Shown: one piece after another, positions 1 to 64,000 of the stretch | How positions within the stretch are numbered: the stretch's first letter is position 1 | How the letters are laid out: each line of letters starts with the position of its first letter | IMG/VR virus record: IMGVR_UViG_3300031369_000001 | Location: 1 to 64,000 of that record | Source of the DNA: a virus | Length of the DNA stretch: 64,000 nt | Direction: 5' to 3' (one strand) | The notes under the pieces: generated by a model | The model's database searches: none | Seen by the model: the letters and a program-made list of their open reading frames with translations, nothing else | Told to the model about the DNA's origin: nothing | Program-made: the position numbers and the translations under genes

Positions 1-49
1 TAATAATCAACCTCAATATCCTAATAATCAACCTCAATATCCTAATAAT
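1..49 (+). repeat. 21-bp tandem repeat (TAATAATCAACCTCAATATCC x2 plus partial) encoding NNQPQYP
   Basis: Read directly from the sequence. Confidence 0.9.
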
Positions 50-1291
50 GCATATCAGCCGCAACAAGGATTTCCACAACAAGGATATCCTATTCAATCA
101 CCATATCCTATGCAAGGACAAATGCCGTCACAAAATATGCCACAGCAATTTACTGGACAAATGCCTGTTTATAATATGCCTGATGCTAATCAAATGATGA
201 GTGCATATCAAGAGCATAAAATGTCTATGGGACGCGGTGGATCTCAATATACTTTTGTTAAATTTTTAGGCCCAAATAATGAGTCTAAATGGGAGAGTGT
301 AGCAGTTCCTATTGGCTACCAATCGGTTATAAGGGCTTTTATTTTACCACCATGGGCACCTGGAAAATATATATTTGCGATTGCTTTAAGCCATTTTTGG
401 AAATCAGTCAGTAAGCCTCAAGGTGCGTCATTAGGCTGTCCGGGAGCTGATAGTTGTAAAATATGCCAAGTAGCTAGATTAGCTATTGAAAGTTCTGACC
501 TTAGTACACAGAAAAGGGCGAAAGATTGGGGGAGTGTTAATACTAATTTTCTATATCAAGTAGCGTTATTAGATACACCACAAATTCATTTTAATAATGG
601 ACAAGCCCAACCGGCTGTTTTACGAGCAGGTGCTACGCTGCATAAAGCAATTGGTAATTTATTAGAGGAAAGATCTGTTAATATTTGCGATCCACAATTA
701 GGTAGACCTATTAGAATAAAGAAAACAAAAACTGGTCCAGGGAAGTTTGATGTAGAATATAGTTGTATTGATGAAGATCCACAGCCTTTACCACAGCAAT
801 TTTGGGGATTATTGTCTAATTTGATAGACCTTGAATCTGTATTTAAGCATCCAAGCGAAGAAGAGATGCAAAATGCAATCATAGATATGGGACTTGGTAA
901 CATCGGTGGATCTTCATCGATGCAATATCCCAATTCTGGAGTACGGCAGCCTTATTCAATGCAAAATACAATTCCTCCAATGGTGTCTAATCCTATTCCT
1001 CAACCTAATGCTCCTAATTTAGTACCACAACCCCAACAGAATATTAATCCTCCTCCTGTTTCAAGTGGGAATTATAATGGACCTCCGTACTATCCGCAGC
1101 CTTCCCAACAGAATACTTTACCACAGCAACCTATTACGCCTAATGTACCATTTAACCGTAGTCCAATTAAAAAGGAAGCTCAAAATGTAAATCCTTCCCA
1201 GCAGGCGAATACTCAAGCACCTTTAGGGCAACAACAGCCCATGACTTTACAACAACTTCAAGATTCTATTCGAGGAAATAATGGTAATTAG
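2..1291 (+). CDS. ssDNA-binding protein (gp32-like phage SSB) with Q/N/P-rich tails; 5' end probably outside the window
   Basis: Frame is open from base 2 (NNQPQYPNNQPQYP...) into the 110 ATG. Core has H..C-P...C-x2-C, DPxxGRxIxIxK and GxxxxxYxx signatures. Lies directly upstream of RecA. Confidence 0.75.
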   Translation, partial: NNQPQYPNNQPQYPNNAYQPQQGFPQQGYPIQSPYPMQGQMPSQNMPQQFTGQMPVYNMPDANQMMSAYQEHKMSMGRGGSQYTFVKFLGPNNESKWESVAVPIGYQSVIRAFILPPWAPGKYIFAIALSHFWKSVSKPQGASLGCPGADSCKICQVARLAIESSDLSTQKRAKDWGSVNTNFLYQVALLDTPQIHFNNGQAQPAVLRAGATLHKAIGNLLEERSVNICDPQLGRPIRIKKTKTGPGKFDVEYSCIDEDPQPLPQQFWGLLSNLIDLESVFKHPSEEEMQNAIIDMGLGNIGGSSSMQYPNSGVRQPYSMQNTIPPMVSNPIPQPNAPNLVPQPQQNINPPPVSSGNYNGPPYYPQPSQQNTLPQQPITPNVPFNRSPIKKEAQNVNPSQQANTQAPLGQQQPMTLQQLQDSIRGNNGN

Positions 1292-1293
1292 TA

Positions 1294-2379
1294 ATGAAGC
1301 GTATTTCTATTGGGAAAAAACCTAAACCTATTAAAAAAGACCCAATTGCCGAATACCAGACTTATATAAAGAAAAAAGGTAATGGGATTGTTGAGGTATT
1401 AGATTTTTCTAATGATGATTGCTTAGCTAACGTTAAGCAATACATATCTACACAAAGTATTGCTTTAGATTCGTTATTGAATGGTGTAGGTATTCCAACA
1501 GGTAGAGTGACAGAGATTTATGGGCCACAACATATCGGAAAATCTACTATTATAGATCACCTATTTGCTTCTGTTCAGTCCATAGGTGGAGTGCCTATTT
1601 TATTTGATTCAGAATCTGCAAGGGATTTTAGGTACACAAGTAAGATAGGGGTCGATATTAATAAATTGCAATGCGTAGAATTTAAAAGAGATGAATTACA
1701 TATAGAAAATGTAATGATTCAAATGTACAATACTGTGGAATGGTGGGCGATTAATGCTCCAGATGTTCCTGTAGTAATTGGATGGGATGCGCTAGGTGGG
1801 ACTGCAACTAGAGATGAAGTAAAAAAGCGATTAGAAGCTGAAGGCAAACCTGCGGGAGCCGCTAAAGTATTAAAAGAAGCTTGTCGTTTATTGCCTTCTA
1901 AATTAGGAAGAACTAATGTAGCTATTGTAATTGCTAATCATCAATATGAAGCATTTGGTAAGAACAAAGGCGGTTTTGGAAATGTAACAAAAAAAGAAAC
2001 TTATGGAGGTTCAGCGGTCAGACATTTAGCCACTATTAGGATTAATTTATTTAATCTGGGATATATTAATTATAAAGGGGAACATATTGGTAGACAAGTT
2101 GGTGCATTTTTAGATAAAAATAGATTAGGGAATCCGTATAAAAAAACTGATTTTGCGCTTATTTCTGGAATTGGTATAGATAATACTTGGTCTATTTATG
2201 AAACATTAAAAAATGCAAAAATTATCGTAGTGGATGGTAGTTGGGGCGCAATTAATATAGATGGGGAAGTAATAAAATTTCAAGGTTGGAATGGTTTGGC
2301 AGATAAATGTAGAGAAAATCCTTTATTGTTTAATAAGTTGCTATCGGTTTATTACACAGTAATGTCTAACAATAAATAA
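1294..2379 (+). CDS. recA: RecA/UvsX-like recombinase
   Basis: STxSxxLDxLL..GIPxGRxTEIYG, Walker A GPQHIGKST, DSE, GGxAxxHxAxIRI, KNR, KFQG motifs. Confidence 0.92.
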   Translation: MKRISIGKKPKPIKKDPIAEYQTYIKKKGNGIVEVLDFSNDDCLANVKQYISTQSIALDSLLNGVGIPTGRVTEIYGPQHIGKSTIIDHLFASVQSIGGVPILFDSESARDFRYTSKIGVDINKLQCVEFKRDELHIENVMIQMYNTVEWWAINAPDVPVVIGWDALGGTATRDEVKKRLEAEGKPAGAAKVLKEACRLLPSKLGRTNVAIVIANHQYEAFGKNKGGFGNVTKKETYGGSAVRHLATIRINLFNLGYINYKGEHIGRQVGAFLDKNRLGNPYKKTDFALISGIGIDNTWSIYETLKNAKIIVVDGSWGAINIDGEVIKFQGWNGLADKCRENPLLFNKLLSVYYTVMSNNK

Positions 2380-2390
2380 GGAGTATTTTT

Positions 2391-2627
2391 ATGGATGATC
2401 TATATCATAAAAATTTATATGAATTGGTTTTATTGTTTTTAAAAGAAAATAATTTAGATGGGTTAAGTAATGTAGTAGAACCTTGTGAAATGGATTGTTG
2501 TTGTGACTTAGATAATTTAGGATGTTGGTGTGATAGATGTACAATGATGCATTGTTTCCCTGGTAAAAAGCATGTAGTGGAGAAGGATAGTTGGATAATA
2601 TTTCCGTGTAAATTTAGAAAAGAGTAA
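2391..2627 (+). CDS. Cys-rich hypothetical protein
   Basis: AGGAG RBS; fills gap in operon. Confidence 0.6.
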   Translation: MDDLYHKNLYELVLLFLKENNLDGLSNVVEPCEMDCCCDLDNLGCWCDRCTMMHCFPGKKHVVEKDSWIIFPCKFRKE

Positions 2628-2632
2628 GCAAT

Positions 2633-2848
2633 ATGCCTATTTATGAATTTAAATGTAATAAATGTAGTAATATTGTTGAACAATTATTCGATACTTTTGA
2701 AGAGGCTTATAATTTTGATGGTTCTATTTGTGAATGTGGTGGGCAATTAATTCGTATGTATAGTTCTCCTTTTTTAGGAAAGCCTAAGCATCAAACTTAT
2801 TTAGTTGCGGATGATGGTTCTATTATAAAAGGAAAATTTGAAAAATGA
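2633..2848 (+). CDS. FmdB-family zinc-ribbon protein
   Basis: MPIYEFKCxxC...CECGG..RxxS pattern. Confidence 0.8.
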   Translation: MPIYEFKCNKCSNIVEQLFDTFEEAYNFDGSICECGGQLIRMYSSPFLGKPKHQTYLVADDGSIIKGKFEK

Positions 2849-3816
2849 TTATTTTTTCTGATTTACATCTACATGAACGTACTTCGGAAATAGTATTTAA
2901 TGAAGTACTTCCTGGTTTAAAGAATGCAGTAGTTCAACAAGCGGATAAATTACTTGTTTGTTTAGGCGATTTTTATCATTTAAGGTATAAAGTAGATGTA
3001 GAGATACAGAATAAGGTATTTGATTATTTTCATGATTTAAATGATTGTGGAATTGAAGTTATTTTATTAGTCGGTAATCATGATCAAATAAATGAAAAAG
3101 GAGATAATGCGTTAAAACCTTTTTCAGAATTAAATAATGTGGAAGTGATTGAACAGCCTTGTGTTTACAAAAATTTTATTTGGTTACCATATAGAAAAAA
3201 TAAACAAATATTATTAGACTACTTAAGTAAAATTCCTTCTGGAATTGTTTTCATGCATCAAGGTATTCAGGGGTTTGAGATTTATAATAACGTATTAGAT
3301 AATGATGGTGTGTCTATTAATGAATTATCTAGCTATTTTATGGTTATTTCTGGGCATTATCATAAAAGGCAGAATATACGTAATATATTTTATGTAGGGT
3401 CTCCTTATCAAATTGATGCAAGTGAAGCAAATCAAGAAAAAGGTTATATGGTTTTTACTAAAAATATTCAAGAACATTTTGTTCCTATTTATAAGACTGT
3501 GAATTGGGGGACTAAACATTATGTATTTGATGTAGTACCACAAGGTACTTGTATTAACGGTGTTGAAAAAGGAGACATCGTTAAATTGAAAGCTCCTCAA
3601 GGAGTGGATTTAGAAAAATTTAGGAAAAGTATTGTTGTTCCTGAAGGAGTTAGATGCATTGTAGAATCTTCAAATGATAGTTCGGTAAACAATAGATTGA
3701 ACGTATGTAGTAATGATTCAATGGACTATGTAAGATCTTATATTGATAATTTTGCAGGTGAAATCGATAAAGAATTACTATTACAAGTATTTAATCAATT
3801 AGTGAATGAACTATGA
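2845..3816 (+). CDS. sbcD: SbcD/Mre11/gp47-like metallophosphoesterase nuclease
   Basis: SDLH, LGD, GNHD, MHQ, SGHYH, YVGSP motifs; translationally coupled to an SbcC-like gene. Confidence 0.9.
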   Translation: MIIFSDLHLHERTSEIVFNEVLPGLKNAVVQQADKLLVCLGDFYHLRYKVDVEIQNKVFDYFHDLNDCGIEVILLVGNHDQINEKGDNALKPFSELNNVEVIEQPCVYKNFIWLPYRKNKQILLDYLSKIPSGIVFMHQGIQGFEIYNNVLDNDGVSINELSSYFMVISGHYHKRQNIRNIFYVGSPYQIDASEANQEKGYMVFTKNIQEHFVPIYKTVNWGTKHYVFDVVPQGTCINGVEKGDIVKLKAPQGVDLEKFRKSIVVPEGVRCIVESSNDSSVNNRLNVCSNDSMDYVRSYIDNFAGEIDKELLLQVFNQLVNEL

Positions 3817-5819
3817 AAATACTTAATATTAAATTGTGTAATTATGGCTCTTATGCAGGAGAACATTTTATTTCGTTGATTGATAGAGGATTAGTGTTAA
3901 TTCAAGGAATAAATAAAGACGAGCCTAAAATGGATTCTAACGGGGCAGGTAAATCTTGTATTCCTGATAGTTTAGACTGGTGTATTAATGGAAAAATACC
4001 TCGAGGAGATCATATAGACAGTATTATCAATGATGATTGTAAGAATTGTTATGTTGAGGTTCAGATAGAATCAGATAATGGAGATATGATCCTAATTCGA
4101 AGGGAGAGATCTAGAAAAGGAAACACTGTTTTGCAATTATTAGTCAATGATGACAATCAATTGACTAAGTTAGATATAAAAGAAACACAGAAAGCTATTT
4201 ATAATCTATTAGGCATTGATGGAGAAATTTTCCATTCTACTATTTTATTTGCTCAAACAAATTTAGTGCATTATGCAGATAGTACTGACACTAAGCGAAT
4301 GGAAATATTAACTAAATTATCACAACTTGAATTCATAGATAATCTTTTAGAAAAAGTTAAGTGTAAGCAAAATGAATTACTGTTATCAGAACAGCGTATA
4401 CTAGGAAATAAACAAACCATTGATCAAATTATTTCAAGTTTACAAGGTAAAAATTATACCGTTAATATACAAGATTGGGAAATTAGCAAAAGTAAGTCTA
4501 TTGAATCTTTACGCATTAAGGAAAATGAATTACAAATTAAAAATGATGCAATTCAAATATTGGATAAGGTTGGACATGAAACCAGAATACAAGAGTTACA
4601 GATCCAAGTAGCCAATTTAAGTAAACCAGATGAATCTGTATATAAATCTTATTTGGCACAGCAGTTAGATATTAATAAACAGCTAGCTGTTGTAGATAAA
4701 GAATTGTCTGATATTATTAATAAACAACAGTATTTGAATTATACTATGAATAATGGTAATTATTATTGCGATAGTTGCGGGCAGTTAGTTACTATAGAGC
4801 ATTTACAAAAGGAATATAGTAAATTAGAGAATTTATTTTCTGTAAAAACGTCAGAATTTCATAATATAAAAAATACATTGGATACAATTGATGGATCTAT
4901 TCGAATAGAATTACGTAAAATAGAGAGAGAAAAAGCTTTGTTTTTAGATAATTCTGTTAAGTTAAAAGCAGAAATACAAGAACAATTAAATGCTATATCG
5001 GATATAGACAAAAATAATAAATTAAAAAATTCTATTCAGGATGATATTATTTTTATTCAAAATCGTATTAAAGAAGAATCTAATAAGATAAATCCGTGGA
5101 TATCTATACAGCAAGAAGATAACCTTAAATTGGATAGATGTAATAACGATTTATTACAAATAAACCAACAATTAGATAGTATTACAACTTTAAAAGAGTG
5201 CTATGTTTTTTGGGTTAAAGCATTAGGGGCTAAAGGATTAAAATCGTACATACTTGATACAAAATTAAGTGAACTTAATGCCTCCATTAATTATTGGGTA
5301 AAGCTTCTTACGGATGGTACTATTTGGGTAGAACTGGGTTCTTACAAAAAGGGTAGAGGTAAGAAGATAATAAATAGTCCCGAGGTTAATATTTGTAGAT
5401 GGGCACCTAACGGTTCCATAATTTCTAGAAATTATAGAAGTTGGAGTGGAGGGGAGAAACAGCGTATTTCAATAGCTATTGATTTAGGACTTTCGTCTAT
5501 AATCTCTAGACGTTCTACCAAGCAGTACAACTTACTTATTTTAGATGAAATATTTAGACATTTAGATAGTGGTGGCAAGTATGCAGTAATGGACATGCTT
5601 CAGTTGTTAGCTAAGGATAAGGATTCTGTATTTGTGATAGATCACGATCCAGATTTTCAATCCTTGTTTGAAAATAGAATTACTGTTATAAAAGAAAATG
5701 GACAAAGTAATCTTGTGGAGGATACTTTTAATGAAGACAAAAGATATAAAGAAGAAACAAACAGTTCTATACCAAATAGAGCCTATTTCAAGCGAAGAGC
5801 AATTAGAAATTCCGTTTGA
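3813..5819 (+). CDS. sbcC: SbcC/Rad50/gp46-like ABC-type ATPase
   Basis: Walker A SNGAGKS, coiled coil with CDSCGQ zinc hook, signature SGGEKQR, Walker B LILDE, D-loop HLD, H-switch IDH. Confidence 0.92.
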   Translation: MKILNIKLCNYGSYAGEHFISLIDRGLVLIQGINKDEPKMDSNGAGKSCIPDSLDWCINGKIPRGDHIDSIINDDCKNCYVEVQIESDNGDMILIRRERSRKGNTVLQLLVNDDNQLTKLDIKETQKAIYNLLGIDGEIFHSTILFAQTNLVHYADSTDTKRMEILTKLSQLEFIDNLLEKVKCKQNELLLSEQRILGNKQTIDQIISSLQGKNYTVNIQDWEISKSKSIESLRIKENELQIKNDAIQILDKVGHETRIQELQIQVANLSKPDESVYKSYLAQQLDINKQLAVVDKELSDIINKQQYLNYTMNNGNYYCDSCGQLVTIEHLQKEYSKLENLFSVKTSEFHNIKNTLDTIDGSIRIELRKIEREKALFLDNSVKLKAEIQEQLNAISDIDKNNKLKNSIQDDIIFIQNRIKEESNKINPWISIQQEDNLKLDRCNNDLLQINQQLDSITTLKECYVFWVKALGAKGLKSYILDTKLSELNASINYWVKLLTDGTIWVELGSYKKGRGKKIINSPEVNICRWAPNGSIISRNYRSWSGGEKQRISIAIDLGLSSIISRRSTKQYNLLILDEIFRHLDSGGKYAVMDMLQLLAKDKDSVFVIDHDPDFQSLFENRITVIKENGQSNLVEDTFNEDKRYKEETNSSIPNRAYFKRRAIRNSV

Positions 5820-6039
5820 TGAAAATATAAAGCATCAAATAGTTAAACAAGAATTAGATAATGTTATTGTTGTTAGTGTTCTTTCTAGTATGACGCACAA
5901 TAGCGTACAACAATTAATGGAAAAATTTCCCATAGAATGGAAAGATAGGCCGGTTATGATTATAACTGATAATATAAAGTTTTTTAGATGCAAAAGAATC
6001 CGTACAAAAGATTATGTAAAGTTATATAAAAATGATTAG
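5731..6039 (+). CDS. hypothetical protein
   Basis: GGAGGA RBS before ATG 5731; overlaps the sbcC 3' end. Confidence 0.6.
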   Translation: MKTKDIKKKQTVLYQIEPISSEEQLEIPFDENIKHQIVKQELDNVIVVSVLSSMTHNSVQQLMEKFPIEWKDRPVMIITDNIKFFRCKRIRTKDYVKLYKND

Positions 6040-6679
6040 GACACCCATTAGATACGGTATGAATTATTCTTTAGTAGTGCTTGGCGTTGATCCAGGTATT
6101 AGAACTACTGGATTATCTATAGTGGGCTTAGATAATGTTGGTCAATATTATTGTTTAGGTAGCCAATATATTGAGACTAAAAAGCAAGATAAAAAATCCA
6201 TTAACCAATTAAGAACTAATATAGATGATTTTAGAAGATATAGGGAGGTGTATGAAGAATTAGAACATTTATACCTTTCCCACAATGCCAAATTAAACCA
6301 GGTTATTTCAGCGGTTGCGATCGAATCTTATACTGTTATGCGTTATAAAAATCAAAAAAGTGAAATTATTATTGGAAATAATGCTTGGAAATCTGCTGTA
6401 GTTTATGGTGGTGTTTTATTTTGGGCGCTTTCTCGTCAATTATATGTTGCTCCCTTTTTTCCAAATGACATTAAAAAACGATTTGGTAAAAAAGATAAAA
6501 GTAAAGAAGGTATTCAATTAGCAGTTGAGAGTGAGGTGTTGAGTGCTTATGAAGAAATTCATAAGTATTCTAAAACAAAACGTGAGCATGTATCAGATGC
6601 TACCGCGCATGCGGTTTTATTAATAGAAGAAATAAGAAAGAATAAAATATTTATAGGAGGATTTAATGAAACTATATAA
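6032..6679 (+). CDS. ruvC: RuvC-like Holliday junction resolvase
   Basis: VLGVDPG..TG, VAIE, P..IKK, H.SDA.A.A motifs. Confidence 0.88.
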   Translation: MIRTPIRYGMNYSLVVLGVDPGIRTTGLSIVGLDNVGQYYCLGSQYIETKKQDKKSINQLRTNIDDFRRYREVYEELEHLYLSHNAKLNQVISAVAIESYTVMRYKNQKSEIIIGNNAWKSAVVYGGVLFWALSRQLYVAPFFPNDIKKRFGKKDKSKEGIQLAVESEVLSAYEEIHKYSKTKREHVSDATAHAVLLIEEIRKNKIFIGGFNETI

Positions 6680-7286
6680 CGAATTTAAAAGTTTGTTAGT
6701 TATATTAGTTGGTTGTTTCATAGTGTTGTTTCTTATGCTTTGTTTTCTTAGTCTAGCAAAGTCTGAAGAATTAACTAATGATTGTGTTTCTATTGTTTTA
6801 AATGATTGGATTTTACATAAAACAGAGGATACTCCTAATAGTAAATTTAGAAAGAGTTCAATTATTCGTAATCAATTAGTACAAGATCTCATAAATGGAT
6901 CTATGATATATGATAAAAGACCTTTTATGCCTTTTTTAGCTGTATTTTTTGCTTATAAAGAATCTTCATTTAATGAATTTGCTAGAGGGGATATTTCTAA
7001 TGGTAGAGCAAAGGCACATGGAATAATGCAATTCCACAGCACCATCAGAATGGTTTGTCGTAGACAATTACAACTTAATTTGAATGAACGATATGATCAA
7101 ATAGTTTGTTTTTCTTATTGGGTAAATTATTTATCTAAAAAATGTGGTGGATTAGAGGGAGCTATTCGAGCATATACCTCTAAAGGAGGTAGTTGTAGCG
7201 GAACGCCTAAAGGTCGTAGATTAGCAAAACATCGCATTAAACAAGTGAGGAAATTAGCAAATCAATGCCATATAGAGGTTAAATGA
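6666..7286 (+). CDS. lytic transglycosylase (SLT/lysozyme-like) with N-terminal membrane anchor
   Basis: N-terminal hydrophobic helix; catalytic KESSF, GIMQ and AIRAY motifs. Confidence 0.75.
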   Translation: MKLYNEFKSLLVILVGCFIVLFLMLCFLSLAKSEELTNDCVSIVLNDWILHKTEDTPNSKFRKSSIIRNQLVQDLINGSMIYDKRPFMPFLAVFFAYKESSFNEFARGDISNGRAKAHGIMQFHSTIRMVCRRQLQLNLNERYDQIVCFSYWVNYLSKKCGGLEGAIRAYTSKGGSCSGTPKGRRLAKHRIKQVRKLANQCHIEVK

Positions 7287-7561
7287 CTACTATCTTTCTA
7301 TATAATAGAGAGCGAATTGTAATGGAAGGATTACAATTAGCTAAATTACGAATTTCTAAAAAGTTGGGTTTATCTGAGAATATTGTAGAAGGGGATTTTA
7401 AGATTGCTAACGGAGAATTAGTTCCTAATTTTACTATAGATAAGCAGAAAGTTCCTTTGTCTAAATTGGATGATTTAGAAATGATTGTGAAAGATACATG
7501 GAGCCAAACTCTAGTAGATATCAAAGACAGGTTAGATAGTTTTGAAAAGGGTTCCCATTAA
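7283..7561 (+). CDS. hypothetical protein
   Basis: ATGA coupling; GAGG RBS. Confidence 0.55.
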   Translation: MTTIFLYNRERIVMEGLQLAKLRISKKLGLSENIVEGDFKIANGELVPNFTIDKQKVPLSKLDDLEMIVKDTWSQTLVDIKDRLDSFEKGSH

Positions 7562-8216
7562 AGACACAAGAATTTCTTTTGACGATCCAGGTGTAAATGT
7601 AAAAGTTTTACCTGGTTCTAAAGTTTCTTCTATTGAATTTGGATCTCCAATAGAAGAATTAAACAATAAAAGTTTGAGAAGTCTTGCAAAGATAAAATAT
7701 GTAACTTCGCAAACCGGTATTTCTTTGAATGATTTATCTAAAGTTTATCCATTTGATAAGGTAGCATTTTCTACATTGACTAAATGGAGTAAGGCGGATA
7801 ATTGGGTAGAAGACCGTGAAAATTATAGGATTGCATTAGAGACAAAAATATTAGAGAAGCTTGGGCAGGCACATGTCCAGGCTATTACTAATCAATTAAA
7901 AGATGCTGACACTATATCGGAAAAAGTGTTTTCAATGCTTGAAAACATGGGCATAGCTACTGTTAATTCTTATGAAGGTTTATTAAATGCTTTAATGCGA
8001 TTAGAAAAATTTAGATTTGATGCTAGGAAAGAAATTGCTGACATAACTAGAGGGGTATTAACTGATAAAGAATCTGAAAAGGTTGACAGTAGGCAGGGTG
8101 TGTCCGTTCCTAAAATAACTCATTCTAAGGAAGCTTTAAGACAAGCAGCTTTTGCTATTATAAAGGCAAATAGAGAACTGAATAAAAAGAAAAATGAAAA
8201 AGAGACATTGGACTAA
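7542..8216 (+). CDS. putative terminase small subunit (HTH plus coiled coil)
   Basis: HTH-like SLNDLSK...FSTLTKWSKADNW followed by a helical oligomerisation region; upstream of TerL; TTG start. Confidence 0.5.
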   Translation: MKRVPIKDTRISFDDPGVNVKVLPGSKVSSIEFGSPIEELNNKSLRSLAKIKYVTSQTGISLNDLSKVYPFDKVAFSTLTKWSKADNWVEDRENYRIALETKILEKLGQAHVQAITNQLKDADTISEKVFSMLENMGIATVNSYEGLLNALMRLEKFRFDARKEIADITRGVLTDKESEKVDSRQGVSVPKITHSKEALRQAAFAIIKANRELNKKKNEKETLD

Positions 8217-8859
8217 AAAAGAAGAGTTAAATTTACTTCAAGGTATTGGGGCAAATAGTATTAAATGGCTTTGTAGGAAAAGTGGTAATAGGAGTATATC
8301 TTCTTTATATCATAAATTATCGAGAATTGGTTATAATGGGGGATTTACTAGGGGTTCTTATACTTTACGGCAATTGATAGAATTAACTGGATATAGTGAA
8401 TCGCAGTTAAGAAGGGCTGCTAAGGCTCTTCTTCAAAAATGGCGTAGAACTTCTACTAAAGGAAGTTTTGTAATTACTGAAGATCAAATGGACGAATTAT
8501 GTACTTGGCTTGGTAAAGATTTTTGGAGTAAACGGCATAAATTATATAGATGTATGTGGTGTAATACGCAAAAAAATAATCATTATGGTTTGGGTTTATG
8601 TTTGGATTGCTATAATGAATATCATAGATTATTATATATGTTAGGTTTACGTAAATATAATTTTGAGCATCTTAGATACTGTATAGTTTCTTTATATTTT
8701 CCTTTACAAGATATGGATATTGTTACTGGATTTCTAGATAAAGGTAGGGCTATACCAAAAGAACTATTATTGAAGTGTATCGGTTTAAAACAATTGAGGG
8801 AACATCATGGAATTGAAGCCTGCTTTGAAAGGCATGCTATCGCTTTTAACGAAGGATAG
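8194..8859 (+). CDS. HTH/zinc-finger hypothetical DNA-binding protein
   Basis: WTKKEE..L start, YTLRQLIELTGYS HTH, C-x2-C..H..GLC-x2-C. Confidence 0.6.
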   Translation: MKKRHWTKKEELNLLQGIGANSIKWLCRKSGNRSISSLYHKLSRIGYNGGFTRGSYTLRQLIELTGYSESQLRRAAKALLQKWRRTSTKGSFVITEDQMDELCTWLGKDFWSKRHKLYRCMWCNTQKNNHYGLGLCLDCYNEYHRLLYMLGLRKYNFEHLRYCIVSLYFPLQDMDIVTGFLDKGRAIPKELLLKCIGLKQLREHHGIEACFERHAIAFNEG

Positions 8860-9823
8860 TAGTAAATCTGTCTTTAATAAAATTAGGTTTGTAGTGAATC
8901 CATCTGGAGTATTTGTCACTGATGGAATATGTTCTTCTTTTGCTTATATAGACTCTCCTTTATTAGATTGTTTAGTGGATGCTTCAATAGTGTCTGAAGC
9001 AGTAAAGGACAAAGGTGATTTAGAATTTAGTACAACATTTGACGGAACTAATCGTGTATGTCTTATGGGTAAATCCAATTATTACTATTTAGATTGTCTA
9101 CCAGACGTATATCCATTGCCTATTTATCCTAAAAGTGATTATCAATTTATTAGTATGGATATATGTAAATTGAATAGTGTTATTTTTGGCGCTTCTAAAT
9201 CTTCTAAGGCAAATGGATTTCCTTATTTACATTTTACTAAAGACTATATTGAAGCAACCGATGGAAATAGATTAGTTAGATTAGAGGAAATGAGTTTTCC
9301 TTATGAAGACATAATTATTCCCATTGAATTGTTTAATAAATGGCCTAAAAAAGTGAAATGTGGTGCAGTGTATAAAGATGATTACTTTTTGTATTTTATG
9401 TTGGATAGTATTATTCGTATAGTTGCTTTAGGGGATAGAAAATATCCTAATACAGAGATAGCTACAAAGTATAAATATGAGCACCATACTATTGTAAATA
9501 GAAAACAATTATTAGATGTAGTTAAACAAGCTTCTAATGTTTCAGATATAAATGGTATTTCTTTTAATATTATTGATAGAAAAATAGAAATAAAAGCTTT
9601 AGGAATTGATACTGTTTCAGATTCTTACATTGGTAATGTAGGTATTATTGATGGATCTACTGATATCTCATTTAATGTAGGAATTAATGGTGTAATGATA
9701 TACCAATGTCTATCGCATATTAAATCTGATGTAGTTGAATTAATATATAATAAATATCCATCTCCTTTAGTAATTAAAGGCGATAATATTACTATGTATA
9801 TTTGGCCGTTAATTAATGAATAA
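8807..9823 (+). CDS. dnaN: DNA polymerase III beta sliding-clamp-like protein
   Basis: 338 aa; ATDGNRL, YP motifs, VNRKQLL, IGxN..I..L..I..D.V...P-hydrophobic..P C-terminus typical of DnaN. Confidence 0.8.
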   Translation: MELKPALKGMLSLLTKDSSKSVFNKIRFVVNPSGVFVTDGICSSFAYIDSPLLDCLVDASIVSEAVKDKGDLEFSTTFDGTNRVCLMGKSNYYYLDCLPDVYPLPIYPKSDYQFISMDICKLNSVIFGASKSSKANGFPYLHFTKDYIEATDGNRLVRLEEMSFPYEDIIIPIELFNKWPKKVKCGAVYKDDYFLYFMLDSIIRIVALGDRKYPNTEIATKYKYEHHTIVNRKQLLDVVKQASNVSDINGISFNIIDRKIEIKALGIDTVSDSYIGNVGIIDGSTDISFNVGINGVMIYQCLSHIKSDVVELIYNKYPSPLVIKGDNITMYIWPLINE

Positions 9824-9990
9824 TGGACAAGAAACCTAAAAAGGATTGTTATTTTGATGAAAAACGTGGTATAGTAATTCACGTATATGAAATACATGCA
9901 TGGAAATGTAATTGTGGGAAAAAGACAAATAGGGTTCCAATAAAAGATGATTTTTCAGTTTTTTTATTTGGAAAGGGTTTAGGTAAATAG
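9823..9990 (+). CDS. small hypothetical protein (55 aa, below ORF-track cutoff)
   Basis: Exactly fills the gap with TAATG coupling; contains NRVPIK. Confidence 0.5.
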   Translation: MDKKPKKDCYFDEKRGIVIHVYEIHAWKCNCGKKTNRVPIKDDFSVFLFGKGLGK

Positions 9991-10191
9991 ATGGAAGAAT
10001 CAGCTGTTTCAATGAGTAAATGTACTTTGCTTAAAAAATCAGGTAAAGCGGTTTACGTAGATACCCCTGATTTTGGTTACAAATGGGTTCCCTATAAGGT
10101 TATCCATGATGATTCTGATTTACATGAAAAATGTACGTTAGGATTTGAAGGTGAGTTAAAAATAAAAGAATCATGGCTTTCAAAACTATAA
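9991..10191 (+). CDS. hypothetical protein (SH3-like, KAV...WVP)
   Basis: Operon position; common small phage pattern KAV..WxP. Confidence 0.6.
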   Translation: MEESAVSMSKCTLLKKSGKAVYVDTPDFGYKWVPYKVIHDDSDLHEKCTLGFEGELKIKESWLSKL

Positions 10192-10203
10192 GGAGGTAAG
10201 CCA

Positions 10204-10491
10204 ATGAAACGAACTATAATTATTTGTTTATGTTTAATTGTAATTTGTATAGTGTATGCTTGTGCATTCTTTCAAGGCATTGATCGTGAAAAAGTGAATC
10301 AATGCGCCGAAGATTGTACTCTATCCTACGTAAAAAATATTGATGCGTTAAACGATGTAATGGATAAAAAATTGTTGACAGAAGCAGGATTACGTTTTTC
10401 TAATTGTATGATTCAGTGTACTGATGCAACGGATTATGTTTTCGAGTATATTAGTAACGCTGTTAATAATAGAAACGTACAATTGAAATAA
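10204..10491 (+). CDS. putative lipoprotein
   Basis: AAGGAGG RBS; basic N-terminus, hydrophobic stretch and lipobox-like VYAC. Confidence 0.6.
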   Translation: MKRTIIICLCLIVICIVYACAFFQGIDREKVNQCAEDCTLSYVKNIDALNDVMDKKLLTEAGLRFSNCMIQCTDATDYVFEYISNAVNNRNVQLK

Positions 10492-10494
10492 ATT

Positions 10495-10671
10495 ATGAAA
10501 ATTTCTACCAGTATATTATATACGGATTATTTTCATTTTGTAGATGACTTAGTGACCTTTAAAAATAGGTTGGTAACTAGTGTATTTGTAGGAATAGATT
10601 TATCGGAAGAACCTATTTATACTACTAAGATTATCAACAATTATGAAAAGGTTACTTTTCATGAAAAATAA
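10495..10671 (+). CDS. small hypothetical protein (58 aa)
   Basis: Fills gap; TAATG coupling to terL. Confidence 0.4.
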   Translation: MKISTSILYTDYFHFVDDLVTFKNRLVTSVFVGIDLSEEPIYTTKIINNYEKVTFHEK

Positions 10672-12599
10672 TGCAGCGTATTCCTATAATAAATACTACT
10701 CCTTTAACTAATCCATTTAAACGGATAGCTATTCCCTTTATAGATAGAAATACTACTATTGCTAATTCATATGAATTACTATTAGCTTCACTTGAATCTA
10801 ATTTTAATTATGAAATAGTTGAAGAAGATTTAACTGAAGAAGAATCTAATTTTGATTATGAAGATATTAATCCTGAATGTGAAATAAAGTTAGATGAATT
10901 AGATAAGCAAATGATACTTGAATCAGTTGCTTATTTTGCAGATTCTATTTTAACGGGGCCTATTGAGCCTCCTTATAATGGTAGATTTTTAATTGGTGAC
11001 CACCACCTTGAATGGGATGAATTAATTGCTTATAATAATAGAATTTGTATATTGAGTGCTAGAGATCACGGTAAGTCATATTTTTTTGATTTTGCTTACC
11101 CAATTAGACAAGCAATTAAATATCCTGGAGAATGCGGGTTTATTTTTTCAGCTACCCAATCACAGGCATCTGAATTTTTAGAAATGATTAAGATTGAAAT
11201 TGAGACTAATCCTAAATTACAATATTTAGTTCCTAAAAAGAAATCTTCATGGGGTTCTAAAAAAATTACGTTAGCAAATGGACATAGGATATATGCTAGG
11301 GGTTTTGGTGTGCGTGTTCGAGGTGCACACCCTAGATGGATTGTAGTAGATGACGGGCTTAACGATGAAACTGCTTGGAGTGAGACAGTTAGAAATAAAC
11401 AAAATGATTATTTCTTTAATGCTATTTCAAACATGGTTACTCCTTCAGGCCAAATAATTGTAGTAGGTACCCCATTTCATATAAATGATTTATATGGGGA
11501 ATTACAAAAAAATAAACAATATGTTTTTAAGATGTATCCGGCTGAATCTAATCCAGGAGAAATTGCTAATAATATTCTTTGGCCAGATAGATATTCATTA
11601 GAGCGTTTACTTACTAAAAAAGATGAAATAGGACTTATTAGATATGGTAGGGAATTTTTAGTTTCTCCAATTAGTGATGAAATGAGTTTATTCCCAATTA
11701 GTCTATTTAGAGGTAATCCCGTTGAACAATTTAGTTTAAAGTTAGGGATGCCTTTACAATTTTGGTTAGATAAAGGGATTGTTCCTTATGCCGGGGTTGA
11801 TTTCGCCATTTCATCCACTGTCCAGGCAGATTATACGGTTATTATTATTTTAGGTTTAGACAATTTTGGAAATAGATGGTTGATCGATATGTTTCGAAAG
11901 AAAGGATTGCCTTATAGAGAACAGCAATCTGAAATTAATAGAATGGGACGTATATATGATCCTGGATTAATGACTTTAGAAGCAAATCAAATGCAACGAA
12001 TTTTTGGAGACGAATTAATAAGGGAAACTGATTTACCTATTTATAAATTTGTAACTACTGCGCAAAATAAAAATTCATTAGAATTTGGTGTTCCTGAATT
12101 ACGTGTATTGTTTGAAAATGGTAAATTTAGAATTCCTCGAGGAGATGCCCATAGTATTGAGTTAACGGATATATTGATTGATGAATTTAGATCAATGACT
12201 TTTTTAGATGGTAGGGTTCAATCAGTTGGCCAGCATGATGACACCGTTTTAGCTTGTTGGTTATGCAATCAAGCAATTAAACGAGGTGCTTTTGGTTTTA
12301 GTTTTGGTGATGACGTTGAGATAGAACCTCGTAGATCTAATTTAATGGATAATGTAGCAGCGACTGATTCTAAAATATCTAATGCAGATCTAGAAGAAAA
12401 GAAAAAATATGTTATTAATAATATTAAGAAAGGAAATGGTATTATTTGCAATGAATACGACTATCCTATATACAGAGATATTTTACACGAAATAGCTGGA
12501 GAAAGTATTGATGGATGTTCAGAAATACATAGTATTATTGCCTTACAAGAAATAAAGCGATTGGATGATCAATATAATTTTGGAATAGGAGGTTTTTGA
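10671..12599 (+). CDS. terL: terminase large subunit
   Basis: Walker A ARDHGKS, RG..PRWIVVDD Walker B, VVGTP motif III, nuclease GVDFA...DYT, E..Q, HDDTV.A.W. Confidence 0.93.
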   Translation: MQRIPIINTTPLTNPFKRIAIPFIDRNTTIANSYELLLASLESNFNYEIVEEDLTEEESNFDYEDINPECEIKLDELDKQMILESVAYFADSILTGPIEPPYNGRFLIGDHHLEWDELIAYNNRICILSARDHGKSYFFDFAYPIRQAIKYPGECGFIFSATQSQASEFLEMIKIEIETNPKLQYLVPKKKSSWGSKKITLANGHRIYARGFGVRVRGAHPRWIVVDDGLNDETAWSETVRNKQNDYFFNAISNMVTPSGQIIVVGTPFHINDLYGELQKNKQYVFKMYPAESNPGEIANNILWPDRYSLERLLTKKDEIGLIRYGREFLVSPISDEMSLFPISLFRGNPVEQFSLKLGMPLQFWLDKGIVPYAGVDFAISSTVQADYTVIIILGLDNFGNRWLIDMFRKKGLPYREQQSEINRMGRIYDPGLMTLEANQMQRIFGDELIRETDLPIYKFVTTAQNKNSLEFGVPELRVLFENGKFRIPRGDAHSIELTDILIDEFRSMTFLDGRVQSVGQHDDTVLACWLCNQAIKRGAFGFSFGDDVEIEPRRSNLMDNVAATDSKISNADLEEKKKYVINNIKKGNGIICNEYDYPIYRDILHEIAGESIDGCSEIHSIIALQEIKRLDDQYNFGIGGF

Positions 12600-12772
12600 T
12601 GTTTGATGAGAAATGCGATTGTAAAAAACGGGAATTAGATGGTTTATGCAGGTATAAGTTTATAAAGGATGACAAAGAAGTGTTGTGTTGCGATCATAAT
12701 AGAAGAAAGGTTATTAATTGTATTGAAGAAGAACGTCAATTATTTATTTTTAGAAAACGGCGGAATAAATGA
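12599..12772 (+). CDS. small Cys-rich hypothetical protein (57 aa)
   Basis: GGAGG RBS; TGATG and ATGA coupling on both sides. Confidence 0.5.
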   Translation: MFDEKCDCKKRELDGLCRYKFIKDDKEVLCCDHNRRKVINCIEEERQLFIFRKRRNK

Positions 12773-13215
12773 ATAATGTAAAAGAAAAAAGTGTAAAACT
12801 ATATATCCTCAAGTATATTTATAGAGAAGTAAGGGATAAGCCTATACCTACTCCCTTTTTATATCATAAAGCATCTGCTATATTAGGTATACCTAAAAAA
12901 CAAATGGGAAATTGGTTACATATATTAGTAAATGAAGGATTATTAAACCGTTTAAAAAAGTCAGAAAAATCAAATAAAAGTCATCATTACGTTTTAACGC
13001 AAAAGGGGTGCCAGTTTATCAACAATGGAATAATGACCACAGTATATAAACCTAAACATAAAATAGATTATTGCTATAACTGTAATGTAAAGACTACGTT
13101 ATATCTATACAAGTCTCAATATTACTGCGGAAAGTGTCTGCGACAAGGAGATGAATTTGAGGAAGATCTTAGACTAGAGGATTATATCTACAAAGGGGTT
13201 GGCTATATTTGGTAA
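12769..13215 (+). CDS. winged-HTH plus zinc-finger protein
   Basis: L.ILVNEGLL.R...YVLTQKG winged-helix pattern; C-x2-C...C-x2-C. Confidence 0.65.
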   Translation: MNNVKEKSVKLYILKYIYREVRDKPIPTPFLYHKASAILGIPKKQMGNWLHILVNEGLLNRLKKSEKSNKSHHYVLTQKGCQFINNGIMTTVYKPKHKIDYCYNCNVKTTLYLYKSQYYCGKCLRQGDEFEEDLRLEDYIYKGVGYIW

Positions 13216-13216
13216 G

Positions 13217-13387
13217 TGCGCAAACTTTTCATAAGTTATTACCTTTTTACCTATTTAGTATCATATTGAAATTATTATATTTTTATAAGTTGCGCACTTT
13301 TTGCGTAGTTGAGGTATGCAAAAAGTATTATATTTAAGTATATACTTACCTAAATATTATTTCTAAGTACCTTAAATCATTAGTTTT
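13217..13387 (+). promoter_or_regulatory. candidate enhancer (17-bp TRYGCA-N5 boxes) and IHF-like site upstream of the sigma-54 promoter
   Basis: Boxes at 13217, 13291 and 13315. TAAGTACCTTAAATCATTAGTTTT (13364-13387) is nearly identical to the reverse complement of 52849-52872. Confidence 0.5.
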
Positions 13388-13413
13388 TATTTTTTAACCT
13401 TATTTACTTGCTT

Positions 13414-13429
13414 TGGTATACCGTTTGCA
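13414..13429 (+). promoter_or_regulatory. sigma-54-type -24/-12 promoter
   Basis: TGGTAT-ACCGT-TTGCA, GG-N10-GC, at the end of an AT-rich intergenic region about 45 nt before an RBS. Confidence 0.7.
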
Positions 13430-13475
13430 CTAACATAAGGGTATGAGCTGCGAGGCAACAACAAAGGAGAAGAAA

Positions 13476-13700
13476 ATGAAAACGTATCGAGACTTCAAAA
13501 AAGCGCTTGAAGATTTTAGGGACTGTGGTGAGGCGATGAACTATTACGCAGGTTTATGGTTCGTCGGAACGGCGCAGTCTATAGGAGAGATGACTACTTC
13601 TTCTGCAAAACATGCCACGGAATTCGCTCTCGCAATTGGGGGAATGTCGAAGGAGGAAATCCGAGAGGAGTTAGCTGATTGGTGTGAGGTGTCGAAATGA
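13476..13700 (+). CDS. hypothetical protein, first gene of GC-rich island
   Basis: AAGGAG RBS before ATG 13476. Confidence 0.7.
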   Translation: MKTYRDFKKALEDFRDCGEAMNYYAGLWFVGTAQSIGEMTTSSAKHATEFALAIGGMSKEEIREELADWCEVSK

Positions 13701-13843
13701 GACTGAATAGGACACAAGAGTATCTTGAGTTAGCCGTAAATCTTTTGGCCGACAAGGGACTTTCGCCTTGTCAGTGCGACGATTTTGACGAGTACGAGGA
13801 GGCGCTCATTGAGGTCGAGGGGGATGTTCTCTGGGCACAGTAG
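13697..13843 (+). CDS. small acidic hypothetical protein (48 aa)
   Basis: GAGGTG RBS, ATGA coupling. Confidence 0.55.
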   Translation: MRLNRTQEYLELAVNLLADKGLSPCQCDDFDEYEEALIEVEGDVLWAQ

Positions 13844-13847
13844 CTGG

Positions 13848-13955
13848 TGACTTCGACCTCCATCCGCTCGCCACTCCGTGGCGGGCGACGATGGGCGCCG
13901 AAAGGCAACCGAGGGCCAACCGTGGCCCGGCAAATGCGCGACAGGCGCAAGGAGA
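13848..13955 (+). repeat. structured intergenic spacer 1 of cassette-like array
   Basis: TGACTTCGACC...stem-loop...CGATGGGCGCCGAA shared with 14234-14290; GTGGCCCG and GCGCGACAGGCGCAAGGAGA shared with 14746-14779. Confidence 0.8.
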
Positions 13956-13960
13956 TGGAT

Positions 13961-14236
13961 ATGAAAGTCTACACGATCGAGAAAAAAATGTCCGGAACCG
14001 GAACCATCCACGGCATCGCGAGCGAGCATTACGACAGGGAGATCAAGTTTCGGAACGGAATGAAATACGCGGTGGTCTTGGCTGCCTTTTACGGTGACTG
14101 CTACAGCACGCACAAGACCAAGGATGCCGCCGCAGACATGTCAAACTCCCAGGCCCGAGCGGGGTACAGTCACGTGGTACTAGACACCGAAGGCAACACC
14201 TATACCTCAAACGGATGGACATTGGTAGCCGACTGA
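13961..14236 (+). CDS. hypothetical protein
   Basis: AAGGAG RBS; ends GAC-TGA. Confidence 0.75.
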   Translation: MKVYTIEKKMSGTGTIHGIASEHYDREIKFRNGMKYAVVLAAFYGDCYSTHKTKDAAADMSNSQARAGYSHVVLDTEGNTYTSNGWTLVAD

Positions 14237-14290
14237 CCTTCGACCCCCACGCCGCCCCCCCGAAACTCGGGGGCGGCGATGGGCGCCGAA
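14231..14290 (+). repeat. structured intergenic spacer 2
   Basis: GACTGACCTTCGACC, GC stem-loop GCCGCCCC/GGGGCGGC, then CGATGGGCGCCGAA. Confidence 0.8.
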
Positions 14291-14309
14291 CAAAAAAGGA
14301 GACTGAGAG

Positions 14310-14732
14310 ATGAGAGGTGTATTTTTTGGTAGAGAACAATTGCCGGACGGGATGGTTGGTATCGATTATGACGACGATTATGTGCAGCAACCAGGGAATT
14401 TGGTCGTCGTGTATTGCGAGATGGAGGATGAGGTAATCCCTCATACTGATAATGCATACCCGGCAGGTTTTTATCCACGGGACTACAAGTGCCCCTCGTA
14501 TATTGCGAGGATAAAAGCCTTAGAAGATGCCAAGGAGTGTATAGTGTGCCCAGACTGCGGACGAGAGCGCCTTATTGTTCCGCAGGATCCAGACTGTTTT
14601 GATGCTAGGATTGGTGGATACCCGCTCATGGTATTGAGGTGCCCCATATCTGCCGCGTGGAGAGGGCGGGCGGCGAGGGAGGTCGGCAGGTTATACAGAT
14701 ATCGTCCAACAGATATTGTTCCGGTTGACTGA
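14310..14732 (+). CDS. hypothetical protein (CPDCG zinc motif)
   Basis: AAGGAG RBS; ends GAC-TGA. Confidence 0.7.
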   Translation: MRGVFFGREQLPDGMVGIDYDDDYVQQPGNLVVVYCEMEDEVIPHTDNAYPAGFYPRDYKCPSYIARIKALEDAKECIVCPDCGRERLIVPQDPDCFDARIGGYPLMVLRCPISAAWRGRAAREVGRLYRYRPTDIVPVD

Positions 14733-14779
14733 CCCTCAGCCCCAAGTGGCCCGTTAAACGCGCGACAGGCGCAAGGAGA
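14727..14779 (+). repeat. intergenic spacer 3
   Basis: GACTGACCCTC; 20-bp identity (14760-14779) with 13936-13955. Confidence 0.8.
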
Positions 14780-14787
14780 ATAAAAAG

Positions 14788-15387
14788 ATGAATATGGAAC
14801 CATATGGATTCGAAGGAATCCCAGATTGGAAAAGGGGATTTTTAACCTTTGACGTAGAGCATAATTGTAGCGGATACGTGTCCATGTGGATAGAGGGTTG
14901 CGGCATCTCCTCCATGTGGCTAGACGTAGTGAAGGAAGGGAAAAACCTCGGAGGGCTCATTCTGTACGAGGATGGAATAGTGTGTGGCGCAGGCGAATAC
15001 GCCACACACCCGAGGGAACTATACGATTGGGGGGATTACCTGTTATCGGAGGCAATCCGTCAAGACAACACCGTGGCGGACTGGGCCAGGAAATGGATTG
15101 ATGCCCCCGAAGAAACTGTGGCGCAATGGAAGAGATGTCGTCGATATTGGGCCGAACAGGTCGATTCTAAAGCCGTGGAAGAGATTTTACGATCTGGAGG
15201 AACGTGTAAAAAGCACGGCGAGATGTTTGAGATCGAACTGGAAAGTAACCCCAACCTAGTGGTTACTGATTGGCCGGACAGCGATTACGATTCGGGTTGG
15301 ACGCAGATCTCATGTAGGCCAGGGCCGCCTACCCATGTCGGTTCAATCAAATTAACGAAGCATACGCGAACCATGATCCACGACTGA
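14788..15387 (+). CDS. hypothetical protein
   Basis: AAGGAG RBS; ends GAC-TGA followed by CCCTCGAC. Confidence 0.75.
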   Translation: MNMEPYGFEGIPDWKRGFLTFDVEHNCSGYVSMWIEGCGISSMWLDVVKEGKNLGGLILYEDGIVCGAGEYATHPRELYDWGDYLLSEAIRQDNTVADWARKWIDAPEETVAQWKRCRRYWAEQVDSKAVEEILRSGGTCKKHGEMFEIELESNPNLVVTDWPDSDYDSGWTQISCRPGPPTHVGSIKLTKHTRTMIHD

Positions 15388-15451
15388 CCCTCGACTTCTA
15401 CTTCGCTCGTCCCCCTCAAGGCGGGTGTTGAAAGGCAGAAAGGAAAGTAAT

Positions 15452-15688
15452 ATGTATCAGGTAATAGATTGTGCTAGAGGAAATGTGATCGATAGTCAGT
15501 GGGATGATTTCGATGACGCTCTCGTGAGGGCAGGGGAGCTTGCTGCTGAACAGGCTATTGAGGATGTCGAGGTATCGACCTATGAGAATGGTGATGACCC
15601 TCGACGCGGCCCGGGGAACTGGGAGGCGGGGGCGTGTCCGTATGGTGATGGAGGTGGATATTGGACGCATGTTGAATGGGTTGACTGA
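15452..15688 (+). CDS. hypothetical protein
   Basis: AAGGA RBS before ATG 15452; ends GAC-TGA. Confidence 0.7.
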   Translation: MYQVIDCARGNVIDSQWDDFDDALVRAGELAAEQAIEDVEVSTYENGDDPRRGPGNWEAGACPYGDGGGYWTHVEWVD

Positions 15689-15737
15689 TTTTGACTTTGT
15701 CAAGTGATTGTTGAGGATGAAAAGAAAGGATTTGAAT

Positions 15738-15896
15738 ATGTCATTAGATATTAATTCATATACAGGAGCCCTTGTGTTTTGGTGTCCGGATTGTGGAGCA
15801 CAAGTTGATGAGATGGAAGATAAATGCCCCAATTGTGATTATGATGGTGTGGATGGTTGGGAACCGTCTCCGCCTGCAATAATGGAAGTTTACTAG
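15738..15896 (+). CDS. small zinc-ribbon protein
   Basis: CPDCG...CPNC; AAGGA RBS. Confidence 0.65.
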   Translation: MSLDINSYTGALVFWCPDCGAQVDEMEDKCPNCDYDGVDGWEPSPPAIMEVY

Positions 15897-15929
15897 GCCT
15901 AAATGGGTGATGAAAGAAGGAGAAGTGTA

Positions 15930-16445
15930 ATGATTAACAAACTTCATAATTCTCTTGCCTTAGCGAGAGAATTCCTTGAAATAGGCGTTATAAATAGCGT
16001 CTCAAAATATTTAGAAGATGCAATGTCAATTGTAGATGATCTTGTGATTGACATTAAAAGCATTAACGACAATCTCCTGACATCTCAGGAGAATGTAGAA
16101 AAACTGTCTGAGACGTTGTCGCGATTATTCTACGACAAGCAACAAAATGAAAATGAAATCAGATTACTTAAAAAAGAAAATTCTCGCGTAAGGCGCGAGT
16201 ATATGGTCTTTAAAGATCATGCGGAAAAAGAATTGTCCCAAGCTCGTTTGTATTGGCATGCAGGGTATAAATCAGAGCAAAATGCTCGTAACTCAGTACG
16301 CCTTTCCTACGAAAGGGAGTGTTTACTATCAGAGATAGCGTACGAGAATAGACAGTTAAAGGAGAAGATGTCATGTGTAAAGAAGTTAGCGGAGCCCGTG
16401 AAATTAAAATTGGTCCATTGCCAGTTTTCATCGAAGATTGCGTAA
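15930..16445 (+). CDS. coiled-coil hypothetical protein
   Basis: AAGGAG RBS; heptad-like pattern. Confidence 0.65.
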   Translation: MINKLHNSLALAREFLEIGVINSVSKYLEDAMSIVDDLVIDIKSINDNLLTSQENVEKLSETLSRLFYDKQQNENEIRLLKKENSRVRREYMVFKDHAEKELSQARLYWHAGYKSEQNARNSVRLSYERECLLSEIAYENRQLKEKMSCVKKLAEPVKLKLVHCQFSSKIA

Positions 16446-16906
16446 TAGGGGAAACGTGGGGAGATATTCTTCCTGAAAAAATTAACGGAGAATGGTTTGA
16501 CCAATTTGGCCACTCTGTAACTCGTGAATTAGGGGGATGGTTTGTATATTTAAATACAGACGACGATCGTGTATTCTATATAGCGTGTGATCTTGCAAAA
16601 GAATTTGTGGGGCCACAAGCATGCTCTAGCTCTGGATCCCATTATATATTAAGCGATGGAAATTGGCACATTTCAACATTGGATGCTATAGAAATTCGAA
16701 ATATTGCATCCTCTATGAATATACCAATAGAAGTCGTCAATGATGCGATTATTCATCTAAGAATGACTGACACTGAAAGGGTGAATGAGTCAGATCATGA
16801 CGCGCTAGAGTCTTTTCCGCGCGGAAGATACTATGCTCGAGGGGGAGGAGTACATCTAGACGGAAAACCTTGTGGGCCATCTTGTCCACAAGGTAGATAT
16901 AGGTAG
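16373..16906 (+). CDS. hypothetical protein
   Basis: AAGGAG RBS upstream; fills gap. Confidence 0.6.
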   Translation: MCKEVSGAREIKIGPLPVFIEDCVIGETWGDILPEKINGEWFDQFGHSVTRELGGWFVYLNTDDDRVFYIACDLAKEFVGPQACSSSGSHYILSDGNWHISTLDAIEIRNIASSMNIPIEVVNDAIIHLRMTDTERVNESDHDALESFPRGRYYARGGGVHLDGKPCGPSCPQGRYR

Positions 16907-16934
16907 AATGAAAAGAAGGACGTGGGGTATTAAA

Positions 16935-17447
16935 ATGAAAATTGTGATTTTTGCATTACTTATCTGTTATTGTACGGGTTGTGAAACAACCCCTTATGAA
17001 TTGTGGATCGACGATACATGTTCTGATTCAGATCAGGAAGTTATTCGAAATTCTGTTAGTTACCTTAATACGTGGACGAAAAACTTAACAGGTAAAGCTT
17101 TCATCAGTATAGAGGGTACTGACAAAGTGAATCACAGAAAGGCGCTCACTGTTGGGTCTGATCCAGCCTGGGGGAGGGATTTTGTTGTATGTTTTTACGA
17201 TGATCCACAGATGGAGGAATGGGCGGGTTTATTAGGTCATGCATACCAAAATGGTGATGTATGGTTATTTAGATATTTATTATCGGATGAATTATTCACA
17301 CTTACGGTATTGCATGAATTAGGCCATTATATTGGTATGGATGACATAGTATCTCCTGGATCGGTCATGGATGCAATCAATACAGGAAATACTTTTACTG
17401 AAGCAGATAAAATAGAATTTTGTTCGGATGTAAATTGTCATGACTGA
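16935..17447 (+). CDS. matrixin-like zinc metallopeptidase, putative lipoprotein
   Basis: Signal peptide with CTGC lipobox; LGHA, HELGHYIGM, Met-turn SVM, T..D. The third metzincin His appears as Asp. Confidence 0.75.
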   Translation: MKIVIFALLICYCTGCETTPYELWIDDTCSDSDQEVIRNSVSYLNTWTKNLTGKAFISIEGTDKVNHRKALTVGSDPAWGRDFVVCFYDDPQMEEWAGLLGHAYQNGDVWLFRYLLSDELFTLTVLHELGHYIGMDDIVSPGSVMDAINTGNTFTEADKIEFCSDVNCHD

Positions 17448-17715
17448 ATATCATATCAGATTAGTCTTATATGCAAAATTGGTTAATTTAACGCCTGAAT
17501 TAATTTTACAGTTATACAGCGAATCTTATAGTCGATGGATAAAGGATGAACGCATTGCATGGTGCGCTCAAACTGGGCAAATAAAGAATGGGCGATGGAC
17601 CGTTGATCAGAATAACTTATTTGATGAATGGCTTTGTTATAGATGGAATTTTAGTAGGCCAATAGAAATGATTAGGAAATCTATTAGAAGAATTCCTATA
17701 AAACAGAAAGGATAA
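17440..17715 (+). CDS. hypothetical protein
   Basis: Coupled; ends RRIPIKQKG. Confidence 0.6.
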   Translation: MTEYHIRLVLYAKLVNLTPELILQLYSESYSRWIKDERIAWCAQTGQIKNGRWTVDQNNLFDEWLCYRWNFSRPIEMIRKSIRRIPIKQKG

Positions 17716-17720
17716 ATAAT

Positions 17721-18041
17721 ATGAAACGTACGCCAATTAAATCGGTAGAGGTAGTTTACGAAACACCTCCTTTGAGGAAAGAATGTGGGGAGGCTATGTG
17801 TTGGGAATGCATGGGGCATTGGGCAGACGGAAAGGTGGACTGTGAATCAAGGAAATGCCCATTTTATCAATATCAGCCTTACAGAAAATTGGAGCCTGAT
17901 TTTTGGTGGCGTCAATTTAATCCCAAACATAAAGGGAAAGTTACATGGGAAGATTGCAAGCGGGAAATGACTGAGGAGCAAATAGAGGAATTGAAGGAAC
18001 GAGGCCGAAGGTTGGGAGCGAGTAGAAAAGGAAAAAAATAA
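17721..18041 (+). CDS. Cys-rich hypothetical protein
   Basis: A.C.ECMG...DC....CP.Y.Y pattern; starts MKRTPIK. Confidence 0.7.
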   Translation: MKRTPIKSVEVVYETPPLRKECGEAMCWECMGHWADGKVDCESRKCPFYQYQPYRKLEPDFWWRQFNPKHKGKVTWEDCKREMTEEQIEELKERGRRLGASRKGKK

Positions 18042-18042
18042 G

Positions 18043-18798
18043 ATGAAAAAGCCTATTGAGATTATTGACGTATTTCGTTGTGTTGATATAGACACAACAT
18101 ATATGGAGCCACTTGAAGAGTGGCATTGGATTTCAAAAACACAAAAAGCTCAGCGATGGGCATTGAAGGGAGTGTCAACTAGCGTAATAGATTTTTATAT
18201 TGTAGACAGATCTTTAAATACTTTAATACCGGATGACCATGTAATGGTTGTTGAGTTGTCAAAGAAGGTTGGTAAATATGATCATTCAAAACGCGATCAT
18301 ATTTGCATTAAATTTGTACCCGCACATCAATCTCCATCATCTTGTGTGGGGTTACATTCTTCATGTGATGATGAACAAATTCATCTTCATATCGGTGAAT
18401 TAATGTATTCTTATTTTTATTTTAAGGATTTTGAATTAAAAAACCCAGATCATATTGAAGGTATTGTTAGATGGCATTTTGATCGTTATTATAAATTTCT
18501 AGACAATAGCGATATAAAGAGCGCTGTGGTACAATTATCTGAATATATAGATCAAAATAATTGTACATTGGCTAGTATTAACCGTGCGGCGTCACGTATT
18601 TTATATGATCATGCTAAGGTGAGGGGTTTCCGCAAACTGACCAAACAACAACAGAAGCGTTTAGGTTTATTAGGTCAATGGCATACAGAGGCGGAATATG
18701 CAACGGCTTTATCTAAGATAGAGAATAGTAGGTATCATCCTTCTGGTGTTAGTGATTATTCCTTAAGAGAAAGTAGAGGTGTTGCAGAACATGGATAA
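18043..18798 (+). CDS. hypothetical protein
   Basis: Long ORF with RBS. Confidence 0.7.
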   Translation: MKKPIEIIDVFRCVDIDTTYMEPLEEWHWISKTQKAQRWALKGVSTSVIDFYIVDRSLNTLIPDDHVMVVELSKKVGKYDHSKRDHICIKFVPAHQSPSSCVGLHSSCDDEQIHLHIGELMYSYFYFKDFELKNPDHIEGIVRWHFDRYYKFLDNSDIKSAVVQLSEYIDQNNCTLASINRAASRILYDHAKVRGFRKLTKQQQKRLGLLGQWHTEAEYATALSKIENSRYHPSGVSDYSLRESRGVAEHG

Positions 18799-19044
18799 TG
18801 TGTCGTTAAAAAAGGAAGAAGGTGCGAATAATGAATAAAGTATTACAACAAATTATCACGGAATTGGAGAAAGAAAAGGGAGAATGGATAGAACGGGCGG
18901 ATAACACCTATGATTGGGCGGTAATACATAAAGCTCATGCACAGGGAACTGTTAGTGGTCTTTCTGATGCTATTTTTATAATTAAAAAATATGTAGAGGT
19001 GTTGCAGAACATGGATAATGTGTCGTTTAAAAAGGAAGAAGGTG
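18773..19044 (+). repeat. 52-bp direct repeat (18773-18824 / 18993-19044, 1 mismatch)
   Basis: GTAGAGGTGTTGCAGAACATGGATAATGTGTCGTTwAAAAAGGAAGAAGGTG read twice. Confidence 0.9.
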
Positions 19045-19115
19045 TGAATTCAGTGGGCACAGTCCCCTGTGTCTACTGCCAAAGAGATAATGGAAAAGGA
19101 AGGAAGAAGGTGTGA
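18831..19115 (+). CDS. hypothetical protein, tandem paralog 1
   Basis: Aligns with next ORF (QQIITEL...W...QG..SG.SDAI.IIKK). Confidence 0.7.
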   Translation: MNKVLQQIITELEKEKGEWIERADNTYDWAVIHKAHAQGTVSGLSDAIFIIKKYVEVLQNMDNVSFKKEEGVNSVGTVPCVYCQRDNGKGRKKV

Positions 19116-19316
19116 ATGATGGATAAAACGGTACGGCAACAAATTATTACGGAATTACAACAAAAGAAAGAAGAATGGCTGAAGGAGGCAAATAACTGTT
19201 ACAGTAGTTGGGCTACAGAGTATAAAGCTCTTTCGCAGGGAGCAGCTAGTGGTATTTCCGATGCGATTAATATAATCAAAAAACATATGGAAAGGAATAA
19301 CATTAATGGAAAGTAG
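19116..19316 (+). CDS. hypothetical protein, tandem paralog 2
   Basis: Paralog of 18831-19115. Confidence 0.7.
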   Translation: MMDKTVRQQIITELQQKKEEWLKEANNCYSSWATEYKALSQGAASGISDAINIIKKHMERNNINGK

Positions 19317-19605
19317 ATATCAACGAAAACAAGAAGAAAAGAAAATGACTCGGATGGAGATGATTAAAGAATTGAAGAACCATGGAATTCTGGTTAATAA
19401 AAAGGCGAATACGGACAGAGTTACAAAAAAGTATTTTGCCTTTAAGGAGGAGCAGCGAAAAAAGAAAGATAAAAAATCAATAGGGCATGTGGTTGTTCGT
19501 AAAATATCAAGGCAAAGGAGGCGTACCATTCAACGTCGTAAAGAGCGCGCTATAGCAGAGATTGGCCGACATGTTGTTCCGAGATATAGAGCAGAAAGAA
19601 AATAG
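19306..19605 (+). CDS. highly basic hypothetical protein
   Basis: K/R-rich; RBS. Confidence 0.6.
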   Translation: MESRYQRKQEEKKMTRMEMIKELKNHGILVNKKANTDRVTKKYFAFKEEQRKKKDKKSIGHVVVRKISRQRRRTIQRRKERAIAEIGRHVVPRYRAERK

Positions 19606-19619
19606 AAAGGAGACCAATT

Positions 19620-20465
19620 ATGGATCTAACACACGCGTTAAGGGTTTTTGAAAAAGAAGAAGGTTTTTTTAAAGATAATGTGGAATTGAAATCTGTATTT
19701 CGAAAATTGTCTATGCAAAGGCATCCGGATTGTGGGGGGAGTGAAACAGCCTTTATTGAGTTAACGTCAGCGTATGAATTTTTGTTTGAAAAAATTAAAG
19801 AATTGGGAATTAACACATCTATCTCGGATAAGACTATTGAGGGGGATTTAATTACGTCGTTGGGGAAAGGCTTCCCTATTACGGAGATTGATGTAGGGCC
19901 TTGTGATGTATGTTTAGGAAAAGGATATCATATATACCACGATAAAGGGCAAGTATTGGGTATTGGAGAATGTCCTATTTGTATTGGAGAATGTCCTATT
20001 TGTAATGGCGTAGGGTTATTTTCCTATGCTTGTCGATATTGTAACGGTACGGGAAAATATCGTAAATCAGAGCACCACAATGAGATTGAATGTAAAGTTT
20101 GTAATGGGTTAGGGAGGTTTTATCCTGTTAATAAATTTTGTGATATTAATTTTAAAGAAAATGTCACTATGCAAGATATTGAAGCCTATATAATGAGTAG
20201 AGATAAAACACAATGGATGTCTTTTACAGATCTTTTATCCCATAATAAATTACGTACTAAAAAATGGTATAGGATGCGCATAATCCCTGAAAAGAACAAA
20301 ATTGGGGTAGCATGTAAAAATTGTCAAGGATCTGGTCAAGTGGAAATTAGGTCTGATGACAAACCTTATTACAGTACTTGTTATCATTGCAAAGGATTGG
20401 GGGAAGTTAAATTGAATTTGTGGAATCCAGTTTTAAGAAGGGGGGTTATGAAAGGATATAGGTAA
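19620..20465 (+). CDS. J-domain protein with DnaJ-type CxxCxGxG zinc fingers
   Basis: FRKLSMQRHPDCGG..F.EL..AY; six CxxCxGxG repeats. Confidence 0.85.
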   Translation: MDLTHALRVFEKEEGFFKDNVELKSVFRKLSMQRHPDCGGSETAFIELTSAYEFLFEKIKELGINTSISDKTIEGDLITSLGKGFPITEIDVGPCDVCLGKGYHIYHDKGQVLGIGECPICIGECPICNGVGLFSYACRYCNGTGKYRKSEHHNEIECKVCNGLGRFYPVNKFCDINFKENVTMQDIEAYIMSRDKTQWMSFTDLLSHNKLRTKKWYRMRIIPEKNKIGVACKNCQGSGQVEIRSDDKPYYSTCYHCKGLGEVKLNLWNPVLRRGVMKGYR

Positions 20466-20474
20466 GGAATAATT

Positions 20475-20792
20475 ATGAATAATAGGCAGCAAAGATTTAT
20501 TCAGAATAGAAAAAAAGAAGGGAAAAAGAGAAAATCTTTTTGGTGTACTGACTTAGAATGGGGAATTATCTCTTACATTAGACAACATATTGAATTAGAG
20601 TATATTAGTGTACAGGACATGGTGGGAGGAGAAAAATTTGTTGTTTATGAAGATACCATTATACCAATTGGTACAATAATAACGGCTAAAGCTTTTTGGG
20701 TACGTGGGAAATTTAAATGTGTTGTATTTACTTATAAAAATAAGGAATATATGCGAGAAATTAAATATTTAAGGAAACTTACTATAACTTAG
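20475..20792 (+). CDS. hypothetical protein
   Basis: RBS, operon position. Confidence 0.6.
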   Translation: MNNRQQRFIQNRKKEGKKRKSFWCTDLEWGIISYIRQHIELEYISVQDMVGGEKFVVYEDTIIPIGTIITAKAFWVRGKFKCVVFTYKNKEYMREIKYLRKLTIT

Positions 20793-20802
20793 TGAGGTTT
20801 TC

Positions 20803-21084
20803 ATGCAATCTTTTCAAATTACTGAGGATGGCATTGCACGACGTATTCAGTTAGTTTTAATGAATGAAATGCGACATCGGAAAAACAGAATTTCCGATGA
20901 ATGGCGATTGTTGGAAACTATCTGCGTTTATGAAGCTGTAAAATTAGAATGTGAAAAATTGAGCAGGTTACCTAGTATTTCTATTTATCAAATTATTAGC
21001 GTTATGCAACGAGCTAGAGGTAATCCGGATTTTACATATAGAGTAGCTAAACATTGTGAAGCTTTAATTCTTAGTAGTGCTTGA
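20803..21084 (+). CDS. hypothetical protein
   Basis: GAGG RBS. Confidence 0.6.
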   Translation: MQSFQITEDGIARRIQLVLMNEMRHRKNRISDEWRLLETICVYEAVKLECEKLSRLPSISIYQIISVMQRARGNPDFTYRVAKHCEALILSSA

Positions 21085-21129
21085 ATATACCGGCAAAATG
21101 CCGTATACTATAAATGAAGTGGTTTATAA

Positions 21130-21155
21130 TATTTAGGTATTTAAATACCTAAATA
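21130..21155. promoter_or_regulatory. 26-bp perfect palindrome TATTTAGGTATTTAAATACCTAAATA (operator-like)
   Basis: Intergenic, just before an RBS; related copies at 25130-25161, about 33556-33584 and 55058-55081. Confidence 0.6.
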
Positions 21156-21170
21156 AAGAAAGGAAATATT

Positions 21171-21407
21171 ATGGAAAAGAAAATGTTGGTTGCGACATAT
21201 ACAAATAGTGTAGGGGAAACTATTTATATCAAGAAGACTTCTAAAAAATACTATGTACATTTAAATTCCGCTAATGGTTCTATTTTAGCTGAAGGAAATT
21301 TTCGGAAGGTGTGCGACGGGGAAATTGTAGTTGGTTATATAGGCAATATGCCTGTAACAATGAATACATTATTGGATATGAATAGCGTTGGGTTAAGGTG
21401 CGAATGA
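21171..21407 (+). CDS. hypothetical protein
   Basis: AAGGA RBS. Confidence 0.65.
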   Translation: MEKKMLVATYTNSVGETIYIKKTSKKYYVHLNSANGSILAEGNFRKVCDGEIVVGYIGNMPVTMNTLLDMNSVGLRCE

Positions 21408-21829
21408 TGAGAATAGAACGATTAGAAGAATTGATTAAATTCAATGACGCACATGATAGTATTAAGGTTTTTTTGTATTTTGTAGTGCCTTACATGGATT
21501 TTAATACTGATTGCGATATATCTGATAATTATCAGGATACTGTTAATATAGTGCTTATGGGGGGTGAATTTGATCCTTATAGGTTTCTTAAAATTATTGA
21601 ATCTAATAGTTTTGAAATTTCAGATTCATTTTTGAAGAGTACAGGAGAACAGGAAGTAATATTATACTATAGGGGCCATATTATCTATATACCAATTAGT
21701 TGGATATTTGAACGAAAGGAGGGTGCAGATGAAAAATTGTTATGGATAGGTTATGAATTTTTTGAAAAAGGTGAGAAGTACTATCGAGAAAAATTATTAG
21801 ACTATTTGCGAAAAGGAGACACTAAATGA
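21398..21829 (+). CDS. hypothetical protein
   Basis: Operon position. Confidence 0.6.
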   Translation: MRMMRIERLEELIKFNDAHDSIKVFLYFVVPYMDFNTDCDISDNYQDTVNIVLMGGEFDPYRFLKIIESNSFEISDSFLKSTGEQEVILYYRGHIIYIPISWIFERKEGADEKLLWIGYEFFEKGEKYYREKLLDYLRKGDTK

Positions 21830-22305
21830 GGTACATTTTATTATTGATTTTGTTTTGTTCTTTTGCTGCTTGTGAAGATCAAGATTTCGAAATGGATGCT
21901 ATAGAAGATCAAGCAGGACTTACCGTAGTTACTCGTCATAAATGTAGGAATCCCATTGATATCGATAATCAAGACGATGCAGACTATTGGGAGGAGAAAC
22001 CTACTTATTGTATTCAGGGGGATTTGACGGTTGTTAATGCTTCGGCATATTCTGTACGTATGTCTAGTCTTGTAAAGATTTATGGACGATTAGTCGTTGT
22101 GAATAATCATGATTTACAAGATTTACGTTTTGATAAATTGCGATATGTTCGGGATGGAGTATTTATTATTAGTAATCCACGTTTATGTGCAGATTATTTT
22201 ATACCTAGATTATTGATTGCTGCCACTGGGTATAATATAGAGCCATTACCTTCAGGATATTTACTTAGTGATAACGGGTCTTGTACGGGTTATCCTGATA
22301 TCTGA
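21826..22305 (+). CDS. putative lipoprotein with receptor-L/LRR-like solenoid
   Basis: Lipobox FAAC; repeats C.IQGDL.V.N / L..I.G.L.V.NN..L..L.F..L..V..GV.I..NP.LC. Confidence 0.65.
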   Translation: MRYILLLILFCSFAACEDQDFEMDAIEDQAGLTVVTRHKCRNPIDIDNQDDADYWEEKPTYCIQGDLTVVNASAYSVRMSSLVKIYGRLVVVNNHDLQDLRFDKLRYVRDGVFIISNPRLCADYFIPRLLIAATGYNIEPLPSGYLLSDNGSCTGYPDI

Positions 22306-22403
22306 TTTTTATGGGGGGGATTTTATTATATGAAAGGAATTTATTATTAGGTAAACAAACTATGTAAATATTTAAAGAGGTATTGAGGAATGGTGGATAG
22401 AAC

Positions 22404-22634
22404 ATGGGTAAGCAATTAAAAACAGGTTGGTATTGGTTTAGAAAAAGGAATTTGGAAATAGAGTGGTTACCTGCTTTTGTATTTATTCAAAGAGGTGGTG
22501 AACCTATTTATAAAGTTTTTGGAGATAGTGATTATAAGGCATTAGCTTTAACTGATGAATGGCAATGGGGCGATAGAATACCTAGTTATAATGAGCATTG
22601 TTATCCATGTACGGATTTATTGAAAAGAAAATAA
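22404..22634 (+). CDS. hypothetical protein (GWYW...W.P family pattern)
   Basis: KTGWYWFR...WLP...WG.RIP. Confidence 0.6.
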   Translation: MGKQLKTGWYWFRKRNLEIEWLPAFVFIQRGGEPIYKVFGDSDYKALALTDEWQWGDRIPSYNEHCYPCTDLLKRK

Positions 22635-22644
22635 GGAATAATCA

Positions 22645-22788
22645 ATGCCTGTGAAAGCTAATCAGCTTTATTCTGATAAGAAGAATAAAGAAGTGAAAGA
22701 GATACTGACTGAGGAAGAGATTGATGAAATATTGGCTATGGCTGAAAATATAAAAACTGCTTCATTAAATCAACTTCTAGAAAGATAA
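22645..22788 (+). CDS. small hypothetical protein (47 aa)
   Basis: AAGGA RBS; ILTEEEIDEIL motif. Confidence 0.45.
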   Translation: MPVKANQLYSDKKNKEVKEILTEEEIDEILAMAENIKTASLNQLLER

Positions 22789-23067
22789 ATGATCATGGAA
22801 AGAAGTTTAGTGGATAGTTTTAAATTTAAATCTGTTCAAGCCAATTATTTGTATAAGCAATTATTACAAATAGCTGAAGATTTTAAGGTGTCTAGGGAAA
22901 TTAGAGATAATGAATTAGATAAGCTTGATAAAGTTTATGCGCAAAGTCAGAGCGCTATTCGTTATCAAGATATGGTGAGTAATGCTTTTAAAGAAGCAAT
23001 GCAGGTAGAATTAACAATGATAGAAAGTTGTGTATCAATTTTTAAAACATTAAATGATAGTGATTAA
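22789..23067 (+). CDS. hypothetical protein
   Basis: Operon position. Confidence 0.55.
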   Translation: MIMERSLVDSFKFKSVQANYLYKQLLQIAEDFKVSREIRDNELDKLDKVYAQSQSAIRYQDMVSNAFKEAMQVELTMIESCVSIFKTLNDSD

Positions 23068-23082
23068 ATAAAGGAATTTATT

Positions 23083-23841
23083 ATGTTGAACACTAATACA
23101 TTCAAAGGAGTTATTATGAATGAAATCAAAAAAGGTGACTGGGTTTACGCTGAAGATGGTGGAGAGCATGTATTTCAGTGCTCTGGAACAATGGGATTTG
23201 ACGGTCTCGTCGACGGTGGAGATCATTGGTGGCACGAAGAATACTGCTATCGACTAGGGCCTCTGAGGACCGGTGACAAACTCGAAGTAGGAGATAGGGT
23301 GGCGGTGATTAAGCGGTGCGCTACTGCTTATCCTGATATTGGGACAATACATAGGGTCATGGGTTTTTCGTTTGGCAACATTAAAATAGATTTTGCTTCT
23401 GGTCGTATCATGCTGCACAGAGAGCTCGCCCGACTACCGGATTGTACGCAGGATAAACGGTGCGAAACGTCAGACGTAAAAGAAACACACTGTGCAGATG
23501 ATGTTAAAGACGACCAGCCAATACCGTACGTGTTGACCGGCCTGACCATGGAAGCCCCGTGCCCGCACCCTGAGTTTGAGGGATCCACGTGGGATTATTG
23601 TGGAGAAGGATTTAAAATATATTGGGAAAATAATGGATGGATAGCGCATAGCATTAAACCATCAGAAAAATGGAACCCTAGTTTTCCAGTGCATTCTGAT
23701 TCATTGGATTTAGTTACAGAAGAAGACAGTTTTTGGAGACTGGTTGAATTGGCTCCCCAGCAATCTACGCCAGGCAAGAAACTCGAACGACCTAGGAAGC
23801 ACGGTGGAATCAAAACTCCGTGGAATCCCTGGGAGATATAG
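23083..23841 (+). CDS. hypothetical protein, GC-shifted (start may be 23116)
   Basis: Two candidate RBS/starts; visibly higher GC than neighbours. Confidence 0.7.
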   Translation: MLNTNTFKGVIMNEIKKGDWVYAEDGGEHVFQCSGTMGFDGLVDGGDHWWHEEYCYRLGPLRTGDKLEVGDRVAVIKRCATAYPDIGTIHRVMGFSFGNIKIDFASGRIMLHRELARLPDCTQDKRCETSDVKETHCADDVKDDQPIPYVLTGLTMEAPCPHPEFEGSTWDYCGEGFKIYWENNGWIAHSIKPSEKWNPSFPVHSDSLDLVTEEDSFWRLVELAPQQSTPGKKLERPRKHGGIKTPWNPWEI

Positions 23842-23850
23842 GAGTGAAAA

Positions 23851-24078
23851 ATGATAAGAGAATTTTTAATTAAGGTTACTGTGCCTGAATGGGCTACGTG
23901 TTACGCAATTGATGAGAGTGGGGATGTGTATTACTATGAAAAGAAACCAGTTGCAGATGATGATGAAGACGGGGAGATGTGGATCTCAAAGGGTAGAATG
24001 GAATTCTCAGGAATAACGCTGGAATTGGGCCTATTCGGTGACTGGCGCCAAACTTTGCACGAAATCATAAAAGGATAA
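23851..24078 (+). CDS. hypothetical protein (paralog of 26483-26686)
   Basis: VP.W...AIDESG.V...P...W..TL shared. Confidence 0.7.
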   Translation: MIREFLIKVTVPEWATCYAIDESGDVYYYEKKPVADDDEDGEMWISKGRMEFSGITLELGLFGDWRQTLHEIIKG

Positions 24079-24083
24079 AAATA

Positions 24084-24476
24084 ATGAAATTTTGTATGAA
24101 GAAAGAAAATGTAGTTAAAGCTATGAAAGAAAAGGTGTCTTTGTATTTAGTAAATACTTCTAATAAATACAGTATGTATTGCACACCTATTCTTGTTACA
24201 TCAGTTGAGGGCTCCCATGATGAAATGCGCGTTACTTTCGAGTATATGCATTTTTGTAAAACAGGAGAAAGTTGTCCATGGTCAAAAGATGAATTTTTGT
24301 TTGAAACAGAAGAAGAAGCTTTAAGGTATATGTATAAAGAAATGAAACAATATATAGATAGTAAAGTGTTTTATTTAAATTCAGTAATTAATGATTTCAA
24401 TAAGAAAATTGTTAAAGCAGGTAAGCAGTTAGCTTTAATTACTCATCAGTATATAGGAGATGAAAATAGAGATTAA
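24084..24476 (+). CDS. member of expanded small-protein family
   Basis: LFETEEEAL motif; see finding. Confidence 0.65.
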   Translation: MKFCMKKENVVKAMKEKVSLYLVNTSNKYSMYCTPILVTSVEGSHDEMRVTFEYMHFCKTGESCPWSKDEFLFETEEEALRYMYKEMKQYIDSKVFYLNSVINDFNKKIVKAGKQLALITHQYIGDENRD

Positions 24477-24520
24477 ATTTAAAAAAATTAATATTACAAG
24501 TCTATAGAAGGCAGTAAGTG

Positions 24521-24859
24521 ATGAGAAAAAGATTACGAAAGAAATTAGGATTAAAAGAGTTTATTAATTTTGCTTTTTATATTTATATTACTTTAAAAGA
24601 TGAATTCAATACTAAAGAACATTTAAAAGTAGTATTAGAGTACTTAATTACTTTTTGTGAAAGATATGGTTTGCATACTGGCGGAGTATCTAGAATTAGA
24701 ATGAATGATAAGCAATATAACATTAAGCATTTTATCACTAGTGATAAATGTTTTTATATAATGAATTGGCGCCAAATTTTTTTGTATACATAATTAGAGG
24801 AACTAGAATCAGTAAAACAAGTAGTGTGTGAGGACGTAACTCGTTTAGGATTAAGGTAG
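24521..24859 (+). pseudogene. YggL/DUF469-like protein interrupted by in-frame TAA at 24791
   Basis: MRKRLRKKL...EF N-terminus; frame continues LEELESVKQVVCEDV after the stop. Confidence 0.5.
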
Positions 24860-24869
24860 GAGTTTACTA

Positions 24870-25103
24870 ATGGCGGTGCATCCAGAACTAGCAATTGATA
24901 TTAAAATAAATGATATAGTACGAGTTATAGATCTATATTCTGCTCACTTTTATAAAATAGGTAAAGTGTATGGATATTTTAATTTATCATCATGTGGGTT
25001 AAGGGATTATCAAGTACAATTTAGTAATGGAGAAACTAAGTGTTTTAAGCCAACGGCGCTTGAGGTAATAGGAAAAGGTGGGTATAGGCCATTAACGGAA
25101 TAA
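24870..25103 (+). CDS. small SH3/KOW-like hypothetical protein
   Basis: IKINDIVRV...GKV...Y.V.F...F....LEVI. Confidence 0.6.
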   Translation: MAVHPELAIDIKINDIVRVIDLYSAHFYKIGKVYGYFNLSSCGLRDYQVQFSNGETKCFKPTALEVIGKGGYRPLTE

Positions 25104-25129
25104 TGTTTCCAGAAAAAACATATAAATCT

Positions 25130-25161
25130 GGTATTTAAATACCTAAATATATTTAGGTATT
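25130..25161. promoter_or_regulatory. overlapping palindromes of the AGGTATTTAAATACCT family
   Basis: GGTATTTAAATACC and AATACCTAAATATATTTAGGTATT, intergenic. Confidence 0.55.
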
Positions 25162-25220
25162 AACTATATAATGAATGCTTGTCCTTAATAAATTGACTTT
25201 GAATAATATGGAGATAAGTA

Positions 25221-25670
25221 ATGTATATAAGGAGTAAACCAAAGAACGTAATGAATAGAGCTGATTTAGAAATGGTTGCTATTAATAAGGAGGCAATATA
25301 TAGAGTAGTGGTCAGTGATCATTTAAATAGTCTTAAATATGATAAAGTATTAATAGTTTCTGTAGAAGATATAGCACCACACGCAAATCATTTAGGAAGT
25401 TATAAAGAGGATTTGTTTTTCTATAGTTATTGTTTTGTAGATAATGGTATGTTCAAGATACTTTCAGGACTTTATAAAGTGTCGAGTCATAGTAAAACAA
25501 TTTTTATGTTTAAGACGGAGGAAGAAGCTATTGATTTTATATTCGCTGTAGGTCTTTACTCAGTAAATAAGAAAATAGCTTCTATAAACAACGCTATTCG
25601 TGGAATGAATGTGATGGGTTTAAAGAAGTGTAAAAGGATAGCCCCTATAAAGAATAGAAAGGTGGGTTAA
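25221..25670 (+). CDS. member of expanded small-protein family
   Basis: MFKTEEEAI motif. Confidence 0.6.
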   Translation: MYIRSKPKNVMNRADLEMVAINKEAIYRVVVSDHLNSLKYDKVLIVSVEDIAPHANHLGSYKEDLFFYSYCFVDNGMFKILSGLYKVSSHSKTIFMFKTEEEAIDFIFAVGLYSVNKKIASINNAIRGMNVMGLKKCKRIAPIKNRKVG

Positions 25671-25673
25671 GAG

Positions 25674-25874
25674 ATGTTTAAGATATCAGAGAATGGAGAA
25701 GAGTTTTTAATTGAGGAAAGGTGTATTTGTGGAAGTAATAACTTGAGATTTAGTTTACCTTATTTTGCCGTAGTATGTGATGAATGTTGTTTAAGGACTT
25801 CTGCTTGTAATTCTAATAAAGAAGCCTGCATTATGTGGGATAAACAAATGAAAATTTTAAAAAGGAATAAGTAA
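25674..25874 (+). CDS. Lar-like (restriction alleviation) zinc-finger protein
   Basis: CICG...VVCDEC......EA...W pattern. Confidence 0.5.
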   Translation: MFKISENGEEFLIEERCICGSNNLRFSLPYFAVVCDECCLRTSACNSNKEACIMWDKQMKILKRNK

Positions 25875-25875
25875 A

Positions 25876-26064
25876 ATGGTTCATTCATTCATAGGGATTA
25901 TTTATTTGAATTTACTTTTTTGGTTGGTTAGTGATACTTTATTAAGTACGGCTTTGGTTATAAAGAGAAAAAGATTAATCAATATATGTTTTCATTCTGC
26001 TTTTATAGTCAAAGTAGCCTTAATATTGTTTAATTGTTTTTATATATTTAATATTAGGGGATAG
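25876..26064 (+). CDS. small membrane protein
   Basis: Two hydrophobic segments. Confidence 0.45.
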   Translation: MVHSFIGIIYLNLLFWLVSDTLLSTALVIKRKRLINICFHSAFIVKVALILFNCFYIFNIRG

Positions 26065-26083
26065 AAATATGAGTAAGATATAA

Positions 26084-26269
26084 ATGATGTTTTTTAAAGT
26101 GAAAATATTATATATAGTATGGGCTTTTTTCTTAGTATTTTTAATAGTTGCAACCCAATTACCTAATAAACTACAACAAGTATTGTTCTACTTTACGGTA
26201 TTTTTTGGTGTAGGTATTGTCTTGTATTCTTTAATACAAGGCTTTATAAAGTATTTTGGAGGTATGTAG
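26084..26269 (+). CDS. small membrane protein
   Basis: Two hydrophobic segments. Confidence 0.5.
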   Translation: MMFFKVKILYIVWAFFLVFLIVATQLPNKLQQVLFYFTVFFGVGIVLYSLIQGFIKYFGGM

Positions 26270-26508
26270 TGACTCAGTATCAGTCTTTAATTCATGAATA
26301 CTTATTTAAAACATATGGAATACCATTAAGTACTGTATCCTTGTCTACTTATATTTTATTAGATATTTATAAAATATTTTCTTTTGATACATCTGAGGTT
26401 TGTCATATAGCGGTTAGATTACAATCAGTTTTTTATTTGTATGGTTGGGAAGGGCTTTTAGAAGAAGAAAAAAGGATTAGATATGAGAAAAGTGCAAATA
26501 ATGATTGA
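26269..26508 (+). CDS. hypothetical protein
   Basis: GGAGG RBS, GTG start. Confidence 0.5.
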   Translation: MTQYQSLIHEYLFKTYGIPLSTVSLSTYILLDIYKIFSFDTSEVCHIAVRLQSVFYLYGWEGLLEEEKRIRYEKSANND

Positions 26509-26686
26509 GGTAGAAGTACCTGATGGTATTGATTCAATTGCTATTAATCGCTATGGTGATGTTTTTGGATTTCCATACGGAAGTAATCCAATTAATGAAT
26601 CTAATTCATGGACCATTTCAGATAGGTATTATTCTCATCTAAAAATATCAAACTGGAAAGATACATTGACAAAAGTAGAGGATTAG
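26483..26686 (+). CDS. hypothetical protein (paralog of 23851-24078)
   Basis: VPD....IAIN..GDVF...NWKDTL. Confidence 0.65.
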   Translation: MRKVQIMIEVEVPDGIDSIAINRYGDVFGFPYGSNPINESNSWTISDRYYSHLKISNWKDTLTKVED

Positions 26687-26688
26687 AG

Positions 26689-26985
26689 ATGAAATCAAAA
26701 TCAATTAAAGAACGTATGGAAGAACTAGCCATTGCGGCGAATACTGCAAATAATCCTGAAAATGCTTATGTATCTAGTTATACTTTAGGTATAGCAGATG
26801 GACTTTTACAAGCGTTTAATTTGATTTATAATACCAATAGACCAAAATTAGAATTACCTGAGAAGTTTAAAATGGTATTAGAGGTAGATAGAAAGGTTAT
26901 TATAGAAGAATTAGGAAATGAGGCGAAAGAATTAATGGCTAATATAGCCTTAATGGGTATGACTGATGATTCAGTGCGGCATTGA
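26689..26985 (+). CDS. hypothetical protein
   Basis: GAGG RBS. Confidence 0.6.
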   Translation: MKSKSIKERMEELAIAANTANNPENAYVSSYTLGIADGLLQAFNLIYNTNRPKLELPEKFKMVLEVDRKVIIEELGNEAKELMANIALMGMTDDSVRH

Positions 26986-27349
26986 AATGAGAAATAAAAT
27001 GAATGACATATTGACTTTAGATAAGATTAGGGATTTGATAAAGGATAAGAATTCTTTGTGTTATGTTTATGATAGTGCTATAGATTCTTATTTTATTGGT
27101 AGAATTTGCCAGTTTTTTTGTGAGGAAGAAGGAGAATATGTCTTTATGAAGAATGAATGTGGTGTTGCGCGTAGAGAAATACCTATAGCATTAGTGGGAT
27201 TAAGTAGAGAGCATGCTAAAGCATTATACGCTGTTAAACGAATGTCTGAACTTATTTCCTCAATAGATGAATTACAATTGGAAAGAAATATGTGGAAAAA
27301 TTATTTAGAGAGTATAGAAATAGAACAAGAGGAGAAAGAAAATGTATGA
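26966..27349 (+). CDS. member of expanded small-protein family
   Basis: LCYVYD...VGLSREHAKAL. Confidence 0.65.
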   Translation: MIQCGIEMRNKMNDILTLDKIRDLIKDKNSLCYVYDSAIDSYFIGRICQFFCEEEGEYVFMKNECGVARREIPIALVGLSREHAKALYAVKRMSELISSIDELQLERNMWKNYLESIEIEQEEKENV

Positions 27350-27668
27350 AGCATTAACTATTAATCAGTTAATTGATTGTTTAAATAATCAAACACCTTG
27401 TTATGTTATTGATAGGAATATACCTTACGAAATACTCATATGCAAAATAGTTTTTACTTCAGTTTGGTGCAAAGTAGTTTGTACAGGAGTAAATTTTCAT
27501 GGCGAAGTAATCCCGCCTATGATTGGTTTATCAGAAGATCATGCATGGGCTTTACACTATTCTAGTGAATTAGATAAGGTCCAGAAAACTATTAAAGATG
27601 CAAAAGAATTGGAAAAGGAACTAATGGAAAAATTAGTACAATTCGTGAAAAAGGTAAATGGTGAATAA
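27342..27668 (+). CDS. member of expanded small-protein family
   Basis: PCYVID...IGLSEDHAWAL. Confidence 0.7.
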   Translation: MYEALTINQLIDCLNNQTPCYVIDRNIPYEILICKIVFTSVWCKVVCTGVNFHGEVIPPMIGLSEDHAWALHYSSELDKVQKTIKDAKELEKELMEKLVQFVKKVNGE

Positions 27669-28020
27669 CATGGCAAGTTATTTAACTACGGTAAAGGAAG
27701 TAAGGGAGTGTATTAAAAATAAAACTGAACTTTGGACTATTTTAATACGAGAAGATACACAAGAAGGTTTTGTATTTAGGGTTATTGTGGATTCCTATAA
27801 TCGGTTTAGTGGTAAATCAATTTGTGTTGATAAATGGATTCCCAAATATAATAAGATTTTATGTTTAGTTTGTCCAGTGGCTGAGACATCTCGGTCTTTT
27901 ATTTGGTGTACTGGTGGATATGATAGGCCCATGAATTATTTATTTTATGACAGAGAAAGTGCTATATTGGCTTTAAATAAATATTGGAAACAAGCAGATA
28001 TAGAGGAGGATAGGGTATAA
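27658..28020 (+). CDS. member of expanded small-protein family
   Basis: VRECIKN..LW...LFYDRESA. Confidence 0.65.
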   Translation: MVNNMASYLTTVKEVRECIKNKTELWTILIREDTQEGFVFRVIVDSYNRFSGKSICVDKWIPKYNKILCLVCPVAETSRSFIWCTGGYDRPMNYLFYDRESAILALNKYWKQADIEEDRV

Positions 28021-28565
28021 TGGAATGGCAACCTTTTAAGGTAAATGAGTTAATAGATTTAATGAATAATGGCACGGTTTGTTTTGTGTATAATGAAGGA
28101 AATAGTCAATATATTAATTTTAAAATAGATGGAATAATGATAGATAAGGGGGATAGCATAAATAAGTGTTATGTATATACGGATTTAGATAGAGATGATG
28201 TATTAGAAGAACCTATTGACAGTGACTTAGTAGGAGTATGTAAATCGCATGCGTATTATCTACGAGAAAATTATTTGAGTAAAAATAAAAATAGTGAGAG
28301 TAATACAAATCCTATTGGGCCAAGGACTAAGGAAGAAATTAACAATTGTATTAATAGCAGAACTATAGTGTATAGTTTTCTAATCCAGCCATCGGTTTTA
28401 AAAATAATAAAAGGAAGAATTGATAGAGTAGATTCTATTTCCCCTGAGTTTTTGTTAGTATTCTCTTGGGATGAATTAGAAGGTAAACGATGGAGTTTAC
28501 CTATTGAAAGAATCTTTTATACTAAGAAATTAGTGTTATCTGAAATAGAAAGGATTTGGGAATAA
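28020..28565 (+). CDS. two-domain member of expanded small-protein family
   Basis: VCFVY...VGVCKSHAYYL then GPRT..INNCI...VY...IFYTK. Confidence 0.7.
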   Translation: MEWQPFKVNELIDLMNNGTVCFVYNEGNSQYINFKIDGIMIDKGDSINKCYVYTDLDRDDVLEEPIDSDLVGVCKSHAYYLRENYLSKNKNSESNTNPIGPRTKEEINNCINSRTIVYSFLIQPSVLKIIKGRIDRVDSISPEFLLVFSWDELEGKRWSLPIERIFYTKKLVLSEIERIWE

Positions 28566-28894
28566 TGGCATATGAAAATATTCGCTATAATGGATATCTT
28601 TTTTCACCTGATGAAAAAAAGATTAGAAGAAAAGGCCCTAGATCCAATTCAGATTTTTATGAATGTATTGATAAAGAATTATCTGTTTATTATGTATCTA
28701 TTAGGAGTTTATCTATTGAAATTCAAAAAGGACATATTGTACAAGAAGGTAGTTTTGATGAATGTAATTGTTGTCCTACTTATTTATTTCGTAGTGAACT
28801 AGATGGAGACATTTACACTATAAGAGAACGAGAAAGTTTGTTCTATGACAAAGATGACGCTTTACACTATATTAGCTTAATGTGGAAGGGATAA
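28556..28894 (+). CDS. member of expanded small-protein family
   Basis: GPRS..FYECI...VYYV...LFYDKDDAL. Confidence 0.65.
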   Translation: MGIMAYENIRYNGYLFSPDEKKIRRKGPRSNSDFYECIDKELSVYYVSIRSLSIEIQKGHIVQEGSFDECNCCPTYLFRSELDGDIYTIRERESLFYDKDDALHYISLMWKG

Positions 28895-28895
28895 A

Positions 28896-29171
28896 ATGCG
28901 ATTAGATGAATATAAAACCACTAATAATAATCAACTTTATAAACGATTAAGAAAAAGGTATTTAGAAAATCAAAATCTTATTTCTTGTTCATATTGTAGA
29001 TATCATCGATTAGAAAATAGAAATAAAAAGGGATGGACAGGAGATCGTATGTGGCAGGTAATGTGGTATCCTGTTATATCTAGTAAAACTACTTGGAAAA
29101 AGGTAAGAAGATATCAATATAAACGTAGTAAAAGGTTAGTAATATGGAAAGAAGATCAATTCAGTATTTAG
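28896..29171 (+). CDS. basic hypothetical protein
   Basis: CSYC..H..EN...WKK.R..QYK pattern. Confidence 0.6.
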   Translation: MRLDEYKTTNNNQLYKRLRKRYLENQNLISCSYCRYHRLENRNKKGWTGDRMWQVMWYPVISSKTTWKKVRRYQYKRSKRLVIWKEDQFSI

Positions 29172-29782
29172 TTAATACGTTTAAACGAATCCCATTTAAA
29201 TTAGATTTAAAATCTATCCAATTACCGGAGTATTCAGCTATGGTAGTATTGGGTGACCAAATTACTGAAGAAAAGGCTTCTGAAATAATTATTAGAACAG
29301 ATAGTCTTAATATATGGGAAAGTAAACATGGTGGTTTTAAAGGATGTATTACCTATTTACCTTTGATTTTTTTATGTAATGAATGGATTACTTCCGAATA
29401 TAGTAAAGGTCCTCATGGTTGGTGCGATTGGGAAGGAAATATTGGTTGTCATTATGGGAATATAGGGCCTAATGCAACGGTTGAATGGATAGAATATGAA
29501 TGGAAATTAATTGCTTATTACTTTCCTTTTCTTAGTCTGAGGTGTCAATTATTTGATAGAGATGTCAATGATGTAGGTCGAAAACCTATAGTAGAATATG
29601 AAGTAAATAAAGGAGTAGTAAAGACTTTATTACCTAGTGATTGCTTGGCACATAGTATTTATGGTGCTAAATATAGGACTGTGAAGGAATGGTGTGAGAC
29701 TTACCCGGTAGAAGAACGGTATAAAGGATTTAAAAATTCTAAACAAGTGGAGGAGGCTTATAAAATATGTCTGAGAAAATAG
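29144..29782 (+). CDS. hypothetical protein
   Basis: A.EIIIRTD, L.N.WI.S...GPHGWC.W.G, EW..IA..FPFL.L pattern. Confidence 0.7.
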   Translation: MERRSIQYLVNTFKRIPFKLDLKSIQLPEYSAMVVLGDQITEEKASEIIIRTDSLNIWESKHGGFKGCITYLPLIFLCNEWITSEYSKGPHGWCDWEGNIGCHYGNIGPNATVEWIEYEWKLIAYYFPFLSLRCQLFDRDVNDVGRKPIVEYEVNKGVVKTLLPSDCLAHSIYGAKYRTVKEWCETYPVEERYKGFKNSKQVEEAYKICLRK

Positions 29783-30150
29783 TAACGGCTTGTGATAAAG
29801 AACATTATTGTGGTTATGAGGGTATTAGCTGTATAAATATGTTGGATTGTTCTTACTATGAAAAGTGTAATTGTAGAGTTTGTATAAATGTTGTATCTAA
29901 TACATGTAAATGGGAATCTAGTATCGGTAGATGCGAAAATATAAAAGCTTGGCCAGAGAATCAAAATATTGAAAGTGAAATAGAAGCAAGTAGGTCTTTT
30001 GCAAAAGCTTTTAAATGGGCTATGCAATTAGGAATGGAAATTGAATTTTTTGTTTCATTTATGGATCATATGAATAATGGATATAGTATAGTTGAATCTA
30101 TTTTCCATGCAAATAGGGAATGGGATTTATAAAATATGTCTGAGAAAATA
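29758..30150 (+). repeat. 24-bp exact direct repeat TTATAAAATATGTCTGAGAAAATA (29758-29781 / 30127-30150) bracketing one gene
   Basis: Read directly. Confidence 0.85.
29767..30132 (+). CDS. Cys-rich hypothetical protein
   Basis: GGAGG RBS; A..EWDL C-terminus. Confidence 0.65.
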   Translation: MSEKIVTACDKEHYCGYEGISCINMLDCSYYEKCNCRVCINVVSNTCKWESSIGRCENIKAWPENQNIESEIEASRSFAKAFKWAMQLGMEIEFFVSFMDHMNNGYSIVESIFHANREWDL

Positions 30151-30152
30151 AA

Positions 30153-30431
30153 ATGATTTGTTTGCATTGTGGCTATTGCTGTACTCATTTGTCTGTTGTT
30201 ATAGTAGATAATCCTAAATTAGGTATTCAAGAAGGTAATTTAATACATCATGCAGGTAATGGTCCTTGTAAACATTTGATAGGAAATCATTCAGGGAAAT
30301 ATATGTGTGCTGTTCACAATGAGGAATGGTATAAAGAAACTCCATGTTTTCAATATACTCAGATTGAATCTTCAATAGATACATTTTGTCGAATAGGTTT
30401 ATCAAAAATGAAAGGTATTGATGATGTTTAA
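30153..30431 (+). CDS. CxxCxxCC (YkgJ-like) Zn/Fe-chelating protein
   Basis: CLHCGYCC...CKHL....C.VH....C. Confidence 0.7.
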   Translation: MICLHCGYCCTHLSVVIVDNPKLGIQEGNLIHHAGNGPCKHLIGNHSGKYMCAVHNEEWYKETPCFQYTQIESSIDTFCRIGLSKMKGIDDV

Positions 30432-30612
30432 CAAAAAGAAAATAGATATAAAAGATCTTCCTTTTGCTTATATGGAAGAAGGAATGTGTGCTCATTGTGG
30501 TTGTAGACTAAGTACAACAAAAATGAATGGAAAATTTATTTGTGGTTATTGTAGAGTGCTATATAAAAAGTGTTATATAAAAAAGTTTTATTTAGTAAAT
30601 GGGATGAGCTAG
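30418..30612 (+). CDS. small zinc-finger protein
   Basis: CAHCG...CGYC. Confidence 0.5.
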   Translation: MMMFNKKKIDIKDLPFAYMEEGMCAHCGCRLSTTKMNGKFICGYCRVLYKKCYIKKFYLVNGMS

Positions 30613-30658
30613 CTAAGCTAGAGGATTTAGCGCATGGTTGGAAAAGTTAGGAGACAAG

Positions 30659-31036
30659 ATGGCTAAAAAGAGAGACATAGATAAATGGATTAAGAATGGG
30701 CAAAAAGTTTGGGAAGTAACTAATAATGGGCCAATAGAAGTAGAATTAATCTATAGGGATTATTTTCAGACCATGGTTCAATATATTAGTGGGCATCGTG
30801 GATGTTGTCCGCATTGGGCAATTTGTGAAATAAAAGAGGAAGCTTTATCTGCTTCTATTATACTTATTAGGAATGTGTGTAATTATGATTTAGAAAAATT
30901 AGATAAGCAATTTATTAAATTGCAAGAATTGGTAAATGAATCTAGAGAATATTCACATTTAGCGATAGTGAACGATAAAAGATTATCCTTTTTTAAAAAA
31001 GGATTTCGTTTAATGAAATTTAAGAAAGGAGAATAG
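30659..31036 (+). CDS. member of expanded small-protein family
   Basis: AGGAG RBS; IDKWIKNGQKVW...EIKEEAL. Confidence 0.6.
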   Translation: MAKKRDIDKWIKNGQKVWEVTNNGPIEVELIYRDYFQTMVQYISGHRGCCPHWAICEIKEEALSASIILIRNVCNYDLEKLDKQFIKLQELVNESREYSHLAIVNDKRLSFFKKGFRLMKFKKGE

Positions 31037-31037
31037 T

Positions 31038-31295
31038 ATGTACAACACTACGGCTTCCAATCACGTTTACCTTACTATTACTGATGCTATAGGTTTATGT
31101 AAAATTTGTAACCGGGTTATTTATAAAGAAGATTTAGTTGATGAAGAATTATATAGATGTATTGATTCTGTTATAAAATCAATGAGCATTGATTTATCAA
31201 TAGCTAAGGATAAGGTGGTAAAATTTAATAAGGAATATCTTTGTTTAAAACATAAAGGTGTAAAAGAATTATGTTTTGGAAAAGAGGAGAATTAA
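31038..31295 (+). CDS. hypothetical protein
   Basis: AAGGAG RBS. Confidence 0.6.
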   Translation: MYNTTASNHVYLTITDAIGLCKICNRVIYKEDLVDEELYRCIDSVIKSMSIDLSIAKDKVVKFNKEYLCLKHKGVKELCFGKEEN

Positions 31296-31296
31296 A

Positions 31297-31674
31297 ATGT
31301 CTAAGCAATCAAACTATGTAAAAGCAGATGTACTAAAGAATTTTGAAAATGGTAAAATGCCAAGAGTAAAAATTGATTGGCGTGGATTATTGTATATTAA
31401 TAGAGCAGGAAAATTGATTAAGGTTAAATGTATTTATTCTGGAAATAGTAGTGCTGAAAGGAGATACTGTACTCATGATTGTGCTTGTTTTGGAGATCCC
31501 ATAACACAGTATTTACCTCCAGATAAAATTAGGATAGAGTTATCTTTATGTCATAAGTTTATTGAGTGTGGATTGTATGAGTTTTTAGATGAACGATTAT
31601 TGTCTATAGGGGAACGTCGATATATGAATGAATGTGGTGATTTTTGTCATTTAGATACCAGGGATGATGTTTGA
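31297..31674 (+). CDS. hypothetical protein
   Basis: GAGGAG RBS; ID..G.L.I.RAG....C...C...C..FG.P pattern. Confidence 0.65.
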   Translation: MSKQSNYVKADVLKNFENGKMPRVKIDWRGLLYINRAGKLIKVKCIYSGNSSAERRYCTHDCACFGDPITQYLPPDKIRIELSLCHKFIECGLYEFLDERLLSIGERRYMNECGDFCHLDTRDDV

Positions 31675-31921
31675 TATTTTTGAAATAATGGATAAATTAA
31701 TTGAATTACGAAATACCTATTCTATTTTAGAGTGCTCTAATAAATGGTATTTCGTAATAGGGGATATTTACTTTGAGGCATTACGGGCTAATATACCTAA
31801 TTGGATGCAGGTAATTTATGAAGATAGTAATGGAGAAAATAGATATAGAAATATTCCTATTGAGATTGATTATACTAATCGGACAGTAGTTTCTTTAGAA
31901 AGGCAAAGGATACCTAGATGA
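31664..31921 (+). CDS. hypothetical protein
   Basis: Coupled ORF. Confidence 0.55.
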   Translation: MMFDIFEIMDKLIELRNTYSILECSNKWYFVIGDIYFEALRANIPNWMQVIYEDSNGENRYRNIPIEIDYTNRTVVSLERQRIPR

Positions 31922-32274
31922 CTGTTTGGAATGAAAGTAATGATTATGGAAAATCATTTCTTTTAGAGGAGTGGCGGCAAGCATGTGATCGAGCAAAGAA
32001 TTGTTTAATTGGAACTGACCCTAATTTACGAGTAATGAGCGCATTACAAGAATTGCGTAGAATGAGATCTCAGGTATTTTCAATGGCGGGAGTTATTTGT
32101 TCGTCTTGTGGAGGGGAAGGCATGAAAACATATTCTTCTACTGCAACTTGGAAAGGAGGAATTGGTGGTCAATCTATTACCGAAGATGTTTGTGATAAAT
32201 GCTGGGGAACTGGGCGCAGTGATGTAACTGGTTTAAATTTACGTAAGGTAGACCGGCTTTTAAGAAATAAATAA
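31918..32274 (+). CDS. CxxCxGxG zinc-finger protein
   Basis: CSSCGGEG...TATW.GG.GGQ..T.DVCDKCWGTG. Confidence 0.75.
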   Translation: MTVWNESNDYGKSFLLEEWRQACDRAKNCLIGTDPNLRVMSALQELRRMRSQVFSMAGVICSSCGGEGMKTYSSTATWKGGIGGQSITEDVCDKCWGTGRSDVTGLNLRKVDRLLRNK

Positions 32275-32340
32275 GTTGTTTATTTACTAATAGATGTTAA
32301 ATTAGTTAATGTCATATGTCCTTTTCTTCTCCTTGGGTTA

Positions 32341-32381
32341 CACCCCCTAAATTATATCGGCATGGTTGGTTTAGGGGGTGG
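32341..32381 (+). terminator. stem-loop (CACCCCCTAAA / TTTAGGGGGTG) after accessory operon
   Basis: 11-bp perfect stem followed by T-rich tract. Confidence 0.55.
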
Positions 32382-32483
32382 TTTATCTATTTTCATTTTT
32401 AATAAAGATTTGTATTGAAATTATTGTTGATGTGGTGTATGGGTTAAATTCACTTTAACACTCATACTAAGGAGGTATGAATC

Positions 32484-33395
32484 ATGGGAACATCACATTT
32501 AAACATTCTTTTAAGAGACCATCTTTGTACACCAATTACTGATTGCTGGATGCTTGATTTAGCTGTTCAGCTTTGTAATGGGACACCGTTATATGATGTA
32601 TTTCCTATTGTACAGCAATTAAAGGATAGATATTCGTATGCTGCTGTAGTTAAGGATTTATCTGAATATCCTTTACCTGATCAAAGTGGAAATACTCTAC
32701 AGGTTACTGTAAGCAGTGGGACTATGGAGGAACTCACATTTACTGCTCCAGCAATGACGCAGTCTCAGATTTTTACTCAAATTAAGAATAGAAACTTTAC
32801 GGGGTGTAAAGTTTATATTCAAGATGGCCAAATTGTCATTGAAACAAATGATAAAGGTCCTACAGTTACTTTGACTATTGGTGGGTCTAATTCTATCGGA
32901 TGGGCACCTGTGGAACAGGGAGCAGGTTATCGGATTAGTACTCGCTATTATCATAGTGCCTATCGAATTAATATACTTCCTCCTAGTGGACAGTATATTA
33001 ATCATGTTGAAATGGATGTTCCTGTTGGGTGCTATAAGGTATTTGGTAGAGTTTGTCATGGTAAGAATGAGGATACCTCTAAGGTTATGCAGGTAATTGA
33101 GAATTGTGGGGAATGTTATACGGCCAACCTCTTATTGCCGGAAGTTATGAATTGTTCTCGAGATGTTATTTACCCATTAATGCACAAGTTACTTGATTAT
33201 CAGGGATTGCCTGATATTGCTGATAGGGCAAAGGTATTACAGGGCATTGCGTATGTTGCTAATTTACCGAGGGAACAGATTTTAGTTGAATTGGCCGATC
33301 GGAAACAGGATGCCTTGGATATTGATAGGACTGATCTTGCAGCACAGGTTGATTTAATTATTGCTATCGCACAATTACTTCCACAGTGTTGTTAA
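32484..33395 (+). CDS. hypothetical protein, stand-alone unit (possibly structural/beta-rich)
   Basis: AAGGAGG RBS; flanked by stem-loops. Confidence 0.8.
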   Translation: MGTSHLNILLRDHLCTPITDCWMLDLAVQLCNGTPLYDVFPIVQQLKDRYSYAAVVKDLSEYPLPDQSGNTLQVTVSSGTMEELTFTAPAMTQSQIFTQIKNRNFTGCKVYIQDGQIVIETNDKGPTVTLTIGGSNSIGWAPVEQGAGYRISTRYYHSAYRINILPPSGQYINHVEMDVPVGCYKVFGRVCHGKNEDTSKVMQVIENCGECYTANLLLPEVMNCSRDVIYPLMHKLLDYQGLPDIADRAKVLQGIAYVANLPREQILVELADRKQDALDIDRTDLAAQVDLIIAIAQLLPQCC

Positions 33396-33458
33396 TTTCT
33401 AAAAAAGGGCTATATTGTAGATAGGCACTTTGTGCCCCTCCTGTATCTTTGTTGGGGT

Positions 33459-33505
33459 TGCCCTTGGCAGTGAGTCTCCTTTCCTCCTACCAAGGGCACT
33501 TTTTT
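33459..33505 (+). terminator. rho-independent terminator with CU-rich loop
   Basis: TGCCCTTGG / CCAAGGGCA stem then C and a T run. Confidence 0.7.
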
Positions 33506-33598
33506 ATAGACAATACCTCCATTTTGCCGTAAAATATTTAGAGGAATAGTATTAAGGTATAATTAAGTACTTTAATACCTAAATGAAAGGAAAAACAA

Positions 33599-33828
33599 AT
33601 GTTGATTAAAAATGTCACTGTTTTGGTTGATCGTGGGTGCGATAGGATTATGATCACGTTTGAAGATAAAGAGGCTTTTCCTAATTTGTGTGATAATACC
33701 GTCATACACATAGATACACAAAAGGGCATATGGGTATTAATCCAGAAGTGATTAGTTCTCTTCATGGGGTTGTTGAAAAAGGTGAGGAGTTAAAAGATAG
33801 ACACATTGAGTTTACAAAACGTACTTAG
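33599..33828 (+). pseudogene. small gene apparently frameshifted near 33728
   Basis: AAGGA RBS; first frame stops at about 33751 while a second frame (MGINPEVIS...) runs open to 33828. Confidence 0.35.
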
Positions 33829-33849
33829 ACGCAATGAAAGGAAGTAGGA

Positions 33850-34425
33850 ATGGACAGGAAAGAGATAAAGGATATACCTGTGAATAGAAAATTGTATGGA
33901 GAATATCTTCGTGAGGAAAGAAAGAAAAAACGAAAAACTCTTGGAGATATTGCAAGAGCACTGGAAGTATCAGTTACCTGTGTATCAGATATTGAGCGAG
34001 CTAAACGATGCCCATTTAGTGATACTCAAAATGAAATCATTGCGAGAATTCTCCAAATTTCTGTTGAGGAATTAAAGTTACGCGCAGCAGAAAGCCTAGG
34101 AGCGTTTATCTTAGTGGATTGTAATGTTTTACTTGTTTGGTTTACTTCTGATGGTTTTTCTAATCTTTATCTTATAAAAAATCCTATAAAAAAAGATATT
34201 GAACTCTTAGAGAAAGCACATGGGCATTATGTAAATGTAGATGAAGAAGATGCTATTCAAGAGGTTTTAATAATAGCTGATTATATATGTGAGAATGTAG
34301 ATTATTGGTCAAATAAGAATGATCCTAATATGGGTAAATGGGTTAATTACAAATTGGATACATCTTCTCCTATTATAGTAGACGTTCCTATCTCTATTAT
34401 TTATACATGTGGTTGGGTAGATTAG
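33850..34425 (+). CDS. XRE-family HTH protein with additional C-terminal domain
   Basis: YG.YLR..R......L.DIA..L.VS...VSDIER.KR.P. Confidence 0.8.
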   Translation: MDRKEIKDIPVNRKLYGEYLREERKKKRKTLGDIARALEVSVTCVSDIERAKRCPFSDTQNEIIARILQISVEELKLRAAESLGAFILVDCNVLLVWFTSDGFSNLYLIKNPIKKDIELLEKAHGHYVNVDEEDAIQEVLIIADYICENVDYWSNKNDPNMGKWVNYKLDTSSPIIVDVPISIIYTCGWVD

Positions 34426-34427
34426 AA

Positions 34428-34718
34428 ATGAAACTACGAGATATGAAGCCGAATGTTCGGTATAAGGTTATTAAGGGATCAACGGACAAAGCTTTTCAAA
34501 TAGGGGATAGTGTTGAATTATGTGAAAAATCAAAGGATATTTTGAATCAAAATGCAGGTGGGTGGATGGATTCATATGATTTAGAAGAATCTGGTTATTT
34601 GGATAAAGTATTCGTTGATGTGGATACTGAATATCTTGTGAAAAAGATAAAAGAGAAAAAGGAGCAATTAGAAAAAGAAATCGATTTATTGAGTAGTTTA
34701 TTGGAGAAAGAGAAATGA
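34428..34718 (+). CDS. hypothetical protein, tandem paralog (MKLRDMKPN)
   Basis: Aligns with 34715-34909. Confidence 0.7.
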   Translation: MKLRDMKPNVRYKVIKGSTDKAFQIGDSVELCEKSKDILNQNAGGWMDSYDLEESGYLDKVFVDVDTEYLVKKIKEKKEQLEKEIDLLSSLLEKEK

Positions 34719-34909
34719 AGTTACGAGATGTAAAACCAAATACTAGTTATATAGTTATTAAGGGATCTAAGGATGACACTTTTCAAAGAGGGGATAAGAT
34801 TTATATTGATGCGTTGTACGAAGATGGTTTTATTCATGGTATTGATGCGTGGATAAATGTAAAAAATTCTGTTTATTTGGATGAAGTAGTAGTGGAAGAA
34901 ATAGATTAG
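34715..34909 (+). CDS. hypothetical protein, tandem paralog (MKLRDVKPN)
   Basis: Y.VIKGS.D..FQ.GD...W......YLD.V shared. Confidence 0.7.
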   Translation: MKLRDVKPNTSYIVIKGSKDDTFQRGDKIYIDALYEDGFIHGIDAWINVKNSVYLDEVVVEEID

Positions 34910-34983
34910 TTTTTACTTTTTGGTTAATACCTTGTCTTTTTTCTAGAAATACTTCATATATAGAATAATGGAAGGAGGGAAAA

Positions 34984-35676
34984 ATGCTTCCTGTAACGCA
35001 TATTTTTTCTAGACGGCAAACTTGGCCAGGGCAAGTTCCTAAAAGATTAGACCCTATTTGTTATGGGCCGCAAAGATTAGCGGATTTTGAAAAATTTAAT
35101 CAATGGACGCAGTCCACTGTGTCTACTGCTAAAGATGTGGTAGAGGGGCTAGGATTCCCTATTTCTCAAGAAAAGGAGTGGATAACTTTTCTTCAGACGC
35201 AGATTACTGGTCAAAAAAATGAGTTAGAATTTAGAAAATCAGTAGTTCTGAAGGCCATTTCAGATAATTTAGATCCTTTTTTACGGAATATAATTGGCGT
35301 ACGTGCTATTAAATATTTTCGAAATATGAAAAAAAGTATACCTATTTTTATGTTACGAAAAGCGGTTCCTCGAGGAGGTTCTTACTATAGGAGGGTACCT
35401 AAGAAGAATGGAAATGGTTATAATTATTATTATAATCAAGAAACATACGAGCGAAGTAAGGGGGCACATTTAGGTGGCCCTGATACTGTTTCAGGGTATT
35501 TAGGAAATAAAATAAAAAATATTTTGAGTAATGGGGCGCAAAATCCTGAAGTATTTAAAAACCTTGTAAAAAAACATGGTTTAGATAAGATAGAAAGTGT
35601 GATGACTGAGTTACAAAAGAAAGGAAATTTGAAAATCAGTAAAGGTAAATTTTACTGGGTAGAAAGTGAGGGATAA
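34984..35676 (+). CDS. putative head-associated protein
   Basis: AAGGAGG RBS; four K|[SA] sites (FRKS, VLKA, MKKS, LRKA); LRKAVPRGGSYYRRVPK. Confidence 0.65.
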   Translation: MLPVTHIFSRRQTWPGQVPKRLDPICYGPQRLADFEKFNQWTQSTVSTAKDVVEGLGFPISQEKEWITFLQTQITGQKNELEFRKSVVLKAISDNLDPFLRNIIGVRAIKYFRNMKKSIPIFMLRKAVPRGGSYYRRVPKKNGNGYNYYYNQETYERSKGAHLGGPDTVSGYLGNKIKNILSNGAQNPEVFKNLVKKHGLDKIESVMTELQKKGNLKISKGKFYWVESEG

Positions 35677-35680
35677 TGAA

Positions 35681-35872
35681 ATGGAACTTTTTTGTAAAGT
35701 ATGTGGATCTCCTGTGAATGGAGAATATCTTCGAATTGGTCATTTAGAGCGCAATGTGTATTCGTGTACAAATCGACATTGTGAACGAGCATCATTGCAT
35801 TATCTAAAGGATAATGCCTCCTTGCCTTCTTGGATTCGTCTGAATCTTCAAGAATATAAAAAGGCCAATTAA
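35681..35872 (+). CDS. small zinc-finger protein
   Basis: CKVCG...CTNRHC. Confidence 0.55.
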   Translation: MELFCKVCGSPVNGEYLRIGHLERNVYSCTNRHCERASLHYLKDNASLPSWIRLNLQEYKKAN

Positions 35873-36059
35873 TGGCTAAATCTCCAAGGGTATTTACACA
35901 TTGCCGTTGGGATTGTAATCGAATAGCAATTTTATTTATAGATAAAGAATTGTCTATAGATATTACACTAGAGGAAGCTAAAGAACTTTTTTCTAGCCTT
36001 AGAAAAAGATATAGAAGAGTATTCTTCGAATAAAGATTGAAATAAAAGGAGTATGTTAA

Positions 36060-37334
36060 ATGGAAAAGGCAGTTTGGTCAAATGCGCATATGAATGATTT
36101 GCCGGATAGTGCGTTTCTTTATATTGAATCAGGTGGAAAGAAAGATGAAAGTGGTAAAACGGTACCTCGTTCATTGCGTCATTTTCCTTATAGAGGAATG
36201 GATGGTAAAATTGATTTAGCACATGTAAGGAATGCAATTGCCCGCATTCCTCAATCTAAGTGTGGTTTATCGGAACAACAAAAAGTAGCCTTACAGAATA
36301 GGGCTCGTAAATTATTGGAAGGAAAAAAAGAAATGGAAAAAGCAATGTTTCATATTAATTTGCAAAAAGCTGGTCAAGTTTATTATGGGCCTAAAGGCGG
36401 AAAGTATCGAGATCCACAACATAAAATACCTTGGAGCGATAAAGAATTAAAGTATGGAATGACTAAAGAAGAAGGACATATTCAATCTAGTGTATACAAG
36501 ATACATAATACTGCTTCAGATACAGAAGCGTTAAAATTATTTAAAGAAATTACTGGTACATACGGAAATGATAAGATTAAAGAGGTTATTGCTAAACAGA
36601 ATATTCCTATAAGTTCTGGACTAAAAGATGCCTTAAATTCTTATCGTGGAAGAAAAGATTTTATTAATACTTTACAAAATCATATTAATTGGGTCAAGAA
36701 GTATGGGGCGAAAAGAGATAAAGAAGAATCTTCAAACGTTCATGGAAAAATACTTAAAAGTTTAAATGAAGAAATTGAAATCTTAGAGACTTTTTTAAAG
36801 TCTACAATTGAAGATAGTTCTTTACCTATTATTGGAAAAGGTAAGGAACAAGGAGATCAAACATTAGATGGTAAAGGGAAATCTTCTGGCACTCCTGGTA
36901 GTGGTAGTACTGCCCCTGATAGAGGGGTGACAAAACCATCTGTAAAAAAGTTATCTGAAGATGATGAAGTAGACGAGAAAAATATGAAAGATCATAAGAA
37001 GCCTATTGAGAACACTGCAAGGAAAAGCCTTAATCTTTCTACTCACGCACATGACTATATGGCTAGAGAGGTAGCGTTACGAAAGGCTCAATTGCTTAAA
37101 GAAGATTTGGTTTATATTGAACCAGATGAACCTATTCAAAAGTCTATTGAAAATAAAATAATGACCTCTGATGAAATGGCTGTTCTTTCTATGCAGGATG
37201 AATCTTTTTATAAAGCGCATTTACTGAATCGGCCTTTGTCTGGTATTTCTTTAAGTACTGTTAGCAAGTGTAGACATTGCAGTAATACTTTTAGTAAAGC
37301 AATAACAGTTTGTCCGAATTGTGGTCGTATGTAA
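36060..37334 (+). CDS. multi-segment putative head protein (DUF6582-like N-domain, GPKGG tag, C-terminal Zn ribbon)
   Basis: DLPDSAF...RHFP....D..HVRNAIAR; about ten K|[SA] sites; YYGPKGGKYRDPQHKIPW; directly upstream of portal. Confidence 0.65.
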   Translation: MEKAVWSNAHMNDLPDSAFLYIESGGKKDESGKTVPRSLRHFPYRGMDGKIDLAHVRNAIARIPQSKCGLSEQQKVALQNRARKLLEGKKEMEKAMFHINLQKAGQVYYGPKGGKYRDPQHKIPWSDKELKYGMTKEEGHIQSSVYKIHNTASDTEALKLFKEITGTYGNDKIKEVIAKQNIPISSGLKDALNSYRGRKDFINTLQNHINWVKKYGAKRDKEESSNVHGKILKSLNEEIEILETFLKSTIEDSSLPIIGKGKEQGDQTLDGKGKSSGTPGSGSTAPDRGVTKPSVKKLSEDDEVDEKNMKDHKKPIENTARKSLNLSTHAHDYMAREVALRKAQLLKEDLVYIEPDEPIQKSIENKIMTSDEMAVLSMQDESFYKAHLLNRPLSGISLSTVSKCRHCSNTFSKAITVCPNCGRM

Positions 37335-37351
37335 TATAAAGGATTTTGATT

Positions 37352-38944
37352 ATGGGCATTATTAGTACTTTTCAAGAAATGATGCCTATTGCTACGGATT
37401 TGATAAAAGCTAAACTTGAGCAGTCACGACAAGCAATCAATGTTCAAGCACAACAATTATCTAATCCAGCGCAAAAGGCAGATAATGATCCTAAGTCTAT
37501 TTTCTTTGATCCTTATTCCGTAGTAGAGCAATTTGGCTATAAGGATCGTCCTTCATCTATTACGTATGCTACTTTGTGGAATATCTTTTGTAAGCTTCCA
37601 ATTGTTCAAGCAATTGTATTTTTAAGAATGAATCAAGTAGCGGCTTTTGCTACTCCTCAACAAGATAAATTTTCATTAGGATTTCGAGTAGTATTAAAGG
37701 ATAAGGATAAGAATACTACTAAGCAAGAACAGAGATTCATTGCACAGATGAATAATGTTTTATTAAATACGGGAGTAACAAATAATTCTAGAGGCAGAGA
37801 CAGCTTTAAAACTTTTTTAAAGAAATTAGTATTTGATACCCTTATATATGACCAAATGTGTTTTGAAATAGTTCCTAATAGAAAAGGTCTCCCCGCCGAA
37901 TGGTATGCTACAGATGCAGCTACCATTAGAATTGCAGATAATGGGAATGTATTTAATGATGAAGACAAAACAAAAGAGATCAGATATGTACAGGTATATG
38001 ATGGGGTAGTGATTAACGAATATACCCAATATGAAATGGTATTTGGTGTAAGACACCCTAATACTAATATCAGGCTTCAAGGATATGGGGTAAGTGAATT
38101 AGAATTATTGGTGTCTACAATTACTTCCTTATTGTATGGCCATCAATACAATCAGAAGTTTTTTACACAAGGTTCTAGTGCCAAAGGTATTTTGAATTTT
38201 AAAGGAACAACTAATGCTAAGCAACTTGCTGAATTCAAAAGGCATTGGTACACTTTACTTTCTTCGGTTAATAACGCATGGAAAACTCCTATAACTAATA
38301 CCGAGGGTATCGAATGGGTTAATATGCAGCAGACACATAGGGATATGGAATTTTCTGCGTGGATGGATTTTCTTATTAAAGAAGCTTCTGCTGTATATGC
38401 AACTGATCCAGCAGAAATTAATTTTAATTACGGTAATACTGGTCAATCGAGAGCTTTAGTTGAAAGTTCTTCTGCTGAAAAAATTATAGAAAGTAAAGAG
38501 CGCGGACTACGTCCCTTATTAAATGACGTAGGGGAATTAATTGCCATTCATATAGTGGAACCTATTAACCCTGATTTTACTTTTGAGTTTATGGGGCTTG
38601 ATGCAGAAACAAAAGATAGTGTTGCTAAAAGAAATCAACAAAGAGTTCAAACCTATATTACGGTAAATGAATTAAGGGCTGAAGAAGATAGACCTCCATT
38701 GCCAGATGAACAAGGGGATATTATACTGAATCAGGTTTACATTCAGAACAAACAGCAAACACAAGCAATGCAGCAACAAGAAGAAGGTGATCAAAACGAA
38801 AACGGAATGACACAAGATGAAGAAGGTGATGATGGAAAACAAGATATAAGATCTTTATTATCTAAATATTCTGAGGATGATTTAGTTGATCAAAATGAAG
38901 ATGATGAAGTAAAGAAAAGTTTAGTATTGGATGTAGTTTTATAA
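37352..38944 (+). CDS. portal protein
   Basis: D...YDQ..FE.V, D..TI, GYG.SELE, N..FF.QG...GIL, DMEF..W, DP.EI.F, SK..GL.PLL, T.NE.R, GDII motifs as in SPO1/Twort-like portals. Confidence 0.9.
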   Translation: MGIISTFQEMMPIATDLIKAKLEQSRQAINVQAQQLSNPAQKADNDPKSIFFDPYSVVEQFGYKDRPSSITYATLWNIFCKLPIVQAIVFLRMNQVAAFATPQQDKFSLGFRVVLKDKDKNTTKQEQRFIAQMNNVLLNTGVTNNSRGRDSFKTFLKKLVFDTLIYDQMCFEIVPNRKGLPAEWYATDAATIRIADNGNVFNDEDKTKEIRYVQVYDGVVINEYTQYEMVFGVRHPNTNIRLQGYGVSELELLVSTITSLLYGHQYNQKFFTQGSSAKGILNFKGTTNAKQLAEFKRHWYTLLSSVNNAWKTPITNTEGIEWVNMQQTHRDMEFSAWMDFLIKEASAVYATDPAEINFNYGNTGQSRALVESSSAEKIIESKERGLRPLLNDVGELIAIHIVEPINPDFTFEFMGLDAETKDSVAKRNQQRVQTYITVNELRAEEDRPPLPDEQGDIILNQVYIQNKQQTQAMQQQEEGDQNENGMTQDEEGDDGKQDIRSLLSKYSEDDLVDQNEDDEVKKSLVLDVVL

Positions 38945-38959
38945 AATAAGGAAATTGAG

Positions 38960-39169
38960 ATGAGTATTGATAAAAAATTTGTTGACCGTTATGCAGACGC
39001 TTTATCTAGGCTACATATTTCTGTTGAGGTAATTAGTTACTATGAGTCTTTGTTAAAAGATGCTAATCAATTAATTTATGAAGCGTCTAAACATACTACG
39101 AATGATTCTTTTTATAATAGGTGTCTTAGTTGGGAAGAAGGTTACCATAATAGGAGGGATAATGTCTAA
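38960..39169 (+). CDS. hypothetical protein
   Basis: AAGGA RBS. Confidence 0.55.
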   Translation: MSIDKKFVDRYADALSRLHISVEVISYYESLLKDANQLIYEASKHTTNDSFYNRCLSWEEGYHNRRDNV

Positions 39170-39347
39170 GATAAAACATATTTGTCGTAATTGTGCCTTT
39201 ATGCGAAGAAGCGCTAAACCTAAAACTATTTATAAATGTAGAATTAAAATTATGCATGGCATACTTCCATCGGTTGTTAAACCATCAAATGAATGTGACG
39301 TAGAGAATGGTTTTCAGCCGTTGCGGATCTTAAATAAGGATAAATAA
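39162..39347 (+). CDS. small Cys-containing protein
   Basis: AGGAGG RBS before MSKIKHICRNC. Confidence 0.55.
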   Translation: MSKIKHICRNCAFMRRSAKPKTIYKCRIKIMHGILPSVVKPSNECDVENGFQPLRILNKDK

Positions 39348-39349
39348 TT

Positions 39350-39730
39350 ATGAAATTGGAACATATAGTGAATGCTAGAATTATAAAAGAATCAGATTTA
39401 AGTGATTTATATTTTGGTTTAAGTAATGACTTAGCTAAGATTACTGTTTCTGAATATGATAAATATTGTTCTGGTACTATTAATATTGATATAGGAGGAA
39501 CAGAAGCTCTTTCTTTTGGGGATATTGATACAGTCAAAGGTATTTTATTAGTAGTTAACAATGATTGCGAATTAACTGTAAATAGCAGTAATGTTCCTAT
39601 TTCATTGATACGTCATACGGATACTACTTACCCAAAAGCTAGTTTTTTCATGAACGCTTTAATTAGTGATTTTAGCATTAAGGCATTAACTGTAGCTTTA
39701 TCTGGTTTTTATTGTGCTTGGGGGGAATAA
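39350..39730 (+). CDS. hypothetical, probable virion beta-sandwich protein
   Basis: Composition and position near portal. Confidence 0.55.
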   Translation: MKLEHIVNARIIKESDLSDLYFGLSNDLAKITVSEYDKYCSGTINIDIGGTEALSFGDIDTVKGILLVVNNDCELTVNSSNVPISLIRHTDTTYPKASFFMNALISDFSIKALTVALSGFYCAWGE

Positions 39731-40201
39731 ATGGCTAGGAAAGATGAGATTGAGAGTATAGAAAAAGTATTACAACTTTATACTCAACAAATGGATAGCC
39801 AAATTACTAGGTTCAATGAAATTGTGATTGAGCAATCGATTCAAATTGGAAAGCAATCTGTTAATTTTGAAAGACTAGAGCGGACTGTAGCGCAAGAAGT
39901 ACTTCCAGTGATTAAAGAGCTTCCTGGATTGATAGAGCACGGCATTAGATTAGCCCAAGATACTTGTCCATTGTATAAAGCTTGGGATAGGAAAGAAAAA
40001 GAATCAGTAGGAGATAAATTGGGTTCTTTATTTGATTCTAAACCACCAAATAAAAAGAAATTTACAATATCTACTAATCTTAAAATTAGATTAATTGAAG
40101 CGCTTATTCTTTTACTTCTATCCCTTGCGGCATGGTTTGGTATAAGTAGTTACAATGAACCTTTTTCAGTTGCTGATAAAGCAGTAACAACCCATAAGTA
40201 A
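39731..40201 (+). CDS. coiled-coil membrane protein (possible holin-like/lysis accessory)
   Basis: N-terminal coiled coil, one C-terminal hydrophobic helix. Confidence 0.5.
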   Translation: MARKDEIESIEKVLQLYTQQMDSQITRFNEIVIEQSIQIGKQSVNFERLERTVAQEVLPVIKELPGLIEHGIRLAQDTCPLYKAWDRKEKESVGDKLGSLFDSKPPNKKKFTISTNLKIRLIEALILLLLSLAAWFGISSYNEPFSVADKAVTTHK

Positions 40202-40202
40202 A

Positions 40203-43200
40203 ATGCACATACAAATAGAAGCAAAGAAGGAAGAACTTTTTTCCAAAAGAGTTTCTTTAGTAAAGTCTATCGCTGATTGCATTGGAGAAGTAGATTCTGA
40301 TTTAAAAAATCGTTTAATAAAAGCGATAGACAATAAAGACAAATTGTTTACTGATCCAGTTTTACTAGAAGTATTGAAGCAATGGGAAATAGGTTATAAA
40401 GACCAAACCAATGCGATGCTTGTTGATATAAGTAAAGTATTGGATAAGGGAAAATTAAATAAGAGTCTTAGTTCTGATCCTTCTTGGATTGGTGTTGATT
40501 TAGATAGGACGTTAGCTGAATATCATGAATATAAAGGCCCTGCTTCTATCGGTAAGCCAATTCCTAGAATGGTTGATAGGGTTAAGGAATGGATTGCTAA
40601 TAATAAAAATGTAAAAATTATGACCGCTAGGGCAAATCCAAATTCTAGCGATTTTAGAGCATCTATTACTGCTATAAAGAAATGGTGCAAAAAATATATT
40701 GGAGAAGAATTACCGGTAGTATACGAAAAAGATCTGCATATGGTTGAACTTTGGGATGACCGAGCTATTCAGATTAAACCTAATACGGGTATTAGGGCAG
40801 ATGGATTAAATAAAAGTGAAGATGAAGGTATTTCATATTTTCATTACGATATAGATACAGATTCCTATATTGAAGACTATAATGAATATTTAAATAAAGC
40901 ACAAAAAGGTCCATTCATTGGTCCACGTGGAGGTAAATGGGCTGATCCAGAACACACCATACCTTGGAAAGAAGAAGTACACAGCTACTCAGAAACTAAA
41001 GACCGATATAGTGATGAAGAAGCTGAACAAATTTTAGATAGAATAGGCGAGGCTTTATATAGTCATCAAGCAATTAATCCTCGTGAAAAAGATGATACTG
41101 GATTTAGTTATGTGGATATGGACAGATGGAGATCTGTAACTGGTGTAAATGCAAAGAGACAATTACTTCAAAAATATAAACGCCAAATAGTCGGTGCTTA
41201 TAGTATTGAAGAATATCATAAATTAGGATTAGCAGATGTAAGAGAAGGTAAGGGATATAAAGCGAACATTAAACCTTATTATAATAAAACTTGGGGAAGC
41301 CTCACCCTTCCGGTAGATGGAAGGGTTGATAGAGATACCTTTAATAAATTTAGAGAGATTAATAGAAAACATAATGTGTGGTTTAGTAATGGCGATAACT
41401 TTATTAAAGAACAATATTTAGATGATTTTGATTTTGAATCTTATAAGAAGGATATGGGGGAAATAGGCATAAAAGTTCACCCAATTAAGGGGGAACGAAA
41501 ACAAAATGTATCTGAAAAAGACGAAAAGGATCTTACTGTAGATGAAGCTTTGCAAAGCATTAAAAATAGAAGGATTAAGGATGCAATTGTTCTTAAGAAA
41601 ATAGGTAAAGATAAATTTGCTTTTTGGTCTACCTATTCTCCAGAATTTAATGATTTGTTTTCTAATAAAACTGGTGGATTGTCCGGTATTTTTTACGCAA
41701 ATAAAGATAATAATTGGGCTAGAGAAACGCATGAATTGAATCTAGTAGAAGAAGCTTTACAACAGATAAAGAAGCAATTGCCTAATTATAAGTTGTATAT
41801 AGATGAAGAAGGTTTGAAAGAAGCACAAAATGAAAAAGCGAGATATCAAGCTGAATTACAAAAGCCAATTCCTGAAGTACAGAAATTATTAGATAGTAAA
41901 TATTCATTATTTCCTTATCAAAATGAAGCAGTGCATTTTTTAGATAAAACAAATGGAAATGCCTTAATTGGGGATTCCATGGGACTTGGAAAAACGCTTG
42001 AAACTTTGGCTTGGTTGGCTAAAGGAAATAAGAAAACAATTTTAGTTGTTCCGAAAGTAGTAAGGCGTACTTGGTTACAAGAAGCAGATAAGTTTTTTCC
42101 AGGGCAGTTTAAAGGAACTGAATTAGTGTCTTCTGATATAAGAAATAATAGAGTTCCAAATTTTAAAGATAAGAACCTTGTAACTGTTAATTATGAATCT
42201 TTAGATAAGTTTTATCCTTATTTAAAGGATGCTGGTTTTGATACAGTAGTAGTTGATGAATCACATAGGATGAAGAATCCTAAAGCTAAACAGACAAAAG
42301 CGATTCAAAAGGTATCGGCATTAGTAAATCATCATATTTTATTGTCTGGAACAGCGGTTAAAAATAAAAAAGAAGAGTTGTTTACCCAGTTAGAAGTTGT
42401 TGCGCCAGGTAAATTTACATCTAAAAATCAAATAAAATTTGCTACTATTGGCGGACTTTGGCGCGATATGAAGGATTTCTATATTGCGAGGAGTAAGGAA
42501 GAAGTTCTAAAAGATTTACCTGAAAAAGTCACTTCTATTATTCAACAAGACATACCTAATTTACCTGATTATGGTGCAAATAAAGATATTGGGGATATTG
42601 CTAAAATTAAAGCTTCTGTAGCAATTGGAAAAGTTCCTGCTACTATTGATTTGGCTAAAGAGATACTAGGTTCTTCTGATTCAAAGATAATTGTGTTTAC
42701 TGATTCAGTTGAGGCAGCTAAAAAGATTCATGAAGAATTAGGTGATATTTCTTTATTGCACCATGGGCAAATGAGCGATGATAAAAGGGAAGCGGTAAAG
42801 GAAGAATTTCAAAAAACAGATGGTAATGGTGATTTCATTTCTCCTAAACGGGTATTCGTAACTACTCGTCAGTCAATGGCTGTAGGAGCTACTTTAACCG
42901 CTGCTGATAAAGTCATTTTTAATGACTTACCTTGGACTGCTGCTGATTTACGACAAGCAGAGGATAGAGCACATAGAATTGGGCAAAAGAACAACGTAAA
43001 TGTTTATTGGGTCACTGCTTCGAATAATTTATTTGATTCTTCAGTTACGGAGATAATTAAAAGGAAATATGAATTATCTAAAAAAGTAAATCAGGGAAAG
43101 AAGCTGACGCAAGAAGAAATTGCATGGATGAATAAGCCGTTAACGGTTAGTGATATATTGAATAAAATACATGGAGGTAAAACGCCTATAGAAGAAGAAA

Positions 43201-45011
43201 AACAATTGCTGATTAAAGAAAATAAACCTGAAGTTCCTGTTATTCCGATAGAAGTACCTAAACAAGAAGAAGAGCAGAAGCCTAAATTTATTATGCAAGA
43301 ACCTGTAAAAGTTAAAGAATCTAAAGATATAATAGATATAAAAAAAGATATTAAAGAAACACAAAATAAGATTGATAAATTAAGAGATAGACAATTAAAA
43401 GATTGGCAATCTGGATCTATAACTCGTAAAAGGACAACTACATATAATGCTGAAATAAGTCGACATAATGATAGGATACAAGAATTAAAAAAGCTTTTAA
43501 ACAAATATGAAGAAAATATTAGTGTAATACAAGAAAAAGAACCTGTAAAAGTTGAAACACAAGAACCTGTTAAAAAGAAACGTGGAAGGCCTCTTGGTTC
43601 TAAAAACATTAAAAGAGTTGCTATTCCTCCAATGGTTATCCAAGAACCTGAAAAAAAGAAAAGAGGGAGACCTCCTGGTTCTAAAAACAAAATGACTCGA
43701 GTTGCTATTAAAGAAGTAACACCTCCTACATTTAAACGAGAAGCTATAAAAGAGGAACCTGTTAAACAAGGTAGGGGAAGGCCACCAAAGCCACAAAGTG
43801 TAAAAGAAGCGGAATCTAGTTTAGCTTACGTTTCTGCTAAGAATATAAAACTTAAAAAAGTTGCTTCTGATGACGTTCACGATGTCTATCAAACTAATTT
43901 TTCTATAGACGTAGATGACGCCAAAATAGCTATGAATAATTTACGTGAGCAAGGTATCAATGCAACGGTGCTAGAAGGAGATCCAGGAATAGTTAAAATA
44001 AGAAAAGGTTTTATAATTAGTGAATCTGATTTATATAAAGCCTTATTCATAGGACCTAAAGGTGGTAAATGGGCAAATGCTGAACATACCATACCTTATC
44101 AAGAAGATATAGTTCGAAAACCTGTTAAGCGAGAACCACCTGGTTCACAGTTAGCAATTGACGTACAAAATAAATTAAAAGAATTGAAAGTAGACAAATT
44201 ACCTCAATCTACTATTCCAATTTCAGACATTAGAATTGATTTAACAGGTAATGTTGATACAAAAGCAATCATTACTTGGAAAGATACTAAAGGAAAAGTC
44301 CAAAGTGGTTATACTCCAAAATTCCATGAAATAAATGCTAAGGAAAAATGGGATAGAATTAATAAATTTAGAAGTAAGAAAAAAGAAATTGTAAATACAT
44401 TAAATGAAAAATTGATTAAGGGGAAACCCGGTAGTATTGACCACCAAGGTTATACTATATTAGCCATTATTGCAGAAACAGGATTACGTCCAGGTAGTAC
44501 TGAAAGTGTTAGAAAGCATGGTCATTACGGTATAAGTACTTTAAAAAAGGATCACATTGCTTTAAATAATAAAATGGCTGTTTTAAATTTTATTGGCAAA
44601 GAAGGAAAGAAGAATGTTACAGTGATTCAAAATCCTGTTACGTTAAAAGCTTTAGAGTATTACGTAAGCAATGCTACCGAAAATGGTAGTATATTTAATT
44701 CCAATGCTTTGGATACTGGTAAAACCATACTTCCTAAAGGAATGAAGGTGAAAGACCTTAGAACAATTAAGGCCACCGAATCAGCGGAAAGATTATTAAA
44801 AGAAGTTGACACTCCTCCTCCATTAACCGGAGATAGTAAAAAGGATAAACGATTATTAGCAAAGGCATTGTTGGAAACAAGTAAAAAAGTGGCTACAATA
44901 TTGAATAATACTCCTAGTATTGCAAAGGCTAGTTATATCCATCCAATGGTATTTGAACAATGGGCAAAAAGTGTAGGAGCATCTGAAAAACTTTGGAAAG
45001 AGGTAGGTTAA
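40203..45011 (+). CDS. polyvalent protein: HAD phosphatase + SNF2/SWI2 ATPase + 3 AT-hooks + type IB topoisomerase
   Basis: HAD WIGVDLDRTL...TAR...K...WDDRA. SNF2 LFPYQ, MGLGKT, DESH, LSGT, G.TLT.A, QAEDRAHRIGQ. AT-hooks RGRP x3. TopIB GLRPG, YG..TL, F.GK.G, KDLRT, NTP..A..SYIHP. Confidence 0.9.
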   Translation: MHIQIEAKKEELFSKRVSLVKSIADCIGEVDSDLKNRLIKAIDNKDKLFTDPVLLEVLKQWEIGYKDQTNAMLVDISKVLDKGKLNKSLSSDPSWIGVDLDRTLAEYHEYKGPASIGKPIPRMVDRVKEWIANNKNVKIMTARANPNSSDFRASITAIKKWCKKYIGEELPVVYEKDLHMVELWDDRAIQIKPNTGIRADGLNKSEDEGISYFHYDIDTDSYIEDYNEYLNKAQKGPFIGPRGGKWADPEHTIPWKEEVHSYSETKDRYSDEEAEQILDRIGEALYSHQAINPREKDDTGFSYVDMDRWRSVTGVNAKRQLLQKYKRQIVGAYSIEEYHKLGLADVREGKGYKANIKPYYNKTWGSLTLPVDGRVDRDTFNKFREINRKHNVWFSNGDNFIKEQYLDDFDFESYKKDMGEIGIKVHPIKGERKQNVSEKDEKDLTVDEALQSIKNRRIKDAIVLKKIGKDKFAFWSTYSPEFNDLFSNKTGGLSGIFYANKDNNWARETHELNLVEEALQQIKKQLPNYKLYIDEEGLKEAQNEKARYQAELQKPIPEVQKLLDSKYSLFPYQNEAVHFLDKTNGNALIGDSMGLGKTLETLAWLAKGNKKTILVVPKVVRRTWLQEADKFFPGQFKGTELVSSDIRNNRVPNFKDKNLVTVNYESLDKFYPYLKDAGFDTVVVDESHRMKNPKAKQTKAIQKVSALVNHHILLSGTAVKNKKEELFTQLEVVAPGKFTSKNQIKFATIGGLWRDMKDFYIARSKEEVLKDLPEKVTSIIQQDIPNLPDYGANKDIGDIAKIKASVAIGKVPATIDLAKEILGSSDSKIIVFTDSVEAAKKIHEELGDISLLHHGQMSDDKREAVKEEFQKTDGNGDFISPKRVFVTTRQSMAVGATLTAADKVIFNDLPWTAADLRQAEDRAHRIGQKNNVNVYWVTASNNLFDSSVTEIIKRKYELSKKVNQGKKLTQEEIAWMNKPLTVSDILNKIHGGKTPIEEEKQLLIKENKPEVPVIPIEVPKQEEEQKPKFIMQEPVKVKESKDIIDIKKDIKETQNKIDKLRDRQLKDWQSGSITRKRTTTYNAEISRHNDRIQELKKLLNKYEENISVIQEKEPVKVETQEPVKKKRGRPLGSKNIKRVAIPPMVIQEPEKKKRGRPPGSKNKMTRVAIKEVTPPTFKREAIKEEPVKQGRGRPPKPQSVKEAESSLAYVSAKNIKLKKVASDDVHDVYQTNFSIDVDDAKIAMNNLREQGINATVLEGDPGIVKIRKGFIISESDLYKALFIGPKGGKWANAEHTIPYQEDIVRKPVKREPPGSQLAIDVQNKLKELKVDKLPQSTIPISDIRIDLTGNVDTKAIITWKDTKGKVQSGYTPKFHEINAKEKWDRINKFRSKKKEIVNTLNEKLIKGKPGSIDHQGYTILAIIAETGLRPGSTESVRKHGHYGISTLKKDHIALNNKMAVLNFIGKEGKKNVTVIQNPVTLKALEYYVSNATENGSIFNSNALDTGKTILPKGMKVKDLRTIKATESAERLLKEVDTPPPLTGDSKKDKRLLAKALLETSKKVATILNNTPSIAKASYIHPMVFEQWAKSVGASEKLWKEVG
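40914..40979 (+). repeat. tag repeat A, copy 1 (FIGPRGGKWADPEHTIPWKEEV)
   Basis: 63/66 identical to 49529-49594. Confidence 0.95.
44032..44104 (+). repeat. tag repeat B, copy 1 (YKALFIGPKGGKWANAEHTIPYQ)
   Basis: 73/73 identical to 48465-48537. Confidence 0.95.
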
Positions 45012-45229
45012 TGCAAGAAAGACGAAATGTAAGAGTTATTGGTAGTAAATTACTACGTATACCCGATGGGTTTATTTCTTGGGAAGAACATTTAAAGGTA
45101 TGGGAAGCATACCATAAGAAATGGAATAATATTCAGTCGGCGGAAAGGATTGCGGAAAGAGGGGGATTTTACATGGATGAAGTTATTGAACTACTTGGAG
45201 AACAACCTAAGACATGGAGAGCACGGTAA
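45011..45229 (+). CDS. hypothetical protein (QSAERIAERGGF family pattern)
   Basis: GAGG RBS, TAATG coupling. Confidence 0.65.
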   Translation: MQERRNVRVIGSKLLRIPDGFISWEEHLKVWEAYHKKWNNIQSAERIAERGGFYMDEVIELLGEQPKTWRAR

Positions 45230-45362
45230 TGGAAAAAGAATTTAATAAAGAAATGAATGAAGATATTGATGATGATGGAGAATTAGACGTTGAGTGGTAT
45301 CCTATACCGGAAGGATTAAAAGAAGCTTGGAATGAGATTATTTTAGAGGAAGGTGGGGCGAA

Positions 45363-45590
45363 ATGAGTATAAGGGTGAGTGGTATTTTAGAGATTAATTG
45401 GTCAGTTGAATTGCCGGAAGGGAAAGAACATAGCGGGGTTATTTCAGATGATCCAGTTATTGAAGCCGTTTTAGATTTTATTCCGCAGACAGGTTCTATT
45501 TATTTATGGGGAGAAGATGAGAAACCAGTTGATGTGTTTTTAGAAGTTCATGAAGAAGACATGGAAATAGAAGAAGATGAAAGAGGTTAG
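45363..45590 (+). CDS. acidic hypothetical protein
   Basis: RBS; operon position. Confidence 0.55.
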   Translation: MSIRVSGILEINWSVELPEGKEHSGVISDDPVIEAVLDFIPQTGSIYLWGEDEKPVDVFLEVHEEDMEIEEDERG

Positions 45591-45592
45591 TT

Positions 45593-46582
45593 ATGCGTGA
45601 AAAAGTATTGTGTATTTATCATAATGCGGATTTAGATGGCATTTGTTCAGCAGCTATAGTTTACGATTATTTTAATTGCCAGGGTGATGTTATCGATGGA
45701 AATGTTATTCTATATGGAATGAATTACGGAGATGATTTTCCTTGGTCATTTATAGACAAAGATGAAATGACTGAAGAAGATAAAGAAGATTGTGTTCCTT
45801 ATGACAAGGTAGTAATGGTTGATTTTTCTTTATCTAAAGAAGATATGAAAAGATTAAATAATTTAGTTGATTTAATTTGGATAGATCATCATGTGAGTGT
45901 AATTGCCGACAACAAAGATATTCAAGGTGTGCGCGATATAAATTACGCTGCATGTGAATTAACCTATATGTATTTTCATACAGGAATTACTTATATTGAT
46001 GGAGTACTTGCTTTACCATTAGATGGGGATATGCCAAAAGCTGTTAGATTATTAGGACGTTATGATGTATGGGATCATAGTGATAAAGAAGTAGTACCTT
46101 TTCAATATGGAATGAAATTATACGATATAGGGCCTTGTAATTCTGAATGGAAGGATTTGTTAGATAATTCAGTGATTTCTGATAGTATAATTAAACAAGT
46201 AATTCATAATGGTGAAATAATTGAAAAATACCAAAGTAATTTGAACTATAAATATGTAAATGCATATGGCTTTGTTGCTGTTTTAGAATTTGAAGATGAA
46301 TTGTATAATGTACTGTGTGTAAATAAAGGTTTTAGTAATTCATCTATTGTTAAGGATAGTGCATTATATAACAAATCTATTATTGATTTAATAATGGTTT
46401 TTGTAAGGCATGAGGAGTCTTACAAAGTTTCTTTATATACCGAAAAAGAAATAGATGTATCACAGATAGCAAAAGCTTTTGGGGGTGGAGGACATAAAAA
46501 GGCTGCTGGGTTTATTTGTAGTGGCTTAGAATTTGAAGATTTTAATGGAAATTTGATTATTGACATAGATCCCAATGAATAG
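45593..46582 (+). CDS. DHH/DHHA1-family phosphoesterase (NrnB-like)
   Basis: YHNADLDG..SA, VDFS, IDHH, YD.W, GGGGHKKAAGF. Confidence 0.9.
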   Translation: MREKVLCIYHNADLDGICSAAIVYDYFNCQGDVIDGNVILYGMNYGDDFPWSFIDKDEMTEEDKEDCVPYDKVVMVDFSLSKEDMKRLNNLVDLIWIDHHVSVIADNKDIQGVRDINYAACELTYMYFHTGITYIDGVLALPLDGDMPKAVRLLGRYDVWDHSDKEVVPFQYGMKLYDIGPCNSEWKDLLDNSVISDSIIKQVIHNGEIIEKYQSNLNYKYVNAYGFVAVLEFEDELYNVLCVNKGFSNSSIVKDSALYNKSIIDLIMVFVRHEESYKVSLYTEKEIDVSQIAKAFGGGGHKKAAGFICSGLEFEDFNGNLIIDIDPNE

Positions 46583-47132
46583 AATTCCTATACAGCGATG
46601 GACTGAATTACGAATGCAATATGCATTAACTAGGAAAAATAATCTTTTTGACTTTGGAAGATATGCAGTTGTTCCGAATATTGGTTGGGGGTTAGGACTT
46701 AATCACGAACCTGATTTATTGTGTTTATCTAAAACTGGGATATTTCATGAAGTAGAGATTAAAGTAACTATGGCTGATTTGAAAACAGATAAAGATAAGT
46801 GGCATAATCATTATTCTAGATTTGTTAAACACCTATGGTTTGCTATTCCAGACATTTTATCTATAGATAAGGTTTTAAGCGAAATTCCTGATTATGCTGG
46901 ATTAGTTCAAGTGAGTACTTATTACAATGAATATCCATATAATCAAAAATATTCAAGACAAAAGTATTTAACTCATATAATTAGAAAACCTAGACCAAAA
47001 TTACGAAAAGGGTTGTTTACCGACCCTAAACAAGACACTATTATAAAATTTTTAAGGATTGGAGTTTTGCGAATGTGGACAGATACCTATAGGTTTAAAC
47101 ATTTTGACCGACAAGTAATATTAAAGGGGTGA
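46575..47132 (+). CDS. MmcB-like PD-(D/E)XK nuclease-family protein
   Basis: EPDLL....G...EVEIK....DL..D..K...WFA.P......IP..AGL. Confidence 0.7.
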   Translation: MNRIPIQRWTELRMQYALTRKNNLFDFGRYAVVPNIGWGLGLNHEPDLLCLSKTGIFHEVEIKVTMADLKTDKDKWHNHYSRFVKHLWFAIPDILSIDKVLSEIPDYAGLVQVSTYYNEYPYNQKYSRQKYLTHIIRKPRPKLRKGLFTDPKQDTIIKFLRIGVLRMWTDTYRFKHFDRQVILKG

Positions 47133-50100
47133 TTATTATGCCGTTAACTCCTGATCAAATATTAGAAATCCAAGATATAATTGAATTACATCATAATGCA
47201 TTTATAGCTAATACAATTGGTCATGATGCGTTACCTGATGAAGTAATTGATGAATTACGAGATAAAGGATTATTGAATAAAGAATCTAAAGACCTTATTA
47301 AGAAGATATATGAATACGGTCAAGTGCTTGGTAAATTGAATAGTCCCCAAGCTTCACAGATGTCCTATAATAGATTTGAAGATTATATTCAAAAAAATCC
47401 ACAACCGTTAACGCAAATGCAACAACGAGCTGTTCGTATGGCCCAAGTGAATGCCGGTCAGTATTGTATGGGATTAGGAAATATAATTGAAAAAGATACG
47501 GGAAGAACTTTAATAGAAGCAGATCAAAGATTTAGAATTGCATATGAGGATAAAATAAAAAATCTTACTGCTTTAAATGCTGCAAGAAGAGAGAGTATTG
47601 AAAAGCTTAGAAGTGATTTAGGTTGGTCTACAGGGGATTGGGCTAGGGATATGAAACGAATTGCTGTAACTGAAATAATGTATTCAACGCAGCAAGGACA
47701 AGCGGATTACCTTAGAAAGAAATATGGAGAAGATGTTTTTGTTGCACGTATTCCTAATCCAGGGGCGTGTAAGCATTGTATTCGTTTACATATTGGTCCA
47801 GATGGGCAGCCTAGAATATTTAAATTATCTACTTTAGAGGAACATGGTAGTAACGTAGGACGAAAACAAAATGATTGGCAAGCTGTAGTTGGCCCAGTTC
47901 ATCCTAATTGTGTATGCAACATGATTAGTGTTCCAAAGGGATGGGGATTCAATGAAGAAGGAGACTTGCTTCCAGGAGGTAAGTTAGGGGAAATATATTA
48001 TGAACCAGAAGAATTAGAAAGGGCTTTAATTGAAGAAAATCTTTTTTATAAATCTTTAAAGGCTAAGGTTAATATAGTTTTCCAAGGAATTCCTATTGTT
48101 ATTGAAACTCCAAAAGGAGATAAGCGAAAATGGATTAATGGAGATGGTTCGATAGGGGAAACCATTATGCAGGAAGCTTCTTATGGATTCGTAAAAAATA
48201 CTACTTCTATGGATGAAGAAGAATTAGATGTATTCGTTGGACCATTTAAAGATTCACCTGTAGTTTATATAATTGATCAAAAGAATCCGGATAATGAACT
48301 ATATGATGAACAGAAATGTATGCTTGGTTTTCGAAATGAAGAACATGCATTAAATGTATATAGAATGAATTACGATAATCCAGATAAATTTATTTATGAC
48401 TGTAGTTCGATGGATATAGAAGCCTTTAAGAGATGGTGTGGGATAGGTATTATTCGAGAAGAAATATATAAAGCCTTATTCATAGGACCTAAAGGTGGTA
48501 AATGGGCAAATGCTGAACATACCATACCTTATCAAGATCCTAGTTTAGCAATGAGAAATAAAGCTAGTAATTTTTATGATGGATTGATTAGTTGGGTAAA
48601 GGATAATAAAGATAATTTACAATTTGATTCAAATGGAAATGTTTATATACAGGCAAATCAATTTACAAATGATAAAAATTTATCGCATTTACATATACTG
48701 ATTACTCCTAAAGGAGTTTTTAGAGGCAATGGTATTGGTAAAACTAGTGATGGGAAAGATGTATTAGTGTTAACTAATTTAAGAAATCCATATGATACTA
48801 CTTATTTAGACACTAGAATAACTAGTAGAGTTATTATACACGAAATATCTCATTATCTTAATGCTGGATACGATAAAGTTCATAATATAGTAACTGAGCA
48901 TGGTAAAGAATATTATAATCAATCTGTCGAATTTGATGCATTTTGGAATGAAGGTGCTGGGGAATTGGAAAGATTTATTCGTAATTTTAAAGACACAAAT
49001 CAACATCATATATTTGAAAGGATAGTAGGAAATTCTCCTGATTTTAAGTACTTTAATAGTAAAGTAAAATCTTTTTGGGATAAAACCTTTTTGAATAGTT
49101 TAACAGAAGCTAATAAGAAAAAATTTGATAAAAGATTATATAGATTATGGGATGATTTAAAAAGCAATATCTATAAATCTAATTACGATTTATCCCCTGG
49201 TCCAGGTTCTGGATTGAATTTCTTTTTAGGTACTAATGTAAATAAACCGAATAGTGGAGGAACTATTCGATATAAAGAAGTATTGGAATTAGGTAAAGAG
49301 GAATTAGAAAAACGTAAAAAGCAAAAAGGTAATAAAGGTATTTACGGGGATATAGAGGATTATCAATTTGGCGAAAACATTATACCGGTTAAAGAATTGA
49401 TAATTCCTGAGACCGTAAAAGAGTCTAAGAAAGAAGCACGGAAGAAAAATAAGGATGTGAATAAATTTGTACTTACTAGAAGATTAAAATGGAAAAAAGG
49501 AAATGTAAATAATTTAAATAAATCATTGTTCATTGGTCCACGTGGAGGTAAATGGGCTGATTCAGAACATACTATACCTTGGAAAGAAGAAGTATCAACA
49601 AATGGTAAATTTGTTGATACTAACGATAGTGCTTTAAGTAACGTATTGGCGGAATTGTTGGGAAAAAATATTCATTTAGAAAAAGTTAGGGAAACAGATA
49701 AAGAGTTGTTTTATAGAGGGGGTAAGGAGTTACTTATTGGTGCTAAGAAGCTAATTAATGCTTTAAAAAATAAAGGATTTAAGGTAGAAATAATTCCGCA
49801 AGGAAAGAACCTTCCTATAGTTGTTTTGAATAAGCCAATAAAAAAAGAACCAATAAAGAAAGAACCAATAAAGAAAGAACCAATAAAGAAAGAACCAATA
49901 AAGAAAGAACCAATAAAGCTATCCAGTGATGAAGTTATAAAACAAGATAAAGTTTTAAAGGATAAAAAGATTTTTAACAAATTAAGTAGTGATTATGTTA
50001 ATAGGATTAATAATATTTACAAAGTATTAAAAGACGATAAAGATTTTAAATACTTTGTAAAATCTATTGGTCATACTAATGTAAAAGATACTATTGAATA

Positions 50101-50683
50101 CTTAATTAATAAATGGAATGAGACAGGAAGTGACCATGATATACATTTAATTATTTTACAAAAAGCTGCGATGGATGAGTTTGGATTGGATAGTGGGACG
50201 ATTAAACATTTTGATAAGAAGTTATTAAATAAGGTACATAAAATACCTAAAACTGTTATGGGGGCAAGAAAATTTATAAGAGCGCAGTATAGTCTTACAC
50301 AAGAATATCTAAAAAAACAGGGGATATCGGAAATTATTCTGTTTAGAGGAATGCAACTTAAAAAGATTAAAAGTGATGGTAGGTCTAAAGAGATTGAAGT
50401 TACTTCCCAACCTCTATCTTCTTGGTCTACTTCTTTTTCAGAGGCTAAAGATTTTTCTGTAAGGGGGGCAGTTGGTAGTTCTTCTTTTTCTAGTGTTTTA
50501 TTGTCTAAAAAAGTTCCTATAGAACAAATATTTTCTATACCAAAGGTTGGTATAGGTGAAAGTGATGAACAAGAATGCGTTTTACTTGGAAATAAGAAAG
50601 ATCCTGAAAAAGTGATTTCTTTAGCTGCTGATTATCATTATATGTATAATATTAATGTAAAACAATTATATGGAGAAAAGTAA
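47129..50683 (+). CDS. MuF (head morphogenesis) polyvalent protein: MuF + InPase-like + zincin + C-terminal ADP-ribosyltransferase
   Basis: MuF RIA.TE, ACKHC, PVHPNCVC. InPase IETPKG..R, YG, D.EELDVFVG, DQ, DEQK..LGF. Zincin HEISH..Y....E..A. ART LFRG, PLSSWSTS..A..F, EQE.V. Confidence 0.85.
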   Translation: MIIMPLTPDQILEIQDIIELHHNAFIANTIGHDALPDEVIDELRDKGLLNKESKDLIKKIYEYGQVLGKLNSPQASQMSYNRFEDYIQKNPQPLTQMQQRAVRMAQVNAGQYCMGLGNIIEKDTGRTLIEADQRFRIAYEDKIKNLTALNAARRESIEKLRSDLGWSTGDWARDMKRIAVTEIMYSTQQGQADYLRKKYGEDVFVARIPNPGACKHCIRLHIGPDGQPRIFKLSTLEEHGSNVGRKQNDWQAVVGPVHPNCVCNMISVPKGWGFNEEGDLLPGGKLGEIYYEPEELERALIEENLFYKSLKAKVNIVFQGIPIVIETPKGDKRKWINGDGSIGETIMQEASYGFVKNTTSMDEEELDVFVGPFKDSPVVYIIDQKNPDNELYDEQKCMLGFRNEEHALNVYRMNYDNPDKFIYDCSSMDIEAFKRWCGIGIIREEIYKALFIGPKGGKWANAEHTIPYQDPSLAMRNKASNFYDGLISWVKDNKDNLQFDSNGNVYIQANQFTNDKNLSHLHILITPKGVFRGNGIGKTSDGKDVLVLTNLRNPYDTTYLDTRITSRVIIHEISHYLNAGYDKVHNIVTEHGKEYYNQSVEFDAFWNEGAGELERFIRNFKDTNQHHIFERIVGNSPDFKYFNSKVKSFWDKTFLNSLTEANKKKFDKRLYRLWDDLKSNIYKSNYDLSPGPGSGLNFFLGTNVNKPNSGGTIRYKEVLELGKEELEKRKKQKGNKGIYGDIEDYQFGENIIPVKELIIPETVKESKKEARKKNKDVNKFVLTRRLKWKKGNVNNLNKSLFIGPRGGKWADSEHTIPWKEEVSTNGKFVDTNDSALSNVLAELLGKNIHLEKVRETDKELFYRGGKELLIGAKKLINALKNKGFKVEIIPQGKNLPIVVLNKPIKKEPIKKEPIKKEPIKKEPIKKEPIKLSSDEVIKQDKVLKDKKIFNKLSSDYVNRINNIYKVLKDDKDFKYFVKSIGHTNVKDTIEYLINKWNETGSDHDIHLIILQKAAMDEFGLDSGTIKHFDKKLLNKVHKIPKTVMGARKFIRAQYSLTQEYLKKQGISEIILFRGMQLKKIKSDGRSKEIEVTSQPLSSWSTSFSEAKDFSVRGAVGSSSFSSVLLSKKVPIEQIFSIPKVGIGESDEQECVLLGNKKDPEKVISLAADYHYMYNINVKQLYGEK
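48465..48537 (+). repeat. tag repeat B, copy 2
   Basis: 73/73 identical to 44032-44104. Confidence 0.95.
49529..49594 (+). repeat. tag repeat A, copy 2
   Basis: 63/66 identical to 40914-40979. Confidence 0.95.
49835..49918 (+). repeat. 15-bp tandem repeat CCAATAAAGAAAGAA x5.6 (PIKKE)
   Basis: Read directly; linker before the ART domain. Confidence 0.95.
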
Positions 50684-50898
50684 TGGTAATTAATATTGAT
50701 GAAGATTTAATAAATTCTGATTGGTTAAAAAGTAAATGGAATTTACCTCCATATAAAAGCTTTAAATTTATGGAGATATTGCATAGAGATAAAAAATCTT
50801 TAGATCAGTTTAAGCAATTACCTGTATATAAATGGGCAGTTAAAAATGGATTAATTAAAGATGATGAATGGACAGGTAGTGTAAATGAAGTGCCCTAA
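50683..50898 (+). CDS. small protein coupled to the MuF-ART gene (candidate immunity/partner)
   Basis: TAATG overlap directly after a toxin-like C-terminal domain. Confidence 0.55.
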   Translation: MVINIDEDLINSDWLKSKWNLPPYKSFKFMEILHRDKKSLDQFKQLPVYKWAVKNGLIKDDEWTGSVNEVP

Positions 50899-51085
50899 TT
50901 GTCGTAATCAAATAATCCAAAGAACTGATGATGGATTTAAATTACACGTAAAGGGGAGGATTATTTGGAAAGGAGATATATGTGAATCTAAATGTTATTG
51001 GTGTGGCGAACCCATTAAAGTGGCGTTGCCAGTTGATTTATCCAAAGCTATTAGGGGGAAAGAGCGTTATGTCATTAAGCGCTAA
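50885..51085 (+). CDS. small zinc-ribbon protein with LSKA site
   Basis: CPNC...CYWC; DLSKAI. Confidence 0.6.
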   Translation: MKCPNCRNQIIQRTDDGFKLHVKGRIIWKGDICESKCYWCGEPIKVALPVDLSKAIRGKERYVIKR

Positions 51086-51396
51086 TTGATTAGATATGTA
51101 GCGTCTCCCATCTCATACGTTAAAATGAATTGTAGTACGGCGGCTTCAGTGTTAAATTGATTATATAGTTCTTTAACGCTACTTTGATTGTCAATTTGGC
51201 TTTTAATCTCCATTAAACTATTTTCGTGGTAAAATGAAGAAATGAATGTATGTGGGAGTCTATATCCAATACCTAAGTATAGTGTATGGATACAAAATAG
51301 ATATAGCAAATCTTCATTTGACAGATAGATTCCTTCTTCTAAATCTTTCATGAGTTTTCGTGCTTTTTCGATTGACGATATTTTTTTATTTTTCAT
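51082..51396 (-). CDS. hypothetical protein
   Basis: GGAGG RBS; last gene of minus-strand operon. Confidence 0.6.
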   Translation of the reverse strand: MKNKKISSIEKARKLMKDLEEGIYLSNEDLLYLFCIHTLYLGIGYRLPHTFISSFYHENSLMEIKSQIDNQSSVKELYNQFNTEAAVLQFILTYEMGDATYLIN

Positions 51397-51634
51397 TTTT
51401 GGCCTCCATATTTGTTTTTAGGTTGTTTATATTCCATTGTTGTTCCGTTTCCCTTCTCATTTTATCTATTTCTTCTGAATAGATAACTTTGAAAATTGTT
51501 TCTTTTGATTCATATTCGTTTAGCCCCATACAGGCAGGGCACCGAATTATCCATTTACACGTTAAATCCTTATGGTTCGCCCACAAGTATGAAAATGGAG
51601 GTTTGTTGTGCTTTTTACAGTTATTCAGTTTCAT
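51386..51634 (-). CDS. Lar-like zinc-finger protein
   Basis: CKKH...IRCPAC...QWN. Confidence 0.5.
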   Translation of the reverse strand: MKLNNCKKHNKPPFSYLWANHKDLTCKWIIRCPACMGLNEYESKETIFKVIYSEEIDKMRRETEQQWNINNLKTNMEAKNEK

Positions 51635-51860
51635 AGCTCATATTATTCCAAAAAAAGATAACACGATCTACATCTTCTTTATGATTACTAAATATTTCTG
51701 AATAATTTGTGTATTGGAAATATTCTTTAATTGATATAGATGGTCCACGCATTAAGCACGACGGACATATTACGAATATATTTGTGCATGCTGGATTGAT
51801 TATTTGGTAATCTAATACTGGGTCGCTTTGACAAAATTGACATCTATTTATTTTTTTCAT
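51621..51860 (-). CDS. Lar-like (restriction alleviation) zinc-finger protein
   Basis: CQFC...VICPSC..RGP...WN; AAGGAG RBS. Confidence 0.6.
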   Translation of the reverse strand: MKKINRCQFCQSDPVLDYQIINPACTNIFVICPSCLMRGPSISIKEYFQYTNYSEIFSNHKEDVDRVIFFWNNMSYETE

Positions 51861-51863
51861 GAA

Positions 51864-52214
51864 TTACTCCTTATAATTTGGAAAATAATATTCGTCTTCT
51901 TCTCCTTGCGGATAAAAATCTGCGAAAGGTCTTCGATTGCCATTTTTTAGGGTGTTTTTTAGACACAATTTAATGTCTGCTATTCGATCGCATAGTGAAT
52001 AGATATATGTAAAATCATAGAATTGTTGTTTTGTTAATCCGTTTTGCAATTCATTTTTGTTTCGACAAGGTGGTATTCCCCAATCTCCATACAAACAACG
52101 ATCACTTAGCCTATATGCGCGAATTATCTCTTCGAGGCATTCTATGTATTCTCCTGCTAAAAAAAGAATACCCGCCCCTTTTATCGTTTCTTCTAGATCG
52201 TTTAGTTTAGTCAT
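51864..52214 (-). CDS. hypothetical protein
   Basis: AAGGAG RBS. Confidence 0.65.
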   Translation of the reverse strand: MTKLNDLEETIKGAGILFLAGEYIECLEEIIRAYRLSDRCLYGDWGIPPCRNKNELQNGLTKQQFYDFTYIYSLCDRIADIKLCLKNTLKNGNRRPFADFYPQGEEDEYYFPNYKE

Positions 52215-52476
52215 TTACCTGCTTCTCCTTGAAAAATGTTTTGATTTGGTTTTGGATTTGTTTACGATATTGTCCCCATGAATGGAAACAACCGTTTGCC
52301 CATTTTCTATTGGTAACTAGGTTGTCAATTATTATATTGGGATACGATCCTTTTTTTGGCCTACGGTTACTATATAGGACCATTTGATCTTTATAGATAA
52401 CTGTATATCGATATCTTTCTATATCTGGTGCCAGTAAGACATCGTATATGATGTCATTCATTGATCTTCTAGACAT
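52207..52476 (-). CDS. hypothetical protein
   Basis: AAGGA RBS before MSRRSM; ORF track starts at 52533. Confidence 0.6.
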   Translation of the reverse strand: MSRRSMNDIIYDVLLAPDIERYRYTVIYKDQMVLYSNRRPKKGSYPNIIIDNLVTNRKWANGCFHSWGQYRKQIQNQIKTFFKEKQVND

Positions 52477-52489
52477 GATTGTTTTGTCC

Positions 52490-52723
52490 TTATTTTGGGA
52501 TATTGAATTTAATGTAATCTTTATGAAATACACCTACACTATACCGTAAACTATCTAATGCTCGTTGGTAGGAAAGATCATAATTTGCTGGACGTATATT
52601 ACTAGTGTCATATAGGTATATAGCGTCTGCTAATGCTATTCTGGCAGATGATTCCATTTCTGGGAGCATTGCGATATGTTTTCGACAGGCGATGAATAAT
52701 TTTTGTATATTACGTTTTTTCAT
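52490..52723 (-). CDS. hypothetical protein, first gene after leftward sigma-54 promoter
   Basis: AAGGAGG RBS before MKKRN; SSAR..L.DA...RA..SL.YSVG..H.DY pattern. Confidence 0.7.
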   Translation of the reverse strand: MKKRNIQKLFIACRKHIAMLPEMESSARIALADAIYLYDTSNIRPANYDLSYQRALDSLRYSVGVFHKDYIKFNIPK

Positions 52724-52750
52724 TTTAATGGCCTCCTTACCTATAAACCT

Positions 52751-52767
52751 ATGCGAATAGTGTGCCA
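52751..52767 (-). promoter_or_regulatory. sigma-54-type -24/-12 promoter (leftward)
   Basis: Reverse complement TGGCAC-ACTAT-TCGCAT, GG-N10-GC. Confidence 0.7.
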
Positions 52768-52769
52768 AA

Positions 52770-53050
52770 AATTAAAAGTATTGATATGTTTAGGTTTTAT
52801 TAAAAAGTGGTATTAGTGTCTAAAAGTTCAAAAATAGAAGTTTTAGGTAAAAGCTAATGATTTTAAGTACTTAACTTTTTATATACTATTACTTTTTTGC
52901 GTATTTCTATATAAAATATGCATAGTTTATTAAATGGTTGTTTTACTTAAGTTTCTAGTGGTAAAATCTTAAAAATGTGGTTTAGCTATGCAAAGTTTTC
53001 ATAAAGCATTTAACTCCTATATTTATAAGTATTTGAATTTGTTAGATTTA
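52770..53050. promoter_or_regulatory. AT-rich divergent control region with enhancer-like TAYGCA boxes and IHF-like sites
   Basis: Boxes 52887-52903, 52907-52923, 52987-53003; IHF-like 52849-52872 and TAAGTATTTGAAT at 53026. Confidence 0.5.
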
Positions 53051-53056
53051 AATATT

Positions 53057-53073
53057 TGGCACACCGTTTGCAT
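53057..53073 (+). promoter_or_regulatory. sigma-54-type -24/-12 promoter (rightward)
   Basis: TGGCAC-ACCGT-TTGCAT, a full match to TGGCAC-N5-TTGCW. Confidence 0.8.
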
Positions 53074-53126
53074 TACCTTAGGGGTAGGAATGCGAAAAGC
53101 CGCAGCAAAGATAAAGGAGATATAAG

Positions 53127-53420
53127 ATGGTAAAATTAATACAGGACAATCTTTGGTTTTGTGACGACTGTTATATCGTGGCTGAAACAGGAGACACGTC
53201 ATCTTTTGACTATTATTACGGGCCTAAGGCGGAAGATAGAATACAAGAGATAGAGAAAGAATTATCTCTTTACGAAAAAGAAGGCCACATTGTTTCGGAT
53301 AATGACTCTGAAACGGGTGAAGGTATTGAAGAATTCTCGCATCGATACTGTGATTGTTGTGGCACAGGATTGGCAGGGGGACGGCACCGTATGGTATTAT
53401 TGGGGAATAACAAACAATAG
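53127..53420 (+). CDS. hypothetical protein (C..C...FS...CDCCG..LAG.RH pattern)
   Basis: AAGGAG RBS; first gene after promoter. Confidence 0.75.
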   Translation: MVKLIQDNLWFCDDCYIVAETGDTSSFDYYYGPKAEDRIQEIEKELSLYEKEGHIVSDNDSETGEGIEEFSHRYCDCCGTGLAGGRHRMVLLGNNKQ

Positions 53421-53438
53421 GAAAAGAAAGGAAAGAAA

Positions 53439-54206
53439 ATGACACCTCACGACAAAGTTGTTGAAATGTGCGGAAATTTTGACGAAAAATCAAAAGAAGA
53501 TTTGGCCATCAGAGCCGAACGACAACGGGAACGAGCTAACAAATGGATGGAACGTTATTTTCTCCTACGTGCAACATTAGAGCGTCAATTGGTTGAGCAA
53601 AAAAATGACGGTGAATTGCGCATAGCAGCTGCGATAGATGAATTGCAAAAAGGTGGTGAAAAATTTAACATTGAAATTGAGAAAATTAGAAAAGAGCTTT
53701 TTGCTGCTAGGCAAGAAACGCGCAAAATACGTGGGGAAAAAATTGAGGCTTATGAAAATGGGTGTAAAGAGGGATTTAAGCGGGCTCAAGAAAAATTTGC
53801 GCGTGAAATACGTATCGGTAAACGAGAAATCGCTCGTCAACGTAAAGAGCGTATTAGAATCAAAATCCATGCATTGTTGTGGGAGAGTGTCACTGGTATA
53901 GATGCTAATGGCGATTTAATTGACTGGGTTCGGCGTGCCATTAAGCGTCAAATTGACGCTCCAAATCATGTCGATGTTGTTGTTATTGAGGGTTCAAAAA
54001 AGCGAGAGAATAGTCAGCCAAAATTAGTCGGCAATTCAGGTTATTCCACAACCCCCTCGGGAAAAACAATCGTGAATTATCCAGGCGCATATGGCTGGAG
54101 TACAGTGTATCATCGCTCAACAGAACGAGTAGAAGTTGGGCGTAACTGGATTCGTAAAAATATTTATTATCTCGCAAAGTCTGAGGCGGAGATGAAGATA
54201 AAGTAA
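53439..54206 (+). CDS. coiled-coil hypothetical protein
   Basis: RBS; long ORF. Confidence 0.7.
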   Translation: MTPHDKVVEMCGNFDEKSKEDLAIRAERQRERANKWMERYFLLRATLERQLVEQKNDGELRIAAAIDELQKGGEKFNIEIEKIRKELFAARQETRKIRGEKIEAYENGCKEGFKRAQEKFAREIRIGKREIARQRKERIRIKIHALLWESVTGIDANGDLIDWVRRAIKRQIDAPNHVDVVVIEGSKKRENSQPKLVGNSGYSTTPSGKTIVNYPGAYGWSTVYHRSTERVEVGRNWIRKNIYYLAKSEAEMKIK

Positions 54207-54221
54207 TTTTTGTTTTCGGTA

Positions 54222-54247
54222 CTACACACAAAATTATTTGTGTGTAG
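54222..54247. terminator. hairpin CTACACACAAA / TTTGTGTGTAG
   Basis: Perfect inverted repeat in intergenic gap; function uncertain. Confidence 0.4.
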
Positions 54248-54285
54248 GATCGAGCACAAAAGCTCGTAAGAAAAGGGGGATTTAA

Positions 54286-54630
54286 ATGGAAAAAAGAATG
54301 ACATTGGAAGAAAAAATCAAAGAAATACAAGGTAAAGTTGATAGTAGTGCGCGGGTTTTGGCGTTTCAACGTGCTAAAACAAAAGCTAGTATGTATCAAT
54401 ACAAAGTCCAAGTTCCTTATACAATTATTACACAAAATGATCCTTTTGCTATTGCACAAGCGCTTAGATTGCACACAATGCAAGAAGTAATTTCTCTTGA
54501 ATCTTTGTATGCATCTAGACCACATCATTTTGTTCAAATAATTACGGATAGGGCCAAATTAGCAGATCAAATAGAGAAATGTGTTTCTGTAAAAGAGGCT
54601 CGCAAACTATTGATGGACAATTATACGTAG
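54286..54630 (+). CDS. hypothetical protein
   Basis: GGGGGA RBS. Confidence 0.6.
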   Translation: MEKRMTLEEKIKEIQGKVDSSARVLAFQRAKTKASMYQYKVQVPYTIITQNDPFAIAQALRLHTMQEVISLESLYASRPHHFVQIITDRAKLADQIEKCVSVKEARKLLMDNYT

Positions 54631-54641
54631 GAGGTTAGGTA

Positions 54642-54869
54642 ATGAATATCGAGACTAAAATAAATATTAATTATACAGTTACTGTGTCTAATAGATTTCG
54701 TAGAGCGGTTAATGCCTGGTATGGAAAAGTAGGCTTAGCTACTAATCGTCAAATTGTTAATTGGTTTAAAATGTATGGGGAATCTAATAGTGATGCAGTA
54801 ATGGAGCATTTAGCGATTATAGAATTGGAAAATAGAAATAAAAAATGTAGGAGGAATAATGCAAGTTGA
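54642..54869 (+). CDS. hypothetical protein
   Basis: AGGAGG RBS. Confidence 0.6.
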   Translation: MNIETKININYTVTVSNRFRRAVNAWYGKVGLATNRQIVNWFKMYGESNSDAVMEHLAIIELENRNKKCRRNNAS

Positions 54870-55068
54870 AATAAAAAATAAAGAAGATGTTCGTACATAT
54901 TTAATAGATGAATATTGTATGGATGATATGGAATGTTCTCAATTTTTAAACTGCATTAATGATAATTTAATTAGAGCTATATCTTCTAGTCATGTGTCTA
55001 TTATAGATTTTGTGGATGCCATGGTTAAATGGGGGAATATAAAAGTAATACGTTGTATAGGTATTTAA
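54859..55068 (+). CDS. hypothetical protein
   Basis: AGGAGG RBS. Confidence 0.6.
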   Translation: MQVEIKNKEDVRTYLIDEYCMDDMECSQFLNCINDNLIRAISSSHVSIIDFVDAMVKWGNIKVIRCIGI

Positions 55069-55207
55069 ATACTATAATACCTTTGTTTTTTTCTTTGTTT
55101 TTCTAAACTTTTGTGGTAGGGCATAATAAGGAAGTCAAAATGCCGGTAAAATTTGATGATGAAGAAGCAGTTTGTGGCGATTAACAGCAAGGAGGTTATT
55201 GGTGAAA

Positions 55208-55420
55208 ATGATGAAAAGAGTAGCAATTAAAGATCCTTATTTTTCATTAAAATGGGAAATTTTCCAATTGCCGGAAGAACAGCAAACGAAGTGGGAATTG
55301 ATGTATGAGGTGTCAGGTGGCTCACTTCTTTTTGAACGGATTCATGTTCTTTACCCACGTAAAATAAAGAATTTGGTAAAGGTAATTGATATCCTTTACG
55401 AGAAAATGGAAAGAGAATAG
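55208..55420 (+). CDS. hypothetical protein (MMKRVAIK)
   Basis: AAGGAGG RBS; start at 55202, 55208 or 55211. Confidence 0.6.
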   Translation: MMKRVAIKDPYFSLKWEIFQLPEEQQTKWELMYEVSGGSLLFERIHVLYPRKIKNLVKVIDILYEKMERE

Positions 55421-55430
55421 GAGGTTTTTC

Positions 55431-55811
55431 ATGGAGAAGAAAAGAATTTTGGTAGTAGATGACGATCCATTAATTTGTAAAATGATTAAACGTTGCATAA
55501 GAATTTTTATTAAATATCCTATATTAAAAGTGAAATGGGCATTTAGTGTTAGGCAAGCTATAAAGACTATAGATAACAGTCATAAAAAATATAGTCTAGT
55601 GATTACTGATTGGGATTGTTCCCAAGAGAATGATGGATTTAAAGTTGTTTCTTGTGCATTGGGGAATGGTATCCATTGTATTGTGTACACAGGTGATTCT
55701 TTATCTGCAAAATGTTTTTTAAAGAATTATGGAATAGAAATACCCATTATTGACAAAGTAGCTGATATTACGAAATTAATGGAGGTTATAAATGGAATTA
55801 TCATTAGATGA
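55431..55811 (+). CDS. stand-alone response-regulator receiver (REC) domain
   Basis: RILVVDDD, LVITD (phosphoacceptor), DG, YTG, DK; AGGAGG RBS. Confidence 0.8.
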   Translation: MEKKRILVVDDDPLICKMIKRCIRIFIKYPILKVKWAFSVRQAIKTIDNSHKKYSLVITDWDCSQENDGFKVVSCALGNGIHCIVYTGDSLSAKCFLKNYGIEIPIIDKVADITKLMEVINGIIIR

Positions 55812-56577
55812 TAAACATTTAAACACTTCATATCAAGAATTATTTGATGCAAATATAAAATTAGTATACCATTATGTTAAAAAACATTCTTATTTTTCCG
55901 ATGAGTTGGAAAAGGAAGATGTTTTACAAGACGGTAAACTAGGACTATTCTTAGCAGCTAAAACTTTTGATCCTAATAAAAATGTAGCTTTTTCTACTTG
56001 GGCATATTATTGGATAAAAGCCATTATTACTCGTTCTCAGGCCAAGTTTACATTTTTAAAATGGCCAAATAAAAAATATATTATCCGGACTAAAATTATT
56101 CAATTTTGGGGGAAGTACTACAATTCACATGGAGAAAATCCAGAATTAGACGACATTATTAATGCTTTAGAAGATTTGGACGCATATATGCCTATAACTT
56201 CTAAAGATATTACCATTGTTTATAATAATATAACAATGTTCAAAAAATCATTAACTAATAAAACAGGGGAAGCTAATCAAGACTTTTCAGATTATGGTAA
56301 TGAAATTCTATTAGAGAGTATAATGGTTCCGCAGGAATCAGCTGAAGATAGACTAGTAAAAAAAAGGTCGGTTGAGTTAAATAAATGTTTGTACAAATTG
56401 CCATATTTTGAACGTTTTATAATTGAAAAAAGATATTTGGAAGAATATACTTTAGAGGATATCAGAAATTTATGGAGTGAAATTACTGGAAAGACGTATA
56501 CACGAGAATGGATACGCCAAAAAGAAAAAACAGCATTAAAGAAAATGAAACGATTTATGGAGGAATTTGATGTCTAA
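55792..56577 (+). CDS. sigma-70-family RNA polymerase sigma factor
   Basis: Region 2 N..LV...EDV.QDG..GL..A...FDP.K...FST.A..WI; region 4 TL.DI...TRE.IRQ.E..AL.K. Confidence 0.9.
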   Translation: MELSLDDKHLNTSYQELFDANIKLVYHYVKKHSYFSDELEKEDVLQDGKLGLFLAAKTFDPNKNVAFSTWAYYWIKAIITRSQAKFTFLKWPNKKYIIRTKIIQFWGKYYNSHGENPELDDIINALEDLDAYMPITSKDITIVYNNITMFKKSLTNKTGEANQDFSDYGNEILLESIMVPQESAEDRLVKKRSVELNKCLYKLPYFERFIIEKRYLEEYTLEDIRNLWSEITGKTYTREWIRQKEKTALKKMKRFMEEFDV

Positions 56578-56908
56578 GTTATTTTATATATTTCTAATAG
56601 TTGTTACTTGCACGCCATTTGTAATTTATCAATACATAACATATGAGTTATATGATTATACCGGTAAGGTTTATGAAGAATCTTATATTACGGTAAAAGA
56701 TTATGAGTCTATTAACGACTTACCAGTTTATAAGCAATTAAAACAAATACAAAATAGAAAAGAAAAATGTGATAGGATATGTCGGTTGGCTAAGTATTTG
56801 TATAGAAAAGAAATGAAAAGATTAAATGATTGGTGGTACACATGGGATCAACTTGTAAAAGCAAAAAAGGAGAGATTACGTGAAAAGAGTAGCAATAAAA
56901 ACAGATAG
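56570..56908 (+). CDS. membrane-anchored hypothetical protein
   Basis: GGAGG RBS; N-terminal hydrophobic segment. Confidence 0.55.
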   Translation: MSKLFYIFLIVVTCTPFVIYQYITYELYDYTGKVYEESYITVKDYESINDLPVYKQLKQIQNRKEKCDRICRLAKYLYRKEMKRLNDWWYTWDQLVKAKKERLREKSSNKNR

Positions 56909-57332
56909 CTGTGATTGTGTCTATTGTAGGTACCCGGTTACTCCAGAAGTTCATGACAAGAGGTTTATTGCTGAAGCGGTTGCAATTCGGCAATATATAA
57001 AGTTAGATCAATTACCTAATTTACAAAAAGCATTAGAAAAAGCTTCAGTTAATTCGGAAATTTGGTTGGAGATAGTGTTCTTGCTTAAAAAAATTATTGA
57101 AGATAAGATAGCTTTAACGGAAGTTATTTCTCATGCTTCCATTGGTTTAATTCATTCTGAATGGTATAAAATAGGGGATTATTTGCGGAAACGGGCAAAA
57201 GACTATAGGAAAAATGCATCTATAGAAAGAAAGGATAACGAAATTGAGGGAGCTGCTATTTGGGAAGGAGTTGCTGAGGACCTAGAATCTTGCGCGTATG
57301 CTATTGATAACGGGATGCATTGGAATAAGTAG
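56880..57332 (+). CDS. hypothetical protein (MKRVAIK)
   Basis: AAGGAG RBS, GTG start. Confidence 0.65.
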   Translation: MKRVAIKTDSCDCVYCRYPVTPEVHDKRFIAEAVAIRQYIKLDQLPNLQKALEKASVNSEIWLEIVFLLKKIIEDKIALTEVISHASIGLIHSEWYKIGDYLRKRAKDYRKNASIERKDNEIEGAAIWEGVAEDLESCAYAIDNGMHWNK

Positions 57333-57380
57333 ACTCTATAAATTACCTACTATTATTTTTAGTTTTTCTTTTATTATTAG

Positions 57381-57458
57381 TAAGTTATACGTTAATTAAG
57401 GTATAACTTATCCGTAATGCATAAATTCTATTGACAAAATTTCAAATTTAATTACATT
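57381..57458 (+). promoter_or_regulatory. palindrome plus sigma-70-like promoter ahead of head operon
   Basis: TAAGTTATAC...GTATAACTTA (57381-57410); TTGACA at 57431, N16, TACATT. Confidence 0.5.
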
Positions 57459-57530
57459 CTTATATAGATAACGCGATAAGCCTACCTGTGTGCAAACACA
57501 ATTGAGGCAAATAGCATATAAAGGTGCTAA

Positions 57531-58322
57531 ATGCCTCAAGAAATTCCTACAAATGATTTTAGACTTTCTGTAGGAGAAGCTTCTTTTTTTACAAAAGCTT
57601 CAGCTCCCGAAGGACAACAACGTCGAATAGGTGGTGTTGTTTCTACAGAAACTCCGGATAGACAAGAAGAAACTCTTATTCAAAATGGTTTAGATTTTTC
57701 TGAATTTGTAAAATATGGTTGGTTTAATGACAACCATTCTAATCCTAAAGTGAGTCATACCTGTAATTTAGTAGGGTATCCTGAGTTAACTGAACGTTTT
57801 CAAAAAGGTGATAGGTTGCCTGATGGAAAAATTGCAAAAGCAGATTGTCATTGGGCAGAGGGGTATTTGTTAGAAGGTTATTCACCTGCTGATGAATTGT
57901 GGAATCTTGCCTGTGCCTTAAATAAGACCCCCCGTAGATTGGGTTTTTCAGTTGAAGGTAAAATTCAACGAAGAGATCCATTAAATAAGTCTACTGTTAC
58001 AAAGGCAATTGTTAGAGAAGTAGCAATTACAAAAGCCCCTGTTAATACAGATACACAATTAAATATATTAGCAAAGGCTCTTTCTATGGGTACTTCTATT
58101 CCAGGCAATTCTGTCGATGGAGATAAAACCGGGGAAAATGCTGGGCAAGTTCTTGCTCAGGAATCCTTAGAGAAGAAAAAGAAAAAGAATTTAAAAAAAG
58201 GTTTAACGGATAGTCAAGCGTTTGCTTGGTTATCTAATCATTTACCCAATATATCCCCTGAATTAAAAGGGAGAATAATCTCGTTGACTCGGGATTTAAA
58301 ATTGCAAAATAAATTGCATTAA
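57531..58322 (+). CDS. prohead (maturation) protease
   Basis: IGG..ST...D.Q.E....GLD...F...G.FNDNH, LGFSVEG, VAIT..PVN..T; SPO1/Twort-like; two genes before the MCP. Confidence 0.88.
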   Translation: MPQEIPTNDFRLSVGEASFFTKASAPEGQQRRIGGVVSTETPDRQEETLIQNGLDFSEFVKYGWFNDNHSNPKVSHTCNLVGYPELTERFQKGDRLPDGKIAKADCHWAEGYLLEGYSPADELWNLACALNKTPRRLGFSVEGKIQRRDPLNKSTVTKAIVREVAITKAPVNTDTQLNILAKALSMGTSIPGNSVDGDKTGENAGQVLAQESLEKKKKKNLKKGLTDSQAFAWLSNHLPNISPELKGRIISLTRDLKLQNKLH

Positions 58323-58338
58323 TTAAAAGGAGTTAGTT

Positions 58339-59157
58339 ATGAAAAGACAGCCAATGCAAAATGATGATGAGATGAAGAACAAGAAAGATCAGATGGATGA
58401 GGATAACGAAGATTCTCAAATGGAAGAAGAAGAAAAGTCTTGCGGTACTAAGAAATCACAAGACCTAACCGAAGATGACCTCAGTAAAGCTGTTGAGGTA
58501 TTAAATGATTATGTCAATACGACTGATCCAAATTCTCGAAAAGAGACTTTATTGAAAAAAGCAATGACTGATGATCTTTCTTCTGAAGAGATGAATGAAC
58601 TATTTAAATCTTTAAGTGGTTCTGAAAATTCAAATACGGAAGAAGTTAATGATTTTTCTGATTCTGTTCTTAATTCATTAGAATCTGATACTATTCAGAA
58701 ATCATTAGATGTTTCTGATTATTTAACAGAATTGCATAGTGGATTAGTTAAATCGCTTAGTACGTTAGAAGGAGAATTAAATAGTAATGCTATGCGTCAG
58801 CATACATTTAATATTACTCTTGCTAAGAGCATGGTTTCTGTTGTTACTGGGTTACAGCGTACAATGAATGTTATTTCTGAATTAAAAAAATCTATGGACA
58901 ATTATAGTGAAGCCCCTATTAGAAAGCCAACATCTGTTCAACCTTTAAACAAAGCTTTTGTTGGACACAATGGGCAAGAAGGGCAGTCTTTAAAGAAATC
59001 TGAAATGATGGGACAATTACTCTATCTTGCAGAGCAAGGAGTTGATAACATTGGGGGAGTTAGTGTAAATCATGCGGTTGCTTTACTGGAAAGTAGCAAT
59101 CAATTACCTAATCAAGTTGTTAGTGCTTTAAAAGCTAGACAAGGAGCTACTGCTTAA
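58339..59157 (+). CDS. scaffold-like head assembly protein
   Basis: Acidic/helical, between protease and MCP, about 12 K|[SA] sites. Confidence 0.7.
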   Translation: MKRQPMQNDDEMKNKKDQMDEDNEDSQMEEEEKSCGTKKSQDLTEDDLSKAVEVLNDYVNTTDPNSRKETLLKKAMTDDLSSEEMNELFKSLSGSENSNTEEVNDFSDSVLNSLESDTIQKSLDVSDYLTELHSGLVKSLSTLEGELNSNAMRQHTFNITLAKSMVSVVTGLQRTMNVISELKKSMDNYSEAPIRKPTSVQPLNKAFVGHNGQEGQSLKKSEMMGQLLYLAEQGVDNIGGVSVNHAVALLESSNQLPNQVVSALKARQGATA

Positions 59158-59158
59158 T

Positions 59159-59196
59159 AATGAGGGCAGAGCTTATATATAATTGTGCCCTCATTG
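59159..59196 (+). other. stem-loop before MCP RBS (AATGAGGGCA / TGCCCTCATT)
   Basis: 10-bp perfect stem; possible processing or stabilising hairpin. Confidence 0.55.
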
Positions 59197-59215
59197 GGCT
59201 TAAAAGGAGTTAAAA

Positions 59216-60646
59216 ATGTTAGAGAACATGGTTAGTTTTTCAGATTATGATGGCATCGAGGGATATGGAAGTGTTCAGCAGCAAGAAGTAGTTGACTTGA
59301 ATAAAGCTTTAACTGCTGGACAAGATATAGCGGCGCCTACTGTTGCTGCTGGAGAAGGCTTTCCTTTACGGGTTGAGTCTTTAGAGAATACCTTAAAAAC
59401 GGTTACCTTTACGGCAAAAGAAATTGTTTTTTGGAAAGCTATTCCCAAAATCCCTGCATACAATACGGTGGAAGAGCATAATCAGATTTCGAATTATGGA
59501 TCTAATGAGGATTCTGGATTCATTCCGGAAGGTGCGCTTCCTGAAAGTGATGATTCTACTTATGCGCGAAAGTACGCGGTGGTAAAGTTTTTAGGTACTA
59601 CTCGATCTGTAACTCATGTAATGAGTCTCGTTCGGCCAGCGCATGGTAACGTTATCGCCAATGAAACCGTTAATGGAACATTGCATTTACTTCGTATTTT
59701 GGAAAAAGCTCTTTATTACGCGGATTCTTCTTTATCTGCTGTTCAATTTGATGGCTTTAATAAGCTAATTACGGATAATGCAGATTCTGATCATGTATTA
59801 GATTTAAGAGGAGCGCCTCTTACCGAGGATATTTTATCGGACGCAGTAGCTACTGTTAGAACTTCTTATGGATTTCCTACTCATCTTCATTTAAACCATA
59901 AGACTAAGTCGGAATTAACTAAGACATTTTTCCCCAAAGAGCGACATAATACTTTTACTGATAATAGTGGTATTATTGGTAATAACATTACTGGGTTTAC
60001 TTCTGAATCAGGTATCGTTCAATTTGTAAGTAATACTTTTCTTACTGGTAACACTGCTTCTTATAATTCCGCAGCAATTGGGGACGCAACTAAAATCCCT
60101 GGAACACCTACTATCAGTACTTCATTAGCTGCTTCTGGTACGGCAGCTCCGTTATGGACTGCGGATGATGCTGGGAGCTATTATTGGACTGTCGTTGCGT
60201 GCAATCGTTATGGGAGGTCAGCTCCAGTGGACGCAAATGAGGCCGGAGGTGCTTTTGCCGTTGCCACTACGCAAACAGTTACTTTTGGTGTAACACCGTC
60301 AACTACTGGAGGTGCCGGGGCTACTGAATGGTACGAAATTTATCGTACTAAAAAGGGTGGGGCGGATGGTACGGAGAAATTAATTCAACGTATCGTGAAC
60401 TCTAATACTACAAGTGAACAAACAATTACGGATTTGAATGCAAGTCTCCCGGACACTACCAATGCCTTTTTACTTCAGCAGAATATTGATAGTCTTTCAT
60501 TTAAACAATTAGCTCCGATGGTTAAAATCCCATTAGCGACTATTGCGACAGCCGTTCGTTGGTGTCAGGTTCTTTATGGGGTTCCTGTGCTTTATGCCCC
60601 GAATAAGAATTTCTTATTTAAGAATGTGGGAAAGAATAACTACTAA
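59216..60646 (+). CDS. major capsid protein
   Basis: LNK|ALTAG, LRVESL...L, E......D....R.....KF, FDG..KL, V.DLRG..L, P..K.PLA...YG...L.AP; SPO1/Twort-like pattern. Confidence 0.92.
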   Translation: MLENMVSFSDYDGIEGYGSVQQQEVVDLNKALTAGQDIAAPTVAAGEGFPLRVESLENTLKTVTFTAKEIVFWKAIPKIPAYNTVEEHNQISNYGSNEDSGFIPEGALPESDDSTYARKYAVVKFLGTTRSVTHVMSLVRPAHGNVIANETVNGTLHLLRILEKALYYADSSLSAVQFDGFNKLITDNADSDHVLDLRGAPLTEDILSDAVATVRTSYGFPTHLHLNHKTKSELTKTFFPKERHNTFTDNSGIIGNNITGFTSESGIVQFVSNTFLTGNTASYNSAAIGDATKIPGTPTISTSLAASGTAAPLWTADDAGSYYWTVVACNRYGRSAPVDANEAGGAFAVATTQTVTFGVTPSTTGGAGATEWYEIYRTKKGGADGTEKLIQRIVNSNTTSEQTITDLNASLPDTTNAFLLQQNIDSLSFKQLAPMVKIPLATIATAVRWCQVLYGVPVLYAPNKNFLFKNVGKNNY

Positions 60647-60670
60647 TTGTTATTCGATGTAGATATTACC

Positions 60671-60706
60671 AATAAAGAAAGTTAGGGGGACTTTCTTTAT
60701 TATTTC
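60671..60706 (+). terminator. terminator-like hairpin after MCP
   Basis: AATAAAGAAAGT / ACTTTCTTTATT stem plus T-rich tail. Confidence 0.6.
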
Positions 60707-60721
60707 TAAAGGGAGTACATT

Positions 60722-61042
60722 ATGCCAAAAATGAAAAATATTTTACCTCATATGAGAAACAATAAAGTAAGGGTTAATGGTAATTCTTACAAATTGAATA
60801 ATGAGGGTGAAGCATTTATTGAGGATGAAATAGCTATTGGAATATTATTGCAAGATTCTGCATGGAGAAAGGTAATTGATAGGATTCCTATTAAGTCACC
60901 CTTAGAAGATGGTATTGATTACTCTAAAATGCATAAAGATGAGCTGATAGCTTTACTTAATTATAAAAATATTGAATTTGATCCAAAAGCTAAAAAAGCC
61001 GAGCTAATACAGTTAGTTCAGCAATTACCATTAGGAGAGTAA
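60722..61042 (+). CDS. protein with C-terminal HeH/LEM-like domain
   Basis: YSKM.KDEL..LL....IEF...AKKAELI.L; typical post-MCP gene. Confidence 0.7.
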   Translation: MPKMKNILPHMRNNKVRVNGNSYKLNNEGEAFIEDEIAIGILLQDSAWRKVIDRIPIKSPLEDGIDYSKMHKDELIALLNYKNIEFDPKAKKAELIQLVQQLPLGE

Positions 61043-61047
61043 ATATT

Positions 61048-61368
61048 ATGGAAAAATTTAAAGATTATGATCCAATTTTCGCAAAACATGGTATTGACAA
61101 CGTTTGCGCTGCTGGTAAACCTGGTGTAGGTGTACAGGGATTAACTTATACTATGGTTAGTGGTGGCGCAATTGTATTTGCTGCACAAGGATTGGCGAAT
61201 ATGGCTTCAGCTAGTTACCAGGTTCTTGTTCAAAATCAAACCGATATAGCTGATCCATCTACAGTGGGAACTAAAACTACTACTGGTTTTGTAATTACTG
61301 GCCCCGATGCGGATGATGTATTAGACATCGTGGTCGTTGGTCAGATTGCAGGACAAAAGGCTAGTTAA
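61048..61368 (+). CDS. probable virion structural protein
   Basis: M....YQV......KTTTGF.I......D.VV.G pattern. Confidence 0.6.
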   Translation: MEKFKDYDPIFAKHGIDNVCAAGKPGVGVQGLTYTMVSGGAIVFAAQGLANMASASYQVLVQNQTDIADPSTVGTKTTTGFVITGPDADDVLDIVVVGQIAGQKAS

Positions 61369-61658
61369 TGAGTTTACTGTATACAAGAAGTGGTAAACCT
61401 CATATATTTAATGACACTATTAGTACTACTGGAAGAATGCATGATTTTAGGGGGTACTCTAAGTGGTTAAGAATTACTGCTACCACAAATCCTTGTTTAA
61501 TTTACTTTACTGAAGAAGATTTTACTTCTGGAACTAATTTTATTACTGTAGCTACGGCAACTCCTTTCGAGGCACCTTTAGAAATTAATAAGATTTGGAT
61601 AAAAGGTAGTGGTGGTGATTCCGATGTGGCATTAGTGGCTTCTATACGTTTAAATTAG
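61368..61658 (+). CDS. probable virion structural protein
   Basis: Small beta-rich; coupled. Confidence 0.55.
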   Translation: MSLLYTRSGKPHIFNDTISTTGRMHDFRGYSKWLRITATTNPCLIYFTEEDFTSGTNFITVATATPFEAPLEINKIWIKGSGGDSDVALVASIRLN

Positions 61659-61694
61659 TGCCTAGTTCTTTTACTTTTAATTTTGGAGGATTAT

Positions 61695-63704
61695 ATGCCT
61701 ATTGCGCAATTTTATGCAATAAAGGATAATCGTTATAAAGTTGTAACTGGTCAAATAGACGGTACTAATCCTCCTATTCCTGGAACAATTGATCGAGTTT
61801 TCGTATGTACAACTTCAGGGGGGGTTTTTACTCTTAACTATTTATATTATGATAATGGTATTGATTGGATAGAAATTGTACCTTTTAATGAATTACTTAT
61901 TAGCGTAACTTTAGATTTATTAGGAGGTAGTACCGAATTTAAGGAATATAGATTATATACTTGGGGAATAGGAGATTCTTCGTGGCATATTCTTAGTGAA
62001 GTTATTATTGCAGGGGGGGATGTTCAAGGTCCTATTTCTTCTACGGATAATGCAATAGTTAGATTTGATTCTACTACTGGTAAACTAATACAGAATAGTA
62101 ACGTAATTCTTAATGATGATGGTGATATTGAAACTAGTGGTACAATTACTTCGAATTTAATTAATGGTAGAGATATAGCTACTGATGGAAGTAACTTAGA
62201 CTCTCATATATCGGATGATTCTATCCATTATGTCCAAACTTCAATAGACCATACAAATATACAAAATATTGGAGCTAATACCCATGCAGAAATTGATGAT
62301 CATATTTCTGATGGGGATAATCCACATGCCGTAACTAAAACCCAAATAGGATTGTCTAATGTCACAAATGATTCTCAATTAAAACGTAGTGCTTCGGATT
62401 TTAATAGTTTTGATTTAAAAGCTTCTCCAGTATCAGGGGATATAGTTTTAGTAGAAAATAGTGAAGATGCTAATAATAAAAATAAAATAACCATAGGATC
62501 TATTTCTCATACAGTTTTAGCTGATATAGGTGTTAAATCACATACAACCATTGATACACATATCGATGATAGTACTATACATTATGCTCAAACACTTATT
62601 GATCATACGAATCTTTTAAATAAAGGAACTAATACTCATAGTGCTATAGATTCTCATATATCTAGTAACTCTAATCCTCATTCTATTACTAAAACCCAAA
62701 TAGGTCTTGAAAATGTAACTAATGATTCTCAATTGAAAAGAAGCGCTAATGATTTTTCTTCTTTTACCATTAAAGCTTCTCCAGTATCAGGAGACATAAT
62801 ACTTATAGAAGATAGTGTTGATTCTAATAATAAGAAGTATATTACGATAGGTGGAATTTCCCATACTATTTTGTCTAACATAGGAACTAATTCGCATATT
62901 GCTATTGATTCGCATATAAGTGACGGAACTCTTCATTACACACAATCCAATATAGATCATACTAGTATCCAAAACATTGGAACTAATTCACATACTGTCA
63001 TAGATACTCACATTTCGAATATTAGTAATCCACATACGGTTACAAAAACGCAAGTTAGCTTAGGGAACGTTACCAATGACGCTCAATTGAAAAGGAGTGC
63101 AAGTGATTTTTCTTCGTTTACTGTAAAAAGTACTCCGGTATCAGGCGATATAATTTTAATAGAAGATAGTGCTGATTCAGGAAGTAAGAAATATATTACC
63201 TTGGCTAATTTATTGGGAAATGTGAATGGTCCAGGTTCTTCTACGGATAATACAATAGTTAGATTTGATTCTACTACTGGTAAACTAATACAAGGTAGCA
63301 ATGTTACGATAAATGATACAGGTGATATGCATATGAATAATCATCATATCACCAATGCACAAACTATTACTTTTAATGACGTAGGTAGTGTTTCTCCTAG
63401 TGGGAGTACTATTACTTGTGAATTTGATGTTGATCAGAAAATAATTGCAGATTTAGATGATAATGCTTCTTTAACTATTCAATTAAACACTCCTATAGGT
63501 CCTGGAAATTTTGTTTTAGTTTTAAAGCAAGGAAGTAGTACTGCTACTACTTCTATTACATGGGTAACTGAGGGAACTCATGGTTTATACGGAGTATTAA
63601 ATTTTAGCACTGCTTTAGAGGCTAGAATATTTATAGGATTATTCTACGATGGAACAGATTGGTATGCTTTATCTAGTGATATGCCTCAAATATTAGGGAA
63701 TTAA
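61695..63704 (+). CDS. fibre-like virion protein with His-rich internal repeats
   Basis: GGAGG RBS; three ~120-aa repeats (NPH.VTK.Q..L.NVTND.QLKR) between two GP.SSTDN.IVRFDSTTGKLIQ.S motifs. Confidence 0.75.
   Translation: MPIAQFYAIKDNRYKVVTGQIDGTNPPIPGTIDRVFVCTTSGGVFTLNYLYYDNGIDWIEIVPFNELLISVTLDLLGGSTEFKEYRLYTWGIGDSSWHILSEVIIAGGDVQGPISSTDNAIVRFDSTTGKLIQNSNVILNDDGDIETSGTITSNLINGRDIATDGSNLDSHISDDSIHYVQTSIDHTNIQNIGANTHAEIDDHISDGDNPHAVTKTQIGLSNVTNDSQLKRSASDFNSFDLKASPVSGDIVLVENSEDANNKNKITIGSISHTVLADIGVKSHTTIDTHIDDSTIHYAQTLIDHTNLLNKGTNTHSAIDSHISSNSNPHSITKTQIGLENVTNDSQLKRSANDFSSFTIKASPVSGDIILIEDSVDSNNKKYITIGGISHTILSNIGTNSHIAIDSHISDGTLHYTQSNIDHTSIQNIGTNSHTVIDTHISNISNPHTVTKTQVSLGNVTNDAQLKRSASDFSSFTVKSTPVSGDIILIEDSADSGSKKYITLANLLGNVNGPGSSTDNTIVRFDSTTGKLIQGSNVTINDTGDMHMNNHHITNAQTITFNDVGSVSPSGSTITCEFDVDQKIIADLDDNASLTIQLNTPIGPGNFVLVLKQGSSTATTSITWVTEGTHGLYGVLNFSTALEARIFIGLFYDGTDWYALSSDMPQILGN
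62036..63292 (+). repeat. 57-bp repeat pair (62036-62092 / 63236-63292, 1 mismatch) enclosing three ~360-bp repeats
   Basis: Read directly. Confidence 0.85.
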
Positions 63705-63705
63705 T

Positions 63706-64000
63706 ATGGCTACTTCTTTTGTAAGCACATCTTCTGATTCTGATAGCTCTAGTTATTCTGTTTATCCTGTTGTCCCCGCTGGTGTCCAGGACGGTGATCT
63801 TTTAGTAGCGTTTGTTGGTGGCGTTGCGGCTGACACATCAGCAAGTGGCTGGACGTATTTAGGAGGGATCTCTGAATTTCGCGGGTTTTTTAAGGTTGCC
63901 AATTCGGAGAGTGGAACTTACACATTTAATCAGGTTGTCCAGGGGCCGCTTAGGGCACAGGTTGTTGCCTATAGGGGAGGATTCGACACATCGGATCCAA
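63706..64000 (+). CDS. probable virion protein, 3' truncated by window edge
   Basis: Open to the end: MATSFVS...PAGVQDGDLLVAFV...GWT...ESGTYTF; GC higher than neighbours. Confidence 0.65.
   Translation, partial: MATSFVSTSSDSDSSSYSVYPVVPAGVQDGDLLVAFVGGVAADTSASGWTYLGGISEFRGFFKVANSESGTYTFNQVVQGPLRAQVVAYRGGFDTSDP

Follow-up and report, generated by a model that had tools for sequence, protein, structure and literature searches.

In phage T4, the internal proteins and Alt are loaded into the head, where a capsid-targeting sequence is cut by the gp21 prohead protease, and they are then injected. Polyvalent proteins, which are encoded by phages and conjugative elements, were described by Iyer, Burroughs, Anand, de Souza, and Aravind in 2017 (PMC5512222), and their archetype is P1 DarB, a head-packaged SNF2 protein (PMC5512222). 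The type IB topoisomerase (TopIB) of vaccinia is encapsidated and acts mainly in early transcription (PMC12188299). Moreover, the roles of the TopIB catalytic residues and the Asn that replaces His in bacterial TopIB have been reported (PMC2666729). The locus analyzed here lies in a 64,000-nt window, positions 1 to 64,000 of IMG/VR record IMGVR_UViG_3300031369_000001, from the 102,614-bp (102.6 kb) genome of an uncultured SPO1-like phage. As in polyvalent proteins, unrelated catalytic domains (HAD, SNF2, and TopIB) were found in one viral ORF, SNF2 being a hub domain, and the ORF was associated with portal, MuF-like/InPase, protease, scaffold, and capsid genes. The original prediction had named SNF2, three AT-hooks, TopIB, and HAD from the sequence alone, and all of these calls proved correct when Pfam, motifs, PDB sequence matches, and structure models were used. 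The ORF comprises the following features.

40203..45011, plus strand: whole ORF, 1602 aa; the ATG start lies 1 nt past the stop of the preceding ORF
40203..40463, plus strand: N-terminal helical leader, aa 1–87, with four [LIVMF]xK[AGS] motifs
40464..40847, plus strand: capless HAD-type phosphatase core, aa 88–215, called from motifs, PHROGs, and the model
40890..40967, plus strand: putative cargo tag 1, aa 230–255, L-N-K-A followed by GPFIGPRGGKWADPEHTIPW; putative protease cut K232/A233
40968..41885, plus strand: conserved region, aa 256–561, its later part within the phrog_62 helicase match
41895..43130, plus strand: SNF2-family ATPase, aa 565–976, with motifs I, II, III, and VI
43191..43574, plus strand: variable, indel-rich, charged/coiled linker, aa ~997–1124, from the orthologue alignment
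43575..43607, plus strand: AT-hook 1, KKRGRPLGSKN, with an RGRP core
43656..43688, plus strand: AT-hook 2, KKRGRPPGSKN, with an RGRP core
43770..43799, plus strand: AT-hook 3, GRGRPPKPQS, with an RGRP core
43800..44012, plus strand: small domain conserved in all orthologues, aa 1200–1270
44031..44099, plus strand: putative cargo tag 2, aa 1277–1299, L-Y-K-A followed by LFIGPKGGKWANAEHTIPY; putative cut K1279/A1280
44139..45008, plus strand: type IB topoisomerase, aa 1313–1602, with an N-terminal beta domain and a catalytic domain

The ORF was read through its 1602 codons without an internal stop, and no Shine-Dalgarno sequence of its own was found at its ATG. Eight orthologues on independent contigs (74–98% identity, 1514–1742 aa) all kept the continuous reading frame, and the claim that these domains belong to a single ORF was thus upheld. 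A promoter and terminator scan of 36–52 kb gave fewer promoter-like sites than shuffled sequences and was uninformative, and searches of the window for RNA genes found no Rfam family and no tRNA.

At the N-terminus, the last [LIVMF]xK[AGS] motif of the leader, LNKS (aa 85–88), stands immediately before the HAD core. Since sequence searches with the first 236 aa returned nothing in Pfam, NCBIfam, or PDB, the HAD assignment was based on its motifs, on matches to two PHROGs, and on the fold. Motif I was D99-L-D101-R-T103 (nt 40497–40511), and the residues of motifs I (DxDxT), II (T), III (K), and IV (DD), namely, D, D, T, T, K, D, and D, were invariant in 48 homologues. The core was matched by phrog_1238 and phrog_415, and its model (pLDDT 90.5) showed a Rossmann-like core, the top-ranked fold matches being all HAD enzymes. 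It had been suggested that this phosphatase heals 3'-phosphate ends. The HAD fold was supported, while the kinship with 3'-phosphatases amounted to a tie, in which the T4 Pnkp 3'-phosphatase (Z 9.5) stood with BT_0820 (8.8), Pnkp1 (8.7), and AphA (8.2). Moreover, a search of the genome for end-healing partners found no RNA ligase, no ATP-dependent DNA ligase, and no 2H phosphoesterase. A nucleic-acid 3'-phosphate is one candidate substrate.

For the SNF2 module, the motifs that had been called complete were all found (GLGKT at 594, DESH at 685, SGTA at 715, and QAEDRAHRIGQ at 918). Both Pfam domains, SNF2-rel_dom (aa 572–781, E 2.9e-24, 86.1 bits) and Helicase_C (aa 818–927, E 6.5e-14, 52.6 bits), scored above the cut-off. 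The core matched SsoRad54, BRG1, ISWI, and Chd1 in the PDB (E ~1e-24), the best single match being the archaeal Sulfolobus Rad54-like enzyme (1z63). The region around motif I matched the giant DarB-like PHROGs phrog_11801 and phrog_1685, and a match to phrog_62 spanned aa 361–1105. Upstream of the ATPase, aa 256–561 had no Pfam (E<=10) or NCBIfam match, and the protein Atlas gave only the weak leads HARP and XPB_DRD (scores about 0.8). PADLOC matches to ZorD, DpdE, DrmD, and BrxH reflected only the common SNF2 core and were not taken as membership in a defence system.

Three copies of an R-G-R-P core with basic flanks were present behind the ATPase, and hooks 1 and 2 formed a duplicate unit with a spacing of 81 nt. 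RGRP occurred three times in the six frames of the genome, each time in one of these AT-hooks, and was invariant across the orthologues despite indels throughout the surrounding linker; the three hooks of the original prediction were thereby confirmed. Pfam AT_hook matched the three stretches at 14.6 bits against a cut-off of 17.4, the model being only 13 positions long. The small domain at aa 1200–1270 had no family, protein Atlas, or Pfam match (Pfam E<=10). As a separate observation, RGRP-bearing hooks were retained in a relative without the ATPase, so the hooks are not tied to the SNF2 ATPase.

The C-terminal module matched Pfam Topoisom_I at aa 1374–1595 (E 8.4e-17; 61.7 bits, above the cut-off of 23.7), and the genome search scored it at 67.8 bits. 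The catalytic residues R1429, K1466, K1517, R1520, N1569, and Y1578 were aligned to the vaccinia/variola residues by PDB sequence search, and all six were invariant in 39 diverse homologues. The predicted R, K, R, and N were all found, as was the Tyr at 44934, where the Y1578 codon (44934–44936) starts exactly. The PDB sequence matches were the D. radiodurans, variola, and vaccinia TopIBs, with that of Deinococcus as the best (E 3.6e-12). The model (pLDDT 95.5) had a two-domain fold, an N-terminal beta-sheet and a C-terminal catalytic domain, and matched variola TopIB (E 1.9e-12, TM 0.69, ~300 columns), followed by human and Deinococcus TopIB. Tyrosine recombinases ranked below all TopIBs (E>=3.3e-4, TM<=0.38), and there was no resolvase among the fold matches. 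In addition, the vaccinia-220 position was an invariant Lys, not His, which is a TopIB signature. Domain search and structure prediction, which had been proposed as the check, therefore gave a TopIB and not a recombinase or resolvase. On the basis of sequence and model, the C-terminal domain is a complete type IB topoisomerase of the poxvirus/bacterial type. Such enzymes had been called uncommon in tailed phages, in agreement with one match in 50,697 cultured-phage records, a weak one to top1E of Bacteroides phage BS162P1, which lies among small hypothetical genes; none of the cultured relatives in these records had this TopIB. At E<=1e-30, the phage-cargo relatives of the module made up 142 clusters, most of them as parts of long multidomain proteins, and stand-alone TopIBs of 345–410 aa bore the tag at the N-terminus.

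The ORF sits between the portal gene and the prohead protease, scaffold, and capsid genes. Portal, protease, scaffold, and capsid genes are contiguous in the cultured SPO1-like phage SP-10. The neighboring genes are listed below.

36060..37334, plus strand: 424-aa ORF upstream of the portal gene, with a diverged tag copy (nt ~36387) and a C-terminal CxxC...CxxC
37346..38944, plus strand: portal protein, 1.3 kb upstream of the 1602-aa ORF
47129..50683, plus strand: second tagged polyprotein, 1184 aa, with a MuF-like N-terminus and InPase at aa 313–437, 2.1 kb downstream
57531..58322, plus strand: prohead (head maturation) protease, a context gene
58339..59157, plus strand: scaffold protein, 272 aa, with 9 [LIVMF]xK[AGS] motifs
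59216..60646, plus strand: major capsid protein, with D-L-N-K-A at aa 27–31, ~37% identical to SPO1-like capsid proteins

The block from the portal to the protease is not one operon, as minus-strand ORFs lie at 51082–52533, and it also contains untagged genes (DHH, MmcB-like, and sigma factor). Five tag copies were found in the genome, confined to three ORFs of this head block. The tag, of ~25 residues, opens with [LIVMF]-x-K-[AGS], and its two copies divide the 1602-aa ORF into three modules. In the 1184-aa polyprotein, the InPase is followed by two uncharacterised modules, each behind a tag (nt 48465–48537 and 49496–49594), and the first of these tag stretches is 100% identical in DNA to 44032–44104. 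The [LIVMF]xK[AGS] motif itself occurred at 0.56 per 100 aa in the genome, compared with 3.3 in the scaffold and 3.0 in the protease (about six-fold enriched), and the scaffold density was reached by 0 of 5000 shuffles. The motif was also present at the N-terminal boundary of the capsid protein, the 424-aa ORF had the third-highest density in the genome, and the same distribution was observed in SP-10.

Outside this genome, the DNA pattern of the tag was found in 98 IMG/VR stretches, with a chance expectation of under one as a rough estimate that was not computed. The [LIVMF]xK[AGS] motif lay just upstream in 92 of 101 non-redundant tag copies. When 61 tagged ORFs were surveyed with Pfam, InPase (12), Zeta toxin (6), RelA/SpoT (3), and ddrB-ParB (2) were detected, along with DarA_C, GGDEF, and SAM lyase, which are hallmark domains of polyvalent proteins. 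The conserved part of the tag, downstream of the putative cut, could serve in loading, protease recognition, or ejection.

We propose, with somewhat better than even confidence, that the 1602-aa ORF encodes a phage polyvalent cargo polyprotein that is made with the head proteins, cut, packaged, and injected. During head maturation, the prohead protease would cut each tag at its opening [LIVMF]-x-K/[AGS] site. The predicted products are aa 1–232 (phosphatase), 233–1279 (SNF2 translocase with the AT-hook tail), and 1280–1602 (TopIB, ~37 kDa), and all three would be retained in the capsid and pass into the cell together with the DNA. By analogy with the encapsidated vaccinia enzyme, TopIB would be an ATP-independent swivel and would probably act on phage rather than host DNA, where it may relieve the torsional stress of the just-injected, end-constrained AT-rich genome arising from early transcription or translocase action. 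In the SNF2 module, the hooks would hold AT-rich minor grooves while the module tracks DNA and clears bound proteins. An injected kit had been part of the original prediction, and injection is indirectly supported by the head-block position, the tag common to two neighboring ORFs only, and the portal-TopIB fusions found elsewhere. A single integrated unit is improbable, as tags and protease-type sites lie between the modules, and the suggested stripping of H-NS-like silencers gained no support.

The protein might instead not be cargo, the head-gene location being incidental, and work at full length inside the cell in replication, recombination, or packaging, with a translocase, a swivel, and an end-healing phosphatase in one machine. 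This is unlikely in our judgment, even though the fused HAD-SNF2-TopIB architecture is conserved in about eight to nine orthologues and an AT-hook-anchored translocase would presumably create torsion for a linked TopIB to relieve. It is opposed by the restriction of the tag to three head-block ORFs and by the protease-type motifs and tags, which separate HAD, SNF2 with the AT-hooks, and TopIB exactly at the module borders. One relative carries the same TopIB module on a MuF-InPase protein, a close relative has lost the SNF2 part by a clean deletion, and portal-TopIB fusions adjoin terminase and MuF at two IMG/VR loci (L007 and L008). Pfam finds TopIB together with portal, MuF, InPase, ART, and ParB families, and TopIB is present in just 2 of 78 tagged ORFs. 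Because the TopIB module occurs on portals and MuF-InPase proteins and SNF2 is missing in a close relative, the ORF most likely encodes a polyprotein for delivery rather than an integrated remodeller-plus-swivel machine.

The same packaging evidence would equally fit an effector directed at the host, in which TopIB relaxes or nicks the negatively supercoiled nucleoid and the SNF2/AT-hook part strips nucleoid proteins, so that host transcription and replication are shut down in the course of takeover. Zeta toxin kinase, RelA/SpoT, GGDEF, and ART, classic host-directed domains, do occur in tagged cargo elsewhere. However, few molecules per virion would face the host gyrase, TopIB is joined in single polypeptides with sigma-factor and InPase modules, which better fits aid to phage transcription, and the encapsidated vaccinia enzyme serves viral early transcription; we therefore regard this effector as improbable. 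A still less probable role is DarB-like anti-restriction, with the packaged SNF2 protein blocking or displacing restriction or DNA-tracking defence enzymes on the entering DNA and TopIB cancelling the supercoils that they need or make. P1 DarB, of the SNF2 type, protects DNA in cis (PMC5512222), the DarB-like PHROGs match around motif I, and DarA_C, ddrB-ParB, and SAM lyase are found in other tagged proteins, but the adenine methyltransferase domain, the defining partner in the DarB dyad, was not found by Pfam. Finally, the C-terminal domain might not relax DNA at all and might instead serve as a site-specific recombinase or telomere resolvase, or cap the genome terminus as a covalent or clamp-like pilot. 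TopIBs and tyrosine recombinases have a common chemistry and catalytic fold, and fusion to the portal would put the domain at the first-ejected DNA end. Nevertheless, the top fold matches were all TopIBs, recombinases scored far lower with no resolvase present, and the Lys at vaccinia-220 and the TopIB-type N-terminal domain both point to a topoisomerase, which makes this option very improbable.

Beyond the delivery polyprotein itself, a more general reading is put forward tentatively, as possible rather than probable. The tag with its prohead-protease site may mark and separate the injected enzymes of SPO1-related and other uncultured phages as a general capsid cargo system, with TopIB as one cargo and the phage counterpart of the poxvirus topoisomerase. 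The identical tag DNA would then be a recombination joint for shuffling modules from one carrier protein to another, and the large pool of cargo TopIBs might, as a reservoir, be related to the TopIBs that occur sporadically in bacteria and giant viruses. In the literature searched, no description of such a tag-based system was found, nor were the tag motif strings or a packaged phage TopIB. To our knowledge, poxviruses alone bring such an enzyme with them into the cell, where it supports early transcription. If the phage enzyme is packaged and injected, tailed phages would do so in parallel, and the topological handling of injected phage DNA before any phage gene expression would come into question. 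The tag and cleavage motif would also give a rule by which the ejected proteins of uncultured phages, otherwise invisible without proteomics, could be predicted from sequence, and enzymes of counter-defence and takeover are abundant in the tagged set. Hundreds of TopIB clusters in metagenomic phage proteins, near-absent in cultured phages, enlarge the known pool of bacterial-type TopIB. As a caution, SNF2, AT-hooks, and TopIB in one ORF may represent a shipping arrangement and not a machine resembling a chromatin remodeller.

Compared with known systems, the ORF resembles polyvalent proteins in carrying several enzymes per polypeptide, in its SNF2 hub, head-gene context, and InPase/MuF-like neighbor, and in its predicted delivery with the DNA. 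It differs in its domains, as a full-text search of the defining paper (PMC5512222) found topoisomerase in the reference list only and, among the domains described, neither a HAD phosphatase nor an AT-hook. Furthermore, the ORF has neither adenine methylase nor zincin peptidase, a DarB-like methylase-helicase dyad was not found because Pfam detected no methyltransferase family anywhere in it, and its modules are separated by a tag with a prohead-protease-type site. Head-protease trimming at a short motif common to capsid and scaffold, as predicted here, recalls the T4 internal proteins and Alt. However, T4 removes a short leader, whereas the conserved 20 residues downstream of the putative cut would remain on each phage module, and several modules are chained in one ORF. 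The SNF2 core followed by RGRP AT-hooks is similar to eukaryotic SWI/SNF remodellers (BRG1/SNF2), but bromo, HSA, and SnAC domains are lacking, the best match is archaeal, and the hooks persist in a relative without the ATPase. With the poxvirus TopIB (vaccinia/variola; PDB 2h7f, 1a41), the phage enzyme has in common the two-domain fold, the R-K-K-R-Y set, small size (~320 aa), and virus encoding, while identity is ~20%, Asn replaces His265, and the phage enzyme, of predicted packaging and function, forms the tail of a polyprotein. Bacterial TopIBs (Deinococcus radiodurans, 2f4q/3m4a; Pseudomonas aeruginosa, PMC2666729) likewise have Asn where the poxviral enzyme has His, and their catalytic residues are those of the phage enzyme. 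They are stand-alone chromosomal proteins, whereas the phage-cargo relatives make up a separate and much closer set.

The ORF at 40203-45011 on the plus strand, read as one ORF in the original prediction, was found to encode 1602 aa in a single uninterrupted frame. The same frame and domain order were retained in eight orthologues (1514-1742 aa, 74-98% identity) from independent metagenome contigs, several of which are approximately 100 kb long; thus, an assembly chimera was rejected as the origin of the ORF. The following features were located in this polyprotein gene.

aa 572-781, plus strand: SNF2-rel_dom (Pfam, E 2.9e-24, above cut-off)
aa 818-927, plus strand: Helicase_C (Pfam, above cut-off)
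nt 43575-43607, plus strand: AT-hook 1, RGRP core
nt 43656-43688, plus strand: AT-hook 2, RGRP core
nt 43770-43799, plus strand: AT-hook 3, RGRP core
aa 1374-1595, plus strand: Topoisom_I (Pfam, E 8.4e-17, above cut-off)

The SNF2 motifs had been described as complete, and motifs I (GLGKT), II (DESH), III (SGTA), and VI (QAEDRAHRIGQ) were all found, together with both Pfam matches. Similarly, the three AT-hooks proposed for the linker were recovered. Their RGRP cores were invariant in the orthologue alignment, the preceding linker showing indels of up to ~200 residues, and RGRP was limited to these hooks in all six frames of the 102,614-bp genome. The Pfam AT_hook model, which has 13 positions, matched three stretches, but its 14.6 bits fell short of the cut-off of 17.4.

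Sequence and predicted fold both identify the C-terminal domain as a type IB topoisomerase (TopIB). Its matches among PDB sequences were the TopIBs of D. radiodurans (E 3.6e-12) and variola (8.4e-10), along with the catalytic fragment of the vaccinia enzyme. In the alignments, R1429, K1466, K1517/R1520 (K-D-L-R), N1569, and Y1578 paired with vaccinia R130, K167, K220/R223, H265, and Y274, and all six catalytic residues were invariant across 39 homologues (28-60% identity). Bacterial TopIBs carry Asn at the poxviral His position, and the K220 position is usually His in tyrosine recombinases (PMC2666729). The R, K, R, and N originally read as bacterial-like were thus aligned and conserved, and the codon of Tyr1578 begins at nt 44934, where the catalytic Tyr had been placed. 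An AlphaFold2 model built from the 39-homologue alignment reached a mean pLDDT of 95.5. In the Foldseek search of this model, variola TopIB ranked first (E 1.9e-12, TM 0.69, both domains), ahead of human Top1 and the Deinococcus enzyme; XerH scored highest of the tyrosine recombinases (E 3.3e-4, TM 0.38), and no telomere resolvase was among the matches listed. Since TopIBs ranked far above XerH and no resolvase was listed, the domain did not model as a recombinase or resolvase, the outcome named as speaking against the TopIB identity. A recombinase or end-cap role is accordingly disfavoured, as the fold speaks against it.

At the N-terminus, aa 88-215 had more than 260 database relatives, mostly 130-140-aa proteins without a Pfam family, and the HAD signature (DxDxT, T, K, DD) was invariant in 48 of them. 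The top-ranking matches of the N-terminal model (pLDDT 90.5) were exclusively HAD enzymes, which supports a HAD phosphatase. The best match, the 3'-phosphatase domain of T4 Pnkp (Z 9.5, rmsd 3.0, 104 residues), was tied with BT_0820 (8.8), bacterial Pnkp1 (8.7), AphA (8.2), and GmhB (7.7), and the genome search found no encoded RNA ligase, ATP-dependent DNA ligase, or 2H phosphoesterase. Therefore, the proposed phosphatase stood, while its suggested healing of 3'-phosphate ends became one candidate role among several.

The source virus record in IMG/VR is 102.6 kb long and estimated to be 95% complete. Its capsid protein shares ~37% identity with the counterparts in SPO1-like Bacillus phages. 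Because Shine-Dalgarno motifs precede 56 of the 96 ORFs, compared with 17.5% of random genomic 18-mers, the genome fits a host of Firmicutes type. At the record start, a 21-nt unit (TAATAATCAACCTCAATATCC) stands in tandem (positions 1-45), and the opening 100 nt are found again at other genomic positions. A 2.1-kb island at 13600-15700, of 51-56% GC in a ~31% GC genome, holds several small plus-strand ORFs (62-199 aa), gave no Pfam, Rfam, or tandem-repeat match, and looks like a foreign insertion. The genes relevant to the head are listed below.

36060-37334: 424-aa ORF directly upstream of the portal, with a diverged tag copy and a C-terminal CxxC...CxxC zinc-ribbon-like end
37346-38944: portal
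47129-50683: second polyprotein, with a MuF-like N-terminus, InPase, and two ~350-aa modules behind tags
57531-60646: prohead protease, scaffold, and capsid protein

The portal, prohead protease, scaffold, and capsid genes are contiguous in the cultured relative SP-10; here, the portal and the other three lie ~18.5 kb apart. The interval contains the polyprotein ORF, a DHH phosphoesterase, an MmcB-like nuclease, and the 1184-aa MuF-like/InPase polyprotein, as well as some minus-strand ORFs and the genes for a receiver-domain protein and a sigma factor. InPase was defined from phage polyvalent proteins with predicted packaging (PMC5512222). No family match was obtained for the two ~350-aa modules or for the 424-aa ORF, whose product may be a further cargo or scaffold-like protein. 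The DHH/DHHA1 phosphoesterase and the MmcB-like (PD-(D/E)xK-type) nuclease, both untagged, stand between the two polyprotein genes (45593-47132). The receiver-domain protein (Response_reg match slightly under the Pfam cut-off) and the sigma-70-like factor occupy 55386-56577, inside the head module and shortly ahead of the prohead protease gene. In the second polyprotein, K-E-P-I-K repeats are encoded by a 15-nt tandem repeat (49828-49917).

The tags are ~25-residue elements opening with [LIVMF]-x-K-[AGS], and two of them divide the first polyprotein into three modules.

aa 230-255: tag 1, L-N-K-A..GPFIGPRGGKWADPEHTIPW
aa 1277-1299: tag 2, L-Y-K-A-LFIGPKGGKWANAEHTIPY

Across all plus-strand ORFs with a length of 100 aa or more, [LIVMF]-x-K-[AGS] had a density of 0.56 per 100 aa. 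The genome's three highest values belonged to the scaffold (9 sites, 3.3 per 100 aa, reached by none of 5000 shuffles), the protease (3.0), and ORF 36060-37334 (2.4), and capsid protein residues 27-31 read D-L-N-K-A. The same picture was seen in SP-10 (scaffold 3.6, protease 3.2, capsid protein ..N-L-N-K-A-L-E-A-G..). The motif thus appears to behave like the site of the head protease, and we infer cleavage of the polyprotein at its tags. The products would be aa 1-232 (HAD), aa 233-1279 (unknown domain, SNF2, AT-hooks, and small domain), and aa 1280-1602 (TopIB). As the conserved 20 tag residues follow the predicted cut, they would remain on each product, where they may serve in loading, in docking to the protease, or in ejection.

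When the genome was scanned in six frames, just five tag copies were found, all in ORFs 36060-37334, 40203-45011, and 47129-50683. The back-translated DNA pattern of the tag core (21 specified bases) matched 98 stretches in IMG/VR, against a chance expectation of <1 that was roughly estimated, not computed. Among 101 non-redundant copies, positions left free by the pattern were conserved (G at -4 in 92, [FY] at -2 in 100, H at +11 in 93, and W at +15 in 96), and [LIVMF]-x-K-[AGS] lay just upstream in 92. The 73 nt of tag 2 DNA (44032-44104) recur with 100% identity as tag 1 in the second polyprotein gene (48465-48537), and 40881-40979 is 82% identical to 49496-49594 over 99 nt, the pairs standing in swapped order between the two genes. 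Such repeats at module borders would be ready recombination substrates; they could serve as a recombination joint through which cargo modules are exchanged, or could record past gene conversion. A recombination cluster lies at 1294-5819, with a RecA-like gene (1294-2379), a calcineurin-like phosphoesterase (2845-3816), and an SbcC/Rad50-like ATPase (3813-5819).

Counted as 50%-identity clusters, the relatives of the TopIB piece numbered 2989 at E<=1e-3, and 142 remained at E<=1e-30. Of 176 homologues collected, 86 were at least 800 aa long, with TopIB usually C-terminal; stand-alone TopIBs (345-410 aa) carry a tag at the N-terminus. In precomputed Pfam lists, TopIB co-occurs with InPase, ddrB-ParB, ART-PolyVal, Mu F, three portal families, 2H phosphoesterase, NUDIX, NAD-ligase, and sigma-70 domains. 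On two unrelated IMG/VR viral contigs of higher GC (L007:8348-10855 and L008:8453-10897), an 814-835-aa portal (phrog_113) ends in a complete TopIB, flanked by the terminase on one side and a MuF-like 'DNA pilot' gene on the other, with a ParB-methyltransferase gene upstream. In two further IMG/VR loci, a 1216-aa TopIB protein follows the terminase (L005) and a 398-aa TopIB adjoins a MuF-like gene (L009). These architectures mark TopIB as a probable mobile cargo module. The homologue P0010 combines, in this order, an orthologue of the MuF-InPase protein encoded nearby (64% identity over 446 aa), a tag, and a TopIB that shares 64% identity with that of 40203-45011. The 743-aa variant P0059 (85-88% identity to the polyprotein) has lost residues ~256-1000, the unknown domain and SNF2 ATPase, in frame, and still carries the HAD and small domains, two of the AT-hooks, and TopIB. 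Both variants count against an obligate SNF2-TopIB unit. The distant homologues P0084 and P0141 have AT-hook-like RGRP motifs beside TopIB.

Outside the polyprotein's lineage, just 2 of 78 tagged ORFs contained TopIB, and the tag appears to mark polyvalent proteins in general. A Pfam census of 61 of these tagged ORFs gave InPase (12), Zeta toxin/AAA_33 (6), RelA_SpoT (3), Topoisom_I (2), ddrB-ParB (2), and SNF2 (1), besides GGDEF, DarA_C, PadR, and SAM lyase. These domains largely match the phage-type polyvalent repertoire set out by Iyer et al. 2017 (PMC5512222), to which the Dar proteins of P1, known to be packaged in the head, also belong.

We favour a reading in which the polyprotein would be co-assembled into the prohead and cut at the tag sites, its pieces entering the cell along with the DNA. 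TopIB would then be an ATP-independent swivel for the incoming genome, beside an SNF2 translocase tethered to AT-rich DNA. Rival readings are action on the host nucleoid, an integrated machine that is not packaged, and a DarB-like anti-restriction role, against which stands the absence of the defining methylase. The swivel and tethered translocase are preferred because of the vaccinia precedent and because other phages have sigma-factor modules fused to TopIB and InPase (P0035).

With respect to known systems, the full text of Iyer et al. 2017 (PMC5512222) has 'topoisomerase' only in its reference list and neither HAD phosphatase nor AT-hook among its described domains; the literature searched yielded no paper describing the tag motif or its protease-site grammar. 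The polyprotein is thus regarded as a polyvalent protein with TopIB, HAD phosphatase, and AT-hooks, none found among the family's described domains. Jumbo phages with solo TopIB were noted previously (PMC7824862), and among 50,697 GenBank phage records, tblastn gave one weak TopIB match. As a functional precedent for a TopIB carried in the virion, vaccinia comes nearest: its enzyme is packaged in the particle and works chiefly during early transcription (PMC12188299, with reference to Shaffer & Traktman 1987 and Da Fonseca & Moss 2003). The sigma-factor fusions point in the same direction.
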